DNA of 64,000 nt. Origin: an uncultured Acidobacteriota bacterium. Lineage in GTDB: Bacteria; Acidobacteriota; Polarisedimenticolia; J045. The notes beneath the pieces are model-generated. The model was not told where the DNA came from and made no database searches. It worked only from the letters and a program-made list of their open reading frames with translations. Location: assembly GCA_963702425.1 (NCBI GenBank), contig CAVPCQ010000003.1, positions 1 to 64,000 of the forward strand, written 5' to 3'. The translations under genes were made by a program, and so were the position numbers. Positions 1-64,000 of this stretch are shown here, one piece after another; position 1 is the first letter of the stretch; each line of letters starts with the position of its first letter.

Positions 1-1061
1 ACGATCGTCGCGTTGGCGGCTTTGGCGGCTTCGGCGGTCGTGAAGGCCGGGTCGAGACGCCAGGTCGCCGGCAGCGGCAGACCGGTCAGGTCCTTCACGC
101 CGCCCGCGCCGCCGGTCACTTCGATCCGGTAGGAGGTGCTGGCGCGCAGCGGCTGGGCCGGGGAGATCATGACCTCGGTGCCGCCGATCGACAGGGCGAG
201 TGCGGCCTGCTCCACCGGCGCTCCGCCTGCGTCGAACAGGCGCACCGTGAGCGCGGTCACGCTCGCCGGATCGACCGGCTCGCTGAACGTGATCGACGGC
301 CGGATGTCCAGCGGAACGTTGGTCGTGCCGGGAGCCGGCGAGCTGCTGGCCACCAACGGTACGTCGTTGGTCTGCGGCGTGAGCACCTCGAGTCCCTGCT
401 CGAGGGTTCCGAAGACCTGTGGACGAACGCTCGGATCGTCCCACGACACATCGGCGTTCTTGACCGTCAGCGCCGACCAGCCTGGCTGGGCGTCGGGCAG
501 CGCCTCGACGCGCACGCGGACCTGCCCGCAGGCGTCGTAGAACACCCCCAGGACTCGCAGGCCGGGGTGCGAGAACTCGATCGTCGCTCCCCGGTGACGG
601 AGGTCGCCCGGGACGCCAGGGTCGAAGTTCATGCCGGTGACGGTGAGGAGTGCCGTTTCGCCCGGCTGGATCGAGCGCGGCCGCGAGTCCGTGACGACCG
701 GACGCGGCCAGCCCATCACGATGTTGCTCGCCTCGGTGCTCTCGAGCCCGCCCCCGTCGTAGGCGCGGACGGAGAGGTACCAGGTCGCGCAGTCGGCCAG
801 CCCGTCGATGGTCGCTTCGGGGACGAGCCCGGCGTCCGAAACGGCCGTCATCGCGGTCGGCGCGAGGCCGTAGTAGACGCGGTAGCCCATGAGGTCGGGG
901 TCGACCACCGGGTCCCACACCATCGAGACCGTCCCGGCAGAAGCGAGAGCGCACGCCAGGAGGGCCAGGGCGAGGACCAACAGAAGCCGTCCGGGAACGC
1001 TGAGGAAGCCGGTCCTTCTCGGCCTGTCGCAGCGACCGCGATTTCCGTGCCTGGAGCTCAT
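1..1061 (-). CDS. Secreted FN3 + Ig-like (IPT) + Big_5/SbsA-type Ig-domain protein, 3' end outside window
   Basis: Not in the ORF track because there is no stop in the window; translated by hand from ATG 1061. Signal-like RLLLVLALALLACALASA, then GTVSMVWDPVVDPDLMGYRVYYG...TWYLSVRAYDGGGLESTEASN (FN3), ETALLTVTGMNFD (IPT-like), PAPGTTNVPLDIRPSITFSEPVDPASV (Big_5-like). Collinear paralogue of 1323..2636. Confidence 0.85.
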   Translation of the reverse strand, partial: MSSRHGNRGRCDRPRRTGFLSVPGRLLLVLALALLACALASAGTVSMVWDPVVDPDLMGYRVYYGLAPTAMTAVSDAGLVPEATIDGLADCATWYLSVRAYDGGGLESTEASNIVMGWPRPVVTDSRPRSIQPGETALLTVTGMNFDPGVPGDLRHRGATIEFSHPGLRVLGVFYDACGQVRVRVEALPDAQPGWSALTVKNADVSWDDPSVRPQVFGTLEQGLEVLTPQTNDVPLVASSSPAPGTTNVPLDIRPSITFSEPVDPASVTALTVRLFDAGGAPVEQAALALSIGGTEVMISPAQPLRASTSYRIEVTGGAGGVKDLTGLPLPATWRLDPAFTTAEAAKAANATI

Positions 1062-1110
1062 GCCATACCCCGTACCGATCCCCGCGACCCGAGGGCTTCC
1101 ATTGCGGTTG

Positions 1111-1126
1111 TGCAATCGCCGTTCCA
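1111..1126 (-). promoter_or_regulatory. Sigma-54 (-24/-12) promoter
   Basis: Minus strand TGGAAC-ggcga-TTGCA, 50 bp upstream of ATG 1061; matches TGGCAC-N5-TTGC with correct GG/GC spacing. Confidence 0.75.
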
Positions 1127-1163
1127 TGCGTGGCGTCCCATGGAGAAGCCGGCTGACGTGGGT

Positions 1164-1176
1164 CAAGTGATTGATT
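1164..1176 (-). promoter_or_regulatory. IHF binding site
   Basis: Minus strand AATCAA-tcac-TTG is an exact WATCAA-N4-TTR match, 38 bp upstream of the sigma-54 -24 box, in an otherwise GC-rich region. Confidence 0.6.
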
Positions 1177-1194
1177 CGCAAGCGGATTGCACCG

Positions 1195-1290
1195 CCGGAA
1201 AAGGGCTCGAGCCGGGCCCGATCGAAAGCTCGGCCCGGCTCGATTGCAATTCCGTCATCGGGGTGACGGGGGGCGGCGGTCCGCCCCCCG
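1195..1290 (-). terminator. Two stem-loops downstream of the 1323..2636 gene (probable terminator or 3' stabiliser)
   Basis: Perfect 10-bp stem 1267-1276/1281-1290 with a 4-nt loop, and perfect 12-bp stem 1207-1218/1232-1243 followed on the minus strand by GCCCTTTT. Confidence 0.5.
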
Positions 1291-1322
1291 ACCTTCCCGC
1301 TGGCCATCCTTGGCCCCGCCGC

Positions 1323-2636
1323 CTACCTGGTGTCCGAGCGGCGGTTGTTGGTCGGCGCCCGCGGCGGCAGGTTCTCGGTCGTGAAGCCCGTCCCCTGCGT
1401 GTAAGTGCTCGCGAGCGGGTTGCCGGCCCGATCCTTCGCACGGGGATCGGTGCTGCCACCGACGACGCGGATCCTGTAGGTCGACGTCTCCAGCAGAGAG
1501 GCAGCCGGCGTGATCGTCGCCGTCAGGCCGTCGGCCGACAGGGCCGGCGAACCTGCCGCCTGCGCCACCGGCGTTCCGGAGGAGTTGAGCAGCTGCACCG
1601 TGCTGGTCGTGATCGTCGCCGCGTCCATCGCCTCGCTGAAGATGACCTGCGGCCGGACGGTGACCACGACATTGGTCGCGCCATCGGCGGGGTTGGTGCC
1701 GCTGACCGTAGGCGCCGTGGTGTCGGGTGCGGCAGCCGTCGTGAACCCCGGGCTCTGCGTGTAGTCGGAGGCCATCGTCTTGCCGGTGCTGTCCTTCACG
1801 CCCGAGGCCCCACCGATGACGTTGACGCGGTAGGTCCTCGAGTAGCCGAGGTTGCTGGACGGGGTGATCGTCGCGGTCAGGCCGTCGCCCGAGAGGCTCG
1901 GCGAGCCGGCCGCCTGCGACGCTGCGGCACCGGTCGAGTCGAGCAGGCGTACGGTCGACGTGGTGATCGACGCCGGGTCCATCCGCTCGCTGAAGGTCAC
2001 CGTGGGCCGGACGGTCACCGCGATGTTGGTCGCGCCCGCCGTCGGGTTGGTCGAGGCGACGGTCGGCGCGGCGTTCGTGGTCACGGTGAAGCCGCCGGTC
2101 CTCGTGCCGTAGGAACGATCGACGTTCATCACGGTGACGTCGCGTGCACCGGTCGGCGCCGCGGCGGCGATCTGGATGTCCACCGAGAGCTGCGTGCAGG
2201 AGTTCCGTCGCACGGCGAGGACCGTGATCCCGCTCCCGGAGAACTCCACCGTGGCGCCGGTGTCGTAGGACTCACCGCCCAGCGTCAGCGTCAGCGTCGC
2301 GCCCTGTTCGCCGGAGGACGGCGTTACGGTGTTCACCACCGGGCGCGGTAGCCCGGCGATCTCGTTCGAATAGGACGTCGATTCGAGTCCGCCGGTGTCA
2401 TACGCCTTCACCGCCACGTAGTAGCGGGTGCAGGGATCGAGGCCCGTGAGGGTCGTCGAGGTCGTGTTCCCGACGTCCCTGCTGAGGGGATAATTGCCGG
2501 GAGTGGTGCCGTAATAGACCTTGTAGCCGGCGAGATCGCCATCGGAGACGGGGTCCCACGCGATCCCCATCGTGCCGGCGTACAGCCACCCCGTTGCCGC
2601 GAGCAGGACTGCCAGGGTCGTGACCAACCTTCTCAT
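1323..2636 (-). CDS. Secreted FN3 + IPT/Ig + 2x Big_5 (SbsA Ig-like) domain protein
   Basis: Likely start MRRLVTTLAVLLAATGWLYA (signal peptide; GAGAGGGA upstream). FN3 GIAWDPVSDGDLAGYKVYYG...YYVAVKAYD..GLES; two repeats of APTVxxTNPxxGATNxxVTVRPxVxFSExMD; Thr/Ser-rich. Confidence 0.9.
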   Translation of the reverse strand: MRRLVTTLAVLLAATGWLYAGTMGIAWDPVSDGDLAGYKVYYGTTPGNYPLSRDVGNTTSTTLTGLDPCTRYYVAVKAYDTGGLESTSYSNEIAGLPRPVVNTVTPSSGEQGATLTLTLGGESYDTGATVEFSGSGITVLAVRRNSCTQLSVDIQIAAAAPTGARDVTVMNVDRSYGTRTGGFTVTTNAAPTVASTNPTAGATNIAVTVRPTVTFSERMDPASITTSTVRLLDSTGAAASQAAGSPSLSGDGLTATITPSSNLGYSRTYRVNVIGGASGVKDSTGKTMASDYTQSPGFTTAAAPDTTAPTVSGTNPADGATNVVVTVRPQVIFSEAMDAATITTSTVQLLNSSGTPVAQAAGSPALSADGLTATITPAASLLETSTYRIRVVGGSTDPRAKDRAGNPLASTYTQGTGFTTENLPPRAPTNNRRSDTR

Positions 2637-2706
2637 CGTTTCCCTCTCGGACCCCAAGTGCGGGCCGGCCGTCCCCCGAGACAAGCCGCCTCGACAGCGT
2701 TGCTGT

Positions 2707-2722
2707 ATCAAGGCCCGTGCCA
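2707..2722 (-). promoter_or_regulatory. Sigma-54-like promoter
   Basis: Minus strand TGGCAC-gggcc-TTGAT, 70 bp upstream of ATG 2636; perfect -24 box, -12 box is TTGA rather than TTGC. Confidence 0.6.
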
Positions 2723-2930
2723 CCCGAGGTTTCTCGTGGGCGTGCTCTGAACCTGCCTTTCTTGCTAGACTTAACTCGCCAGGTGGCGCGCCCCAGGCGC
2801 TTCTCGTACCTTCGGGCCGCCCAAATTCGGCGCCCGCATGACGATTCCGTTTCCGGGTGACCGCGGCGGTCGAACCCTCGGATCGAATGAAATCAGCCCG
2901 GCCGTGAGGGCCGCGGGAGAGGAGAGGCCG

Positions 2931-3311
2931 ATGGCCATGGGTTCGCTGGAGCCGACACCTTTCCCGGAGGTCCGCGTGGTCGCCAAGCCCTGGGGACGGG
3001 AGGATTGGCTCGTCGTGGGCGAGCGGATCGTGATGAAGCGCCTGGTCGTCTTCGCCGGGAAGCGCTTCTCGCTGCAGTACCACGAGCGCAAGGAGGAGGC
3101 GTGGCTCTTCGTCCGGGGTCGCGCGAGGGTCACCCTGGCGGAGCGCGAGACCGAGATCGGGCCGGGAGCCGTGATCCACGTGCGGCCGGGAACCGTGCAC
3201 CGGGTGGAGGCGCTCGAGGAGGCCGAGTTCATCGAGGTCAGCACGCCCGAGCTGGAAGACGTCGTCCGGCTGGCGGACGATTTCGGGCGGCCGGAGCGGG
3301 ACGCACGGTGA
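2931..3311 (+). CDS. Cupin-domain protein (mannose-6-phosphate isomerase type II C-terminal-like)
   Basis: GGAGAGGAGAGG RBS before ATG 2931; motifs KPWG, SLQYHERKEE, PGTVHRVEA, EVSTP; directly upstream of PMM. Confidence 0.8.
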   Translation: MAMGSLEPTPFPEVRVVAKPWGREDWLVVGERIVMKRLVVFAGKRFSLQYHERKEEAWLFVRGRARVTLAERETEIGPGAVIHVRPGTVHRVEALEEAEFIEVSTPELEDVVRLADDFGRPERDAR

Positions 3312-3372
3312 TGCGCGGACCAGGGCGCCGGCCACGGCATCTCCCGATGGAGTCCCTCGACGTGGAGACGGG

Positions 3373-4707
3373 ATGACGCTCGCCGAGATCTTCAAGGCCT
3401 ACGACGTACGCGGGGCCTACCCCGACGCTCTCGACGAGCGGATCGCCGAGGCGATCGGCCGCGCGATCGCGGTCCACCTGCGCCCGGCGGGGGCGCTGGT
3501 CGGCCACGACATGCGCGGATCGTCCCCGCCGCTGGCGGCGGCGCTGGTCGAGGGGCTCGCGGCGCAGGGAGTCGACGTCACTTTCATCGGCCTCGCCTCC
3601 TCGCCGCTGGTCTACTTCGCCGGGCGCGAGTTCGACGCCTCGATCGTCGTCACCGCGTCGCACAACCCGCTGCCCGACAACGGGATGAAGATCTGCGGCC
3701 CTGGCGCGCTGCCGATCGGCGGCGCTTCCGGCCTGTTCGAGATCCGGAGGCTCGTCGAGCAGAGCGCTTTTCCGGCCGCGGCGCGGCACGGGCGCGTCGT
3801 CGAGGCCGCCCCGCGCGCCGCGTTCGTCGAGGCCTCGCTCCGCGCACTCGAGGTCCGGCGCCCGGTCCGGGTCGTCGTCGACGCCGGCAACGGCATCGGC
3901 GGCCCGGACTACGCCGAGCTGATGCGGCGCGACACGCCGCTCGCGATCGTTCCGCTCTACTTCGAGCCGGACGACAGCTTTCCGCACCACCACCCGAACC
4001 CGCTCGACTTCGCCACGCTCGACGACCTGCGCCGGACGGTGGTCGCCGAGCGGGCCGACCTGGGGCTGGCGCTCGACGGCGACGCCGACCGCTGCGTGTT
4101 CGTCGACGAGACCGGGGAGATCGTTCCGGCCGACCTGGCGACCGCCCTGATGGCCCAGGACGTCCTGGCCCACCGGCCGGGGGCGACGATCCTCTACGAC
4201 GTGCGCTCCTCGCGCGCGGTGGCGGAGGAGATCGAGCGCGGCGGGGGGCGGGCGGTCGAAAGTCGCGTCGGTCACGCCTACATGAAGCGCACGCTGGCCG
4301 AGCTCGGCGGCGCGTTCGGGGGGGAGCTGTCGGGGCACTACTACTTCGACGCACCCTCCTTCGCCGAGAACACGCTGCGCGCCCTGTGCGCGATCGTGAA
4401 CCTGCTCGACCGGCGGGGCACGACGCTCTCGGAGGCGATGCGGCCGCTCCGGCGTTACGCACAGAGCGGCGAGATCAACGTCCGCGTGCCGGCGGTCGCG
4501 CCGGTGCTCGAGCGGCTCGAGGCGGCCTTCCCCGGCGGCGACGTCTCCCGGCTCGACGGGCTGAAGGTCGCCTTCGACGACTGGTGGTTCAACGCCCGGC
4601 CGTCGAACACCGAGCCGCTGCTGCGGCTGGTGATCGAGGGGAACGACGTCGCCACCATGGAGCGCCGGCGCGAGCAGGTGATGGCGGCCGTGCAGGGGGC
4701 GGCGTGA
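3373..4707 (+). CDS. manB: Phosphomannomutase/phosphoglucomutase
   Basis: IFKAYDVRG, VTASHNP (catalytic Ser), DGDADR (metal loop), GGELSGH, RPSNTEP. Confidence 0.92.
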   Translation: MTLAEIFKAYDVRGAYPDALDERIAEAIGRAIAVHLRPAGALVGHDMRGSSPPLAAALVEGLAAQGVDVTFIGLASSPLVYFAGREFDASIVVTASHNPLPDNGMKICGPGALPIGGASGLFEIRRLVEQSAFPAAARHGRVVEAAPRAAFVEASLRALEVRRPVRVVVDAGNGIGGPDYAELMRRDTPLAIVPLYFEPDDSFPHHHPNPLDFATLDDLRRTVVAERADLGLALDGDADRCVFVDETGEIVPADLATALMAQDVLAHRPGATILYDVRSSRAVAEEIERGGGRAVESRVGHAYMKRTLAELGGAFGGELSGHYYFDAPSFAENTLRALCAIVNLLDRRGTTLSEAMRPLRRYAQSGEINVRVPAVAPVLERLEAAFPGGDVSRLDGLKVAFDDWWFNARPSNTEPLLRLVIEGNDVATMERRREQVMAAVQGAA

Positions 4708-4958
4708 GCGGCCCAGCGAGACGCGACGCGCTGGCCGCGCTGCTGCGCGAGGTGCTGCCGGGCGGCCTGCCGCCGGACTGGGCCGATGAGCGTCCGCTGG
4801 TCGAGGCCGGCCTCGACTCGGTAGGCGTGCTGACCCTCGTCGCGGAACTCGAGGCGCGGCTCGAGCTGCGGCTCGACGGCGCGGACCTGACGGCGGAGAA
4901 CTTCGGCACGCTCGGCGCGCTCACCGCGCTCGTGGCGCGCCGCGCGGAGGGCTCGTGA
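4704..4958 (+). CDS. Acyl/peptidyl carrier protein
   Basis: GTG overlapping the PMM stop; GLDSVG phosphopantetheine motif; LTAENFGTL; 84 aa. Confidence 0.85.
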   Translation: MSGPARRDALAALLREVLPGGLPPDWADERPLVEAGLDSVGVLTLVAELEARLELRLDGADLTAENFGTLGALTALVARRAEGS

Positions 4959-6502
4959 CCGGCGAGCCGTGGCTGGTCCACCAGTTCGTCGAGCGCGCAG
5001 CCGAGCGACGCCCCGAGGCCCCGTTCCTGGTCCAGGAAGGGACGACGACGACCTACGGCGAGGTCGAGGCCGGCGCCAACCGGATCGCGCGCCTGCTGCG
5101 GGGGCACCGGATCGGGCGCGGCGAGCGGGTCGGCCTGCTGGCGCACAACTCGCGGACCTACGTCGAGGCGTATTACGGGATCCTGAAATCGGGCGCGATC
5201 GCGGTGCCGCTCAACACGGCCGCCGACGGCCCGACGCTGCGCGGCTTCCTCGAGGACTGCGGCGCGCGCGCACTGATCGCCGGCCCGCGCTTCGAGAAGG
5301 CGGTCTCCCAGGCGATCGGCGCGCTGCCCGACCTCGGCCTGCTCCTGGTCCCCGACACCGCGCGCATCGAGCCGGTGCCGGCGCACATCCACGCCCTGCC
5401 CCTGGCCGACGCCGCGGCGGCAGAGCGCGCGGAGCGGCCCGACGCCGGGCTCGTCGACCTCGACGTCGCCTCGATCATCTACACCTCGGGCAGCACCGGG
5501 CGGCCGCGCGGTGCGGTCCTCTCGCACCTGAACCTGGTCGCCAACACGCGCTCGATCGTGAGCTACCTCGGGCTGACGGCGGAGGACAAGGTTCTCGACG
5601 TGCTCCCCTTCTACTACGTCTACGGCAAGTCGCTGCTCAACACGCACGCGCTGGCCGGGGGCTGCGTCGCGGTCGAGAACCGGTTCCTGTTCCCGAACAC
5701 CGCGCTCGACACGCTCGAGGACGAGGCCTGCACCGGGCTGTCGGGGGTCCCGTCGACCTTCGCGATCCTGCTCAACCGCTCCAACCTCGCTGGGCGCCGG
5801 CTCTCCGCGCTGCGCTACGTGACACAGGCCGGCGGCGGGATGAGCCCGGAGCTGACCCGGCGCCTGGTCGCGGCGCTCCCCGGCAAGCGGATCTTCGTGA
5901 TGTACGGCGCGACTGAGGCCGGCGCGCGGCTGTCGTGGCTCGATCCCGACCGCCTGGCGGAGAAGCTGGGCTCGATCGGCCGCGCGATCCCGAACGTCGA
6001 GCTGACGGTGCGCGCCGAGGACGGCCGCGAGTGCGAGGTCGACGAGGTCGGCGAGATCTGCGCCCGCGGCTCGAACATCATGAGCGGCTACTGGGGCGAC
6101 CCCGGGGAGACGGCGAAGGTCCTCGACCGCGCCGGCTACCATACCGGCGACCTCGGCCGGCGCGACGCCGACGGCTTCTTCTGGGTCGTCGGCCGCAGCA
6201 AGGACATGATCAAGGCGGGCGCACACCGGATCTCGCCCAAGGAGATCGAGGACGCGATGCTGGAGTTCCCCGAGGTCCACGAGGCGGCGGTGATCGGCGT
6301 ACCGGACGAGATCCTCGGCGAGGCGATCAAAGCCTTCGTCGTCTTCCGGCCCGGCACGACGCCCGACCTCGAGGCGCTCAAGCTGTTCCTCGGCAGGCGG
6401 CTGCCGCCCTACAAGCTTCCCGGCCAGTACGCGGTCCGCGAGGACCTTCCCAAGAACGAGTCCGGCAAGATCATGAAGCAGGCGCTGCGCGAGCAGGCCT
6501 GA
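4955..6502 (+). CDS. AMP-forming acyl-CoA/carrier-protein ligase (class I adenylate-forming enzyme)
   Basis: IIYTSGSTGRPRG, MYGATE, HTGDLG, GRSKDMIK, LPKNESGK; coupled to the ACP. Confidence 0.92.
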   Translation: MTGEPWLVHQFVERAAERRPEAPFLVQEGTTTTYGEVEAGANRIARLLRGHRIGRGERVGLLAHNSRTYVEAYYGILKSGAIAVPLNTAADGPTLRGFLEDCGARALIAGPRFEKAVSQAIGALPDLGLLLVPDTARIEPVPAHIHALPLADAAAAERAERPDAGLVDLDVASIIYTSGSTGRPRGAVLSHLNLVANTRSIVSYLGLTAEDKVLDVLPFYYVYGKSLLNTHALAGGCVAVENRFLFPNTALDTLEDEACTGLSGVPSTFAILLNRSNLAGRRLSALRYVTQAGGGMSPELTRRLVAALPGKRIFVMYGATEAGARLSWLDPDRLAEKLGSIGRAIPNVELTVRAEDGRECEVDEVGEICARGSNIMSGYWGDPGETAKVLDRAGYHTGDLGRRDADGFFWVVGRSKDMIKAGAHRISPKEIEDAMLEFPEVHEAAVIGVPDEILGEAIKAFVVFRPGTTPDLEALKLFLGRRLPPYKLPGQYAVREDLPKNESGKIMKQALREQA

Positions 6503-6530
6503 CCCTTCGCCCGGCCACAGGAGACGCGAA

Positions 6531-7514
6531 ATGCCGTTGTCGCCCGACGCGATCAGGATCGACCCCGCCGCCGAAACGGAGCGGCTCTGCCAGGTCATCG
6601 TCAAACAGGTGCGCGGTGATCTCAAGCGCGCGGGAGGCGTGGTGGGCGTCTCCGGCGGCGTGGACTCCGCGGTCGTGCTGTGCCTGGCTGCGCGCGCCCT
6701 GGGCCCGCAGAAGGTGCTCGGCGTGATGATGCCCGACCGGCACTCCAACCCCGAATCGGAAGCCCTGGCGCGCGAGCTGGGAGCGAAGCTCGGGATCGAG
6801 ATGATCAAGGAGGACGTCACGCCGGCGCTCGAGGGACTCGGTTGCTACCGCCACCAGACCGACGCCGTCCGGCGCGTCTTTCCGGCCTTCGACCCCGATC
6901 GCGACCGCTTCAAGATCCACCTGCCCCCCGGGGTCCTCGATGAGGACCGGCTGAACTACTTCCTGCTGACGGTCGAGTTCGCGGACGGACGCGTGGCGAC
7001 CGAGCGTCTGGGGCCGAAGGAGCTGCTGCAGATCGTCGCCGCGACGAACCTGAAGCAGCGCTCGCGCACGGCGACGCTCTACTACTGGGCCGAGGCGCTC
7101 AACCGCGCCGTCATCGGCACCTGCAACCGCAACGAGTGGGTCGTCGGGTTCATCGTCAAGCACGGCGACATCGCGGTCGACCTCAAGCCGATCCAGCACC
7201 TCTACAAGACGCAGGTCTACGCGCTGGCCGACTACCTCGGGGTGCCGCAGGGGATCACCGCCCGCCCGCCGTCGTCCGACACCTACTCCGCGGCGCAGAC
7301 GCAGGAGGAGTTCTTCTTCTCGCTCCCCTTCCCGCTGCTCGACCTGATGCTCTACGCCTGGGAGCACGGCGTGCCGGCCGAGCAGGCCGCGCCGGTGGTC
7401 GGGCTGACGGCCGAGCAGGTGACGCGCGCCTACCGCGATCTCACCACCAAGAACCGCACGACCGACCACATGCGGCACATGCCGCTCAACGCGGCGCCGC
7501 GGCAGGCGGGCTAG
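6531..7514 (+). CDS. nadE: NH3-dependent NAD+ synthetase-like protein (NadE paralogue)
   Basis: VVGVSGGVDSAV PP-loop, NLKQRSR, GTCNRNE..GFIVKHGD, LYKTQVY, QEEFFF. Confidence 0.85.
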   Translation: MPLSPDAIRIDPAAETERLCQVIVKQVRGDLKRAGGVVGVSGGVDSAVVLCLAARALGPQKVLGVMMPDRHSNPESEALARELGAKLGIEMIKEDVTPALEGLGCYRHQTDAVRRVFPAFDPDRDRFKIHLPPGVLDEDRLNYFLLTVEFADGRVATERLGPKELLQIVAATNLKQRSRTATLYYWAEALNRAVIGTCNRNEWVVGFIVKHGDIAVDLKPIQHLYKTQVYALADYLGVPQGITARPPSSDTYSAAQTQEEFFFSLPFPLLDLMLYAWEHGVPAEQAAPVVGLTAEQVTRAYRDLTTKNRTTDHMRHMPLNAAPRQAG

Positions 7515-7671
7515 CGCGCGAGCGATTCCCGTTTACTTGCCGTGGGGTTATCATGAAAGCGGTCGTCGGGCCCGGGGGCGGGTTGTCACGGCGTTCCCGG
7601 CCCGAGCCGCCCGGCGGCCCGAGTGGCGCGTCCGCCGCCCTCGACGAGTCGGCTTCGGGCGAGGAGATCTC

Positions 7672-8571
7672 ATGCAGCACGGCAGCGTGCTCCGCGGGGG
7701 TGGTCGACTTCGTGTCCTGTGCGTGCTGGCGTTTGCGCTGGCAGTGGCGGGCACGGCCGTGGCCGGTCCCGGCGCGGTCTGTCCGGACGAGGACATGCGC
7801 GCCTACGAGCTGCGGTTCCTGGAGATCACGCCGGCCGGCCCGATCGAGACGGCCGGCCCCCCGGTGGTCGCGCTCGGCAGCGCGGCGCTCGACGCCGACG
7901 GCCTGGCGCGGCTGGCGGCGCGCTTCGGCGGGAAACAGGCCAGCGGGATGGCCTGGGGCTACCTGCTCACCACCGCGCCGGGGGATGAGCTCAACTTCCA
8001 CGGCGACGTCCCATCCCCGTCGGGGCGGCGGATCAGCGTCCACGGCGGCCCCGGCAGCGATCCGAGCCGCCACGCGGTCAAGGTCGAGACCGCCGACACG
8101 AATGCGCTGGTCGAGCTGAGCGACGGCGAGACCCGCGCCTTCCTCGTCGCCGAGAGCGACAAGGGGCGCGTCGTGGCGCTCCTCACCGCCGGTCCCTGCG
8201 GCCCCTTCGGCCTGCTCGCCGAGTCGGCCGGACCGTGCGCGGCGAACGCCCGCTCCGGCGTCGTCCCCCCCGCCCTGGTGAGCAACCCGACGCAGGCCAA
8301 GCCCGGCACGCACCGCTACGTGAACGTCAAAGTCTCCGGCCGGGGACTGGTGCGGCTGGTGGTCACGGAGAGCGGTGCGATCCGCGATCCCCTCCTCATG
8401 GTCGATCGGATGAACGCCGCCGAGGTGGCGCGCGCGCTGGCGATGACGCTGGAAGGCCGGCAATACACGCCCGCCACGGAAGGGGGCCGGCCGATCGCGT
8501 ATTGCCTGGTCGATGCGGTCGCTCCGTTCGCTGCGCCGACGGGGGCGCGCTCGACGCCCCAGGTGCGCTGA
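7672..8571 (+). CDS. Hypothetical exported protein with possible TonB-C-like C-terminus
   Basis: GAGGAG RBS; signal peptide LRVLCVLAFALAVAGTAVA; C-terminal GLVRLVVTESGAI...QYTPATEGGRPI resembles TonB C-terminal domains. Confidence 0.6.
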   Translation: MQHGSVLRGGGRLRVLCVLAFALAVAGTAVAGPGAVCPDEDMRAYELRFLEITPAGPIETAGPPVVALGSAALDADGLARLAARFGGKQASGMAWGYLLTTAPGDELNFHGDVPSPSGRRISVHGGPGSDPSRHAVKVETADTNALVELSDGETRAFLVAESDKGRVVALLTAGPCGPFGLLAESAGPCAANARSGVVPPALVSNPTQAKPGTHRYVNVKVSGRGLVRLVVTESGAIRDPLLMVDRMNAAEVARALAMTLEGRQYTPATEGGRPIAYCLVDAVAPFAAPTGARSTPQVR

Positions 8572-8631
8572 CCGACGCTCCCGCTCGCCGCGGAGCGCCC
8601 CGTGGGCGCGCAGGGACGGTATCCTGTGGGC

Positions 8632-10275
8632 ATGCCGCACCCGCTCGCCGGACAGCCCGTCCCCGCCTCGCAGCTTGCCAACATTCCGCGCCTCGTCGCG
8701 GCCTACTATGCCGACTCCCCCGACGTCGGCATCGCGGAGCAGCGCGTCGCTTTCGGCACCTCGGGGCACCGCGGCTCTTCGCTCCGGGGATCGTTCAACG
8801 AGGCGCACATCCTGGCCGTCGCGCAGGCGATCGCCGAGTACCGGAGCGTCCAGGGAACCGACGGTCCGCTGTTCCTCGGCGCCGACACCCACGCGCTATC
8901 CGAGCCGGCGCGCATCACCGCGCTGGAGGTCCTGGCGGCCAACGGAGTGACGGTGATGATCGACGCGGCCGACGGCACCACGCCGACCCCGGCGGTCTCG
9001 CGCGCGATCCTCGCCTACAACCAGGCCCGGATCTCCGGGCTGGCGGACGGGGTCGTGATCACGCCGTCGCACAACCCGCCCGAGGACGGTGGATTCAAGT
9101 ACAACCCGCCGCACGGCGGCCCGGCCGACGTCGACGCCACCGGGTGGGTAGAGAAGCGCGCCAATGAGCTGCTCGCGGCCGGGCTGGTCGGTGTCCGTCG
9201 GATCCCCTATCCGCGCGCGCGGGTCGCGCCGACGACCCGGCGCTACGACTTCCTGGGCGAGTACGTCGCCGGGCTGGACCGGGTGGTCGACATGGATGCG
9301 ATCCGCGCCTCCGGCCTGAAGCTGGCCGTCGACCCGCTGGGCGGCGCCGGAGTCGCCTACTGGGCACCGATCGCAGAGCGCTACGGCCTCGACCTGACGG
9401 TCCTCAACGACGCCGTCGACCCGACCTTCCGCTTCATGCGGCTGGACTGGGACGGCAAGATCCGGATGGACTGCTCGTCGCCGTATGCGATGGCCGGGCT
9501 GATCGCGCAGAAGGACCGCTTCGACGTCGCCTTCGCCAACGACACCGACCACGACCGGCACGGGATCGTCACGCGCAGCGCGGGCCTGCTGAACCCGAAC
9601 CACTACCTGGCCGTGGCGATCGAGTACCTGTTCGCGCACCGGCCCGGCTGGCGCCCCGAGGCAGGGGTCGGCAAGACGCTCGTCAGCTCGTCGATGATCG
9701 ACCGCGTAGCGACGGCGCTCGGTCGTCGCCTGGACGAGGTCCCGGTCGGCTTCAAGTGGTTCGTCCCGGGGCTGCTCGACGGCTCGCTCGGGTTCGGCGG
9801 CGAGGAGAGCGCGGGCGCGTCGTTCCTGGCCATGGACGGCTCGGCCTGGTCGACCGACAAGGACGGTCTGATCATGGACCTGCTCGCGGCGGAGATCGCG
9901 GCCGTCACCGGACACGATCCCGGCGAGCGCTACCGCGCGCTGACCGAACGCTTCGGCGACCCGGTCTACGAGCGCATCGACGCTCCCGCGACGCCGGCCG
10001 AGAAGGCGCTGCTGAAGAAGCTCTCACCGCGCGCGGTGCGCGCGACGGAGCTGGCCGGCGAGCCGGTCGAGGCGGTGCTGTCGCGGGCGCCCGGCAACGG
10101 CGCGCCGATCGGCGGGATCAAGGTCGTCACCGCGAGCGGCTGGTTCGCGGCCCGGCCCTCCGGCACGGAGGACGTGTACAAGATCTACGCCGAGAGCTTC
10201 CGCGGCGTCGATCACCTGCGCCGCATCCAGGAGGAGGCGCGGCAGGTCGTCGCCGGCGCGCTGGCGGGGGCCTGA
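8632..10275 (+). CDS. pgm: Phosphoglucomutase (alpha-D-glucose-1,6-bisphosphate-dependent)
   Basis: [69 protein letters not shown]. Confidence 0.96.
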
Positions 10276-10455
10276 GGTCGGGCCGCGGCGCGGGCGTCCC
10301 CGGACCGGTGGAAACCCGCCCCTGACGGCCCATTCCGCCACGGCAACGAATCGCCGCGATCGCGCTTTCCGCGCCCCCGTCGCGGCATTAGACTCACTTC
10401 ATCCACCAGGGCTTCCACCGGCGCTGAGCGGGGGCCGGCGGGGAGGAGATCGGCA

Positions 10456-11040
10456 ATGTTCACGGGCCATGGCGACACGACGAACGGACTCCGCCCGGGC
10501 GAGTTCCACGTCCTGCTTGCCCCCAAGGAAGAGGGCGGGACGGTCTACCAGGTCCCGAACGCGCTGCTCGACGAGTTGCTGCGGCTCGAGCAGGACTTCC
10601 TGCCCCGCGTCGGCTGCCGGCTGTTCTTCGAGGACGAGGCTCGCGGGCTGCTCACCCCGTTCGCGGTCCGGCTGTTCCGCAAGGGGTACGCGTCGTTCGA
10701 GCCGAGCGTCCTGGGCGAGCACGCGCTGGTCGTCACCGCGATCCAGCCCGAACTCGAGGCCCGCCTGCACCGGATCCTGGACGACCTCGGATCGGGCGAG
10801 GAGGAGGCGCAGGGGGACGACGTCGTGATCCCCGAGTCCGATCTCCCGTTCGACGGGCCGCTGGGCGCGATGCCGGCGCTCGTGCGCGGCGACAACCGCC
10901 GCCCGCTGATGGGCGTGCGGCCGGGCGACCACCCGGTCGACGTGCTCGAGAACATTCTCTACGGCCGGACCGAGAAGGACGACCCGGAGAGTTCGCACCA
11001 CGGAGAGCACGAGATCAGCGACGGCGTGGACCGGGACTGA
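10456..11040 (+). CDS. Hypothetical acidic protein
   Basis: GGAGGAG RBS, typical high-GC codon usage, fills the gap between pgm and the peptidase; no recognisable motif. Confidence 0.65.
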   Translation: MFTGHGDTTNGLRPGEFHVLLAPKEEGGTVYQVPNALLDELLRLEQDFLPRVGCRLFFEDEARGLLTPFAVRLFRKGYASFEPSVLGEHALVVTAIQPELEARLHRILDDLGSGEEEAQGDDVVIPESDLPFDGPLGAMPALVRGDNRRPLMGVRPGDHPVDVLENILYGRTEKDDPESSHHGEHEISDGVDRD

Positions 11041-11083
11041 CCTCTCGCGGTGGCGGTGGTAACCTCCGCGCGGAGGTGAGTCC

Positions 11084-12547
11084 GTGCGTGTGCGCTGTCC
11101 GCTCCCGTTGACCCTGGCCCTCGTCCTTCCCCTCTCCGCAGCCCTCCTCGCACTCGCCGCCGCCGGACCCGCTGCGGATCCCGCTGCCCCGCCGACGCTG
11201 CGCCTGGACTACTTCCACACCGGCGACGCGCACGGGGAGGTGTTCGCGCTCGACGGCCTGCTGCTCGAGGGACCGTGGCCGGGGCACCTCGCGCGGGCGA
11301 TCGACGACACCAACCTCGGCAAGTACTACTTCGAGGTGATCGACCGCGCGACGAACCGCGTGCTCTACTCGCGCGGCTTCGCCTCGATCTACGGCGAGTG
11401 GGAGACCACCCCCGAGGCCGAGCGCGTCCACCGGACCTTCCACGAGTCGCTGCGTTTCCCCCTCCCGGCGCGGGCGGTGCAGGTCGTGCTGAAGAAACGT
11501 GACCCGTCGAATGCCTTCCGCGAGGTCTGGTCGGTGATGGTCGATCCGGCGGACCCGACGATCGATCGCAGCGGTCCCGTCCCGGCCACGGTGTGGGCCG
11601 TCGTGGAGAACGGGCCGCCGCGGGACAAGGTCGACCTGCTGCTGCTGGGGGACGGTTACACGGCAGCCGAGATGGACAAGTGGCACGCCGACGCGAAGCA
11701 CCTGGCCGAGATCCTGTTCGCGGCCTCCCCCTTCAAGGAGCGGCGCGCGGACTTCAACGTCTGGGCGATCGACACGCCGGCGGCGGAGAGCGGCGTCTCG
11801 CGGCCGCTCGAGGGGATTCGGCGCCGCTCCCCGATCGGCGCGCAGTACGACGCCTTCGGCTCCGAGCGCTACGTCCTGGTCTTCGACAACGAGCGGATGC
11901 GCGACGTCGCCGCGGCCGCGCCGTACGAGGCGGTCGAAGTGGTCGTCAACGGGCGCAAGTACGGCGGCGGCGGGATCTTCAACAGCCAGGCGACGGTCGC
12001 GTCGGACAACGCCTTCACCCCCTATGTCTTCGTCCACGAGTTCGGACACCACTTCGCCGGGCTGGCCGACGAGTACTACGGCTCACCCGTGGCCTACGCG
12101 CCGCAGGACGCGCGCCCCGAGCCCTGGGAGCCCAACGCGACGGCCGACCCGAAGGCGGGCAAGTGGGCGACGCTCGTCGCCCCGGGGACCGCGCTCCCGA
12201 CCCCGTGGCAGAAGGCCGAGTTCGAGGCGCTCTCGAAGGAGATCCAGGACCGGCGCCGCAGGCTCCGCGCGGAGAACCGCCCGGAGACGGAGATGGAGGC
12301 GCTGTTCCGCGAGGAAAGCGCCCGCTCCGCCCCGCTGCTCGACACGCCGCCGCTGAGCGGAACGGTCGGCGCTTTCGAGGGGGCGATGTACGAGGCCGCC
12401 GGCTACTACCGGCCGCAGACCGACTGCATCATGTTCAGCCGCAACCCGGTCCCGTTCTGCGCCGTCTGCCGGCGCGCGATCGAGCGGGTGATCGACCTCT
12501 ACGCCGTCCCGGCCCGGCCGGAGCCGGCCCCCGCAACGAATCGCTGA
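11084..12547 (+). CDS. Peptidase M64 (IgA peptidase family) metallopeptidase, secreted
   Basis: Signal peptide; TLRLDYFHTG N-domain; KVDLLLLGDGYT; KYGGGG; HEFGHHFAGLADEYY; GAFEGA..YYRP..DCIM..FCAVC. Confidence 0.92.
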   Translation: MRVRCPLPLTLALVLPLSAALLALAAAGPAADPAAPPTLRLDYFHTGDAHGEVFALDGLLLEGPWPGHLARAIDDTNLGKYYFEVIDRATNRVLYSRGFASIYGEWETTPEAERVHRTFHESLRFPLPARAVQVVLKKRDPSNAFREVWSVMVDPADPTIDRSGPVPATVWAVVENGPPRDKVDLLLLGDGYTAAEMDKWHADAKHLAEILFAASPFKERRADFNVWAIDTPAAESGVSRPLEGIRRRSPIGAQYDAFGSERYVLVFDNERMRDVAAAAPYEAVEVVVNGRKYGGGGIFNSQATVASDNAFTPYVFVHEFGHHFAGLADEYYGSPVAYAPQDARPEPWEPNATADPKAGKWATLVAPGTALPTPWQKAEFEALSKEIQDRRRRLRAENRPETEMEALFREESARSAPLLDTPPLSGTVGAFEGAMYEAAGYYRPQTDCIMFSRNPVPFCAVCRRAIERVIDLYAVPARPEPAPATNR

Positions 12548-12610
12548 ACCGGCCGCCGAATCGCCGTAACTTGTCTGTCCAGCGGCGGAGCATCGATCGC
12601 GGCTTGAGGT

Positions 12611-14041
12611 GTGCTCGTGGATTTTGCGAACAATTGCGGGGGCTTGCGGATAGGACCGGACCGCCGCACCTTCCTCAAGACGGTCGGCGTCGGCGGCGCG
12701 GCCCTGGCGGCCCATCGATACGCCCGGGCGGCTTCCCCGGCCCGGCCCCGGATCTGCCGCGTCCACCACGTCCCCGTGCCGGACTACAGCTACTCGAACC
12801 GGCACGCTGGGGTCGAGTCGCTGCTCTACCTGCTGGCCTCCGATGGGATCGCCTTCTACGCCTCGTCCTCGGGGCACCCGCTCGCTGCACCCGGCGGCCT
12901 GATCGGCCGGGACGACGTCGTCCTGATCAAGGTCAACGCGCAGTGGAAGTACCGCGGCTCGACCAACACCGACGTCGTGCGCGGCGTGATCCGGCGGATC
13001 CTCGAGCACCCCGACGGCTTCGCGGGCGAGGTCGTGATCGTCGAGAATGGCCAGGGGCGCGGCTCGCTCAACTGCGACACGACCGCCGGATGCGACGGCG
13101 GCACGCGCGAGGTCCAGGCCAACGCGGAGAACGTCTCGCACAGCTTCTCCTACCTGGTCCGGACCGTGTTCAACGACCCGCGCGTCAGTGAGAAGCTGCT
13201 CGACGACTACCGCACGACCTTCATCGCCGCGAACGACCACGTGACCCAGGGCTACCGCACCGTCGGCCGCGTCTCGTACCCCTGCTTCAACACGACCGGG
13301 GGCCGGCGGGTCGAGATGCGCGAGGGGCTCTGGACCGGCGCGGCGCACGACAGCGCGCGCCTGAAGTGGATCAACGTCCCGACGATGAAGGACCACAAGG
13401 ACCTCAACGTCACGGGCTGCCTCAAGAACACCTTCGGCCTGATCACGACCTACATGGAGCCGCTCGCGCACCATGACCCGACGCCGGGAGGTCAGGCGAT
13501 GGGCGAGTTCTTCACGCTCGTCCGCCCGCCGGCGCTCAACATCCTCGATCACATCTGGTGCGCGCACGCCAGCCTGTGCGGCTACCCTTCCGACACGACC
13601 ACGCGCGTCAACATGCTCTGCGCCGGCCTCGATCCGGCGGCAATGGACGCCTGGTCGGCGCGCCACATCCTGATGCCGATCTCGGGCGATCCGGCCCACG
13701 ACCCCGACATTCCGGGGTTCTTCCGCACCTATCTCGAGAACGCCCGCGAAACGATCAACGCCAACGGCGGCCTCTACGGCTCGGAGGTGACTTTCGACGC
13801 CGCGCTGACGACGGCGCGGCACCTCGACCAGCGCGAGATCGTGACCGGGGTGCAGCGCCTCGGCCCCGACCTGAAGGTCACGTGGGCCGGCGGCACCCCT
13901 CCCTACCGGCTCGAGCGGAGCGCTGACTCCCAGTTCTCAGCGCCCCAGCTGGTCGCCAACGGGCTGATGGTCGCCGACTTCGTCGATGCCGGCGCCGGAA
14001 CCGACGGGCGAACCTGGTTCTATCGGGTGCTCGGTCTCTGA
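12611..14041 (+). CDS. Tat-exported DUF362-family protein with C-terminal beta-sandwich domain
   Basis: DRRTFLK twin-arginine motif plus hydrophobic stretch; DDVVLIKVNAQW, STNTDVV, INVPTMKDH, TGCLKN; C-terminal LKVTW...YRLERS...FYRV. Exact start uncertain. Confidence 0.75.
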   Translation: MLVDFANNCGGLRIGPDRRTFLKTVGVGGAALAAHRYARAASPARPRICRVHHVPVPDYSYSNRHAGVESLLYLLASDGIAFYASSSGHPLAAPGGLIGRDDVVLIKVNAQWKYRGSTNTDVVRGVIRRILEHPDGFAGEVVIVENGQGRGSLNCDTTAGCDGGTREVQANAENVSHSFSYLVRTVFNDPRVSEKLLDDYRTTFIAANDHVTQGYRTVGRVSYPCFNTTGGRRVEMREGLWTGAAHDSARLKWINVPTMKDHKDLNVTGCLKNTFGLITTYMEPLAHHDPTPGGQAMGEFFTLVRPPALNILDHIWCAHASLCGYPSDTTTRVNMLCAGLDPAAMDAWSARHILMPISGDPAHDPDIPGFFRTYLENARETINANGGLYGSEVTFDAALTTARHLDQREIVTGVQRLGPDLKVTWAGGTPPYRLERSADSQFSAPQLVANGLMVADFVDAGAGTDGRTWFYRVLGL

Positions 14042-14064
14042 CCGCCAGCTCTGGCCCCTCCTCG

Positions 14065-15621
14065 GTGACCCCGTTCGGCCCCGTCGCGACATACCATGGC
14101 GGAGGCGAAGCGGCCGGGTGGCCGCCCTTCCCGGAGCCCGCCGTGCCGACCGTGCCGACCGCGCCGACGACGACCCGCGTCCTGGCTCGTGCCGAGGAGC
14201 TGGCCCCCTTCGCCGCGGCCTGGAACGCGCTTCCTGCGTCGCGGGGGACGGAGGCCGACCTCTTCGACAGCGCCGCCTGGCTGGCCGCCTGGGCCGCGGC
14301 CACCCCGTCCGCCGCTTCGCGCCTGCGCGCGGTGGCGGCGCTCGATGGCGACCGGCTGGCCGGCGTGCTGCCGCTGGTGGCAGAGACGGGCCGCCGCTGG
14401 AGCGCCGCCGGGCTCGGCTTCCGCCCGCGCTTCCGGCCAGTCGTCGGCGGCGCGGAGCCGCGGGTCGAGATCCTGGAAGCGCTGGCGGACGCGCTGGCCG
14501 CGGCTGGCGTGCGCGAGCTGGCGCTCCCCGCGCTCCCCACTCGCGACCCGGCGACGGAGCGGCTGGAAGCCGCGCTGCGACGGGCCGGCTTCGCGGTCGG
14601 CACGCGCACGGGAGCGGTCGAGTGCTTCACTCGGGCCCCGACCGGCTTCACCGAGCACGCACGGGCGTTCAAGAAGTTCGCCCGCACGGTGAGCAACTTC
14701 AGCAACAAGGGGGAACGGCTCGGGGAGTGGTCGCTTGCGCAGTACGGCTTCCCGGGCGGTCCCGGCAACCCCCTGGCCGGCGACGCCTTCGACGCCTATC
14801 GCGCCGTCCACGCCCGCGGCTGGAAGGGTCCGCTGCGCGAGCCGATGCTCACCTTCCGCCGTGAGCTGCTGAGGCGGACCGCCGATCTCGGCTGGGCCCG
14901 CGCGTTCGTGCTCTCGCTCGCGGGCGTGCCCGCGGCGGCGATGCTGTGGTTCCGCGTCGGCCCGGTCGCGATCGCCTACTCCACGGTCTACGACGACCGG
15001 ATGGCGGCGATCTCCCCGGGCACGATCGCGATGTGGCGCGCACACGAGGCGATCTTCGCCGAGGCCGTGCCGGAGATTCTCGACTATCTCCCGGGCCGCG
15101 GCGCGCAGAAGGACCAGTTGGGTACCGAGCGGCCGCCGCTCGTGACGCTCGAGGCCACGCGCCGCGGACCGATCGGCACGGCCGTCGCCCGCGCGGCGCG
15201 GCCGCTCCGCGCCGCCGCAACCCGGCTGACGCGGTCCCGCCGCCCGGCCGCTTCCTTCGCACGGCACGACGTCGCGCCGCGCGCGGTGGAGCCGACCGCC
15301 GGCCCGCCGTTCCCGATGGCGCCGCTCGAGCTGGATCCGTACGCCGAACTCTTCCTGGCCGTCGCCGGCGGCCACGCCAGCCCGCAGAAGATGCGCGACG
15401 GCTGGGCCGCGGGGGATGCCTGGTGGCGGCTCGGCGAGCCGCCGGTTGCGCTGGCGCGGGTCGGAACGGCCGCTGCGGGGTCGCCGCCCGTGCGCGAAGT
15501 CATCGCCCTGGGCGATGACGAAGCCGCGCTCGACGCGGCGCTCGCCACGCTCGCGCGTCACGCCGGGCGGCGGCTTGCACTCGCCCCCTGTCGGGCCCCG
15601 CTGCCCTGGAAGGCCGGCTAG
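14065..15621 (+). CDS. GNAT (CelD/BcsL, Acetyltransf_6-like) family protein
   Basis: AAWNAL...FDSAAWLAAW, LAGVLPL, YDDRMAAISPG, LDYLPGRGAQK; start uncertain. Confidence 0.7.
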   Translation: MTPFGPVATYHGGGEAAGWPPFPEPAVPTVPTAPTTTRVLARAEELAPFAAAWNALPASRGTEADLFDSAAWLAAWAAATPSAASRLRAVAALDGDRLAGVLPLVAETGRRWSAAGLGFRPRFRPVVGGAEPRVEILEALADALAAAGVRELALPALPTRDPATERLEAALRRAGFAVGTRTGAVECFTRAPTGFTEHARAFKKFARTVSNFSNKGERLGEWSLAQYGFPGGPGNPLAGDAFDAYRAVHARGWKGPLREPMLTFRRELLRRTADLGWARAFVLSLAGVPAAAMLWFRVGPVAIAYSTVYDDRMAAISPGTIAMWRAHEAIFAEAVPEILDYLPGRGAQKDQLGTERPPLVTLEATRRGPIGTAVARAARPLRAAATRLTRSRRPAASFARHDVAPRAVEPTAGPPFPMAPLELDPYAELFLAVAGGHASPQKMRDGWAAGDAWWRLGEPPVALARVGTAAAGSPPVREVIALGDDEAALDAALATLARHAGRRLALAPCRAPLPWKAG

Positions 15622-16271
15622 TGCGCCGCCCCCTGCCAGGGACCGAAGCCGCGGCTCGCCGGGAGGCCCGTCCCCTCCCCCGGCTCGGCGCGGTGCCAGG
15701 TCGCGCCCGCCGCGCGCACGACGCGCAGCGCGTAGAGCAGCTCGAAACCGAGCCGGCGGTGCGAGTTGATCGAGAGCGGGTTGTCGGCCTGGATCGACCC
15801 GAGCACCTCGGAGATCCCGCGCTCCGCCAGCAGCGGCAGCGACTCGATCCAGTACTTGTGGAAGATCCCGCTCAGCCGGAAGCGCGGCTCGACCTCGATC
15901 CCCCAGGCCCACGCCGCACCCGGCCCAAGGGCGAAGCTGTAGCCGTTGGTCCGCGAGCGGTGGCACTCCCCCAGCTCGAACCACCCGAACGCTGCCGGCT
16001 CGCCCGAGACCTCGCCCAGGAAGGCCACCGACCCGCGCTCGAAGTTGACGCCGTAGCCCCCCTTCCGCGGCCGGATGGCCTGGAAGAGCGGCTCGTCCGC
16101 CGGGCCCGCCGGCCGGATCGCCACGTGCGGGAGCGCGCGCGGCAGCGGCCGCGGCCGGATGAGCCGCACGATCGCCAGTTCGTTCGCGCGAAACACCCAC
16201 GCCGGGAAGAACCCGCGCGTCAGCAGCGCGCGCAGCTCCTCGCGCTTCCCTTCGCGCGCCAGCCGGACCAT
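15618..16271 (-). CDS. GNAT family N-acetyltransferase
   Basis: IEVEPRFRLSGI acetyl-CoA motif, DNPLSINSHRRLGF; start taken at MVRLAREG. Confidence 0.72.
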   Translation of the reverse strand: MVRLAREGKREELRALLTRGFFPAWVFRANELAIVRLIRPRPLPRALPHVAIRPAGPADEPLFQAIRPRKGGYGVNFERGSVAFLGEVSGEPAAFGWFELGECHRSRTNGYSFALGPGAAWAWGIEVEPRFRLSGIFHKYWIESLPLLAERGISEVLGSIQADNPLSINSHRRLGFELLYALRVVRAAGATWHRAEPGEGTGLPASRGFGPWQGAAH

Positions 16272-16360
16272 GGTCGAAAGCGATCCCACGCGGTTCCTCG
16301 CGCGGCCGGCCCTTCCATCCCGCGGGTGGCCTCCGCCATGATGGATGATAGCAACTCGCG

Positions 16361-17320
16361 ATGAGCCGCCGCCGCCAGGACAGCTACGCCGTGTCGCGCC
16401 CGAGCGTGACCTTCCCGGAGGAGCCGCTCTCGCCCGAGCTGGCGATCGACTTCCCGGCGGGCTGCCGCTGGGGCCTGGCGCTCTCCCACGACATCGATCA
16501 CCTCTCGCTCGCCGAGCACGTCGCCGACGGACAGCTCGTGCGGATCGTCGGCAACGCGCTGCGCAAGCACCTCGGGCGGCGCCTCGCGCCCGGGCAGGCG
16601 TTGCGCGTGGTGGGCCAGGGGCTCGCGGTGTTCGCCGGCCGCGACGCCTGGGCCGAGTCGGTGGAGGACCTGCTTTCCGCCGAGCGGTCCGCGGGCGTGA
16701 AGAGCACGTGGTTCGTCGCGATGCGACCGGGACTGGGAATCCGCTACACGCCCGCAACGCTCGCCCCCGCGCTGCGCCGCATCCTCGCCGGTGGCCACGA
16801 GGTCGGCCTGCACGGGCAGCACGCCGAGGACGCGCCGCGACTGGCGGCCGAGATCCTCGAACTGGCGGAGCTCGCCGGGCGCGCGGTCGCCGGCGTGCGG
16901 ATGCACTACCTGCGGCTCGCGCCGGCCGTCTACGATGCCGCGCTCCGCTGCGGGCTCGCGTACGACTCGACCGTGATGGACCGCTCGCACCTCGACCCCG
17001 AGCGACTCCCGCTGGCCGGGCCGCGGCTGGTGCGGCCCGGCCTCATCGAGATTCCGCTGCACGTGATGGACTCGACCCTCTTCTCCGCGACGGGGCTGGC
17101 CTTCGACGAAGCGCAGGCGGTGGCTTACGTCCGGCGGCTGGTCGAACGGGCGCGACAGGAGGGACGCGTGCTCGTCGTCAACCTGCACCCCAACTTCTAC
17201 TCGCGCTTCACCCCCGAGGCCCGGGGCTGGTACGACGCGCTGCTGGCGCTGGCGACCGCGCACAGCGACGCGTTCGTGACCACGCTCGACGGGCTGCGCC
17301 CGAGGCTCGTATTGCCATGA
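16361..17320 (+). CDS. Polysaccharide deacetylase family protein
   Basis: LSHDIDH, KSTWF, GHEVGLHG, GVRMHYLR, YDST, EIPLHVMDSTL. Confidence 0.85.
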   Translation: MSRRRQDSYAVSRPSVTFPEEPLSPELAIDFPAGCRWGLALSHDIDHLSLAEHVADGQLVRIVGNALRKHLGRRLAPGQALRVVGQGLAVFAGRDAWAESVEDLLSAERSAGVKSTWFVAMRPGLGIRYTPATLAPALRRILAGGHEVGLHGQHAEDAPRLAAEILELAELAGRAVAGVRMHYLRLAPAVYDAALRCGLAYDSTVMDRSHLDPERLPLAGPRLVRPGLIEIPLHVMDSTLFSATGLAFDEAQAVAYVRRLVERARQEGRVLVVNLHPNFYSRFTPEARGWYDALLALATAHSDAFVTTLDGLRPRLVLP

Positions 17321-18126
17321 CCGAGATCCCCGCTGACCGGAGCGTGCTGGCCGAGCGCAAGGCGCGCTTCTGGGAGACGACCGACTACGACCGCGCCTTC
17401 CGCGGCAGCTTCGGCGGCTACATGACCGGCGTCGAGACCGCGGCCCTCGAGCGGCTGATGGGACAGGAGCGCGCGCCGCTGCTGCTCGACCTCGGCTGCG
17501 GCCACGGGCGCTTCCTGCGCTGGCTTGCACCGCGCGCGGAACGGCTCCTCGGCCTCGACCGGAGCGGACGCCTGCTGCAGGTCGCCGCGGGGTCGCTCGC
17601 CGCGGACCCGCTCCCGATCCCGTGCGGCCTGCTCTTCGGCTCGGCGCAGGAGATCCCGCTCGCCGACGCCAGCGTCGACCGGATCACCTGCGTGCGGGTG
17701 CTGCAGCACCTCCCCGACCAGGACCGCGCGCTGGCCGAGGTCTGCCGCGTGCTCGAGCCGGGCGGGACGCTGATCCTGGTGCAGTACAACTGGGTCTCGC
17801 CGCACGGCATGATCCGGGCCGTCAAGCTCCCGGTGAAGGCTGCGCTGCGGCGCCTGATGCGCCTCGCGGGGCGCGAGCCGGCCTTCGACGAGCCGACGCG
17901 GTGGACCTCGCCCGGCGCCCTCCGCCGCCAGGTCGAGTCGGCCGGACTGACGGTCGAGCGCGTCACCGGCGCGTGGCTCTTCCCCTTGCAGTACTGCCGG
18001 AGCCGGCGATCGAACGACGCCTGGCCCGGTTTCCTGCAGCTCGCGCTGGCGATCGAGAGGCTGGCCGACACCGCTCCCTTCTCGAACCTCGGCGGCTATC
18101 TCCTCGTCCGCTGCCGACGCCCCTGA
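17317..18126 (+). CDS. Class I SAM-dependent methyltransferase
   Basis: ATGA overlap with the previous gene; LLDLGCGHGR, AQEIPLADASVD, RVLEPGG. Confidence 0.88.
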   Translation: MTEIPADRSVLAERKARFWETTDYDRAFRGSFGGYMTGVETAALERLMGQERAPLLLDLGCGHGRFLRWLAPRAERLLGLDRSGRLLQVAAGSLAADPLPIPCGLLFGSAQEIPLADASVDRITCVRVLQHLPDQDRALAEVCRVLEPGGTLILVQYNWVSPHGMIRAVKLPVKAALRRLMRLAGREPAFDEPTRWTSPGALRRQVESAGLTVERVTGAWLFPLQYCRSRRSNDAWPGFLQLALAIERLADTAPFSNLGGYLLVRCRRP

Positions 18127-18127
18127 G

Positions 18128-18994
18128 ATGGGGCTCCGGCACCTCGTCCGACGCTTCCTGCCCCTGCCCGCGCAGTCGGTGCTGCGGCGCGCGTACTACG
18201 ACCCGCTCATCCGGCGCCTCGTCCACGGGCCGGGGGACGCGCTGGACGGGATTCTCGGCAGGCGGCCGCCGCTGCGGCCGCCAAAACGGATCACCTTCGT
18301 CGGGGACGGGGACTTCGACGCGATCGGGGCGGAGTTCCTGGGCTACTTCCGCACCCTCGGCGGCTTGCTGCCGGGGCACCGCGTCCTCGACGTCGGATGC
18401 GGCGTCGGGCGGATGGCGCTTCCGCTGTCGGGCTATCTTTCGCCGGACGGACGCTACGAGGGATTCGACGTCGTCGCCGACGCGGTCCGCTGGTGCCGCG
18501 AACAGATCACGCCGCGCTTTCCGAACTTCCGCTTCCAGCACAGCAACGTCCGGAACTCGATGTACAACCCGCGCGGCGCGGTGCCTGCCGCGGAGTACCG
18601 CTTCCCCTTCCCCGACTCGTCCTTCGACTTCGTCTTCCTGACCTCGGTCTTCACGCACCTGCTGCGAGACGACCTCGACCACTACGTCGCCGAGGTCGCC
18701 CGTGTGCTCGTTCCCGGCCGGCGCGTGCTGGCGACTTTCTTCCTGATGGACGAAGTCGCCCGCGCCCGCGTCGCGGCGGGCACGAGCCCCTCGCGTTTCA
18801 TCTCCTACGAAGGAAATACCTGGGTGATCGACCCGGCCGTCCCGGAGTCGGCGGTGGCCTTCACGGACCACTCAGTCCGCGAGATTCTCGCGCGCCACGG
18901 CCTGACGATCGAGGAGCCGATCCACCGCGGCTCGTGGTCGGGCCGGGCGGACTCCGTCTCGTTCCAGGACCTGGTGATCGCCGTCAGGAGCTAG
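18128..18994 (+). CDS. Class I SAM-dependent methyltransferase
   Basis: VLDVGCGVGR, FPFPDSSFDFVFLTSVFTH, RVLVPG, FQDLVIA. Confidence 0.9.
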   Translation: MGLRHLVRRFLPLPAQSVLRRAYYDPLIRRLVHGPGDALDGILGRRPPLRPPKRITFVGDGDFDAIGAEFLGYFRTLGGLLPGHRVLDVGCGVGRMALPLSGYLSPDGRYEGFDVVADAVRWCREQITPRFPNFRFQHSNVRNSMYNPRGAVPAAEYRFPFPDSSFDFVFLTSVFTHLLRDDLDHYVAEVARVLVPGRRVLATFFLMDEVARARVAAGTSPSRFISYEGNTWVIDPAVPESAVAFTDHSVREILARHGLTIEEPIHRGSWSGRADSVSFQDLVIAVRS

Positions 18995-20486
18995 CCCCGC
19001 CGGGCGGCCCGTCCGCTGCTCCGGCCGCCCTCCCGCCCGCGCCGAAGCGGTGGACCTGGCGCGACTGCTCCAGCATTCCCTCGCGCTCGACGATCCCGGC
19101 CAGGATCCAGAACCAGCCGAGGATCTTCTGGATCTCGAAGCGCGCGCCGGAGGCCATGCTGACCGCCAGCGCGACGCTCGCACCGAGCAGGCCGATCCCC
19201 ATCCACTGGACGAACGGATCGTCGGCGCGCGCGGCGCGGACGCCGGCCCAGGCGCTGGCGAACAGGATCAGCACCAGCAGCACCAGGCCGACGATCCCTT
19301 CCTCGGTGCCGACCTGCGCGTAGCTGGAGTGGGCTCCCTTGGAGCGCCCCAGCGTGCCGTGGAGCTCGAAGACCGTCGGGAACGAGCGGTAGCCCCAGCC
19401 GAGGAACGGGTGGTCCGCCATCATCGCCGGCAGCGACTTGTACTGCTCGATCCGCATCTGGGTCGAACCCTCGGCGATCGCATCGCTGCCCGCGGCGTCC
19501 GCGTCGACGTCGGTCGTCACCTCGATCCGCTGCACGGCCTGCTCCGGGAGCCAGGCCTGGTAGCCGATCAGCGCCACCACGAGGAAGAACAGGAGCAGCC
19601 GGTTGCGGGCCAGCGCGATCACGAAGACCGCGGCGATCGCGCCCAGCCACGCCCCGCGCGACAGCGTCAGGAGGAGGGCGAAGGAGACGGCCGAGGTCAC
19701 GACGGTGAACCAGAGCCGGATCCAGGGGCCGCCGACCCGGTGGAGCGCCAGGACCACACAGAACGGCAGGTAGACCGCGAGCGCCGTGCCGTAGATGTTC
19801 GGCTGGAGGGCCAGCAGCGCCATCGCCCGGTGCCGGTCGAGCGATCCGGCGACGAAGGCGAGCCAGGAGTGGTTGATCCCCTGCAGGGCGCTGAGGAACA
19901 GCGAGACGGAGATCGCCAGCAGCAGCAGGACCTGGTCGCGCCGCTCGCGCAACACGTGGAATGCGACCGGCAGGAAGATCATGAACGCGAGGTGGTTCTT
20001 GGCCGCGGACAGGATGTCGAGCAGCGGGACCTTCCAGAGCATCCACGCGCGGACCGACGAGAACAGGATCAGGATCACCCACGCCAGGAGCAACCGGCCG
20101 AGCGGCGTGGAGAGGCGGTCCCGCCCGAACATCGCGACCGAGCGGGCCCAGATCCCGAGCGCGACGACGATCAGGACCGTTTCGGTGTTGAGCGCCCGGA
20201 TTCCTCCGTACATCTGGGACGGGACCAGGTCCATCGCCGGGATCGAGAAGGCGATCAGCGCGAGGCCGAGCGCGGGACGGCGCTGGGTCTGACCGATCAG
20301 CGCGACGAGGAAGACCACGATCAGCGCGTACTTGGCCGCGCGGAACGGGAAGGCGTAGCTGACCGCGACCCCGGCGACGATCAGCACGGCCAGCGAAACC
20401 TCGCCGGCGACGAGCGGGACCCAGTTGCGGTCGGGGTCCAGGTCGCCGGCAGCGGCCGGGCCGCGGCTCGCGGGGGCGGTGGTCAC
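18984..20486 (-). CDS. O-antigen ligase/Wzy polymerase family membrane protein
   Basis: Multiple TM helices; QPNIYG, LTLSRGAW, STQMR, HPFLGWG, AHSSY..EEGIVG. GTG start assumed. Confidence 0.85.
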   Translation of the reverse strand: MTTAPASRGPAAAGDLDPDRNWVPLVAGEVSLAVLIVAGVAVSYAFPFRAAKYALIVVFLVALIGQTQRRPALGLALIAFSIPAMDLVPSQMYGGIRALNTETVLIVVALGIWARSVAMFGRDRLSTPLGRLLLAWVILILFSSVRAWMLWKVPLLDILSAAKNHLAFMIFLPVAFHVLRERRDQVLLLLAISVSLFLSALQGINHSWLAFVAGSLDRHRAMALLALQPNIYGTALAVYLPFCVVLALHRVGGPWIRLWFTVVTSAVSFALLLTLSRGAWLGAIAAVFVIALARNRLLLFFLVVALIGYQAWLPEQAVQRIEVTTDVDADAAGSDAIAEGSTQMRIEQYKSLPAMMADHPFLGWGYRSFPTVFELHGTLGRSKGAHSSYAQVGTEEGIVGLVLLVLILFASAWAGVRAARADDPFVQWMGIGLLGASVALAVSMASGARFEIQKILGWFWILAGIVEREGMLEQSRQVHRFGAGGRAAGAADGPPGGASS

Positions 20487-20505
20487 GGATCGGGCTCTCC
20501 GCCGA

Positions 20506-22101
20506 TCAGGATAGGCCATCGCCGGCGGACGGCCGAGTTCCGGCGCCCCGGCGCAGCCGCGCCACGACCTGCTGGACGATCGCGTGGCCGGTCCACCAGG
20601 CGACCCCGGTGTGCAGCGCGATCGCCGCCCCGCCGATCGCCGCCGCCCGTAGGACCTGTCCGGCCAGCCCCCACGGGAAGGCCGGCAGCCAGCGGAACGC
20701 CGCGAAGACGGCGGCGGCGGTCACGAGCGCGGGCAGCAGCAGCCCGGCCAGCGTCGTCGCGAGGCCCCGTCCGGAGGGACGGATTGCTCGTGGCAGCCTC
20801 CGCCAGAGTTCGAAGGTCCGGAAGAACGACGACGCCGAGGTCGCGATCGCGAGCCCGTAGATCCCGAGCGGAGCGATCAACGCCAGCGAGAGCAGCGCCT
20901 TGAAGCCGATCCGCCAGAACCCGACCTTCATCGGCGTCGCGGTGTCGCCGCCGCTGATGTGGATCTGGGCCAGGATCTGGCCGATCGCGAAGGCCGGGTC
21001 GGCCAGCGCGAGGAGCGGCAGGACACCCGCCGCGAGCAAGGCGTCCGCGGGGCTGAAGCTCCCGTGCCGGTAGAGGATGTCGACGATCTCGGGCGCGCCG
21101 ACCGCGACGAAGACCGCGATCGGGGTCGCGAAAACGAGGTACCCGCCGAGCACCTGCGTCGCGCGGTGCCGGACCTCGTCGTAGTGCTTCTGCGCCATCA
21201 GCCCGGAGAAGTGCGGCAGCAGCACGGCCAGGCTGACCGTCTGCACCACGTCGGTCGCGGCACCCGACAGGTTGCGCATGAAGTTCAGGATCGTCAGCTG
21301 TCCGCCGGGCAGGAACGACGCGAAGTTCTGGTCGATCAGCACGTCGATCCGCGGCCCGATCATCCCGATGAAGAGCGGCAGCCCGACGAGGAAGATCTCG
21401 CGGATCTCGGGAGCGCGCGGGTCGAGCACGAAGCGGTAGAAGCGGCGGTGGCGCCACAGGACGTTGGTCTGGAGCAGGAAGTAGACGATCGAGCCGAGCA
21501 GGAAGCCCCAGGCGTAGCCGCGCAGTCCCATCGTGCGCCCGAGCACGACGACGCCGAAGATCACCACGATCCCGTTGAGCAGGCGTCCGAAGGCGGGGAC
21601 GAACTGGCGGCCGTAGACGTTCGACAGGCTGCCCAGGATCTCCGTCAGCACCGAGAAGAAGACGGAGACGACGACGATCTGCGCCAGCACCGTCCCCTCG
21701 CTCCAGGCCTCCGGGCTGCGGAAGCCGGTCGAGAAGAGCCGGATCAGCGCGGGCGCAAAGAGCCACAGCAGCGCGGTGAGCAGCACCATCCCCACGGCGA
21801 GCGTGTTGACGATGTTGCTGGCGGCACGCCAGGCCTGCTCCTCGCCTTCCTCATGCAGGCGCCGCGAGAAGAGCGGGACGATCGCCGAGCGGACCGGGGT
21901 CTCGATCCACGACGAGAACATGTCGGGGATGCTCTTGGCGACGTTGAACGCGTCCATCGCGCGGTCGGCGCCGAAGACCGCCGCGGCGAAGGACTCCCGC
22001 AGCTGCCCGACGGCCTTCGTGACGAGGCCGAGGGAGGTCACGACGGCCCCCTGGGCGACGAGTCGGCGGGTGCCGGTCCGGCTGGGCGGGGCTGGGCTCA
22101 A
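20506..22101 (-). CDS. MurJ/MviN-like lipid-linked oligosaccharide flippase
   Basis: GQLRESFAAAVFGADRAMDAFNVA, LIDQNFASFL, LYRHGSF, GDTATPM; many TM segments. Start uncertain (22101-22200). Confidence 0.85.
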   Translation of the reverse strand: MSPAPPSRTGTRRLVAQGAVVTSLGLVTKAVGQLRESFAAAVFGADRAMDAFNVAKSIPDMFSSWIETPVRSAIVPLFSRRLHEEGEEQAWRAASNIVNTLAVGMVLLTALLWLFAPALIRLFSTGFRSPEAWSEGTVLAQIVVVSVFFSVLTEILGSLSNVYGRQFVPAFGRLLNGIVVIFGVVVLGRTMGLRGYAWGFLLGSIVYFLLQTNVLWRHRRFYRFVLDPRAPEIREIFLVGLPLFIGMIGPRIDVLIDQNFASFLPGGQLTILNFMRNLSGAATDVVQTVSLAVLLPHFSGLMAQKHYDEVRHRATQVLGGYLVFATPIAVFVAVGAPEIVDILYRHGSFSPADALLAAGVLPLLALADPAFAIGQILAQIHISGGDTATPMKVGFWRIGFKALLSLALIAPLGIYGLAIATSASSFFRTFELWRRLPRAIRPSGRGLATTLAGLLLPALVTAAAVFAAFRWLPAFPWGLAGQVLRAAAIGGAAIALHTGVAWWTGHAIVQQVVARLRRGAGTRPSAGDGLS

Positions 22102-22183
22102 CGCGTCGCTTCCGGAGGGCTGGGGGGGCCGGTCGGGCCGGGCCGGACCCGCCGGAGGTGGTCCCCGCGCGAGCGGGGAATAT

Positions 22184-23194
22184 ATGCTGATTCCCGCCAC
22201 GGAGGGTCCCTTGGGCTTGCGCCGGATCTACGCCGCGTTCCGACGCCGCTCGATCTACCGCAGGGCGCTCGCTTCCCCGGCCCGGGTCATCGTGCTGCGT
22301 TACCACGCGGTCGGCGCGCCGGGCGATGTCGCCCGCTACCTCGATCCGGGACTCTCTCTGACCCCGGAGCGCTTCCGCGCGCAGGTCCGTTTCCTCGCCT
22401 CGCGGTTCCTGGTCGGAACCCCCGAGGAGCTGCCCGGGCTGCTCGGCCGCGGTTCCGCCGCGCCGCTCGCCGTGGTCCTGACCTTCGACGACGGCTACCG
22501 CGACAACCACGACGTCGCGCTGCCGATCCTGCGCGAGGAGGGGGTGACGGCGGCCTTCTTCATCACGACCGGCCCCCTGAAATCGCGACGCGGGCTCTGG
22601 ATCTCCGAGCTCTGGCGCCTTTCCCGGACGGTCCCCGCGGGCCCGGTCGAGCTTCGCGAGGACGCGCCCCGGGTCGTTCCCGACGGCTCCGGAGAGCGGC
22701 AGCGCTGGCGCCGGGCGATGACGGCGTGGCTCTCGGCCACGACCGCCGAGGCGCGCGAGGCGGCGCTCGATGTGCTCGCCGCCCGGGCCGGGGTGCCGCG
22801 CGGGGAGGGGCTGGCGGACAGCTTCCTCGAGCCCGGCCACGTGCGGGCGATGCACCACGCGGGGATGACGATCGGCGCGCACACCCGCACCCACCCGCAC
22901 CTCGACCGGCTCGAGCCGCGGCACCACGCCGAGGAGATCGCCGGCTCGCGCGCGGACCTGGAAGCGCTGCTCGGGGCGCCGGTGCATTGCTTCGCCTATC
23001 CGAACCCGGGCGGCGGCGGCCCGGTCGGGGCGGCGGCCCGCGCGGCCGTCGAGCGGGCCGGGTTCACGGCGGCATTCACCTCGATCCCCGACCCGATGCG
23101 GCCCGCGCCCGACGCGCTGCGGTTGCCACGGCTGGGGGTCTACGCGGGCGAGCAGGAACGGGTGCTGTTCGACGTGCTCGAGGCCGCGCGGTGA
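22184..23194 (+). CDS. Polysaccharide deacetylase family protein
   Basis: VLRYHAV, LTFDDGYRDN, IGAHTRTHP, FAYPNPG. Confidence 0.88.
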   Translation: MLIPATEGPLGLRRIYAAFRRRSIYRRALASPARVIVLRYHAVGAPGDVARYLDPGLSLTPERFRAQVRFLASRFLVGTPEELPGLLGRGSAAPLAVVLTFDDGYRDNHDVALPILREEGVTAAFFITTGPLKSRRGLWISELWRLSRTVPAGPVELREDAPRVVPDGSGERQRWRRAMTAWLSATTAEAREAALDVLAARAGVPRGEGLADSFLEPGHVRAMHHAGMTIGAHTRTHPHLDRLEPRHHAEEIAGSRADLEALLGAPVHCFAYPNPGGGGPVGAAARAAVERAGFTAAFTSIPDPMRPAPDALRLPRLGVYAGEQERVLFDVLEAAR

Positions 23195-24321
23195 CGCCGC
23201 GCATCGCCGTCGTCGTCTCGCAGCTCGGGTTCGGCGGCGCGGAGCGCCAGACGGCTGCGCTGCTCGGGGCGCTCAAGGGCCGCCCTGAGGAGCCGCGCTT
23301 CGTCGTCTGCCTCTCGGCCGATCTCGAGCCCCACGGGCCGGCGCTGGTCGGGCTCGGATATCGGCTGGAGGTGCTGCCGCGCGGGAGCAGTTTCGACCTC
23401 GCGCGGGTGCTCCGCCTGCGCCGGCTGCTCCGCGACGAGCGGATCGACCTCGTCCACGCCGTCCACCTGCTGGCCTCGGGCTACGCCTACCTCGCCGCAT
23501 GGCCCGGCCGGCGGCCGGTCGTCATCCCCTCGGTGCGCGGCGCCGAGGCGGGCCCGGGGGCGCTGCGCCGCCTGGTCTACCGGCGGATGTTCCGGGCCTG
23601 CCCGCGCGCCCTGGCCAACTCCCGGCGCGGGGCGCGGTTCATGCAGGGGGTCCTCGGGGCGCCGGCCGACCGGATCGTGGTGATCCCCAACGGGGTCGAC
23701 TTCGCGGCCCTCGCCGCCGCGGCGCGGCCGGAGGCCCTGCGGAAGGAGCTGGGCCTCTCCCTGGCCGCGCCGCTCGTCGCCTACGTCGGCAAGGACTCGC
23801 GGGTGAAGAACGTCCCGCGCGCGGTCGAGGTCGTGCGGCGCGCGCTCGCCGTGCGTCCCGAGCTGCACGCCGTCTTCGTCGGCGGCGGACTCGACGAGGA
23901 AGCCCGCGGGAAGCTGGCGCCGGACCTCCCGCCCGGGCAGGTCCGGCTGCTCGGCCCGCGCCGGGACGTCCCGGCGATCCTGTCCGCCGCCGACGCGCTG
24001 CTGCTGACCTCGGACTCGGAAGGCTGCCCGAACGTCGTGATCGAAGCCCTGGCCCTCGGTACGCCGGTGGTCTCAGCGGACGTCGGGGACGTGGCGGAGA
24101 TCGTCGGCCCCGGGGGGGCCGGCGCGGTCGTCCCGCGCGGCGACATTGAGGCCTACGTGGCGGCCCTCGGCCGGCTGCTCGAGGACCGGCCGGCGGCCCG
24201 GGCGGCGGCCCGGCGCCATTTCCCGCGGCTCGAGGCGCGCTACGGGCTGGCAGCGATGGTCGAGGGGACGTTGGCGCTGTGGCGGGACGCGCTGGCCGGG
24301 GCCCCGGTCCGGACGCCATGA
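23191..24321 (+). CDS. Glycosyltransferase family 4
   Basis: GTGA overlap; LGFGGAERQ, IPNGVD, SEGCPNVVIEA. Confidence 0.9.
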   Translation: MTPRIAVVVSQLGFGGAERQTAALLGALKGRPEEPRFVVCLSADLEPHGPALVGLGYRLEVLPRGSSFDLARVLRLRRLLRDERIDLVHAVHLLASGYAYLAAWPGRRPVVIPSVRGAEAGPGALRRLVYRRMFRACPRALANSRRGARFMQGVLGAPADRIVVIPNGVDFAALAAAARPEALRKELGLSLAAPLVAYVGKDSRVKNVPRAVEVVRRALAVRPELHAVFVGGGLDEEARGKLAPDLPPGQVRLLGPRRDVPAILSAADALLLTSDSEGCPNVVIEALALGTPVVSADVGDVAEIVGPGGAGAVVPRGDIEAYVAALGRLLEDRPAARAAARRHFPRLEARYGLAAMVEGTLALWRDALAGAPVRTP

Positions 24322-24400
24322 TGAACGGGTGCGGATCCTGACGGGCCGCCCCGGGCTTTGAACCGCCCTGCTCCCCGGGCTTTGCAGAACGGACGCGACC

Positions 24401-26215
24401 ATGTGCGGCATCGCCGGCTTTGCCGGATTCGACGACCCGGCCCTCCTGCGCCGGATGACCGGCCTGATCTCCTACCGGGGGCCGGACGACGACGGTTTCT
24501 TCGAGGCCCCCGGCGTCGGGCTGGGCCACCGCCGGCTCTCGATCATCGACCTCTCGACCGGCCACCAGCCGATCACCAGCCACGACGACCGGCTGGTCAT
24601 CGTCTACAACGGCGAGATCTACAACTACCGCGAGCTGCGCGCGGGCCTCGAGAAGCAGGGGATCCGGTTCCGGACGCATACCGACACCGAGGTCATCGTC
24701 AACCTCTACCGCGAGGAAGGGCCCGACTCGATCGCGAAGCTGAACGGGATCTTCGCCTTCGCGATCTGGGACGTCGTCGACAAGCGCCTGTTCCTCGCGC
24801 GCGACCACCTCGGAGTGAAGCCGCTGCTCTACCACCGGCGCGACGGCGCGCTGCTGTTCGCCAGCGAGGCCAAGGCGATCCTGGAGTGGCCCGAATACCG
24901 CGCCGCGGTGTCGCCCGTCGCGCTGCGCCAGAACCTCGTCTACAGCTTCATCCCCGGCGACGAGACGCTCTTCGCCGGGATCCTGAAGCTGCCCGCGGCG
25001 CACACGCTGACCTGGCAGGACGGGAAGACGGAGATCCGGCGCTACTGGTCGCTGGACGCCGGCGAGGAGCAGGACCGCGGCGAGGAGCACTACCGCCGGG
25101 AGCTGCTCGACATCCTGCAGGACTCCGTCCGCGGCCAGCTCGTCAGCGACGTCCCGCTCGGCGCGACGCTCTCGGGCGGGCTCGACTCCTCGGCCATCGT
25201 GGCGCTGATGAGCCGCGTCGCCGATCGCGCGGTCAAGACCTTCTCGATCGGCTTCGGTGGCGCGAAGGACGAGCTGAAGTACGCCCGCATCGTGGCCGAC
25301 CGGTTCAAGACCGACCACACCGAGTTCATCGTCGATCCCTCGCACTTCACCGAGATGCTGCCGCGGATCCTCTGGCACCTCGAGGAGCCGGTCCTCTCCT
25401 CGATCCTGCCGACCTGGTACCTGGGCGAGGCGGCGCGGAAGATCGTCACGGTGATCCTGATCGGCGAGGGGGCGGACGAGATCTTCGCCGGCTACCGGCG
25501 CTTCTGGCCGGTGGCCGAGAAGTACCGCCGGCTGACCCCGGCGGCCCTCAAGCGCTGGTTCTACTTCTGGCACTTCTCGTCGATGGGCGGCCCCGGCAGC
25601 GAATCGATCTTCGCGGACGACTTCCGTCGGCGCTTTCCCGCCGGCGAGAACCCGCTGGCGCCGTACCTCGCCGCCGCGTCGGCCGGCGGGGACGCGCTCA
25701 ACGCCCTGCTGCGCTACGAGCAGTCGTACGAGCTGCCCGACTTCCAGCTGCTGCGGATCGACCGGCTGACGATGGCCCACTCGGTCGAGGCCCGCGTCCC
25801 CTACCTCGACCCGCGCCTGGTCCACTTCGCCAACCGGATGCCTTCGCGCTACAAGCTGCACGGCAACAACGAGAAGTACATCCTGCGCCAGGCGATGAAG
25901 GGGATCCTGCCGGAGGAGATCCTCGGGCGCCGGAAGCAGGGGCTGGGGACGCCGCTCATCCCGTGGTTCAAGGGCGGGATGTTCGACGTCGCGCGCGACC
26001 TCCTGTCGCCGGCCAACCTTCGCGAGCGCGGCTACTTCGAGCCGCAGGCCGTGGAGCGGTTGTTCGGCACCGCGCGCAACCACACGCTGCACCGCGAGGA
26101 CCTCGGGAAGCTGTTCAAGCTGGTGATGTTCGAGCTGTGGTGCCGGGTCTTCCTCGACCGGCCGGGCGGTCGCTGGCGGGAGCTCGACTGGCTGCCGGCC
26201 CGCGCGACGGCCTGA
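24401..26215 (+). CDS. asnB: Asparagine synthase (glutamine-hydrolysing)-family amidotransferase
   Basis: MCGIAG, RGPD, HRRLSIID, NGEIYN, LSGGLDSS, GEGADE, EARVPYLD. Confidence 0.95.
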   Translation: MCGIAGFAGFDDPALLRRMTGLISYRGPDDDGFFEAPGVGLGHRRLSIIDLSTGHQPITSHDDRLVIVYNGEIYNYRELRAGLEKQGIRFRTHTDTEVIVNLYREEGPDSIAKLNGIFAFAIWDVVDKRLFLARDHLGVKPLLYHRRDGALLFASEAKAILEWPEYRAAVSPVALRQNLVYSFIPGDETLFAGILKLPAAHTLTWQDGKTEIRRYWSLDAGEEQDRGEEHYRRELLDILQDSVRGQLVSDVPLGATLSGGLDSSAIVALMSRVADRAVKTFSIGFGGAKDELKYARIVADRFKTDHTEFIVDPSHFTEMLPRILWHLEEPVLSSILPTWYLGEAARKIVTVILIGEGADEIFAGYRRFWPVAEKYRRLTPAALKRWFYFWHFSSMGGPGSESIFADDFRRRFPAGENPLAPYLAAASAGGDALNALLRYEQSYELPDFQLLRIDRLTMAHSVEARVPYLDPRLVHFANRMPSRYKLHGNNEKYILRQAMKGILPEEILGRRKQGLGTPLIPWFKGGMFDVARDLLSPANLRERGYFEPQAVERLFGTARNHTLHREDLGKLFKLVMFELWCRVFLDRPGGRWRELDWLPARATA

Positions 26216-26241
26216 CGGTCCGGGCAGCGGGCGGCCGGACG

Positions 26242-27353
26242 ATGCGGATCGCGTTCCTCTCGAACTCCAACAGCCTCCACCTGAAGGAGTGGGCGGAGTA
26301 CTTCGCGGGGCCGCTCGGCCACGCCGTGACGGTCTTCACGATCCCGGCCCCGGGCGAGCCGTACCGCAACGGCGTCGAGGTCGTTCCCCTCGGCAACCGC
26401 TTCACCGGGAACAAGCTGGCCTGGTTCGCGCTGCTGCCCCGCCTGCGCCGCGAGCTGGCGGCGCGCCGGCCGGACGTTTTCGTCGGCTACCGCGTCGTGA
26501 GCTACGGCTTCCTGGCGGCGCTCGCCGGCTACCGCCCGCTGGTGCTCGCCGCGCAGGGGGGCGACATGGTCTGGCCGCCCGACGACCGGCTGGGGTTGTT
26601 CTGCGTGCGCCCGCCTGCCGCCGCGGCGATCTCTTCAACGCCTGGTCGAGCAACATCCGGGACGAGATGATCCGCCACGGGGCCGACCCGGCGAAGATCA
26701 TGGTCTGCTCGCGCGGGATCGAGCTCTCGCGCTTCCCGCGCCTGCCGGAGAAGGCGCCCGGGCCGCCCCTGATCGCGATGACCCGCTCGCTGCTGCCGAG
26801 CTACAACACGATCCAGTTCGTCGAGGCGATGGCGGTGGTGGCTCGCGAGCGGCCGGACGCCGTCGCCGAGATCGCGGGCGACGGCCCGGAGCGGCCGCGG
26901 CTCGAGGCCCGCGCCCGCGAACTGGGCCTCCACGGCTCGTCGGTCCGGTTCGTCGGGCGGCTGTCACGGGAGGCGATCGTCGCGCTGGTCGAGCGCGCGC
27001 ACGTCTACTGCTCGACGACGATCACCGACGGCCTGCCGCTCTCGCACTTCGAGGCGATGGCGGCGGGCTGTTTTCCCGTCGTGACCGACATCGGCGCCAA
27101 CCGGGTCTGGTTCAAGGACGGCGAGAACGCGCTGCTGGCGCCGGTCGGCGACCCGGCTTCGCTCGGCGCCGCTCTGTTGCGCGCGTTGTCCGACGGCCCC
27201 TTGCTGCGCCGGGCGGTCGCCGCGAACCGCGCGCTGATCGAGCGCGATTTCGACCGCGACGCGAACATGCGGCGGATCGAGGCGGCCTGGCAGGAACTGG
27301 CTACTTCGTATCGGTCCGGTGGAGGTTCCGCACGTCCTGCGGCGAGACGTTGA
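26242..27353 (+). CDS. Glycosyltransferase family 4 (frameshift near 26610)
   Basis: N-half MRIAFLSNSNSLH...AQGGD in one frame; C-half SRGIE, AGDGPER, DGLPLSHFEAMAAG in another. Confidence 0.82.
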
Positions 27354-29718
27354 CCGGCGCCGACGGTTGCGCCTGGGCCTGGGCGGCCGCGGCGTAGTTG
27401 GGAACCGCGTCGTAGGCGAAGGCCGCGTAGTAGTAGGTCGTGCCGTTGGCCAGCCCGGAGTGTACGCAGGAGTCGGGCGCCCCCGGAGCCCCCGGCTTGT
27501 CGCAGGCCACCGCCCCGTCGCTCGCGCTCGTCGGGTATCCGGTGGTCTTGAAGCGCGTCACCGTCCCCCTGCTGTCCGCGCTCGTCGAGTGCGTCCAGTT
27601 GAGGGTGACCTGGGTGTTCCCCGGGGTCGCCACGAAGTTCGTGACCGGCGTCGGCGGCGTCGTGTCCGGGGGGCCGCCCTGCAGCTCGACCGCGCCCATG
27701 TCGCAGGCCCCGTCGCTCCGCGGGTTGCCGTAGAAGTCCTCGCTCGGACACTCGCTGTTGAGCCCCGCGTTCACCCCCCGGTTCTTGGAGGTCGGGGTGT
27801 AGTTGCTGACCGTGCCGTCCGAGACGCTCGGCTTCACGAAGTAGTTGCGCGAGTCGGCCCCGTCGTTGAACTCGAGGCTCGAGGCGGCGGAACTGCACGA
27901 GGAGTAGCAGACGAAGATGCCGTGCCGCTCCTGGCCGTAGGTCGTGTTGATCGAGTCGAAGGAGTAGTCCGGCCCCGAGCCCGAGCCCTTGAAGGTCTGG
28001 TCTGAGTTGGCCATGTTGACGCTGCCGTTGTAGGGGTGGAGGTAGAGGTTGTAGTCGGTCGTCACGTTGGCCCAACTGTTGCCGTAGGTGATCAGCGAGC
28101 CGTTGAAGTTCGCTCCCGTGTCGGCGTCGACATAGTAGATGTTGTTGAAATGGCGGAGTCCCGCCGCCGAGCCGCTGACACCGAACTCGAAGACCTCCTG
28201 CCGCCAGTTGGCGCTCGTCGAGTGGGACACGCCAAAGGTATTGTTGCGGGCGACGATGTCGTTGCCGGCGCCGTTGAAGAACGCCCACCCGTCTCCCGTC
28301 ACCTCGATCACCGAGTTCTGAAGCAGCAGGTAGTTGAGGCCGTTGTCCTGGGCGCTCGTCCCGATGTACGCGCCGTGAGCGCCGGTCTGCGGCTCCGGGA
28401 ACGACTCGGTGGAGCAGCTATAGACCGTGTCGCTGGCGCACTCGACCGTCCGATACCAGGTGAAGACGCGGTGCATGTAGATCCGGTCGAAGATCACCCG
28501 GTCGGTCGGACTGGTTCCCTTGATGCTGTCGAGGGAGAAGCCGTTCGAGTACCCGCCGCGCATCTCGACGTCGTAGAAGCGCAGGCCCGAGTGCGACACC
28601 GCGCCTCCGGGCACCCCGGTCGTCTTCTCGAGGCAGTCGACCTTCTCGACCTGCATCATCGTGCGGGCCCGGGATAGATCGAAACGGCAGGCCGCCCCGG
28701 CGGAGGTCACGCCACTCAGCAGGTGGTTCGATCCGCCGCTCAGAAAGGAGAAGCTCGAGTCGGTGTTGTAGCCGTTGAACTCGCCGGCGACATCCAGGTA
28801 GACGTTGCGGAAGGCGAAGTAGTCCTTGTCGTTCATCGACCAGGTGACGGAGTAGAAGCCGGCATTGCCGGCGACGACACCAACCGACTCGGGCGAGCTT
28901 CCGTCGAAGGTCTGCACCCAGACCCGCGTGCCGTCGTCACACCACGAGCCGGCCACCTTGGAGACGTGCCCTTCGCAGGTCGGCTCGCCCGAGCAGGGGC
29001 ACGCGCCCACCGTGACATGGACGAAGACATCGCGCCCGGATCGGTTCGCATACCACTTGTCCCAGTAGCCGCTCGTCTGCCGGAAGCCGCGCGGCGCGCT
29101 CCAGACCCCGTCCGAGCCGGCCTGCGACTTGGCGTAGGACCAGACCTCCGGGCGGGAACTGCTCTGGGTCCAGGTCACGCCGCCCGGCTTGGGCTTGGTT
29201 CGCGTGATCGTGACCGATCCCTCGGGACCGTCCCCCTTGACCTCCACGAAGCGCGCCGCATCGAGTGTCGTCGGACCCGCGCTGCTGGTCCCGCGGTACC
29301 CTTCCTCGAGCGTCATCGACGAGCCGCTGACGGCCGCGACGCGTGTCCAGTTGAAATAGGGACCCGTCCCGTCGCAGCGCACCCAGTCCCCGACCGCGAC
29401 GCCGGTGACCGCCGACCCGCAGCTCACGGCCGTCGATTTGGCCGTGCAGGTGCAGCCGGACATCACGTTGTCGGTCTTGAGGGCGCCGCCGTTGGTCTGG
29501 GTGATCCCGGAGCCGACGTAGTAGGTGCCGGGCTGGATCAGGCAGCGGTCGCCCGCCTTGACCGCGGTACCGGCACACTTCCCGGGCGAGGCCCACGCCG
29601 CCGCCGCCGAGTTCCCGGTCCCGGTGTTGGAATCGTTGCCGTCCGCCCGCACGTAGTAATCCGTGGCGAGCGCGGGCGTCGTTGCGAGCGCGGCGATGAT
29701 CAAGCACAGGACGCGCAT
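27301..29718 (-). CDS. Large secreted beta-helix-like protein with C-terminal FN3 domain
   Basis: AGGAG RBS; signal MRVLCLIIAALATTPALA; DYYVRADGNDSNTG...CLIQPGTY (pectate-lyase-like N-terminus); NNTF/NNIY/DYNLY; EDFYGNPRSDGACDMGAVE; FN3 PPTPVTNFVATPGNTQVTLNW...YYYAAFAYD. Cys-rich. Confidence 0.85.
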   Translation of the reverse strand: MRVLCLIIAALATTPALATDYYVRADGNDSNTGTGNSAAAAWASPGKCAGTAVKAGDRCLIQPGTYYVGSGITQTNGGALKTDNVMSGCTCTAKSTAVSCGSAVTGVAVGDWVRCDGTGPYFNWTRVAAVSGSSMTLEEGYRGTSSAGPTTLDAARFVEVKGDGPEGSVTITRTKPKPGGVTWTQSSSRPEVWSYAKSQAGSDGVWSAPRGFRQTSGYWDKWYANRSGRDVFVHVTVGACPCSGEPTCEGHVSKVAGSWCDDGTRVWVQTFDGSSPESVGVVAGNAGFYSVTWSMNDKDYFAFRNVYLDVAGEFNGYNTDSSFSFLSGGSNHLLSGVTSAGAACRFDLSRARTMMQVEKVDCLEKTTGVPGGAVSHSGLRFYDVEMRGGYSNGFSLDSIKGTSPTDRVIFDRIYMHRVFTWYRTVECASDTVYSCSTESFPEPQTGAHGAYIGTSAQDNGLNYLLLQNSVIEVTGDGWAFFNGAGNDIVARNNTFGVSHSTSANWRQEVFEFGVSGSAAGLRHFNNIYYVDADTGANFNGSLITYGNSWANVTTDYNLYLHPYNGSVNMANSDQTFKGSGSGPDYSFDSINTTYGQERHGIFVCYSSCSSAASSLEFNDGADSRNYFVKPSVSDGTVSNYTPTSKNRGVNAGLNSECPSEDFYGNPRSDGACDMGAVELQGGPPDTTPPTPVTNFVATPGNTQVTLNWTHSTSADSRGTVTRFKTTGYPTSASDGAVACDKPGAPGAPDSCVHSGLANGTTYYYAAFAYDAVPNYAAAAQAQAQPSAPVNVSPQDVRNLHRTDTK

Positions 29719-29789
29719 GTCGGGCTTGTCCTCTCCTGGTCCCTCGTCCGGCAGGTCCGAACTGCCGCACGGTCTCGACCGGGTGCACC

Positions 29790-31236
29790 TCACCCGGACG
29801 CGGGCAGCGGTGGTCTCCCGTGCGAAGCTAGGTGGGAAGCGAGCATCGTGCCATGAACCGGCTGCGGGTGGCCGCGGACCAACCTCCTGAGAACGCGAGA
29901 GTTGACTTCCTCAGCCGATGTCGCGTGGTTACAATAACGGAATTCCAGCCCGGCTTTCGCACGGCCGGGCGCCGTCGCCGGGGCGGTATCGACTCGCCGC
30001 CCGCGCCGCCCGCGAAGCCGGAGGAGTTGTCCGGAAAGCCAGTAGGCCGACATGAGAATCAGGTAGGGATCGACCGTCGGCATCCGATACCGTTTCCCGG
30101 CGTAGAACGGGACGTACGCCAGCAACGTGATGCCGACCATCCCCAGCGTCACGATCAGGGCGTCCGACCGACCCTCCTTCAGCGCGCGCGCGAGGCCGAA
30201 GACCGCGAGAACGAGGACCAGGAGATACGGCGCGAACGTCGCGAGTACGAGCGCCGGCCGCACCCCCGTGAGCTCGCCCCGCAAGGTTGAAGTCGAACCA
30301 GAAGCGTCGCAGATCGCGCAGCTTCTCGGCGGCGTAGGCGCCCGGGTGCTGGCTCACGAACGCGCGCCAATACGCGCGCGCGCGCGCATCGAGCGCGACC
30401 TCGTCGGCCGGAAGCGCGTGCAGCTTCGGATCCTCGATCTGGTGATGGTTGTATCCCAGATCCGCCAGCGCGGTCCGGTTGTCCTTTCCCGGCAGGCCCT
30501 TGTAGAGGTTGATGCCGGTGTAGGTCGTGACCGGGACGAAGCGCCCGAAGACGAGCGAGTTCCGGATGACCCACGGGATCGTCACTACCGCCGCGACGAG
30601 CGCGACGACGACGAGCAGGCCCGCTCCGGTCCGGTCTTTCCTCCAGAAGCTGACCATCGCCAGCGCGACGAGTCCGAACACGCAGAATGTCGCGGTGGGA
30701 CGACACAGAACGGCGAGTCCCCAGATCGAACCAGCCAGCGCGGCGGAGCGGACCGTCCGGACCTGCCAGCACCGCACTGTGAGCGCTACCGCCCCGATGG
30801 AGACGGCAACGTACAGCGTCTCGGTCATGATCTCGCCCGTGAAGTAGAGCAGCATCGGGTAGGCGGCGAGCCCGACACCGGCGAGGAGGCCAACACGCTC
30901 GTCGAAGAGCCGGCGGCCGAGGGCGTAGAGCGCGACGGCGGCCAGCCCTCCGAGAACGGCCTGCAGCAGCCGGATGACGCGGTAGTTCTCGCCGAAGGTC
31001 GCGAAGACCGCCCCCAGCATCCACGGGTAGAGCGGCGGGCGGAATGCGCTGGCCCGCCCGCCGAAGCCGAACACTCCGTGGTCTGCGAGCGAGGCACCGA
31101 TGTCGACGTAGGCGACGACGTCCTCGACGAAGTCCGAGGTGATTGGAGTGCGATACGAATCCGCGGGCGCCAGGAATAGGAACGGAAACCGCAGGGCGAA
31201 TGCGAACAGGAACACCCAGGTCGCGGGGAAGCGCAT
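29790..31236 (-). CDS. ArnT/PMT (GT39/GT83-like) membrane glycosyltransferase (frameshift near 30285)
   Basis: AFRPPLYP, MTETLY, LCRP, PWVIRN..FGRFVP; C-terminal TM helices and RYRMPTVDP in the adjacent frame. True 3' end uncertain. Confidence 0.78.
29838..29853 (-). promoter_or_regulatory. Sigma-54-like promoter
   Basis: Minus strand TGGCAC-gatgc-TCGCT, 120 bp upstream of ATG 29718; a TGT-N9-ACA enhancer-like element (TGTCGCGTGGTTACA) lies about 65 bp further upstream. Confidence 0.6.
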
Positions 31237-31314
31237 GGACGGATCCTACATGACATCTCTCGAACCGCGAAGCGCACGAGACGGTCGCCCGATCCGGGCG
31301 GCGGCGGGCGGCGG

Positions 31315-32715
31315 CTACCGCCGGACAGCGTAGACCTGGAAGCGGAACTTCCCCGCCGCGGTGCGCGGGATCTTCGCGACCCAGCGGAAGTCGATCCGCA
31401 TCGCCGGCCCGAAGAAGTCGATCAGCCGCCCGCGGATCACCTGTTCCGCGGCCGGGACGGGGCCTTCCTCAGCGACCAGGTTGATCGTGAGGTGGTCCGG
31501 CTCGTCCTGCACCAGCTGCGATTCCAGGACCCCGTCGATCTTCTTCAGCACGATGTCGAGCCGCCCCAGCGCGCGGCCGTCGGGGGTGTAGAGCACGTCG
31601 TCGATCCGGCCGACGATCGTCTCGATCGCGTCGGTCTGCCAGCCGCAGGGGCAGGGCGTGCGCCGCTCCGGCAGGACGATCGAGTCGCCGAGCCGGTAGC
31701 GCACGAGGACCTGGGCCCGGTTGACGAACCCGGTCCCGACCGCGTCGCCCGGCCGGCCGGTGACCGGCTCGTTGCCGTCGAGCGCCTCGACGTGCCCGAA
31801 CTCGTGGCTGAGGTGGTAGGTCCCGTGCGGGCACTGCCCGATCCAGAAGACGACCTCGGCGGCCCCGTACTGGTCGGCGACCTTGCAGGCGAAGGCCTCC
31901 TCGATCGTCCGGCGCTGCTCGACGTAGAGCGTTTCGGCGCAGGTGATGACCGCCTTCGGCCGGATCCGCGTTTCCCCGCGCCGCAGCGCGTGGGCCGCGA
32001 CGAGGTAGACCCCGGACGGGTAGGCGTTGATCTCCTCCGGGTCGATCGCGGCGATCTTGGCGACGTAGGCGTCGAGCGTCGCCTCGGAGATGTGGAAGTT
32101 GGAGAAGTGCCAGTTGTTCTCCGACATGTCGTGCCGCCAGAACGGCGGCTGCGTCTCCCCCATCGGCACCACCGGGCGGACACCGATCGAGACCCGGGCC
32201 TGCTCGCCCGCGATCCCCCACTGCCGGCGCTGCCGCTCCTGGTAGGCCCAGACCCGCTGGTAGCACCCTCTGTCCTTGTAGGTGGTCAGCGGCTTGCCGG
32301 TCGTCCCGGAGGTGTTCCCCTTGTACAGCGTGCCGTACTTCCCGGCGCGGTACTCGTCGGAGGCGAAGCGCTCGGGCGCGGCCTTGACCTCCACCTTCTC
32401 CGTCACCGGCAACGCGCGGAGGTCCTCGAAGCGCTTCACGTCGCGCGGGTCGAAGCCGAGCTTCGCCCAGAGCTCGCGGTAGTGCGGCACCTGCGCCGCC
32501 GCGTAGGCCAGCGTCTCCTGCAGCCGGCCGAGTTCCAGCTCGCGGATCCGTTCGTAGCTCCAGTTCCGCGTCTCCATCAGCGCGGCCAGCGTCCGGTCGT
32601 GCTCCGCCCCGTAGCGGCGGCGCTTCAGGATCCAGCCGTAGCCGCTCACCATCAGGTCCTGCAGCGGGACCGGGACGTGCCGGTACACGCCGTAGAGCCG
32701 GTCGATCGCACTCAT
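31315..32715 (-). CDS. Phenylacetate-CoA ligase-like (PaaK/CapK) adenylate-forming protein
   Basis: VPHYR, TSGTTGKP, AYPS, DQYGAAE, RYRLGD, GRIDD, IPRTAAGKFR. Confidence 0.88.
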   Translation of the reverse strand: MSAIDRLYGVYRHVPVPLQDLMVSGYGWILKRRRYGAEHDRTLAALMETRNWSYERIRELELGRLQETLAYAAAQVPHYRELWAKLGFDPRDVKRFEDLRALPVTEKVEVKAAPERFASDEYRAGKYGTLYKGNTSGTTGKPLTTYKDRGCYQRVWAYQERQRRQWGIAGEQARVSIGVRPVVPMGETQPPFWRHDMSENNWHFSNFHISEATLDAYVAKIAAIDPEEINAYPSGVYLVAAHALRRGETRIRPKAVITCAETLYVEQRRTIEEAFACKVADQYGAAEVVFWIGQCPHGTYHLSHEFGHVEALDGNEPVTGRPGDAVGTGFVNRAQVLVRYRLGDSIVLPERRTPCPCGWQTDAIETIVGRIDDVLYTPDGRALGRLDIVLKKIDGVLESQLVQDEPDHLTINLVAEEGPVPAAEQVIRGRLIDFFGPAMRIDFRWVAKIPRTAAGKFRFQVYAVRR

Positions 32716-33953
32716 TCCGCCCCTCCCGCCAGCGTCCGGCTGGCGCGTGCCGTGGCTGAGCGCAGCTCGTCGAAGGCATCCCGGCCGACCAGCGAGCGCA
32801 GCACCAGGGGCGGGCTCTGCGAGACGACCGCACCGAAGTGCAACCAGCGCGAGCGCAGGCCGGGGCGGAGCATCGTGATCGACTCCGTCCAGCGGACCTC
32901 GTCGGTCCAGCGGAACTTCCAAGGGTCGCGGCCGCGCAGCAGGCACATCTCACGCGCGTGCTCTTCCTCGATCAGCTTCTCGACCACGACGCCGGTCATG
33001 TAGTGGCCGAGCGACCAGCGCTCGTACTGCGGCGTGAACCCCATCTGGTAGCCGTAGTAGACGCCGTCGTGGAGGAAGCCGTAGTGCGAGGCGCCGGGCA
33101 GCCCCTCGATCGTCAGGACCCAGAAGTAGAGTTCTCCGCGCTCCGTCAGGCGAGCCGCGAGCGCGCGGTGGAAGCGCTGGTAATCGTCCTTCTTGAAGTT
33201 CCCGCCGCGGCCCGTCGCTTCCATCCGCGCCTGGTGCAGCCGCGCCAGCAGGTCCATCCCGGCGTCGACGTCGATGTCCTTCCCGACGCGCTTCCACTCG
33301 ACCCCCAGCTCGCGCTCGATCTTCCGCCGGTAGCGGCGCAACTGCTGCCGGAAGTGCGGGTTCCGGGCCGCCATGAACTCGTCGAAGGTGGCGGGAAGCG
33401 GGAGGAACGGGCAGGGCGAGCGGGTCTCGCGCCGCACCAGCGCCAGGCGCTGCTCGCTCCAGACCTGGGCCATCAGCGCCAGCGAGCCCCCCTCCGCCAG
33501 CTCGGAGAACTGCGCGAAGTCCCAGCCCGGATCCGCGAAGAGCCTCGGCGCGAGCGCCGCCGCGACGCGCTCCTCGAACCCCGGGATGCAGAGGGCGTCG
33601 AGGAAGTCGGGGTTCACGACGTCGCCGTAGCCGACGTTGCGCAGCACCCGGACGCGCCCGAGTCGGGTTGGCCGGGGATCGACGTAGAGCGGCACGATCG
33701 CCACCGGCTGGCCGGCGGGATTGCGCACCACGAAAACGCGCCCCTCGCGCGGGGCGCGTCCATCCACGCCCTCGCGGAAGTGCTCCCACCAGGTGTCGGC
33801 GAAGGTCCAGCCGTTGAACACGTTGCGGGTCCGGGAACGCGGCTCGAGCCAGGTCCACTCGGCGCGCAGCGCCGGGAGCGGCGCCACCTCCACCGCCAGG
33901 CCGGATTCACCCGGGCCGGACGGCTGCGCGAGCAGGGATGGGTCCGCGCTCAT
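32712..33953 (-). CDS. GNAT (CelD/BcsL-like) family protein
   Basis: FNGWTFADTWW, PFLPLPATFDEF, YQMGF...WSLG, LLRGRDPWKFRW. Confidence 0.85.
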   Translation of the reverse strand: MSADPSLLAQPSGPGESGLAVEVAPLPALRAEWTWLEPRSRTRNVFNGWTFADTWWEHFREGVDGRAPREGRVFVVRNPAGQPVAIVPLYVDPRPTRLGRVRVLRNVGYGDVVNPDFLDALCIPGFEERVAAALAPRLFADPGWDFAQFSELAEGGSLALMAQVWSEQRLALVRRETRSPCPFLPLPATFDEFMAARNPHFRQQLRRYRRKIERELGVEWKRVGKDIDVDAGMDLLARLHQARMEATGRGGNFKKDDYQRFHRALAARLTERGELYFWVLTIEGLPGASHYGFLHDGVYYGYQMGFTPQYERWSLGHYMTGVVVEKLIEEEHAREMCLLRGRDPWKFRWTDEVRWTESITMLRPGLRSRWLHFGAVVSQSPPLVLRSLVGRDAFDELRSATARASRTLAGGAE

Positions 33954-33954
33954 C

Positions 33955-35154
33955 TCAGCGCGACCCCCGGGAGGCCGCGGGCGGGCGCTCGCCCGTGAGC
34001 GCGGTCGGGCGCCGGATCAGCGGCGCCCAGTCGCGGCCCAGCAGCTCGGCGTAGAGGGCTTCGGTCCGGTCCAGCATCTTCGCCAGGGAATACTCGTCCC
34101 GGGCCCGGGCGGAAGCACGCCGGCCCAGCTCGCGCCGGCGGTCCGGGGCGTCGATCAGCCGCTCGAGGGCCCGTCCGAGGGCCTCCGCGTCGCCCGGCGG
34201 GACCAGCACGCCCGCGCTCCCGCCGTCCAGGGTCTCGGCGTTGCCGCCGGCCTCGGTGGCGACGATCGCCCGCCCCGCGGCCATCGCCTCGAGCAGCGCG
34301 TTGCTCATCCCCTCCGACAGCGACGGCAGCGCGAAGAGGTCGAGCGCGGCCAGCAGGTCGGGGACCTCCGTCACCACGCCCGGCAGCAGCACCCGGCCCT
34401 CCAGCCCCGCCGCGGCGACCTGGCGCCGCAGGTCCTCGCCGTAGCCGCGCGTCAACTCGCCGGCCAGCACCAGCCGGAGCGTCGCGTGGCGCTCGAAGAG
34501 CGGGCGCATCGCGTCGAGCAGGACCGCCTGCCCCTTGACCTTCTTGATCGTCCCGACAGCCCCGACCACGAAGTCCTCGGGCCGCAGGCCGAGGCGGCGG
34601 CGCAGCGGGGCACCGTCCCCGCGCTCGAAGCGCGCCGCGTCGACGCCGTTGGGGATCACGACCACTTTCTTCCGGCTGGCCCCCTCGGCGTGGAGCGTGA
34701 AGCGCGAAACGGCCTCGGAGTTGCAGACGATCCGGTCGACCAGGGCGTTGGTCAGCCGGTAGCCGAGCAGGTGCAACAGGCGGCCGCGCTTGATCGCGCG
34801 GCGCGTCGTGACGACCGCCCACGGCCGCCCGCGGCGCGCGGCCAGCATCCCGTAGAAATCGGCGTCGAACAGGAAGGTGTGGACGATCCGGATCCGCTCG
34901 TGGCGGACCATCTGCGGGATCAGCCGCAGCCGCCGGAGACCGGCGATCGAGCGCGCCCCGCCAGCCAGCCCGAGCTCCTCGACCGGCACCCCGTCCGCCC
35001 GCAGCCGCTCGGCGTACTCGCCCCCGTGCCCGAGCGTGACGACGCGCGGCGCGACGCGGCCGCGCGCCGCGAGCTCACGTGCGAGCGTCATCACGGCGAG
35101 CTCCGTACCGCCCGGCCCGAGGCTGCCGGTGATGAGGAGTACGCGAACCGTCAT
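33955..35154 (-). CDS. Glycosyltransferase family 4
   Basis: LGPGGTE, IPNGVD, KGQ, SEGMSNALLEAMAAG. Confidence 0.92.
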   Translation of the reverse strand: MTVRVLLITGSLGPGGTELAVMTLARELAARGRVAPRVVTLGHGGEYAERLRADGVPVEELGLAGGARSIAGLRRLRLIPQMVRHERIRIVHTFLFDADFYGMLAARRGRPWAVVTTRRAIKRGRLLHLLGYRLTNALVDRIVCNSEAVSRFTLHAEGASRKKVVVIPNGVDAARFERGDGAPLRRRLGLRPEDFVVGAVGTIKKVKGQAVLLDAMRPLFERHATLRLVLAGELTRGYGEDLRRQVAAAGLEGRVLLPGVVTEVPDLLAALDLFALPSLSEGMSNALLEAMAAGRAIVATEAGGNAETLDGGSAGVLVPPGDAEALGRALERLIDAPDRRRELGRRASARARDEYSLAKMLDRTEALYAELLGRDWAPLIRRPTALTGERPPAASRGSR

Positions 35155-36494
35155 CGAAGCCCGTCCCGTGCCTGTTCCCGAATCACGAAGCGCCGCTTCC
35201 CCGAGGCCAGCGGCGCGATCTCGTCCTGCTCGCAGAGCTCGACCGCGAGCGCTGGCCCGAGACGCTCGGCCAGGACCGCCCGGACCCGTTCCCTTGCGGC
35301 GTCATCGTAACCCGGCCCGGGGACCAGCCGGACCAGCAGGTGATCGGGCCGGTCCTGCACGACCTGAAACTGCCGGATCGAGCGGTCGAAGGGGCGCAGA
35401 ACGAGCGTGAAGAAGGTCCCGCCGAAGGAGCGGCCGTCGGGGGTCGTGACGACGTCGAGCACGCGACCCTCGATCAACTCCATCCGGCCGAGCGGCCGAC
35501 CACAACGGCACGGTCCGCGGGCAGACCGGGCAAGGTCTTCGATCCGGTAGCGGATCAGGGGCATCACCCGGTTGTCGAGGTCGGTGATCACCAGCTCGCG
35601 CAGGTCGGGGTCCTCGGGAGTCGGCAGGGCCTCGACGAAGAGGCGCATGTCCATCAGGTGCAACCCGCCACCCAGCGGGCAGTCGGCGGCGACCATCCCG
35701 AACTCGCGGCAGGCGTAGCGGTTGCGCACGACGGCGCCGAACAGCTCCTCGAGCTCCGCCCGCACCGGCTCGAACAGCGCTTCCGCCGAGCAGTAGATGA
35801 TCCGCACGCCGAGGCGCCGGCAGAGGTCGCGTCCCCAGCGCCGCGCCAGGTCGAGCAGGATCGAGGGGTACGACGAGATCACCTCCGGGCGCAGCTCGAG
35901 CAGGCGCGCCGCGTAGGCGTCGAGCTCGGCCGGGCCGACGCCGTAGGCGGAAAGGAAGAGGCGGTTCGTCAGGCGGTCGTAGAGCGCCGCGCCGCGCGAC
36001 GGGTTCTGCTCGAGTGAAGCACCCCAGATCGTGGCCGTGCGCGTACCGGGCCGGACACGGTCCCACTCCTCGGTCAGGCGGCCGGCCGCGCGACGCCGGT
36101 CGTGCGCTTCCCCGTCCACCAGGAACCAGACGTTCCGCCCCGTCGAGCCGCCGGTGGACGAGCGCGTCACGCGGCCCGGCTCGGGCTGGGTGCTGGTCAT
36201 CGCCTCGCCGGCGGCGTTGATCAGCTCCTTGGTCGTCACCGGCAGCGCCGCGAGGTGCTCGGGCCGGGTGAAGTCGGCGGGACGCGCCCCGAGCCGGACG
36301 AAGGTCTCGCGCCAGTACGGGACGGTGCGCGCGGCGTGGTCGAGCTGCGCGCGCAGCCGCTCCCAGCGCCAGGTCGCGAACGCCGCGGGGGTCCAGCGCT
36401 CCATCGCGCGGTACTGCGCGAGGAGCTGCGGGTAGCGGCGCCCGGTGCGCCAGGCGATGGCGCGGTCGAGGGCCCGGGCGACGAGCGGGACCAT
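35151..36494 (-). CDS. Phenylacetate-CoA ligase-like (PaaK/CapK) adenylate-forming protein
   Basis: Internal ATG 36494 with GAGG upstream; TVPYWR, STGGSTG, SYPS, RYACRE, MPLIRYRIED, ASGKRR. Confidence 0.85.
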   Translation of the reverse strand: MVPLVARALDRAIAWRTGRRYPQLLAQYRAMERWTPAAFATWRWERLRAQLDHAARTVPYWRETFVRLGARPADFTRPEHLAALPVTTKELINAAGEAMTSTQPEPGRVTRSSTGGSTGRNVWFLVDGEAHDRRRAAGRLTEEWDRVRPGTRTATIWGASLEQNPSRGAALYDRLTNRLFLSAYGVGPAELDAYAARLLELRPEVISSYPSILLDLARRWGRDLCRRLGVRIIYCSAEALFEPVRAELEELFGAVVRNRYACREFGMVAADCPLGGGLHLMDMRLFVEALPTPEDPDLRELVITDLDNRVMPLIRYRIEDLARSARGPCRCGRPLGRMELIEGRVLDVVTTPDGRSFGGTFFTLVLRPFDRSIRQFQVVQDRPDHLLVRLVPGPGYDDAARERVRAVLAERLGPALAVELCEQDEIAPLASGKRRFVIREQARDGLR

Positions 36495-36498
36495 CGCC

Positions 36499-37754
36499 TC
36501 AGATCTCCCCGCCGATCGGCTTGCCGCCCGCGGGGGGACGACGCGCCGGTAGAGCCAGATCGCCTTGATCGGCAGCTCGGCCCAGCCGATGCCGCGGTTC
36601 CGCTCGACCTTGAGCGCGAACGACAGCACCCACGGGAAGATGCTCTCGCTGCCGCGGAAGAAGGAGCTCGCCGAGATCCGCCCGATCCGCGCCGGGTCGG
36701 TCCCGCGGCGGTTGATCGGCTGCTTCGCCCGCGAGGGGAGCGTCGCCGCGAGGTAGCCGGTCGCGGCCAGCAGCGCGAACGCGGCGTCGCAGGTCCCGCC
36801 GTTGGGCCAGCACATGAAGCGCACCGGGCGGCCCGTGATCGCCTCGAGGGCCTCCCGGCTCCCGCGCAGCTCGCCGGCCAGGCGCGCGTCGAGCGCGGCT
36901 GCGTCCTCGGGCCGCGCCGCCGGGGGGTGGCTGGTGCGGTAGCGTTCGGTGAGGGCGCGCAGCTCCTCGCGCCAGCCGGCGCGCTCGAAGAAGGCTGCAC
37001 CCCCGTGCTGCTCGACGTGAGCCGTGAGCAGCCGCTCGAGGCCGGGGTCGGGCGTCACCGCGGGCCCCGCCAGGGCCAGCTCGCTGCGGTAGATCGGCAT
37101 CCCCCACGGCACGCCCGCCGGGTCGATCGCGGTGAACCAGCGCGGCTTCCGCTCCGGATTCCGGTTCCACCAGAGCCAGCGCAGCTGGTGCAGCGGCGTC
37201 TCCGGGTGGTGGAAGTCGACGACCTCCTCGCTGACCGGCAGCCAGGTGTGGGTCCGGCCGTGACTCTGCACGTCCATCAGCCCCGACTGGGCCAGCGCAC
37301 GCAGCTCGCCGCGGTTCATGTAGCCGAAGGCCTCGAGCTCGTCCTCGGCGACGCGGCCGGCCCAGGCGTCCTCGAGCGTCGGCCGCGGCGTCACCTCCGG
37401 CTGTACGAAGTCGCTCGGGACGAAGACGGTTGCGGTGAAACCGTACCTCTTCAGCAGCGGCGCTGCGTAGACCCAGTTGTCGAGATAGCCGTCGTCGAAG
37501 GTCAGGACGATCGGCTTGGCCGGGAGCGCCGCGCCGTGCGCAAGGTGGTCGTGGAGCTGGGCCAGCGAGACGGTGTGAAACCCGCGCCGCTTCATCCAGG
37601 CGAGGTACCCCTCGAACATCGGCGGCGGGCACCAGACCGGAAAGGTCGGCGGCCGGTCCTTCCGGAAGCCGGCGACGGAGTGGAGCATGACGACCGGGAC
37701 GCGCACCGGATGCGTGTCGAGAAGAAGGAGCCGCCTCGGGTGGAACCGGCTCAT
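36499..37754 (-). CDS. Polysaccharide deacetylase family protein (appears fused to the next gene via a probable homopolymer indel)
   Basis: VVMLHSV, LTFDDGYLDN, VQSHGRTH, CWPNG; natural-looking end PPAGGKPIGGEI* at 36499 in a shifted frame. Confidence 0.82.
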
Positions 37755-38449
37755 CCCAGCTCCGGCATCCGCCGCGCCGGGTTGCCGAACCAGAACTCGC
37801 CCGGCGGGACGTCCTTCAGCACGACCGCGCCGGGGCCGATCTTCGCCCACGCGCCGAGCGTCAGCCCGGGCACGAGGGTGGCATTGGTCTGGACCAGAAC
37901 CCCTTCCCCCAGCGTCACGCGGCCGGTGATGTTGACGCCGGGCGCGATCGTCGCATAGTCGCCCAGGCTGCAGTCGTGGCCGATCGTCGCGTTGAGGTTG
38001 ATCGTCGCGTGGCGGCCGATCACGGTGTCGTGCGCAACGATGACGCCGGCGCCGACGACCGCTCCGTCGCCGATGGTCGTGCCCTGGCCGAGGATCGCCG
38101 AGGGGTGGACCGCGGAGGCGAATGGCACGCCCGCCGCCGCGAGCCGCTCGGCGAGCGTGCGCTTGGCGGCGGGGGTCGAGAGCGCGAGCAGCGCGACGAG
38201 CGGCGCCGCTCCGGGCGCACCCGGGCGCGCCGCGGCGGCCCGCGCGATCAGCCAGTCCACGCCGCCCAGCACCGGCAGCCCGCCGACCGTTGCACCGTGC
38301 CGCGCCGGGTCGTCGTCGACGAACCCCAGCGGCTCGGACGCGTCGAGTCCGGCGGCGCGCCGGGCCCTCACGATCTCGAGCGTCCCCCGGCCGTGATCGC
38401 CCGCGCCGACGAACACGAGCCGTTCGGCTCCCCGCACCTGCTCCGTCAT
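37751..38449 (-). CDS. NeuD/PglD/VioB-family sugar acetyltransferase
   Basis: VGAGDHG, GFVDD, VHPSA, IGHDC, hexapeptide repeats, GNPAR. Confidence 0.9.
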   Translation of the reverse strand: MTEQVRGAERLVFVGAGDHGRGTLEIVRARRAAGLDASEPLGFVDDDPARHGATVGGLPVLGGVDWLIARAAAARPGAPGAAPLVALLALSTPAAKRTLAERLAAAGVPFASAVHPSAILGQGTTIGDGAVVGAGVIVAHDTVIGRHATINLNATIGHDCSLGDYATIAPGVNITGRVTLGEGVLVQTNATLVPGLTLGAWAKIGPGAVVLKDVPPGEFWFGNPARRMPELG

Positions 38450-39138
38450 CCGTTCGTCTCCCCGGGCGCCCTCTGGCGTTCCAGTTCCTGCCGCCGCTGC
38501 TTCCAGTAGTCGGCGTCCGCGATCTGGTCGCTCCCCTTCAGGATCGACGGGATCGTCAGCAGGATCGTCTTGACGTCCATCCAGAGCGACAGCCGCGCGA
38601 TGTATGCGAGGTCCAGCCGGATCCGCTCGGGCCAGCGGATCGCGTTGCGCCCATGGACCTGCGCCCAGCCGGTGATGCCAGGACGCACCGCGAGCCGACC
38701 GCGCTGCGCCTCGTCGTAGAGCTCGGCCTGGTAGCGCATCCCCGGCCGCGGGCCGACGATGCTCATGCTGCCTCGCAGGACGTCGAAAACCTGCGCCAGC
38801 TCGTCGAGCGACAGCTTGCGGATCAGCCTCCCGACCCCTGTGATCCGGCGGTCCCCCTTCTCGACCAGGATCCCGGTTCCCGCGTGCTCGGCGCCGACCA
38901 CCATCGAGCGGAACTTCGTCAGGTCGAAGGGGTAGCCGAAGCGGCCGATCCGCTCCTGCCGGTAGAGCACCGGGCCGCCGTCCTCGAGCTTGATCGCCAG
39001 CGCGATCAGCGCCAGCAGCCAGCCGAAGAGCAGGAAGACCGCGACCGCGATCGCCAGGTCGAGCAGGCGCTTGCCGCGCCGCGCGTAGAACCGCGCCGGC
39101 GGCGGGGGGACCCAGCCGAACGGGCCCTGCGGGCTCAT
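38446..39138 (-). CDS. Priming sugar transferase (Bac_transf, PglC/WcaJ-C-like)
   Basis: KRLLDL, KFRSM, SLDELAQ, MSIVGPRP, RPGITGWAQVHGRN. Confidence 0.93.
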   Translation of the reverse strand: MSPQGPFGWVPPPPARFYARRGKRLLDLAIAVAVFLLFGWLLALIALAIKLEDGGPVLYRQERIGRFGYPFDLTKFRSMVVGAEHAGTGILVEKGDRRITGVGRLIRKLSLDELAQVFDVLRGSMSIVGPRPGMRYQAELYDEAQRGRLAVRPGITGWAQVHGRNAIRWPERIRLDLAYIARLSLWMDVKTILLTIPSILKGSDQIADADYWKQRRQELERQRAPGETNG

Positions 39139-40382
39139 GGCCTGCTCCCTGCCGCGCGCACCGCGGGGAGGGCCAGCGGTGCGGTCGGGAAGACGAGCAT
39201 CCGTCCGCCGGCGGGGTGCCGAAGGGCGAGGCGCGCGAGGACTTCGTCCCAGGCGCGGGCGTGGAGGTAACCCTCCCAGAACGACTGCCGGATGTCGGGC
39301 GTTCCGACCCCGGGCGCGAAGACGATCAGCTCGCGGCGGCCGAGGTACTCGCGCTGCACCGGGGTGCGGTAGAGCCGCATCCCGGGCCCGTGCAGGCTAT
39401 GGGTGCCGCGTCCCAGCGGGCAGGCCGCGGCGACGATCACCGTGCCGTCGTCGTGCGCGGGGGGCACGCCGGCACTGCGCCAGGCGTTGAACGCGTTGCC
39501 GAGCTGCAGCACCTCGCCATCCTTGGGGTAGGCGCCGAGCAGGACCGCGTCGGCGCCGGGTTCGATCTCGACGCGGTAGGCGCGGCGCGCCAGTTCGACC
39601 GCGGCCCGGTGCGCGGCCACGGGGTGGCCGAAGTAGCAGCCCAGCGGCTCGCGCCGCGCTCCGGGCACGATGTTGAGCACCGCCGCGAGCCCAGCCGCGA
39701 GCGCGATCTCCTCCATCTCGGCCCGCGCGCGGTTCCCCTCGACGACGCCGAGCCCCGCCCCCGACAGCCCGGTCACCGCGGGGCGGTGGTTCATCTCGAG
39801 CGTTTCGATCCCAGCCAGGCCCGGCAACACGATCTTCCCGCCGCCGCCGAACCCGGCGTAGGGGTGCGGCACCACCGAGCCGACCGCGAGCTTCACGTCG
39901 GCCTCGGCGAACAGCCGGTTGATCTTCACCGGCAGGCCGCCCCGCGAGGTCCCGAGGTCGACGAGGTTCTCGTAGGGGTGGTGGTTGCTGACGTCGCAGC
40001 GCGCGAGCACGCGCTCGCCCAGCTTGAGCCGCAGCGCGTCGCGCTGGAGCGGCGCGTGGCCGCCGACCGCGACCAGCACGCGGATCCGCTCCGGGAGGAT
40101 CCCGGCCGCCTCGAGCCGGTCGACGATCGCCTCCAGCGCCGGGGCGACGAGCGCCGGGCGCGTGATGTCCTCGACGGCGACCGCCGCGCTGCGCGCGCCG
40201 CGCGCCAGCTCGGCGAGCCCGGGCGCGCCGATCGGCGCCGCCAGTGCGGCCTCGAGCGACGGGCCGAGGGCGGCGGACGAGACCTCGGCGACGTCGACCG
40301 TCCAGCCGGCCGGCAGCGGCAGTTCGAGGGTGCGCTCGTCGAACCAGGCGCTCCACGGGATCCGCACGACGGGGCGGCTCAT
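39135..40382 (-). CDS. LarA-family (lactate racemase / nickel-pincer epimerase) protein
   Basis: PIGAPGL, EDITRP, GGH, NHHP, VPHPYAGFGGGGKIVLPG, NH: the LarA N-terminal signature motifs. Confidence 0.85.
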   Translation of the reverse strand: MSRPVVRIPWSAWFDERTLELPLPAGWTVDVAEVSSAALGPSLEAALAAPIGAPGLAELARGARSAAVAVEDITRPALVAPALEAIVDRLEAAGILPERIRVLVAVGGHAPLQRDALRLKLGERVLARCDVSNHHPYENLVDLGTSRGGLPVKINRLFAEADVKLAVGSVVPHPYAGFGGGGKIVLPGLAGIETLEMNHRPAVTGLSGAGLGVVEGNRARAEMEEIALAAGLAAVLNIVPGARREPLGCYFGHPVAAHRAAVELARRAYRVEIEPGADAVLLGAYPKDGEVLQLGNAFNAWRSAGVPPAHDDGTVIVAAACPLGRGTHSLHGPGMRLYRTPVQREYLGRRELIVFAPGVGTPDIRQSFWEGYLHARAWDEVLARLALRHPAGGRMLVFPTAPLALPAVRAAGSRP

Positions 40383-41698
40383 CGGTGCGTCTCCGTCGGG
40401 CCCGGCACCGCGGGTCGCGCGGCGGCCGGGTGGGGGACGGGACGCGGCCCCGCGTCGCCGCCGGCGAGCGGCTCGGCCGGCAGACCCGTCGCGTCGCCGA
40501 AGGCCCGGGTCAGCTCGCGCGCGAGGTCCTCGCGCCGGTAGCGCTCGAGGATGTAGCGCCGTCCCGCGGCGCCCATCCGCTCGCGCCGCGCCGGGTCCAT
40601 CGCCGCCAGCTGGCGGATCGCGTCGGCCAGCAGCTCCGGCACCTCGGGCGGGACGACCAGCCCGCACTGGGCGTCGCGGACCAGCTCGGCCATCTCTCCT
40701 TCGGCGCCGACGACGACCGGCCGCCCGGCAGCGAGGTAGTCGAAGATCTTGTTCGCCAGGACCATCCGCTGGAACGGGTGGTTCCAGGTCACGACGACAC
40801 AGCACGAGGCGCGGCAGAGCTCTTCGAAGGCTTCGGTCTTGGGGAGCGCGCCGGTGAACCGCAGGCGCGTCAGCCCGTGCTTGGCGGCCCGCGCCTCGAG
40901 CGACTCCAGGTCGTCGCCGTCGCCGATGAAGAGGAACTCGATCGACGGCTCATCGGCCAGGATCGCCGCCGCATCGACGACCTGCGCGAGGCCGTTCCAC
41001 CTGCCGTGGGCGCCGCAGTAGACGACCGTGAACCGATCTGCCGGGGCGGCCGGTCGCGGGCGCGAGGCGGCGTCGATCATCCAGTCGTCGACGCCGTTCG
41101 GCACCAGCATCGTCCGGCCGACCGGAACCCCTTCCCGGATCAGTCCCTCCTGGATACCGCGTGTCACCGCGACGACCTTCCCGGCGCGCGCATAGAGCCA
41201 GCGCGCGAGCTTCGCCGCGGCGCGGGCGCCGCGCGAGCGCTCTCTCAGCACGCCGGCGACGATCGCCGACTGCGGCCAGAGGTCGCGGACCTCGAAGAAG
41301 AACGGGACGCCGCGCACGACCGCCGCGAGCCGCCCCGGCAGGCCCACGGTGAGCGGCGTCGAGGAGGCGAAGACGACGTCGGCCGGCCCAGCCCGCACGA
41401 CGCCGATCAGCCCGGCGACGGCGGCGAAGCTGAGGAAGTTGAGGATCCGCTTGCGGTACGAGTCGCGGATCCCGGCGTACGACCAGACCCGCAGCACCCG
41501 GATCCCGTCCACCGTCTCCGCCGTCACGAGCCGCCCGCGGTACTGCTCCGGCACCGTCAGCGTCTTGTGGTTGACGGCGCCGGTGACGATCGTCACCTCG
41601 TGCCCCTGCCGGGTCCAGGCACGCGCGAACTGGTAGGCCCGCGATCCGCCCGGCTCGTGCGGCAGGTTGAAGTACTGCACGAAGTAGAGGATCCGCAT
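40379..41698 (-). CDS. Glycosyltransferase family 4 (WbuB-like)
   Basis: MRILYFVQYF, ASSTPL, FEVRDLWPQS, NKIFDYLAAGRPV. Confidence 0.92.
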   Translation of the reverse strand: MRILYFVQYFNLPHEPGGSRAYQFARAWTRQGHEVTIVTGAVNHKTLTVPEQYRGRLVTAETVDGIRVLRVWSYAGIRDSYRKRILNFLSFAAVAGLIGVVRAGPADVVFASSTPLTVGLPGRLAAVVRGVPFFFEVRDLWPQSAIVAGVLRERSRGARAAAKLARWLYARAGKVVAVTRGIQEGLIREGVPVGRTMLVPNGVDDWMIDAASRPRPAAPADRFTVVYCGAHGRWNGLAQVVDAAAILADEPSIEFLFIGDGDDLESLEARAAKHGLTRLRFTGALPKTEAFEELCRASCCVVVTWNHPFQRMVLANKIFDYLAAGRPVVVGAEGEMAELVRDAQCGLVVPPEVPELLADAIRQLAAMDPARRERMGAAGRRYILERYRREDLARELTRAFGDATGLPAEPLAGGDAGPRPVPHPAAARPAVPGPTETHR

Positions 41699-43059
41699 CA
41701 GCCGTTCCCCGACACCACGACCTCGGCCCCGGCCCGGTCGACCCGGCCGCCGATCTCGCGCTGCGCTTCGAGCAGGAACCGGTGGAACGGGCCGTCGGCG
41801 TTGTCCGGGTCGTTGTACGGAAGGAACGGCGCCCCGGCCGCGCCGGCTGCGCGGGTCGCGGGGAGCAGCACCTCGCGCGCGGCGACGGCGTCGAGCGTCA
41901 CCGGCTCGCGCGCCGCGAGCACGACCCCGGGCCGCGCGGCCATGTCGGGATGGGTGCGCGAGCCCCAGCCGATCCACTCCGCGGTCACCAGGTGCAGGTC
42001 GGGGGCCCGCACGGTGCGCATCAGGTGGCCCAGCGCGCCGCCGGTGTGCTGGAAGTCGAGCGCCTTCTCCTCGGGCAGCAGGGCGTGGAAGGCGCGCTTC
42101 ACCGGACCGGCCTGGCGCGCGGCCCAGCGCCAGGTGCGGTGCGACGGCCGCATCCCGACGTAGTGGGTGTTGAACCAGCCCGGCGGCTCCGTTCCGTGGA
42201 AGCCGCAGGTCATGTCGACCACCCCCATCAGGTTCTTGATCGCCGCCGTGACGCCCGCGTAGCGGCTGTGGTGGCAGATCGACGAGACGTTCCAGAAGCG
42301 GAGCGGGCGGCCGGTGAAGGCGCCGTCCCGCCACACGCCGCGCTTCAGGTCGACGACGTCGCCGCTGACCGGCGAGCTGAAGACCGGCCAGGTCATCGCG
42401 CAGCGGTTCCCCTCGGGCGTGACATGGCAGTCCTCGAGGTCCCAGACGTAGCCGTCCCCCTCGCCCGGGCCGCTGACGCGGCGGCCGTTCCCGGCCGGAA
42501 ACTGCCACGGCTCGGGGTTGGGGCCGGCATCGTGCCAGTGGACCTTGCCGACGTTCGCCGCGCCGGCCGCTCGGAAATGCTCGACCAGCTCGTCGTAGTT
42601 GAAGCGCCCGTTGCGCTTGTCGGTGGTCCAGGCCCGCGCGACCGGCTCGGTGAAGTGGTGGTTGTCGGCCAGCAGGACTTCGCCCGCAAAGCCGCCCGGC
42701 CGCTCGAGGATCGCGCGGACCAGCTCCGCCAGGACGTCGGTGTTGCTCATCCCCTGCGAGTGCCACTGGGCGTTGACCTTGATCACGACCAGGTCGTCCG
42801 GCCCGACGAGTTGCGCCGCGCCGCCCCAGCCGTCGAGCGCGGCGCGCGCGTTGCGCTCGGGCGAGCCGGCGCGAGCCAGCACGACGCGCCCGGGCTGCGC
42901 GGCTCCAGCCGCGCGCCGTGGCTCGCCCGGGCAGCCCGATGGCGTGGTCACGGACTCGTCGCCCTGCTTCGCACGACAGCCGGCGCCGGCAAGCCCCGCT
43001 CCCGTCGCGAGCAGGAACCCGCGGCGCGCCAGCCTCGTCCCCTTCGGCTGCGTCGCCAC
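41698..43059 (-). CDS. Tat-exported (lipo)protein, DUF362 family
   Basis: ARRGFL twin-arginine motif, LAGAGC lipobox-like; DDLVVIKVNAQW, MSNTDVL, GVTAAIKN. Confidence 0.75.
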   Translation of the reverse strand: MATQPKGTRLARRGFLLATGAGLAGAGCRAKQGDESVTTPSGCPGEPRRAAGAAQPGRVVLARAGSPERNARAALDGWGGAAQLVGPDDLVVIKVNAQWHSQGMSNTDVLAELVRAILERPGGFAGEVLLADNHHFTEPVARAWTTDKRNGRFNYDELVEHFRAAGAANVGKVHWHDAGPNPEPWQFPAGNGRRVSGPGEGDGYVWDLEDCHVTPEGNRCAMTWPVFSSPVSGDVVDLKRGVWRDGAFTGRPLRFWNVSSICHHSRYAGVTAAIKNLMGVVDMTCGFHGTEPPGWFNTHYVGMRPSHRTWRWAARQAGPVKRAFHALLPEEKALDFQHTGGALGHLMRTVRAPDLHLVTAEWIGWGSRTHPDMAARPGVVLAAREPVTLDAVAAREVLLPATRAAGAAGAPFLPYNDPDNADGPFHRFLLEAQREIGGRVDRAGAEVVVSGNG

Positions 43060-43070
43060 GACGCGCCCGG

Positions 43071-43322
43071 TCAGGCTTCCGCGGGCGCTTGCTTTCGCCG
43101 GACGTAGGCCTCCACCTTGGCCAGGCTGTCCATGTTCTCGAGGTTGATCTCGTCGGGCTCGACGCCGATCTCGAAGCGCTCCTCGAGGAAGGACACCAGC
43201 TCCAGCACGCCCGTCGAGTCGAGGATGCCGGCCTCGACAAAAGAGGTCTCCGGCACGAGCGCAACCTCGCCGAAGATGAAGTTCTCGCGAACGAACTGCT
43301 CGATCTCTTCTCGCACGTTCAT
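43071..43322 (-). CDS. Acyl carrier protein
   Basis: MNVREEIEQFVRENF, GILDSTGVLELV, ENMDSL; overlaps the asnB stop. Confidence 0.92.
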   Translation of the reverse strand: MNVREEIEQFVRENFIFGEVALVPETSFVEAGILDSTGVLELVSFLEERFEIGVEPDEINLENMDSLAKVEAYVRRKQAPAEA

Positions 43323-45352
43323 CTCGGTCCCGTCCGCTCCGCGTCCTGCGCCGGCCCCCCCGGGGGCCCGGCGGTTTCGTCCGTCAGCTCGCGCAGCGGG
43401 AAGCGCGCGGCATCGGCCGCGACCTCCCCGGCGGCGCCGCGGCGCCAGGCGCGCGCGAGCAGCTGGGCGGACAGTATGCCTACGAATGCCATGTTTTCCC
43501 GCTCGCCGAGCGGCCGCCCGGCGAAGGCCTTCGCCGCCAGGCCGGCCACCCGCCCCGGATCGAACAGCTCGTGGTCGGCCACGGCGGCCGAGGAGAGCAG
43601 CTCCTCCGCCATCGCGCGCCCGGACCCCTGGAGGAAGCTCCTGACGTTCGGCGCGGTGTACGGTCGCTTCGCCCGCTCGAGCACGGCCGGCGGGACGAGG
43701 TCCGCCACGGCGCGCCGCAGCAGCCACTTCTCGGACAGCCCGCGCAGCTTGAGTGCCGGGTGCAGGCGCTGTCCGAATTCGACGATCCGGTAGTCGAGGA
43801 ACGGGTAGCGCCCCTCGACGCCGTGGCCGAGGCTCATCCGGTCGCCCTGCGAGGCGAGCAGGTGCCCGGCGAGGAAGAGCTTGAACTCGAGGTATTCGGC
43901 CCGGGCCAGTGGCGAGCGCCCGGCCAGCGCCGGCCCGAAGGCCGCCAGCGCCTCTTCCTGGGGATCGTGGGCCGCTGCGGCCGCGGCCAGCATCGCGCCG
44001 TAGAAGACCCGGTTGCGGGCCCCGTTGCGCCAGGTCGGGCGGTGCGAGAAGCCGGGGTCGTCCGGCCGCTCGATCCCCTCGCGGTAGAAGGCCTCGAAGA
44101 AGGCCACGGCGCGGTCGTTCGCTCCCGGCGCGAACGGGTAGAGCCGTCGCAGCAGGGCCGGGCGGATCTCCGAGTCGGGGCGCCGAGCCCACCACTGCCG
44201 GATCTTCGTCTCCTTGAAGATGTCGTAGCCGCCGAAGACCTCGTCCGCGCCCTCGCCGGTCAGCACGACCTTCGTGCCGTGCGAGCGGACCAGCTGGGCC
44301 AGCAGGTAGAGCGGGACCGGTGCGGTGCGGAGCATCGGCTTCTCGGCCAGCTCGACGACCCGCGGGAAGGCCGACGCGATGTCCTCGTAGGTCACCTCGA
44401 CCTGGTGGTGACGGGTGCCGAGCGCCCGGACCGCCAGCTCCTGCTCGGCCCGCTCGTCGTATTCGCGGTCGGTGAAGGTCACCGAGTAGGTCTCGAGCGG
44501 GGTGTCGGTGAGCGCACGCACCAGCGCCGTCGCGGCGGTCGAGTCGAGCCCTCCCGACAGGTAGGCCCCGACCGGCACGTCGGCGCGCAGCCGCAGCAGG
44601 ACCGAGTCCTCGAGCAGCGCGCGCAGCTCGGCCGCTGCCGCGCGCTCGTCGGTGAGCAGCGCGTCGGCCGGCGGCGGCGCGGGGACGTCCCAGTAGCGCG
44701 CGATCCGCGTCGGACGCCCCTGCTCCGCCACCAGCAGGTGGCCGGGCGGGAGCTCGTTCACCCCGGCCGCAACGGTGCGCGGTGGGAAGGTCGTCCAGAG
44801 CACGAAGCACTGGTCGAGGCCGAGCGGGTCGATCCGCGCCGGCAGCCCGGCCGCGAAGAGCGCCTTGATCTCCGAGGCGAACAGCAGCCGCCCCTCGTGC
44901 TCGGCCCAGTAGAGCGGGCGGATCCCGAGCCGGTCGCGCGCCAGCAGCAGCCGGCGCCGCCGCGCGTCCCACAGCGCGAGCGCGAAGTTGCCGTTGCAGC
45001 GCTCGACGAAGGCGTCGCCCCACTCCTCGTAGGCGTGGACCAGGACCTCGGTATCGGAGCGGGTCCGGAAACGGTGCCCCTTGGCTTCCAGGAGCGGCCG
45101 CAGCTCGACGTAGTTATAGACCTCGCCGTTGTAGGTGATCCAGATCGAGCCGTCTTCGTTGGGCAGCGGCTGCGCGCCGCCGGCGATGTCGATGATCGAC
45201 AGCCGGGCGTGGGCCAGCCCCGCGGGCGGGTCGAGCCGGAGGCCGAAGCCGTCCGGGCCGCGGTGCTCGACGCAGGCGATCATGCGTGCGAGCTCCTCGC
45301 GGCGCGGCGGCCGCGACCCGCTTCGGTCGACGATCCCCGCGATCCCGCACAT
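43319..45352 (-). CDS. asnB: Asparagine synthase (glutamine-hydrolysing)-family amidotransferase
   Basis: MCGIAG, HRGPDG, NGEVYN, YLSGGLDS, GEGADE, VEGRYPFLD. Confidence 0.95.
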   Translation of the reverse strand: MCGIAGIVDRSGSRPPRREELARMIACVEHRGPDGFGLRLDPPAGLAHARLSIIDIAGGAQPLPNEDGSIWITYNGEVYNYVELRPLLEAKGHRFRTRSDTEVLVHAYEEWGDAFVERCNGNFALALWDARRRRLLLARDRLGIRPLYWAEHEGRLLFASEIKALFAAGLPARIDPLGLDQCFVLWTTFPPRTVAAGVNELPPGHLLVAEQGRPTRIARYWDVPAPPPADALLTDERAAAAELRALLEDSVLLRLRADVPVGAYLSGGLDSTAATALVRALTDTPLETYSVTFTDREYDERAEQELAVRALGTRHHQVEVTYEDIASAFPRVVELAEKPMLRTAPVPLYLLAQLVRSHGTKVVLTGEGADEVFGGYDIFKETKIRQWWARRPDSEIRPALLRRLYPFAPGANDRAVAFFEAFYREGIERPDDPGFSHRPTWRNGARNRVFYGAMLAAAAAAHDPQEEALAAFGPALAGRSPLARAEYLEFKLFLAGHLLASQGDRMSLGHGVEGRYPFLDYRIVEFGQRLHPALKLRGLSEKWLLRRAVADLVPPAVLERAKRPYTAPNVRSFLQGSGRAMAEELLSSAAVADHELFDPGRVAGLAAKAFAGRPLGERENMAFVGILSAQLLARAWRRGAAGEVAADAARFPLRELTDETAGPPGGPAQDAERTGPR

Positions 45353-45355
45353 TCC

Positions 45356-46129
45356 CTACGGCTCCTGGTTGTCGAGCAGTTGTTCGGGAGGGACCTCCCG
45401 GACGACCCGCGCCGGGGCGCCGACGACGATCATCCGGGCCGGGACGTCCTTCGTGACCACGGCGCCGGCGGCGACCAGCGCGTCGGCTCCGACCGTGATC
45501 CCGGGGAGGAAGGTCACGTTGGCACCGACGCGGGCCCCGCGCTCGAGCGTGACGCCGCCGAAGTGCTGGAACCGTGCTTTCGTGCGCCCGAGGTAGTTGT
45601 CGTTGGTGAAGGTCACCTCGGGCGCGATGAAGCAGCCCTCGCCGATCGTGGAGAGGGCCGTGATGTAGGCCTCGGTCTCGATCTTGCAGCGCGGACCGAT
45701 CGTGACCTTGTTCTCGACCGTCACGCCGCGCCCGATGATCGTCCGCGCCCCGATCGAGACCTCCTCGCGGACGGTCGCCTGGTCCGCGAGCATCACCTGC
45801 GGCCCGATCGAAGCGCCGCGGTAGACGATCACCGCCGCCCCCAGCAGGCAGTCGTTCGCGATCGTCAGCGGCGGCAGCGGCTTGAGCTGCGTCACCGCCG
45901 ACGCCGCCGCCTTCATCGGCAGCTTTCCGAGCACCGCGTGGTCGTCGATCCGCACGCCGTCCCCGACGACGACGTCCTCGTGGACGACGACGTAGCAGCC
46001 GATCGTGCAGCGCACCCCGATCCGTGCCCCCGCCATGACGACGGACCCGTGGCCGAGAGTCGTCCCCTCGCCCACCGTCGCGGTGGGATGGACCAGGGCC
46101 TGCCCGAACTCGCCCTGTACAACGCTCAC
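45356..46129 (-). CDS. Hexapeptide-repeat N-acetyltransferase (WbpD/WlbB-like)
   Basis: Long LbH repeats; FIAPEVTFTND, RVGANVTFLPG, GAVVTKDVP, VGAPAR; GAGG upstream of GTG 46129. Confidence 0.88.
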   Translation of the reverse strand: MSVVQGEFGQALVHPTATVGEGTTLGHGSVVMAGARIGVRCTIGCYVVVHEDVVVGDGVRIDDHAVLGKLPMKAAASAVTQLKPLPPLTIANDCLLGAAVIVYRGASIGPQVMLADQATVREEVSIGARTIIGRGVTVENKVTIGPRCKIETEAYITALSTIGEGCFIAPEVTFTNDNYLGRTKARFQHFGGVTLERGARVGANVTFLPGITVGADALVAAGAVVTKDVPARMIVVGAPARVVREVPPEQLLDNQEP

Positions 46130-46243
46130 ACGTCCTCCGCGCCTACCGGCGCCCCTGGCGCCGGCAGGCTCAGCGAGGAAGGCCCCTCTTCGGCCGCCCG
46201 TCACCGCCGCGCCGCGACCGGTGCGGCCGCGAGCGGCGCCGGG

Positions 46244-46453
46244 TCACGCCTGCACCCGGTTCCGCTCCAGCCACGCCAGCAGCTCCGACTTCTTGTAGCG
46301 GAGCGAAGAGGTGCGCCCGGACCCGACCCGGTACGCCGGAAGCTGGTTGCTCTTGGTGAGCTCCCAGAGCTTCGTGCGCCCGATCTTCAGGAACTCCTGC
46401 GCCTCCCGGCTGGTGAGGATTTCGTCTTCACGTTCGATCATCTCGGAGGCCAT
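46244..46453 (-). CDS. Excisionase-like helix-turn-helix (HTH_17) DNA-binding protein
   Basis: AAGGAG RBS; ILTSREAQEFLKIGRTKLWEL...LPAYRVG...LRYKKSELLAWL; 69 aa. Confidence 0.9.
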   Translation of the reverse strand: MASEMIEREDEILTSREAQEFLKIGRTKLWELTKSNQLPAYRVGSGRTSSLRYKKSELLAWLERNRVQA

Positions 46454-46560
46454 CGTGTTGCTCCTTGTTGCGTTCCGGGACGGCGTCACGCCGTCATCCG
46501 GGTTCCCCGGCAGGTGGACCGTGGTATATACAGGGCCTTCCTCGCGGAGGCCGCAGCCCG

Positions 46561-47724
46561 GTGTTCCCCGACACCGCTCCCTGGCTGGTCCGGCTGGTCC
46601 AAGCCGATCAGCCATGTCCTGACGACATTCCCGCCGACCTCTGGCCGGCGCTGCTCGAAGCGGCGCGTGAGGCCGACGTGCACGGCCTGGTGGCCGAGCG
46701 CGTCCTCGCCTCCGGCACCCGCGTGCCGCCCGCGATCGGCCGCGAGCTCGCGGCACTGCGCCAGCGCGAGGCCCGCCACCACGGGTTCCACTTCGTCGAG
46801 GCCGAGCGCATCGCCGCCGCCTTCGGCGCCCGCGCGATCCCCTGGGTGCTCCTGAAGGGAGCCGGTCTCGCGCGCACGGCCTACTCCCAGCCGGTCGAGC
46901 GCGCGTTCCGCGATCTCGACGTGCTCGTCGCCGACGACCGCCACGACGAGGCGATCGCCGCGCTGCGCGCGCTGGGCTATGCCGACGCCGACCCCGAGCC
47001 AGTGCAGGCGGCCCAGCGCGCCACTCATTTTCACGTCGCGCTCGCCGGTCCCGGCAAGCCCCAGGTCGAGCTGCACTGGGCCGTCGTGCGGCCGGAGGAC
47101 CCGTACCGCGTCGAGCCGCGCTGGCTGCTCGAGGGCGCGATCATCCCGGCCGACATGCCGCACGTCCCCTGTCCCCCCGCGGAGGCGCAGGTCGTGCATG
47201 CCGCGGCCAGCCAGGTCCGCTGCGGCTTCACGCAGCTCAAGCGGATCGTGGACGTCGACCGGATCGCGCGCCGCGGAGGCGTCGACTGGGCGCGGGTGGC
47301 GAACCTGGCCCGGGAAGGCGATCTCGGCCCGGCCGTGCGCCTGCTGCTCGAACTCTCGGCCGAGCTGCTCGGCACGCCGCTCGACGGGGCGCTCGCGCTG
47401 CTCCCACCGCTCGGCCCGGTCCGCACCCGCCTCGACGAGCTGGGGATCGCCGGCTTCCCGCTCGGCCTGCCGCCGTCCGCCTGGGGCCCGGCCCGGCACC
47501 TCGTGCGCTACTGGCTGGCGCGCCAGCGCAGCGTCGTGGTGCACCAGTTCGTCTTCCCGACGCCGTTCGAGCGCGAGCGGATGCGCGCGCTCGGCGTCCG
47601 CCGGGGCGCGGAGCTGGCGGGCACGGCCAAGCGCACGGCGATCCTCGCCTGGCTGGCGCTGTGGCAGCTCGGTTTGCGCGTGGCGCCGCATCGTCGCTCG
47701 CTTCCTCTCCATCCCGACCGCTAA
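46561..47724 (+). CDS. Nucleotidyltransferase family protein (NTP_transf_5-like)
   Basis: [32 protein letters not shown]. Start uncertain. Confidence 0.85.
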
Positions 47725-49634
47725 CGCCGCGCCACCCAGCTCTGCACCTCGGGGGGCAGGTAGGGGCGGTATTCGGGCACCAGTTCCTTCAACGTCTCGC
47801 GGATCCCCATGTCGTCCATCGCCACGGCCTGGTTGATCAGCCGCGCGACCCTCTGGTCGAGGTCCGGCGGAACTGTCTCCTTGGCCGCGACCTTGGAGAT
47901 TTTCGGGTGGGCGGTCCGCTCGGTCAGCTCGCGCTCGCTCGAAAGCTCCTCGTTCAGCTTCTCCCCCGGGCGCAGGCCGACATAGACCACCGGGATGTCC
48001 TGGTCCGGTTCGAGGCCGTGTAGCCGGATCACCTTCCGCGCCAGGTCGTCGATCAGCATCGGCTCGCCCATGTCGAGCACGAAGATCTCGCCCCCCTTGG
48101 CCAGGGTGCCGGCCTGAATCACCAGCGCCACGGCCTCCGGGATCGTCATGAAGTAGCGCCGGACTTCCTTGTGGGTCACGGTGACGGGCCCGCCGCGTTC
48201 GATCTGGCGCTGGAACAGCGGGATGACCGAGCCCCGGCTGCCGAGCACGTTGCCGAAGCGCACCGCGGCGACGACCGTGTGCCGGTAGCGCCCCGACTGG
48301 ATGTACATCTCGGCGACCCGCTTGCAGCAACCCATGATGCTCGACGGGTTGACGGCCTTGTCGGTCGAGATGCAGACCAGCCGCTCGACGCCGAACTCGT
48401 CGCAGGCCTCCAGGACGTTCCGCGTGCCGAGGATGTTGTTCAGCACCGCTTCGTCCGGGTTGAGCTCCATCAGGGGGACGTGCTTGTCGGCCCCCGCGTG
48501 GAAGACGATCTCGGGGCGGAAGCGCTGGAAGACGCCCATCAGCTTCCGCTTGTTGATCACGTCCCCGATGATCTCGATCAGCTGCGTGTCGGCGGCGCGC
48601 GGCGACAGCTCCTGGAAGATCGCGAAGATGCTGTTCTCGCCGCGGCCCAGCAGACCCAATTGCGACGGATTGAAGCGCAGCACCTGGCGGCAGAGCTCCG
48701 AGCCGATCGAGCCGCCGGCGCCCGTGATCAGGACGCGCCGCCCGCGGAGGTAGGCGCTGACCTCCTCGACCTTCAGCTCGACGCGCGGTCGGCCCAGCAG
48801 GTCCTCGATCTGCAGGTCGCGGATGTCCGAGAGCCGGACCGGACCGTGCACCAGGCTGGCCAGGTCGGGCAGGATCTTCATCTTGGCGCCGGTGCCGCGG
48901 CAGATCTCGACGATCGGGCGGACCTCTTCGGCGGTCGCCGACGGGATCGCGATCAGGATCTCCTGCACGTCGTGCTGCGAGACCAGGCGCGGGATGTCGG
49001 CGCGTCCGCCGCGGACCTTCACGCCGTGCAGCCGCAGCCCGAGCTTGCTCCGGTCGTCGTCGACGATGCCAACCGGGAGGTAGCCCAGCGCCTCGTTGCG
49101 CGCCATCTCGCGGACCAGCGACTCGCCGGCGTCGCCGGCGCCGACGATCAGGATCCGGCGCTCCGGCCCGCGTGCCCGCGGCGCGATCAGGCGGCGCATT
49201 CTCACCGGGATCGCCGCCAGGAAGGCGGGGTTGACGCGCTCGCGCGCGAGGCGCGGCGCGACACGGACCATCCCGCAGAACAGCAGCGTCAGCAGCAGGT
49301 CGAGCGCGGCAACGCTGGAGGGGACGTGGTCGCCGATGACGTACCAGGTCGCGATCAACACCAGCGTCGCCGAGACCGCGCCGCGCAACAGCCGCAGCAG
49401 GTCGGAGATCGACGAGTAGCGCCAGAGCGTGGCGTAGTTGCCGAACAGGGCGAGGACCACCAGCTTCACGACCACGACCAGCGGCAGCGCCTTGCGCAGC
49501 AGGGCGCCCTGCTCCGCCGGGAGTTCGCCGCCGAAGCGCAGCAGGTAGGCGCACCAGAAGGCCAGCGCGAACAGCAGGGCATCGGTGGCGGCCTTGGCCG
49601 CGACGATCCACAGGCTCTCCAGGCGCTGCCGCAT
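47721..49634 (-). CDS. CapD/PglF-type nucleoside-diphosphate-sugar 4,6-dehydratase
   Basis: N-terminal TM helices, [60 protein letters not shown]. Confidence 0.95.
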
Positions 49635-49636
49635 CG

Positions 49637-50690
49637 TCAGACCGCCTTTCGCTCGCCGTCGCGCGTGTCGTGGGCCACCCGCCCGCCCGCTCTCCGGAAC
49701 TGCACCAGCGCCTCCAGGGCCGCGCCCACCGTCAGCAGCGCGTCGTGCCGCGCCTTGGGGCGGACCTGCATCAGCGGGCGCCGCACCACGAACGGCACCA
49801 GTCGGTCGAGCGCCGCCCCGTCGTCGTCGACCCGCTCGGCCCCCTCTGAGCGGTAGCGGGTGAGAATTTCCTCCGGGATGGCGTCGGTCGCGACCAGCGC
49901 GCCGTCGAGCGTCCCCGCGTGGTCGAGCACGGCGCGGACGTGCGCCGCCGCGGTGAAGCCGCTGGTCTCGCCGTCCTCGGTCATCGCGTTGACCACCAGC
50001 AGCCGCAGCGCCGCGGTCCGGCGCAGCGCGGCGGCGAGGCGGCCGACCAGCAGGTTGGGGACGATGCTGGTGAACAGGCTGCCCGGGCCGAGGATCACGA
50101 GGTCGGCCTTCTCGATCGCTTCGACCACGCCCGGCGCAGCGGCATCGGCCGCCGGTTCGAGCCGCAACCGGTGCACGGCACCGCCCGCGGCGGCCAGCGC
50201 CGTCTCGCCCAGCAGCTCGCGGCCGTCGGCCATCGTCGCCACCAGGCGCACGTGGTCGAGGGTCGACGGGAAGACGCGCCCCTGGATGTTGAGCACCTCG
50301 CTCGCCAGCTGGACCGCGGCCGCGAAGCCGCCTTCCTCCTCCTGGGCCAGCGCGGCCAGGATCAGGTTCCCGACCGGATGCCCTTCGAGGTCCTGCCCCG
50401 GTGCGGTAGCGGGCCTGGAACAGGCGGGCCATCAACGGCTCGTTGTGCGAGAGCGCGACGAGGCAGTTCCGGATGTCGCCTGGCGGAAGCATCCGCAGCG
50501 ATTCGCGCAGCCGGCCCGAGCTGCCCCCCTCGTCGGTCACCGTGACCACCGCCGTCAGCCGCTCGGGGTCGTCCGCCAGCCCGGCCGGGAACAGGACGGC
50601 CTTGAGCCCGCGGAGCACCGCGGGCAGGCCCGTCCCGCCGCCGAGGGCGACGACGCGGAGCGGGAACGGCATGGTCTCAACGTGGTTCAC
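49637..50690 (-). CDS. yvcK: YvcK/GlmR (CofD-fold) UDP-sugar-binding protein (frameshift near 50400)
   Basis: [27 protein letters not shown], then in the shifted frame GHPVGNL and [14 protein letters not shown]. Confidence 0.85.
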
Positions 50691-51474
50691 GGTCGTAGTA
50701 GCTCCCGCCGTACTCGTCGTAGCGGTAGTAGTAGCGGTCGACCAGCGTGTAGCGGACGTCGTTGAGCACGACGCCGATCACGCGGCCGGTCGTGATCTGG
50801 GCCAGCGCCTTGCGCACGATCTGGCGGCTCGTCAGGCCGGCGCGGATCACGAAGATCAGCCCGTCGGCGTGCGAGTTGAGGATGTTGGCGTCGACGAACC
50901 GCATCAGCGGCGGGGCGTCGAGGATGACCATGTCGAAGCGGTCGCGCAGCTGGCGCAAGAGGCGCCGGAAGCGCTCGGACTTCAGCACCTCGGCCGGCTT
51001 GTCGGGCGGGCGGCCGGCCGGCAGCAGGCGCAGGCGGGTCTGGTTGAGGTCGACGATCGCGGCGTCCAGGTCGGCGCGGTCCTCGAAGACGTCCATCCAG
51101 CCGACGCGCGGCTTGCTCAGCAGGAACTGGTGGACCCGCGGCCGGTGCAGGTCGACGTCCATCAGGACCACCTTGCGGTCGCGGTCCTCGGCCATCGCCA
51201 GCGCGAGGTTCATCGAGCTGAGGGTCTTCCCCTCGGCCTCGCGGCTGCTGGTGATCACGATCGTCCGATAGGGGTGGTCGTCGCGCGCGCCGAGGTGGTC
51301 GATGTGCGTCATCATCCGGCGGTAGCGCTCGGTCACCGGCGAGCGCGGGTCGACCATCGGCATCAGCAGCGGATTGGGCGCGAGGTCGCGCGGCACGCGC
51401 CGCGTCGCGGTCTGCGGCGCGCCCTCGTCGGGGGCCACGGGCCGGCCCGGAACGGCTGCGTCGCGCCGGCTCAC
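50677..51474 (-). CDS. CpsD/CapB-family bacterial tyrosine kinase (stand-alone)
   Basis: [11 protein letters not shown] Walker [15 protein letters not shown]-terminal tyrosine cluster [14 protein letters not shown]. Confidence 0.92.
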
Positions 51475-52923
51475 GCGGCCCCCTTGGCCTGCCGCGTGCC
51501 GCGGCGGCGCGACTTCGACTCCACGCGCGTCAGGTCCGGGATCACGGCGAGGATCGGCAGGTCGATCGCGGCCGCCAGTTGCTCCTCGCTCTTGAACGAC
51601 TGGTCGAAGACCTCGAGCAGCAGGACCAGGGAGATCCCGAGCCCGCCGCCGACCGCGAGTCCCATCAGCAGGAAGAAGCGCAGGTCGGGCCAGAACGGGT
51701 CCTTCGGCGGGCGCGCCGGGTTGAGGACCTCGAACCGCTCGCCCTGCTTGAACGTCTCGACCATCTCGCCTTCGCGCGCGTCGCGCTCCTTCTGCTGCGC
51801 GTCGCGGTACTCCTGCTCGATGCGGTCGCGGATCTGGAGCATCGATTGCAGCGCGCTCTCGCGGTCGGGCGTGCGCTCGAGCTGGCTCTGAATCGTCCCC
51901 GACTCGGCGACCAGCCGCTGCCGCGACGCCTCGTCGGCCGCGAGTTCCCGCTGGAAGCGGTCGAGTTCGCGCCGAATCTGGGCCCGCGCCGAATCGTTGG
52001 TTGCGGCTGCGTCGGACGGCGCCTCGGGGTTCGCAGCGAGCTGCTGCTCGAGGATCGCGATCCGGTCGCGGCGGGTCTTGACCTCCGGGTGGATCTCGGT
52101 CCGGCCGAGCGAAGTCTGCTCGGCCAGCTCCTGCCTGAGCCGCGCCAGCTCGATCGTGCGCGGATCGACGACGGTTCCGCCGCCGGGCCCCGCGAGCGTG
52201 CCGCCCGACGTTCAGCTCGATCTCGAGCCGCCGGATGTCGTTCTGGTAGCCGCGCACCCGGGCGTCGATCCGGTCGATCTCGGTCCGCACGACCGCGAGG
52301 CGCTGGAGGTTGGTGTCGCGGTAGGCGTCGACCTCGAACTTGTGCTCGCCCTGGAACAGGTCGATCTGCCGCTGGATCTCGCCCAGGCGCCGTTCCGAGT
52401 CCTCGCGGATCTCGGTCAGCTTGACGAGCGTCTCGCTGGCCAGCCCCTGCCGCGTCGACTCGGTCCGCTTGATGTAGATGTCGGCCAGCTCGTTGGCGAT
52501 GTTGGCCGCGATCCGCGGGTCTTCCCAGGTCACGGTCAGGTCGAAGTACCGGTTGCGCGGGTTGGCCTGCAGGTCGATCGCCCCGTCGAGCTTGCGCGCC
52601 AGCTCCGCGGCGTCCCGGGGGCCGCCGGGGGTGCCGACGAGCTTCAGCCGCGTCTCGAGGTCCTGGACGTTCTTCTCGGAGGTCAGCTCGGCGTTGAGCG
52701 AGTTCACCAGCTCGGTCGCCTGGAACTCGACGATCGGGCTCAGGAGGGCCTTGGAGATCGTCTGCGGCCGGATCTGGGCCCGGGTCGTCGCCTTGTAGAG
52801 CTTCGGGTACCGCACGTAGAACAGCGTCGCGAACAGCACCCCCAGCAGCGCGGGCAGGATGATCCACCACCGCCGCCGGAACGCGATGTCGAGGTATTCC
52901 TTGAGCAGGGGGTTGTTCTGCAT
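51471..52923 (-). CDS. Polysaccharide co-polymerase / chain-length determinant (Wzc-N/GumC-like; frameshift near 52205)
   Basis: EYLDIAFRRRWWII plus TM, coiled coil with HPEV, GERFEVLNPARPPKDPFWP plus TM, LPILAVIP. Confidence 0.88.
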
Positions 52924-52949
52924 CGCTTGCTCGCTGTCTCGGGTCCTTC

Positions 52950-54226
52950 CTACCGCGCCGTGGGGTTCCAGCTCACGACCGCGCTGTAGATCGCGTACGT
53001 GCCTTCGGGAACGAACTGGGTCGAATCCGCCGTGTCGCTCGTAGTCTGGTCGTAGTACTGCACCCCGAAGCCGAGTCCCCAGTGGCGCGACAGGCCGGCC
53101 ACGAACTCGGCGCTGCCGCCGAGGGTCTTCGATGGCGGGGAACGCGTCGAGAACCGGCTCGCGGTCGGAGTAGCGCAGCGCGAGGCCGAAGCGCGAGGCC
53201 TGCCTGATCGGCAGGCGCAGCCCGGCGTAGGCCGCGAGCACCAAGGCCGTCCCTTCGACGCCGCTCGAGCCGGTGAACTCCTGGATCACGCCCAGGTCGA
53301 CCTCGGACCGACCCAGCACCCGGCGGGTGGCGGAGAGCTGATAGACCGGGCGGAACTCGTCCACCCGCCCGGTGCTCCGGGTCCCCAGGTCCGCCGTCTG
53401 GAGGTGCGCCACGCCGGCACGGCCCGTGAACTCCCAGCCCTCGGCGACGTTGCCGTAGATGTAGGCCCCGCCGAGGTTCTGCACGAGGTCGGAGCCGAGC
53501 GAACCGTTGTCGATGTACTGCCCGATGTAGCCGAACCGGAGCTGGGACCGGGGAGTGAGCCGCGTCTCGGAGGCCAGACCGAGTACGGTCGTGGTGGTGT
53601 CGGCCACCGTGATCGGCTGGTCGCCGGTCCCGACGGCGAGGTTGTCCTGGTAGCGCGTGCCCGTCGAGCCGAGCTCGGACGATCCAGGCGGCCCGCTCGG
53701 AGAGCCGGAAGGTCCCGGAGCCCCACGCGGTCCAGGATGTCGTCGTCGTGGGCGGCAGCACGAAGAGGTCCTGCTGGATGTTGTCGTAGGACACGCCCTG
53801 GCGCTGGGTCCGAGTCCCGCTCCCCGTGACCTCCCAGCTCGTGCGGGTCGACTGTGTGAAGGTCCAGCCGAGGCTTGCGGTGTAGTCGGTGTAGCTCAGG
53901 TCGGAGAGACTGGCGCCGCCCTCGGGTGTGTTTGGCCCGGTGTAGGTCTTGTCGTCGTACTGGTAGCGGGTCGGCGTGAAGGTGAGGTTCGTCGACGAGC
54001 GCGGCGTCGTCGCCGTCACGGGCAGCGCCACCGAGAGAATGCCGATCCAGTCGCCCAGGGTCTGGACGGAACCGGACTCCACGTCGGTCACGAGCAGGAC
54101 GTTGTCGTTGTACTGGACCCCCAGCACGACGCTCGGGTCGAAGCTCCAGTCGGCGGCCGGCGCGGGGCCGCCCGCCACCGCGAGCGCGAGGAGTACGCTT
54201 CCGGCCACGCGGCGCCGTGCGGTCAT
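52950..54226 (-). CDS. Outer-membrane beta-barrel associated with polysaccharide export (two frameshifts, near 53670 and 53130)
   Basis: Signal peptide, PSVVLGVQYNDNV start, alternating amphipathic strands continuing across three frames, ending YAIYSAVVSWNPTAR* at 52950. Confidence 0.72.
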
Positions 54227-54879
54227 TCCGCCACCACGATGTCGCCCGACATGAGCATGATGTTCTGCTCGGGCGTCTTCCCCTTGATGATGTCGTCGTA
54301 GTCGATCCCGATCCGCTTCGGTCCCTCGCTCGTCTCGCGCATCACGATGATCCGCTTGTTCGCGAACTCGTTCAGCCCGCCGGCCATCGCCAGGGCCTGC
54401 AGCAGCCGGAGCGGCGTGGCTGACGTGATCTCCCCCTGCGTGCCGACCCGGCCCAGGACGTACAGGCGATAACTGTTGATCGCACGGACCGCGACGGTGA
54501 CGACCGGCTCCTTCTGGAACGGCTCGAGCTTCTTCGCGATCGATCTGGCGAGCAGCGTCGGCGGCATCCCCTCGGCGTCGATGTCGCCGACCAGGGGCAG
54601 CGTGATCCGGCCGTCGGGACGGACCACCACCTCGTGCGCTTCCGCCTCGCCGAAGACGAAGATCGAGAGCTCGTCGCCGATGCCGATCCGGTACTCGGCC
54701 CGGGCGGGAGCGGTGGAACTCGCCGGGGCCGGGGCCGCGGCCGGGGCCGCGGCCTCCTGCGCGGACGCAGGCAGCGTGCCGACGCCCGGCGCGAGCGCGA
54801 ACGCGAGCGCGAGCGCGGCGGCCCGCGGCGCGGAGAGGGTATGGCGAACGGAGGCGGTGATCCTGTGTTCTCTCGGCAT
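54223..54879 (-). CDS. wza: Polysaccharide export OPX/Wza-family protein (short form)
   Basis: GAGGA RBS; EYRIGIGDELSIFV, VRPDGRITLPLVGD (PES motif), SLBB LLQALAMAGGL, GDIVV. Confidence 0.92.
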   Translation of the reverse strand: MPREHRITASVRHTLSAPRAAALALAFALAPGVGTLPASAQEAAAPAAAPAPASSTAPARAEYRIGIGDELSIFVFGEAEAHEVVVRPDGRITLPLVGDIDAEGMPPTLLARSIAKKLEPFQKEPVVTVAVRAINSYRLYVLGRVGTQGEITSATPLRLLQALAMAGGLNEFANKRIIVMRETSEGPKRIGIDYDDIIKGKTPEQNIMLMSGDIVVAE

Positions 54880-55546
54880 GGTGTCCTCGTCACGCTCCGG
54901 GCTTTCCCGTGACCGCCCGGACGCTCCGCGCACGGCGGCTCCCCGGTCGGCCCCTGGCTCCCGTCCTTCGGGACAACTTCCCCGGGAAATGGCTACGGCT
55001 CCCGGCCCGGGAAGTCAAGCTCCAAAGATCGTCGCCCGTGTTGTCGATTGTTTCCTCGTGTTCGACTTCTTGTCACTCCGGCCGCGCCGGCGCGTTCAGC
55101 CCCTGAACAGCCCGCCCGGCGCAGCCCGTGGCCCCGACGCCGGGATAGAGAATACGGGGAAATCGCCGGCGGGCCACGTCTCGAACGGGGTCCTTCGGTG
55201 CCGCGCCGGTCCGCGCCGTGCCGCCGGCAAGGCCCTGGACGCGGCCGAAGGCGGAAGGGTGCGAGGCGAGACAGACAAGACAACGGGCGCTCTCGGCGGT
55301 TCATGGCACCGGGCATGGGCGGCATCTCGGCGACTTGCTTACTGGTAAGGATTCGCGCGTTCCCCGTCTGCCGGCGGCCTCATTCGCCGAATTCCGCGTT
55401 GCCGGGCCGGGCGTATCGACGTAAACCCATGGCGGGACAGCTAGGGAGATCCTCAAGTTCGCGCCCTGCCCTTCAGGGTCGCCGGCGGCTCGGGAAGGCC
55501 AGTCGGCGTTACCATCACCGGGCTGGACGCACCTGGGGGGTACCCG

Positions 55547-55846
55547 ATGAACTGTCTTCCGCAGGCCAGGGTGGATGTCCGGAATGTGGACCTGGGCTCC
55601 GAGCTCGTGATCTACGACGAGCGACACGGGCTCTTCCACATCCTGAACTCCACCGCCAGAAGGATCTGGCAGCTCTGCGACGGATCGCACGGCGTGGATG
55701 ACATCGTGGGCGAGATGACCCGCATGTTCCCGCAGACGGCCGTCGCGACGCTGCGGCAGGACGTGGAACGGACGCTGGCTTCGTTGAGGGAAAAGGAAGT
55801 CATCGTCTGGCCGGGCACGGAGAAAGCGGAAGAACGCGCCGGCTGA
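55547..55846 (+). CDS. PqqD-family RiPP recognition element (stand-alone)
   Basis: ELVIYD...HILNSTARRIWQLCDG...DDIV..M...F......RQDV...L..L pattern; 99 aa. Confidence 0.9.
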   Translation: MNCLPQARVDVRNVDLGSELVIYDERHGLFHILNSTARRIWQLCDGSHGVDDIVGEMTRMFPQTAVATLRQDVERTLASLREKEVIVWPGTEKAEERAG

Positions 55847-55914
55847 GCCGGAAGCGGGGAATACGCCAAGGGGATTCAGCCCGCTGGAAGCGGCGGATTG
55901 GGGACGGGAAACAG

Positions 55915-56115
55915 ATGAACGAAATTCGAAAGCCCGAACTGGAGTGCCAGGAGCCCGGCGAGTATGTCGCGCCGGAGATCCTGACCTACTCCCCCGAGGA
56001 TTTCCTCGGACTGCTCGGCCCTGCGCAGGGATACGGCGGCAGTTCTGGCGGCGAGAGCGGTGGTGGCCGCAGTTCCGGCGGCCGCGGCTACCGGCTCTAC
56101 CCGGGGCTGCGCTGA
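55915..56115 (+). CDS. Putative RiPP precursor peptide
   Basis: 66 aa directly after PqqD and before a terminator; YVAPEI leader motif, LLGPAQG, Gly/Ser-rich core. Confidence 0.7.
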   Translation: MNEIRKPELECQEPGEYVAPEILTYSPEDFLGLLGPAQGYGGSSGGESGGGRSSGGRGYRLYPGLR

Positions 56116-56157
56116 CCGCTGCGGCGCGGCCTGGCCGCGTCGGTCCGAATTGAAGAG

Positions 56158-56190
56158 AAGCCCGGCGCTCGGTCGCGCCGGGCTTTTTTG
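56158..56190 (+). terminator. Rho-independent terminator
   Basis: AAGCCCGGCG-loop-CGCCGGGCTT followed by TTTTGTTCTTT. Confidence 0.88.
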
Positions 56191-56233
56191 TTCTTTCGGG
56201 GCCTGGCGGGTCGGCCGGACGCTTACCCTTGGC

Positions 56234-56262
56234 TTGACCCGCACCGGGACGGGGGCTACCAT
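56234..56262 (+). promoter_or_regulatory. Sigma-70 promoter of the tRNA
   Basis: TTGACC-N17-TACCAT, 36 bp upstream of the tRNA. Confidence 0.7.
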
Positions 56263-56298
56263 CCCGCGTCTTCCGTGAGGGTTCCCTCGCGAAGCTGT

Positions 56299-56375
56299 GC
56301 GCCCGTAGCTCAATTGGATAGAGCACTTGACTACGGATCAAGAGGTTGGGGATTCGAGTTCCTCCGGGCGCGCCA
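56299..56375 (+). tRNA. tRNA-Arg (anticodon ACG)
   Basis: Acceptor GCGCCCG/CGGGCGC, D arm GCTC..GAGC, anticodon arm CTTGA-CTACGGA-TCAAG, TTCGA loop, encoded CCA; 77 nt. Confidence 0.95.
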
Positions 56376-58881
56376 CCTCCAGCTCGTTGCGATAACGCCG
56401 GCCGGCCAGTTCGAAGTCGAGCTCCAGCGGAGCCCGGCCGCGGACGCGCATCGCGCCGCCGTGCTCCCCGCGCTGGTGGTGGAACCGGCAGAGGGTGACC
56501 CGGTTGTCGGGGGCGTCGTCGCCGCCGTGGGCGCGGTAGAGCACGTGGTGGTCCTCGAGCTGGGCGCACGAGGTGCAGCCCGGGGCCATGCAGCGCCAGC
56601 CGTCGCGGGCGTAGACGCCGCGCGGGCCCCGGCGGGCGTCGTGGGTGGCGACGTACGAGGTCAGGAGCGCATACAGCCCGAGCCACCGGGCGTCGAAGGG
56701 GGCGAGGTCGGCGGAAAACGTTCGGACGCGGCGCGCGGCGGCGTCGACCGCGCCGAGGAAGTCGGCGGCGAGGTCGAACGAGAGGATGAGGCGGAGCGGG
56801 GCGACGGCTGCGGAGTGTGCGGCGGCCAGGGCAGCGTACTTCTCGATCCGGGCCGTCGTCTCCCCGGGCAGGCGGCGCAGCGAGCGGTGCCAGTCGGCAT
56901 CGGGGAGCGGGCGTGGCGGCGGGTGCGGCTGCGGGCCGCGGTCCGACGGGTCGACCGCGAGCAGCCGGAGCTTGCGGAGCGCGTCGCGCTCGTCGTCGAG
57001 GCGCTTGATCGTCGCCGACTCCGCGCGGGCCACCCAGTCGCGCTGCAGGTCGTCCGGCACACCGGAGCGGCCGAGGATTCGCACGAGGCGCAGTGCTGCA
57101 AGGGACGAGATGCGGCCCGCGCGGTGGGCTTCTTCGACGGCGGGCAGATCGGACAGGGCGCGGGCCAGCGTGGCGAGGTCTTCCACGGTGGAGCGCCCCA
57201 TGCCGAGCCGGGCCTCCGCGTAGTGTCGGACGCTGTCGTAGCCGAGAGCGGTCCACGCGCGCTGCCGGGCGAGGGCGGCGAGGACGTCGCCCAGTGCACG
57301 GCGGATCTCCTGCTCGATGTCGACCAGGGCGCGGAGCCGCGCCGCCAGCTCCGTCGCACTGCCGGAGCCGGCGTCCGCGAAGAGCCGATCGGCGCGCGCC
57401 AGCAGAGCGTCGGCGGCGGCGACCGTCGCGGAGCGGGCGGACGGCTCGGGATCGAGCGCGTGGGTGAGGCCGGCCGGTGGAAAACATTCGGACGCCGGTG
57501 AAGGACAGTCCAACGCAGGTGGAAACATTCGGACGCCGATGTCGGGCAGCCAGACGAATTCGCCGGCTCGTGTCCGGCGGCGATCGCCGGCGCGGGCCAT
57601 GGCGAACCACGCGCGCCGCGTCGCGTCCCAGTGCTCTTCGCGCGCGACATCGTCATGGACGCGTGTCCGGCGCAGGCGCGCGAGCGCGCCGTCGAGATCG
57701 GGGCGGGGATCGAGGCCGGCCGCGCGCGCCTCGGCGACCAGCGCCTCCACGAAGTCCGCGGCGGAGCGTGGCGTACCGCAGGCGCGATCGTGGAGCAGGC
57801 GGACCTCGTGAAAGGCCGCGACGACGGGCGCCGGGAGGTCCAGCCGGACCGTCGCGCGCGGCAGGTGATGGTCGCCGTCCGGGCCGTCCTCGTTTCCCGG
57901 GCCGGGGAAGCACTCCTCCGCCCAGGCGAAGAGCGCCCGCCGGTCCGCCGCGGCGGCTTCTTCCCGCCTCCGCTCGGCCTCCTCGGCCGCGACGACCTCG
58001 TCGGGCAGGACGACGGGAATGCCGAGTGCCTCCAGGAAGCGGCGATTCCAGGGTAGCGCGGCCTTTTCCGCGAAGGCCGGCCCGGTGAGCAGCGCGGGGC
58101 AGGCCGACGCGACCCACGCCAGCACCGGATCGGGCGGACGGAACTGGTCGTCGCGGCGGCCGTCGGCGTCGACGGGAAAGGGACGATCCGCCTGTCGGGA
58201 CCGGCGGAGCCGCTCCTTGAGTTCGCGCACGCCGACCGCGCGGGCGAGCGCGATCCAGGTCGAACGGAACTCGTCGGTCGTGCCGCGGACGATGGCCAGC
58301 GCCGCGACGGTGCCGAGCGGCGGGCCACCGTCCTCCCCCGTCATCGCGTCGAGCAGTTCCTCGGAGTGGAGGGTCGCGCGGCCCAGCGCCGCGAGGTCGC
58401 GCAACCAGCGTCCCGTTCGCCCCAGCCGCTCGCGCGCGAAGTCCTCCGCCCGCGCGTACCCCAGCTCGAACCAGCCGTGACGCCGGGAGAAGGCGTCGGC
58501 CGCGCGGGAGAGCGGACGCGCCAGCCCGTGCAGGCGCAGGGAGAGGGTTGCGGCGAGAGCGTCGAGCCCCCTGAGATCGTCGGGCGGGTTGTGCGAGTCG
58601 AACGCGCGATGCGCCCCTTGCGTGCTGTTCGCGTCAAACGCGCAATGCGCCTGTGCCGCGACCCGTCCTGCGTTGGCCGTCGACCGGGAGAACGAGCGCT
58701 CCAACCGCCGCCTCCGGCCGCCGAAGGCATCGCCGGTGCCCGGAGCTGCCGGGCCCGAGCACGAGCACGGGCGCGCCGTGGGCCGCGCCACGGGCTCGGC
58801 GGCAGGGTGACAGCAGAACGCAGATCCGGGGCTCCGCGCGAGTCCGGAGTCGCTTGCATCGTCGATGGTGACGATCGACAT
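56338..58881 (-). CDS. Large HNH endonuclease-domain protein (DUF222/13E12-like architecture)
   Basis: AAGAGG RBS; two WxxLGY.....AxxRLG helical repeats; C-terminal RDGWRCMAPGC....LEDHHV.YRAHGG......VTLCRFHH. Confidence 0.85.
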   Translation of the reverse strand: MSIVTIDDASDSGLARSPGSAFCCHPAAEPVARPTARPCSCSGPAAPGTGDAFGGRRRRLERSFSRSTANAGRVAAQAHCAFDANSTQGAHRAFDSHNPPDDLRGLDALAATLSLRLHGLARPLSRAADAFSRRHGWFELGYARAEDFARERLGRTGRWLRDLAALGRATLHSEELLDAMTGEDGGPPLGTVAALAIVRGTTDEFRSTWIALARAVGVRELKERLRRSRQADRPFPVDADGRRDDQFRPPDPVLAWVASACPALLTGPAFAEKAALPWNRRFLEALGIPVVLPDEVVAAEEAERRREEAAAADRRALFAWAEECFPGPGNEDGPDGDHHLPRATVRLDLPAPVVAAFHEVRLLHDRACGTPRSAADFVEALVAEARAAGLDPRPDLDGALARLRRTRVHDDVAREEHWDATRRAWFAMARAGDRRRTRAGEFVWLPDIGVRMFPPALDCPSPASECFPPAGLTHALDPEPSARSATVAAADALLARADRLFADAGSGSATELAARLRALVDIEQEIRRALGDVLAALARQRAWTALGYDSVRHYAEARLGMGRSTVEDLATLARALSDLPAVEEAHRAGRISSLAALRLVRILGRSGVPDDLQRDWVARAESATIKRLDDERDALRKLRLLAVDPSDRGPQPHPPPRPLPDADWHRSLRRLPGETTARIEKYAALAAAHSAAVAPLRLILSFDLAADFLGAVDAAARRVRTFSADLAPFDARWLGLYALLTSYVATHDARRGPRGVYARDGWRCMAPGCTSCAQLEDHHVLYRAHGGDDAPDNRVTLCRFHHQRGEHGGAMRVRGRAPLELDFELAGRRYRNELEVARPEELESPTS
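57476..57538. repeat. Short direct repeat inside the HNH gene
   Basis: GGTGGAAAACATTCGGACGCCG (57476) and GGTGGAAACATTCGGACGCCG (57518); third related copy GGAAAACGTTCGGACGC at 56713. Confidence 0.75.
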
Positions 58882-58904
58882 GGGCGTGCCTCTTCGTCAT
58901 CGCT

Positions 58905-58933
58905 ACTCTACATGACAGTCAGGTGACTGTCAA
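58905..58933 (-). promoter_or_regulatory. Sigma-70 promoter of the HNH gene with overlapping palindromic operator
   Basis: Minus strand TTGACA-N17-TAGAGT; perfect inverted repeat TGACAGTCA-GG-TGACTGTCA at 58913-58932. Confidence 0.75.
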
Positions 58934-59183
58934 TGACTGGGGAGCGATTTGTTCTCCGTTCTGGGATGTCAGGTGGACCCGGCAACTACGGGAGACGGTC
59001 GCCGTCGAGCAGGGCCATGAAGATCTGGAAGTCCTCATCTTTCCCGCTGCGAGGTGTTGCAGTCGTCAGCAGCAGGTGCTCGGTCAGGCCACCCAGCCGC
59101 TGACCCGGGCGAAGGCGCTTGGCGTGCATGATCTCGCGACCAAGGAAGGTGGCGGACAAGTCATGTGCCTGGTCGGCCGGGCC

Positions 59184-59310
59184 GCGTGCCTCGGCATCTC
59201 CGTCAACACGGTCCGCTCGCACCTCAAGCGGATCATGGTGAAGACCGGAGCCTCGCGGCAGTCGGACCTCGTGCGCATGGTGCTGCGCGGGCCGGGACCG
59301 CTGGTGCCGC
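59184..59310 (+). pseudogene. LuxR/GerE-type HTH fragment
   Basis: LGISVNTVRSHLKRIMVKTGASRQSDLVRMV is a LuxR C-terminus, but the first HTH helices and any N-terminal domain are missing. Confidence 0.7.
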
Positions 59311-59539
59311 GGGCGAGCGGTGAGGCACCGCTACGGGTGTCGCGGCGCGGGAGATGGGGCGTCGCCGGCAGGGCCGAGAGGGGCGCCCTCGGAGGCTGGA
59401 AGCCTGATCGCAAGAACGGCCCGCCAGTACCATCGCGATCTCGATCGCGAGTGCTTCGGCTCCCGCGGCAGCAACCTCCCGGCACCGTCGCAGGCGCGCG
59501 ATCCTGCCTTCCACGGTATCTTCATCCCCGGAGAACCCC

Positions 59540-59788
59540 ATGACGCGCATCCAGCCGACCGCTCTCGACCCCGCGCTGCAGGAAGCCCTTCGCCTCGTCG
59601 CCGACGGCGAGCGCGTCCTGCTCGAAGTGGACGGGCGCCCGATCGCGGCAATCGTTCCGCTCGACGATGCGGTTGCGCTCGAGGACGCCGACGACCAGGC
59701 CGATCTGGACGCTTGCCGCCTCGCACGCGACGAACCCGGATCGATACCGCTCCAGGACGTGCTGCGCGAGCTGGACCTCGAGGACTAG
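59540..59788 (+). CDS. Type II antitoxin (Phd/YefM-like)
   Basis: GGAG RBS; V..GERVLL...GRPIAAIVPL; acidic C-terminus IPLQDVLREL; directly upstream of a RelE-like start. Confidence 0.82.
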   Translation: MTRIQPTALDPALQEALRLVADGERVLLEVDGRPIAAIVPLDDAVALEDADDQADLDACRLARDEPGSIPLQDVLRELDLED

Positions 59789-59791
59789 AGC

Positions 59792-59911
59792 GTGACCTAC
59801 CGCGTCGAACTCAAGCCCGCGGCGCGGCGAACGTTTCTTGGCCTCCCACGACAGGTTCAGGTCCGCCTTCGGGACGCGCTCCGGGCGCTGTCGGAGGTCC
59901 CGCGAGGCCCA
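59792..59911 (+). pseudogene. Truncated RelE/ParE-family toxin
   Basis: MTYRVELKPAARRTFLGLPRQVQVRLRDALRALSEVPR is a RelE N-half; the YRLRVGDYR-type C-half is absent and the frame runs into non-coding-like sequence. Confidence 0.72.
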
Positions 59912-60324
59912 ACCACCTCGACGGTCTGCCGCCGCCACTGTGATTCTCGCAACAACCCGCCCCTTGCCGCTCAAGAGAAGCGCGGGGCCGGTCGCAGCCG
60001 CACCAACGCAACCGACCCCGCGCTGGGGGAGAAAGGGGGCACCTACGGCGCCAGCTCGTCACCTCCGGCGCCCACGGCGCCCTCGGAGTACGCAGGGCGA
60101 AGCGCGCTACGCCGCGCGATGGCCCATCCCTGGCGGTGCCTCACGGTGAATCCCCCCTTGGATCGTCGCGGCCGAGGCTCCCCCGAGCATCCGGGTCGCG
60201 GTCCTTCACACATCCATACGCACGCGAACGCCCCGCCGAACGCGGACTTGCGGCGGTGTCGCGGCACGCCCACCGCGCCCTGCCGGAATCGTTCTCGTTG
60301 TCCTGTCGGCCCGGAGCCCGCGCC

Positions 60325-63300
60325 TCAGCGCAGCCCGAACTCCGCGCGCGCGAGCGGGAGCGACGCCGGATCGGCTCGCCGCGCTCGCCGGACTCGCTTC
60401 GCTCGCCGCGCTCGCCGCGCTCCCCCGCCCCCGGCTCCTCCCCCGCCTTCGGCGCGACGAGGAAGACGCGCTCCGCGGCGATGCCGCGCGTCGTCGTCAG
60501 GTAGTCCTGCGCGGCCTGCGCGCGGCGCTTGCCGAGCAGCCGCAGCTCGTCCTCACCCGCCGGAACATTGGCCAGGATCAGCGTCTCCATCTCCTCGACC
60601 GGCAGGTCCTTGGCGATCCCGAGCGCGGTGCGCGGCTTGGGGAACGACTCGGCACGGTACGCGGCCTTGAGCAGCGCCGGGTACTCCTCGGGGGTCCAGG
60701 TCGCCAGCTCGATCGACGCCGGCGCCGTCCCCTTGCGGCCGAGCGCCTTCATCTGCTGCGCCTTCACCTTCTGCTCGAGCGCGGCGCGCTTGAGGCCGTC
60801 GCGGTCGCCTTCGGGATCGACGTGCCCGGTGACGTCGAGCGAAAGGCCGGGGCGGTCGGCCAGCGCCGCGGCAAGCTGGTCGAGACGCGAGCGCGCGTCG
60901 TCGGTCAGCGCGGCGCTGCCGGGGTCGAACGCGATGTACGACAGGTCGCGATCAGAGCCCCCCTTCCCGGCCAGGAAGCGGAACGGCGAGGTGACCGCCT
61001 TGGTGAAGAGGTTGCCGACCATCTTCCAGATCAGCGGCCAGACCCGGAACTGCGGGTCGTCGAGCGAGCCGGTGAGCGGGATGTCGACGTCGATCACGCC
61101 ATTCTTGTCCTTCAGGAGCGCGATCCCGAGGCGCACCGGCAGCCGGGTCGCGGTCGGGCTGTCGACCTTCTCGCCCAGCGTCAGTTGGTCGATCACGACG
61201 TGGTTCTGCGCCTCGAGCTTCCCCTCCTGGACCAGGTAGCTGACGTCCGCCGAGAGCTTCCCCTTCTCGATCCCGTACCCGGCGTACTTGACCATGTAGG
61301 TCGAGAGGGGGGCAGCTCGATCTCGCGCGCGGTGGCGTCGATGTCGGCGAGGAGGCGCGGCGAGAGCAGGTTGAGCCGGCCGCGGATCGTCACCGGCGCG
61401 AGACCGTCGAGCTTCGCCGTCAGGTCGACGTCGGCCGGGTGCTCGGGCGTCATCTCGGTCACCGTCCCGGCGATCCCCGTGACGTTGGCGGAGTAGTTCG
61501 GCTTGACGAAGTGGTCGGTCGCGTCGAGCTGGCCGCCGGTGATCGTCACGTGGCCGAAGCGCAGGAACCTCGGGACGTTGGCGCCCGCCAGCGCGGGGAG
61601 GTCGGCGGAGAGCGGCACGGCCGGCGCGGCGGCGGGCTGCGGGCCGGAACTCCGGTCTCCAGCCTCGGCGGCGTCCGCCTCGTCGCTGGTGACCAGCGCG
61701 CGCCAGAAGTTGAGCGTGCCGTCCTCGTCGAGCACCGCGCGCAGGTAGAAGTCGGACAGCGCGATCTCGTCGACCGCGATCTGCAGCGGGTCGAGCTGCG
61801 CGTCGAGGCCGCCGAGGTAGAGCGACTTGACGTCGGCCAGCCGCTCGGTGCTCGCCTCGTCGAGCGTCGTCAGGTCCGAGACCAGGAGCGTCCCGCGGTA
61901 TTGGGCCTGGATCGAGCCCTCCGTTCCGGCAGGGAGCGCGGCCTTGATCGCCCCCTTCGCCGTCGCTGCGCCGCCGGTCAGCGTGACCTGGACGTGCGGG
62001 TCGACGTAGGGCTCGAACGGCGGGAGCGGGATCTGCCGCGCCTCCACCGTCCCCTCGGCGGCGAGCGGCGTCAGCCAGAGCGTGCCGTCGTAGGCGAACT
62101 CGCCGGAAGGGGCGCCGGATGGTGCGGCGGATGGAGCGCCGGCCGCGATCCGCCCTCGCAACCGCGCGCGGATCGGCTTCCTGGCCTCGTTGCTGATCCC
62201 CGCCAGGTCGGCCGAGACGCGGGACAGCCGCGTCGTCACCGGCGGCACCGGCAGTTGGTCCTCGAAAGTCAGCGCGATCTCGGAGCCGACGAGGTGCTTC
62301 ACGCCGATCCGCCACGGCGCCTCGCCCCCGGCGGCGCGAGCCTTGCCCGCCGGAATCGGCTTGAGGATCCGCGTGACGTGCAGCGTGCCGTCGGGATCGC
62401 GGCGCACGTACGCGGTCCCGCCGGCCGCGCGCACCTCGTCGAGCGCGATCGTCCGCGCCGCGAGGTCGGCGGCGCCGCCGGCGATCTCGGCGCGCGTGAG
62501 GCGCAGCAGCGGCGTCGGCTCGCCGGGCATGACGACGACGACGTCGTGGACGGTTGCGGCGATCTCCCGGGCCGCCACGCCGAGCGCGCCGTCCTTCAGC
62601 GACGCCGTGTAGCCGGTGGCCGCGTCGAGCGTGCCGGCCGTCACCTCGACGTTGAGCAGCTCCGCGTAGTACGGGTAGAGCCGCTGCAGCCGGAAGCCCG
62701 TCAGGCGGACCTCGCCGCTCGATGCGAGCGGATCGAGCGTCAGCGTTCCGGTCTGCGCGAACGTCCCCTCGGCGTCGGTCGTGAACGACGACTCGACGCG
62801 GGCCTCGGTCCCCGGCGCGTTGCCGAGCCCGCGCACCGTCAGCGCCACGTTGGCCAGGTCGGTGATGAACGGCCGGGCCGGGAGATCGTCGCGCAGGCGG
62901 AACGAACCCCCGGTCACCGCGATCTCATCGACGGAGAACGCGAGGCGGCGGGACGATCCCGCATCGCCCTCCGGCCGCGCGGGCAGCGCCGGCAGCGCGT
63001 CCTGCAGGTTGAGCGTGCCGTCCGGCCGGCGGACGATCGTCGCCTCGGGCCGCTCCAGCCGGATCGTCCGGACGGCCGCCGACGGCGCGAGCAGGTCGAC
63101 CTCGTCGAGCTCCACCGCGAGCCGCGCGAGCGACGCCAGCCGCTTCCCCGGCGGCAGGTCGAGCGCGACGCCCGAGAGCGCCGCCGTCCCGCGCAGCAGC
63201 AGCCGCGCGGGCGCGAGCGAGGCACCGCCCGGCGCGGCCGCGAAGACCAGCGTGAGGTCGGTGTCGAGCTTCCCCGACGGCAGCGCGAACGGCAGCGCCA

Positions 63301-64000
63301 CCGGCGAGTAGTCGATGTAATCCGGGATCGGGAGCGCTTCGAACTTCAGCTCCAGCGTCGTCTCCAGCGTGTCCTTGAACGGCTTGGTGCCGCCCTGCAG
63401 CGCGAAGGGCGTGCCGTTCGCGCGCCCCGAGAGCTCGGGCTTCACGTCGACGTCGATCGCCGAGGAGAGATTCGAGAGGAACGGCACCCCCACGACCAGC
63501 TCCGCGACCTCGTGCTGCCGGCCGACCAGCCGGTCGTCGAAGCGGATCGAGCCGTCCAGCACCCGGATGTTGTAGAGCGCGAACTTCTTCGGCGGCCCCT
63601 TCGATGGCGCCAGGACGTACTCCTCGACCAGGTCCTGCCAGTTGTAGGTCCGGTCCGGAAAGCGGACCACGCTGAGCGCCGGGCGCGTGACCGTCAGCGC
63701 GTCGAGCACCGGCGCGAAGCGGTAGAACGTGGCGGACGAGACGTTGGCGAACAGCTCCTCGACGCGGACCGCGTCGGCGGAACCGTCCCGCTCCCGGATC
63801 GTCAGCCCACGAATGGTCGCCGACGAGCCGGAACGGGTTGACGGCGACCGACTCGACCGTCACCGGCCGGTGCAGCAGGCGCGAGAGCTGCCGCGCGAGC
63901 TGCCAGCGCACGAGCGGCGGGCCGAGCAGGTAGCCGGCGGCGACGAACAGCACGCACGCGCCCAGCGCCACGATCGCCGCGCGGAGCAGGCGGCTTTTCG
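60325..64000 (-). CDS. DUF748-domain (AsmA-like) protein, 5' end outside window; frameshifts near 63825, 61310 and 60370
   Basis: N-terminal TM plus VAVNPF; repeated beta-rich modules; YAGYGIEKGKL, LLKDKNGVIDVDIPLTGSLDDPQF, AVTSPF, L..RRA OmpA-like C-domain; natural end RAEFGLR* at 60325. Confidence 0.85.

Follow-up and report, generated by a model that had tools for sequence, protein, structure and literature searches.

A split FN3 domain as a candidate tag-and-socket docking system of secreted bacterial proteins

Overview of the proposed system

This work describes a candidate docking system of an uncultured Acidobacteriota bacterium in which the C-terminal tail of one secreted protein would supply, in trans, the strand A that is missing from the N-terminal FN3 domain of another. 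We consider such trans strand-A complementation, a tag-and-socket arrangement, to be reasonably probable. In the proposed mechanism, the socket would be created by signal-peptidase cleavage, leaving an N-terminal FN3 that starts at the Gly of the A-B turn and therefore has no strand A. The plug would be the final 14-16 residues of certain secreted proteins, which would correspond to strand A plus the turn (PPxxVxN[LN][RH]R[TS]Dxx-COOH). With the tail antiparallel to strand B, one FN3 would be rebuilt from two chains, and the donor C-terminus would end up beside the mature N-terminus of the acceptor. Three proteins encoded in the window (the whole 64,000-nucleotide stretch of DNA that was analyzed) illustrate the parts. 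P0001 could chain head to tail because it has both ends, thereby imitating a tandem Ig/FN3 array by noncovalent means; P0002 and a third paralog (FN3-Ig-dockerin) would be acceptor-only ends or anchors; and P0003, which resembles beta-helix polysaccharide enzymes, would be a donor-only cargo or cap. What the analysis shows directly is sequence anatomy and how it is conserved, the match in spacing, the arrangement of neighboring genes, and predicted structures; we infer the cleavage site, the binding of tail to FN3, polymer formation versus 1:1 docking, and the localization. The window locus is an exopolysaccharide gene cluster, and the likely role is therefore building or decorating the cell-surface matrix. 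The features discussed are as follows.

3..1061, minus strand: P0002, first 353 of 618 aa (signal peptide, strand-A-less FN3, IPT-like Ig, Big_5)
696..935, minus strand: P0002 acceptor FN3, residues 43-122, GTVSMVWDP directly after ASA
1323..2636, minus strand: P0001, 437 aa (signal peptide, strand-A-less FN3, IPT-like Ig, two Big_5, strand-A-like tail)
1326..1376, minus strand: P0001 tail ENLPPRAPTNNRRSDTR, residues 421-437 (mature 401-417), proposed donor strand A
2343..2576, minus strand: P0001 acceptor FN3, residues 21-98, first strand B (Pfam, PDB alignments, AF2)
2577..2636, minus strand: P0001 signal peptide, residues 1-20, predicted cleavage between LYA and GT
27301..29718, minus strand: P0003, 805 aa (signal peptide, right-handed beta-helix enzyme-like body, complete FN3, strand-A-like tail)
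27304..27348, minus strand: P0003 tail VSPQDVRNLHRTDTK, proposed donor strand
27370..27657, minus strand: P0003 complete FN3 with its own strand A (PPTPVTNFVAT...)

An FN3 domain that begins at strand B

The first-pass annotation of this DNA had claimed that the FN3 of P0001 and P0002 lacks strand A and starts at the Trp-bearing strand right after the signal peptide, and Pfam, PDB alignments, and the N-termini themselves bear this out. The N-terminus of P0001 reads LYA followed directly by GTMGIAWDP, and that of P0002 reads ASA followed by GTVSMVWDP. The Pfam fn3 model (PF00041) matches P0001 with 37.5 bits (cut-off, 25), residues 22-88 aligning to profile positions 15-78 of 84; membership thus holds by score, while strand A is absent from the seven-strand (A-G) fold. 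In phmmer alignments against the PDB, mature residue G1 pairs with residue 17 of the first FN3 in 1fnf_A, and I5-S68 pair with residues 15-78 of 1fna_A. Because these alignments begin at residues 15-17, the P0001 domain lacks approximately 10-16 residues, i.e., strand A. The first strand in its AF2 model is likewise B (residues 3-6). The FN3 of P0002 falls below the Pfam reporting level, yet it is 45% identical to P0001. For all of these assignments, FN3 placement relied on Pfam and PDB coordinates and on direct residue counting. An HMM built from 49 complete C-terminal FN3s of the family was dropped; it gave the N-terminal FN3s 3-20 bits with shifting offsets and scattered the tails.

The start of the mature chain was gauged from 114 family proteins, in which position -1 is Ala in 111, position -3 is A, V, T, S, or G in 107, and position +1 is Gly in all 114. 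We take this -3/-1 pattern to fit a signal-peptidase I site, and the mature chain would begin at the Gly after an Ala20/Gly21-type cleavage.

The AF2 monomer of P0001 has a mean pLDDT of 94.2 and four well-modeled domains separated by short linkers, with the acceptor FN3 at pLDDT 90-96. Since the lone FN3 is modeled this confidently, the missing strand does not by itself demand a donor, and in these models a strand-A-less FN3 may be stable unaided. Strand-A-less first FN3s directly after a signal peptide are common in many phyla, also in proteins and loci with no detected tail; in P0132, for instance, the first FN3 has no strand A, the later FN3s are complete, and the protein has no tail.

C-terminal tails and three role classes

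P0001 ends in ENLPPRAPTNNRRSDTR and P0003 in VSPQDVRNLHRTDTK, each immediately followed by the stop codon. As the first-pass annotation had stated, P0003 additionally contains a complete FN3 with its own strand A, which reads PPTPVTNFVATPGNTQVTLNW and is assigned as a strand by DSSP (mature residues 675-682). In the AF2 monomer of P0003 (mean pLDDT, 87.7), the body adopts a beta-helix enzyme fold and the tail has a pLDDT of <50, indicating no fold-back. The tail of P0001 is a free coil in its monomer (pLDDT 62-69), neither docking in cis nor folding onto a neighboring domain. Fold-back of a tail onto the adjacent Ig domain, the outcome that had been named as telling against the scheme, or onto the adjacent FN3 was not seen in the AF2 monomers.

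The complete P0002 (618 aa) was read at positions 7575-9431 of contig C41, which overlaps the window start and also holds a second copy of P0001. P0002 ends in AAAQSQSLGLGE before the stop codon and has no tail, and it is therefore acceptor-only. A third acceptor-only paralog has the architecture FN3-Ig-dockerin, with an fn3 score of 28.7 bits and a Dockerin_1 score of 24.8 bits (cut-off, 22.9). The three role classes proposed earlier (P0001, acceptor plus donor; P0003, donor only; the left-edge gene P0002, acceptor only) all stand.

Two-chain prediction of the tail and the acceptor FN3

Complex prediction was carried out on one pair, the P0001 FN3 (mature 1-80) with P0001 Big_5 plus tail (mature 285-417), using a self-built alignment as input. 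The three ipSAE values were 0.74, 0.73, and 0.68, compared to 0.00 for the best of 3 controls; these express compatibility of tail and FN3 rather than binding, and part of the score may come from the model having memorized the FN3 fold. The score mark applied is passed by 58 of 80 solved complexes and by 2 of 110 mismatched pairs. Runs shared at least 98% of contacts, with a partner pLDDT of at least 91. In the predicted interface (mature numbering), tail residues 402-415 face FN3 residues 2-8, 54-60, and 64-73, and the residue pairs 4:413, 5:412, 6:411, 7:410, and 8:409 describe an antiparallel register that places the tail in the strand-A position beside strand B. Donor-strand complementation by the tail is thus supported by prediction (0.73 versus 0.00), with the reservation that FN3-fold memory may account for the score. 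A candidate pairing partner for the tail Asp, the FN3 Lys preceding AYD, was discarded: the contact list places K57 near P408, not D415. This Lys is K in 105 of 107 family members and T, S, or R in acceptors from other phyla.

Conservation and spacing of the two ends

Both ends, i.e., the strand-A-less FN3 and the tail, are kept in 103 of 120 homologs, and the other 17 are mostly cut genes. Exactly two residues follow the invariant Asp in 87 of the 103 family members. In that arrangement, counting from the tail Asn over the junction of the two ends to the Trp of strand B gives 14, and so does the Asn-to-Trp count in 17 of 19 complete FN3 domains of the same proteins. The earlier description of the orphan C-terminal tails as FN3 strand-A-like is confirmed.

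C-termini matching N.{1,2}R.D.[KR] occur among 24,829 genome ORFs of ≥100 aa only in P0001, P0003, and the C41 duplicate of P0001, and across 286 proteins there were 0 cases of an RRxD strand at an internal position and 0 of a fused form in which the tail runs directly into an acceptor-type FN3. All 4 genomes from the same genus carry 2-4 tails each. A loose A-strand regular expression was uninformative in this high-GC genome (1,553 matches). Mutual information (APC), computed for 16 tail columns against 175 N-terminal columns in a set of 103 sequences (∼60 effective), was not enriched in FN3: 12 of the top 40 pairs fell there versus 17.8 expected by size. This comparison has little power because the key tail residues are invariant.

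Tails and acceptors on other proteins and loci

The tail occurs in at least 8 unrelated protein contexts. It ends 11 of 21 P0003 orthologs, as well as GHL15 proteins (L086 and L100), a Beta_helix+TIG protein (L098), a Malectin+fn3 protein (L114), an Ig_Rha78A_N protein (L113), and members of several unknown families. An acceptor-only gene lies downstream of the P0001 ortholog in 10 of 10 related loci with enough downstream DNA (L007-L013 and L017-L019; five further loci are cut or broken), and donor-only genes adjoin acceptor genes in L029 and L102. Given that donor-only and acceptor-only genes both exist, the arrangement makes sense only in trans. The first-pass annotation had proposed a surface filament or docking system. 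Because the tail is a portable tag on unrelated secreted proteins, docking is the better supported half of that proposal and a fiber the lesser.

In a broader set of loci (L031-L084), the C-terminal pattern NLR[IVL].{0,4}$ was found in 6 of 2,202 ORFs, each in a locus of another phylum, against a background of 1 in 24,829 in the own genome. Four of the NLR-ended proteins, which are Beta_helix, lyase-like, or unassigned (L045), are encoded directly downstream of a gene with a strand-A-less N-terminal FN3 (L044, L045, L066, and L080). These pairs were considered as split single genes and rejected as such, with the acceptor upstream of the donor and a signal peptide on each. The L078 protein combines an NLR tail with a strand-A-less FN3; for L053, the FN3 encoded upstream forms the end of a lipoprotein as its last domain and appears A-less by eye only. 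Within ∼10 kb, 48 of the 54 loci had no strict tail.

Alternative explanations

The main rival to trans complementation holds that the tail serves as a C-terminal signal for sorting, secretion, or attachment that some machinery reads, that its likeness to strand A stems from a truncated FN3 linker, and that the acceptor FN3 is a stable six-stranded variant with no need of a partner. The portability of the tail suits this reading, as do its short, charged, C-terminal character, its disorder in monomer models, the abundance of strand-A-less first FN3s without tails, and the confident model of the lone FN3. P0003 furthermore matches a "choice-of-anchor Q" domain (26.6 bits; cut-off, 25), a family named for its varied C-terminal anchors; R and D are invariant in the tail, and the motif is unlike an ordinary strand A. 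PEP-CTERM, LPXTG, GlyGly-CTERM, and T9SS CTD signals, however, consist either of a motif with a transmembrane helix and a basic cluster behind it or of an ∼80-aa C-terminal domain. Here the chain stops two residues beyond the Asp and shows neither a hydrophobic stretch nor a transmembrane helix or basic cluster, and NCBIfam gave no sorting-domain model at E values up to 0.1. The tail length also equals the acceptor gap, the differing NLRIxx tails of other phyla remain strand-A-like and adjoin genes for strand-A-less FN3s, and the ipSAE contrast with the best control stands against a sorting signal as well. We judge this rival unlikely.

That the tail completes the FN3 of its own molecule, closing a ring without intermolecular assembly, would agree with the presence of both ends on one chain in most homologs. 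We nevertheless regard it as very improbable: the P0001 tail is a coil in an otherwise well-modeled four-domain monomer, the linkers are short, and a ring is impossible for donor-only proteins (P0003, L086, L098, and others) and for the acceptor-only P0002 and third paralog. The tail might instead be a vestige without function, left by a downstream FN3 that was lost; like a further FN3, it comes after the customary inter-domain linker (...D-x-T-P-P...). A remnant would hardly keep R413 and D415 invariant across 52 aligned sequences (alignment A1), hold the same length after the Asp in 87 of 103 members, recur on unrelated proteins, and persist throughout the genus (4 of 4 genomes) and in most of the family (12 of 15), and we give this explanation almost no weight.

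Comparison with known strand-exchange and docking systems

The closest known systems include several kinds of pili. Chaperone-usher pilins lack the C-terminal G strand and receive an N-terminal extension as the donor. Strand donation between subunits resembles the proposed FN3 scheme, whereas here strand A is missing, the donor is C-terminal, and the fold is FN3 rather than pilin. In the own genome (91% complete), the PapD-like chaperone (PF00345) and the outer-membrane usher (PF00577) gave 0 matches each, while control genomes matched the former and the E. coli control the latter; no other assembly gene was identified either. In Bacteroidia type V pili (FimA/Mfa), proteolysis strips the mature subunit of its N-terminal strand, and the groove takes up C-terminal strands from another subunit, the same polarity as in the FN3 scheme. 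Type V pilins, on the other hand, are lipoprotein precursors with a two-domain pilin fold, trimmed by Rgp-type proteases. They need a lipobox Cys, and P0001 has no Cys at the LYA/GT junction, where an ordinary signal peptidase would make the socket; no FimA-family Pfam model matched P0001 at E values up to 0.1.

In cellulosomes, a short C-terminal dockerin module docks many polysaccharide enzymes onto cohesin-bearing scaffold proteins. The likeness lies in a short C-terminal module on varied enzymes, and the third paralog itself carries Dockerin_1. There, cohesin and dockerin each form a complete domain and bind by their surfaces, whereas here one domain would be formed from two chains via a 14-residue strand. 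Dutta, Batori, Koide, and Koide reportedly reassembled an FN3 domain from two separate fragments in 2005 (Protein Sci 14:2838); that was a laboratory construct.

The next subunit's strand completes an incomplete Ig-like fold in chaperone-usher pili (Pap/Fim and archaic CupE/Csu), yielding head-to-tail polymers (PMC10104325, PMC12996565), and TasA, archaeal threads, bundling pili, cannulae, and CPR Pam pili are usher-free strand-donation filaments of the matrix or surface (10.1101/2022.03.14.484220, PMC9715654, PMC9245690, PMC12518558, PMC13278184). Some of these chaperone-free fibers have tip or anchor subunits with only one end (same sources). They differ from the present case by unrelated folds and an N-terminal donor, and none is known to use a split FN3.

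Possible reach of the split FN3

Our literature search found no paper on a plug-and-socket system based on a split FN3 strand. More tentatively than for the docking itself, we propose that a chaperone-free FN3 "tag and catcher," split at the A-B turn, may operate in several phyla, with two-ended proteins forming modular fibers that organize the exopolysaccharide matrix. The socket would again be made by signal peptidase, and the plug would be a C-terminal strand of 6-16 residues, carried by secreted enzymes or Ig-array proteins. Two-ended proteins would comprise P0001 and forms of 322, 435, 560, and 670 aa, with the fibers capped by enzymes and ended by acceptor-only anchors.

If true, this would be a new building principle for bacterial surface and matrix biology, in which enzymes, lectin modules, and Ig-rod proteins are joined extracellularly by rebuilding one small domain from two chains, with no need for a chaperone, usher, sortase, or dockerin. 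It would explain the common and unremarked FN3s that begin at strand B after a signal peptide, account for a class of orphan C-terminal tails, and provide a simple rule to predict the assembly partners of secreted proteins. Protein engineering would also gain a very short natural peptide tag and a small domain to catch it. The test system is small, comprising one peptide and one 78-residue domain.

An exhaustive representative search with P0001 was dominated by giant Big_5-repeat proteins. Covalent tandem arrays of the domain types found in P0001 do exist in this representative search.

Genomic setting of the FN3 proteins

The nearest public relatives of this genome (5.1 Mb in 42 contigs, 91% complete) are uncultured Acidobacteriota, including some Candidatus Polarisedimenticolaceae. 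The window is the start of its contig C3. Among 23 window ORFs scanned, the genes of the secreted-type proteins P0001, P0002, and P0003 are surrounded by an exopolysaccharide-type cluster: Wzy_C, a MurJ-like flippase, GT1, Bac_transf, two asparagine synthases, a polysaccharide deacetylase, PMT_2, and two phosphomannomutases. The cluster also encodes, at window 11063-12544 (plus strand), a secreted-type Peptidase_M64 (IgA-peptidase family; 426 bits). A second contig, C41, carries at 4657-8634 a near-identical reverse complement of window 1-3977, differing at few positions (window 1572 and 3607 being the first), and then runs on past the window start. This duplication is an assembly overlap or strain variant; as such, P0001 is counted twice in genome-wide scans, and P0002, cut by the window edge, can be read whole. 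The genes are as follows:

Window 1323-2636, minus strand: P0001, 437 aa
Window 3-1061, extending past the window edge, minus strand: P0002, 618 aa in full on C41
C41 7575-9431: complete P0002, three Big_5 stretches, ending in ...AAAQSQSLGLGE
C41 9434-10231 (= L003:3288-4082), plus strand: third paralog, 265 aa, just past the left edge of the window and directly after P0002
Window 27301-29718, minus strand: P0003, 805 aa

We refer to an N-terminal FN3 domain that starts at strand B after the signal peptide as an acceptor and to an orphan, strand-A-like C-terminal stretch as a donor tail. The C-terminus of P0002, which lay beyond the reach of the first-pass annotation, proved on C41 to have no tail, making the protein acceptor only. 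The third paralog, likewise tailless, comprises a signal peptide, a strand-A-less FN3 (ASA/ADLTVAWEAS), an Ig-like domain, and Dockerin_1 (24.8 bits against the Pfam cutoff of 22.9).

Acceptor and donor ends

The first-pass annotation had proposed that FN3 begins right after the signal peptide, without strand A, and this is upheld. P0001 residues 22-88 match Pfam fn3 profile positions 15-78 of 84. In phmmer alignments against the PDB, mature Gly1 (numbered from the predicted cleavage site) pairs with residue 17 of 1fnf_A's first FN3 and I5-S68 with residues 15-78 of 1fna_A; the strand-A stretch of both structures is without a counterpart. Of 114 family proteins, all have the conserved Gly at +1, 111 have Ala just before it, and 107 have a small residue at -3, a pattern that fits a signal peptidase I site and suggests cleavage there. 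At the position before the AYD motif of strand F (P0001 mature 57, window about 2406-2408), 105 of 107 family members carry Lys, and the seven acceptors read from other phyla carry Thr, Ser, or Arg.

The tails of P0001 (...ENLPPRAPTNNRRSDTR) and P0003 (...VSPQDVRNLHRTDTK) are the sole two of their kind among 24829 genome ORFs, the C41 duplicate aside. As had been claimed, P0003 keeps its own strand A (modeled at mature residues 675-682) and thus has a complete FN3. Both an AG[TS]xSLAWDP start and a PPxxVxN[LN]RR[TS]Dxx end occur in 103 of 120 listed P0001 homologs, spanning architectures of about 322, 435, 560, and 670 aa; the others, mostly cut gene calls, have the start alone (11), the tail alone (5), or neither (1). 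In the 52-row P0001 family alignment, tail residues R413 and D415 never vary. Exactly two residues follow the tail Asp in 87 of the 103 both-ended homologs, which places 14 residues from tail Asn to strand-B Trp across the two ends. Of 19 complete FN3 domains in these proteins, 17 have the same spacing; the tail therefore stops where the mature acceptor starts. An RRxD-type strand A inside a protein was seen in none of 286 proteins.

Structure prediction

AlphaFold2 modeled mature P0001 (52-row alignment) as four confident domains with a mean pLDDT of 94.2. Its last 17 residues are coil (pLDDT 62-69), so the model shows neither cis docking nor the folding back onto the neighboring Big_5 domain that would have spoken against a free donor. 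The FN3 itself reached pLDDT 90-96 without strand A, which counts against a need for a donor strand. Mature P0003 (22 rows; mean pLDDT 87.7) is a beta-helix body plus the complete FN3, with its last 16 residues below pLDDT 50. Foldseek neighbors of the body are beta-helix glycoside hydrolases, polysaccharide lyases, and phage depolymerases. Here 3vst_A ranks first (E 9.6e-9, TMq 0.34), GH136 enzymes come next, and Pel9A (1ru4) stands at rank 21; the TM-scores are low, which limits the claim to fold class.

Two-chain modeling of FN3 with tail, suggested in the first-pass annotation for each combination, supports binding in the one pair run: P0001 FN3 (mature 1-80) with P0001 Big_5 plus tail (mature 285-417), using our own alignment. 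The ipSAE values were 0.74, 0.73, and 0.68, against 0.00 for the highest-scoring of three controls; 58 of 80 solved complexes reach the ipSAE mark, as do 2 of 110 mismatched pairs. Contact agreement between runs was at least 98%, and partner pLDDT at least 91. Tail residues 402-415 face FN3 residues 2-8, 10-12, 54-60, and 64-73, and the closest pairs (4:413, 5:412, 6:411, 7:410, and 8:409) run antiparallel to strand B. This predicted site coincides with the strand-A position and sets the donor C-terminus next to the acceptor N-terminus. As a prediction from one pair and our own alignment, it supports binding short of demonstrating it, and the predictor may just have filled in a fold familiar to it.

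Distribution of tails and acceptors

The distribution of the two ends across loci favors action in trans. An acceptor-only gene follows the P0001 ortholog in all 10 related loci with sufficient downstream DNA (L007-L013 and L017-L019; the cut or broken L014, L015, L016, L020, and L021 were left out). Acceptor-only P0002 orthologs (C41:7575-9431; L007-L019) share a second C-terminus, ...F[AST]TE[VL]S...Q..[SL][LI]G[LV][GA]E, which may be an anchor or other docking end. A conserved Cys end, ...CW.G..WS...CP..L., marks acceptor-only FN3-Ig proteins with a dockerin-like DxNGDG (L029:9212-10759 and L030-L034).

The tail is present in 11 of 21 P0003 orthologs, and shorter forms have other ends. Seven homologs of 695-731 aa (P0267, P0268, P0272, P0273, P0275, P0276, and P0281) lack both FN3 and tail; such short forms end in ...GPHRTDIRPGTKLR, ...GVRLKGVAAGGAQ, or ...IRPGTKIR, perhaps alternative C-terminal tags. 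The tail also terminates GHL15 proteins (L086 and L100), a Beta_helix+TIG protein (L098), a Malectin+fn3 protein (L114), an Ig_Rha78A_N protein (L113), 'YRQFSEGCPVNGQP' family proteins (L090, L096, L117, L118, and L121), and small proteins of about 110 aa, among others. A donor-only gene adjoins an acceptor gene in L102 and in L029, where a beta-helix enzyme gene lies beside an FN3-Ig-dockerin-like one. In a metagenome scan, about 19 of 60 stretches held real-looking tails. All four genomes of the same genus have about 2-3 tails each, and 12 of 15 of the same family have a pattern match; matches in genomes beyond it seem fortuitous.

Recurrence in other phyla was seen in loci L031-L084: of their 2202 ORFs, 6 match the strict C-terminal pattern NLR[IVL].{0,4}$, versus 1 of 24829 in the present genome. 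Beta_helix proteins end in ...NLRIRFR behind an FN3+Malectin acceptor (L066, Syntrophales) and in ...NLRIVQ behind an FN3+TSP3+H_lectin acceptor (L080, Syntrophobacterales); a protein without a Pfam match ends in ...NLRIIQ behind an FN3 acceptor (L045, Syntrophales). A Polysacc_lyase-like protein of Manganitrophus (L044) ends in ...NPPTNLRVQ, and a single 922-aa protein in L078 bears both ends. In L053, a Chondroitinase_B/Pel9A-like protein ending in ...NLRVQ lies behind a lipoprotein whose last FN3 has about 11 residues ahead of its Trp. The tails in these phyla are shorter and have no turn, which makes the exact end-to-end fit characteristic of the Acidobacteriota type. The Manganitrophus strand-A-less FN3 proteins (L044:9629-12145 and L054:9809-12145) have a hydrophobic and basic end (...LILVLSLAALRKGIKK) and are probably membrane anchored; the tail-bearing lyase-like gene lies downstream.

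Proposed docking mechanism

We regard trans complementation of a split FN3, as a docking mechanism, as the most likely reading and a fairly probable one. The tail would serve as a docking tag supplying strand A and the strand-A-less FN3 as its socket. Counting against a split FN3, no tail was detected near a strand-A-less first FN3 in 48 of 54 loci, and the 2697-aa P0132, whose first FN3 lacks strand A and whose later FN3 domains are complete, is tailless. Covariation analysis gives no support for tail-FN3 pairing. The tail also has the look of a sorting signal, being portable, charged, disordered, and C-terminal, and P0003 carries a choice-of-anchor Q domain. PapD-family chaperone and usher families were not found in the 91% complete genome.

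If trans complementation holds, P0001 complements itself and could chain head to tail; whether it actually builds a homopolymeric fiber, as the first-pass annotation had envisaged, strikes us as somewhat doubtful. P0002 and the dockerin paralog would act as chain ends or anchors, and P0003 as enzyme cap or cargo. In tandem arrays, the preceding domain leads into FN3 through strand A, and the chain leaves through strand G at the opposite pole; from this topology, a trans-completed FN3 should mimic a continuous rod rather than form a hairpin dimer.

As a class of mechanism, donor-strand complementation is familiar from chaperone-usher and type V pili, TasA, archaeal threads, cannulae, and CPR Pam pili (PMC13278184). 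A full-text search of main articles turned up no paper describing a split-FN3 tail-and-socket system or the P0001 family. The window contributes a version from a diderm Acidobacteriota, with the A-B turn included in the tail, single proteins bearing both ends, and acceptors that sit on Ig-rod and dockerin proteins, not membrane anchors. Directly after the three FN3 paralogs lie a histidine kinase and a sigma-54-type (NtrC-like) response regulator (C41:10300-12825, plus strand), which may regulate the paralog operon.
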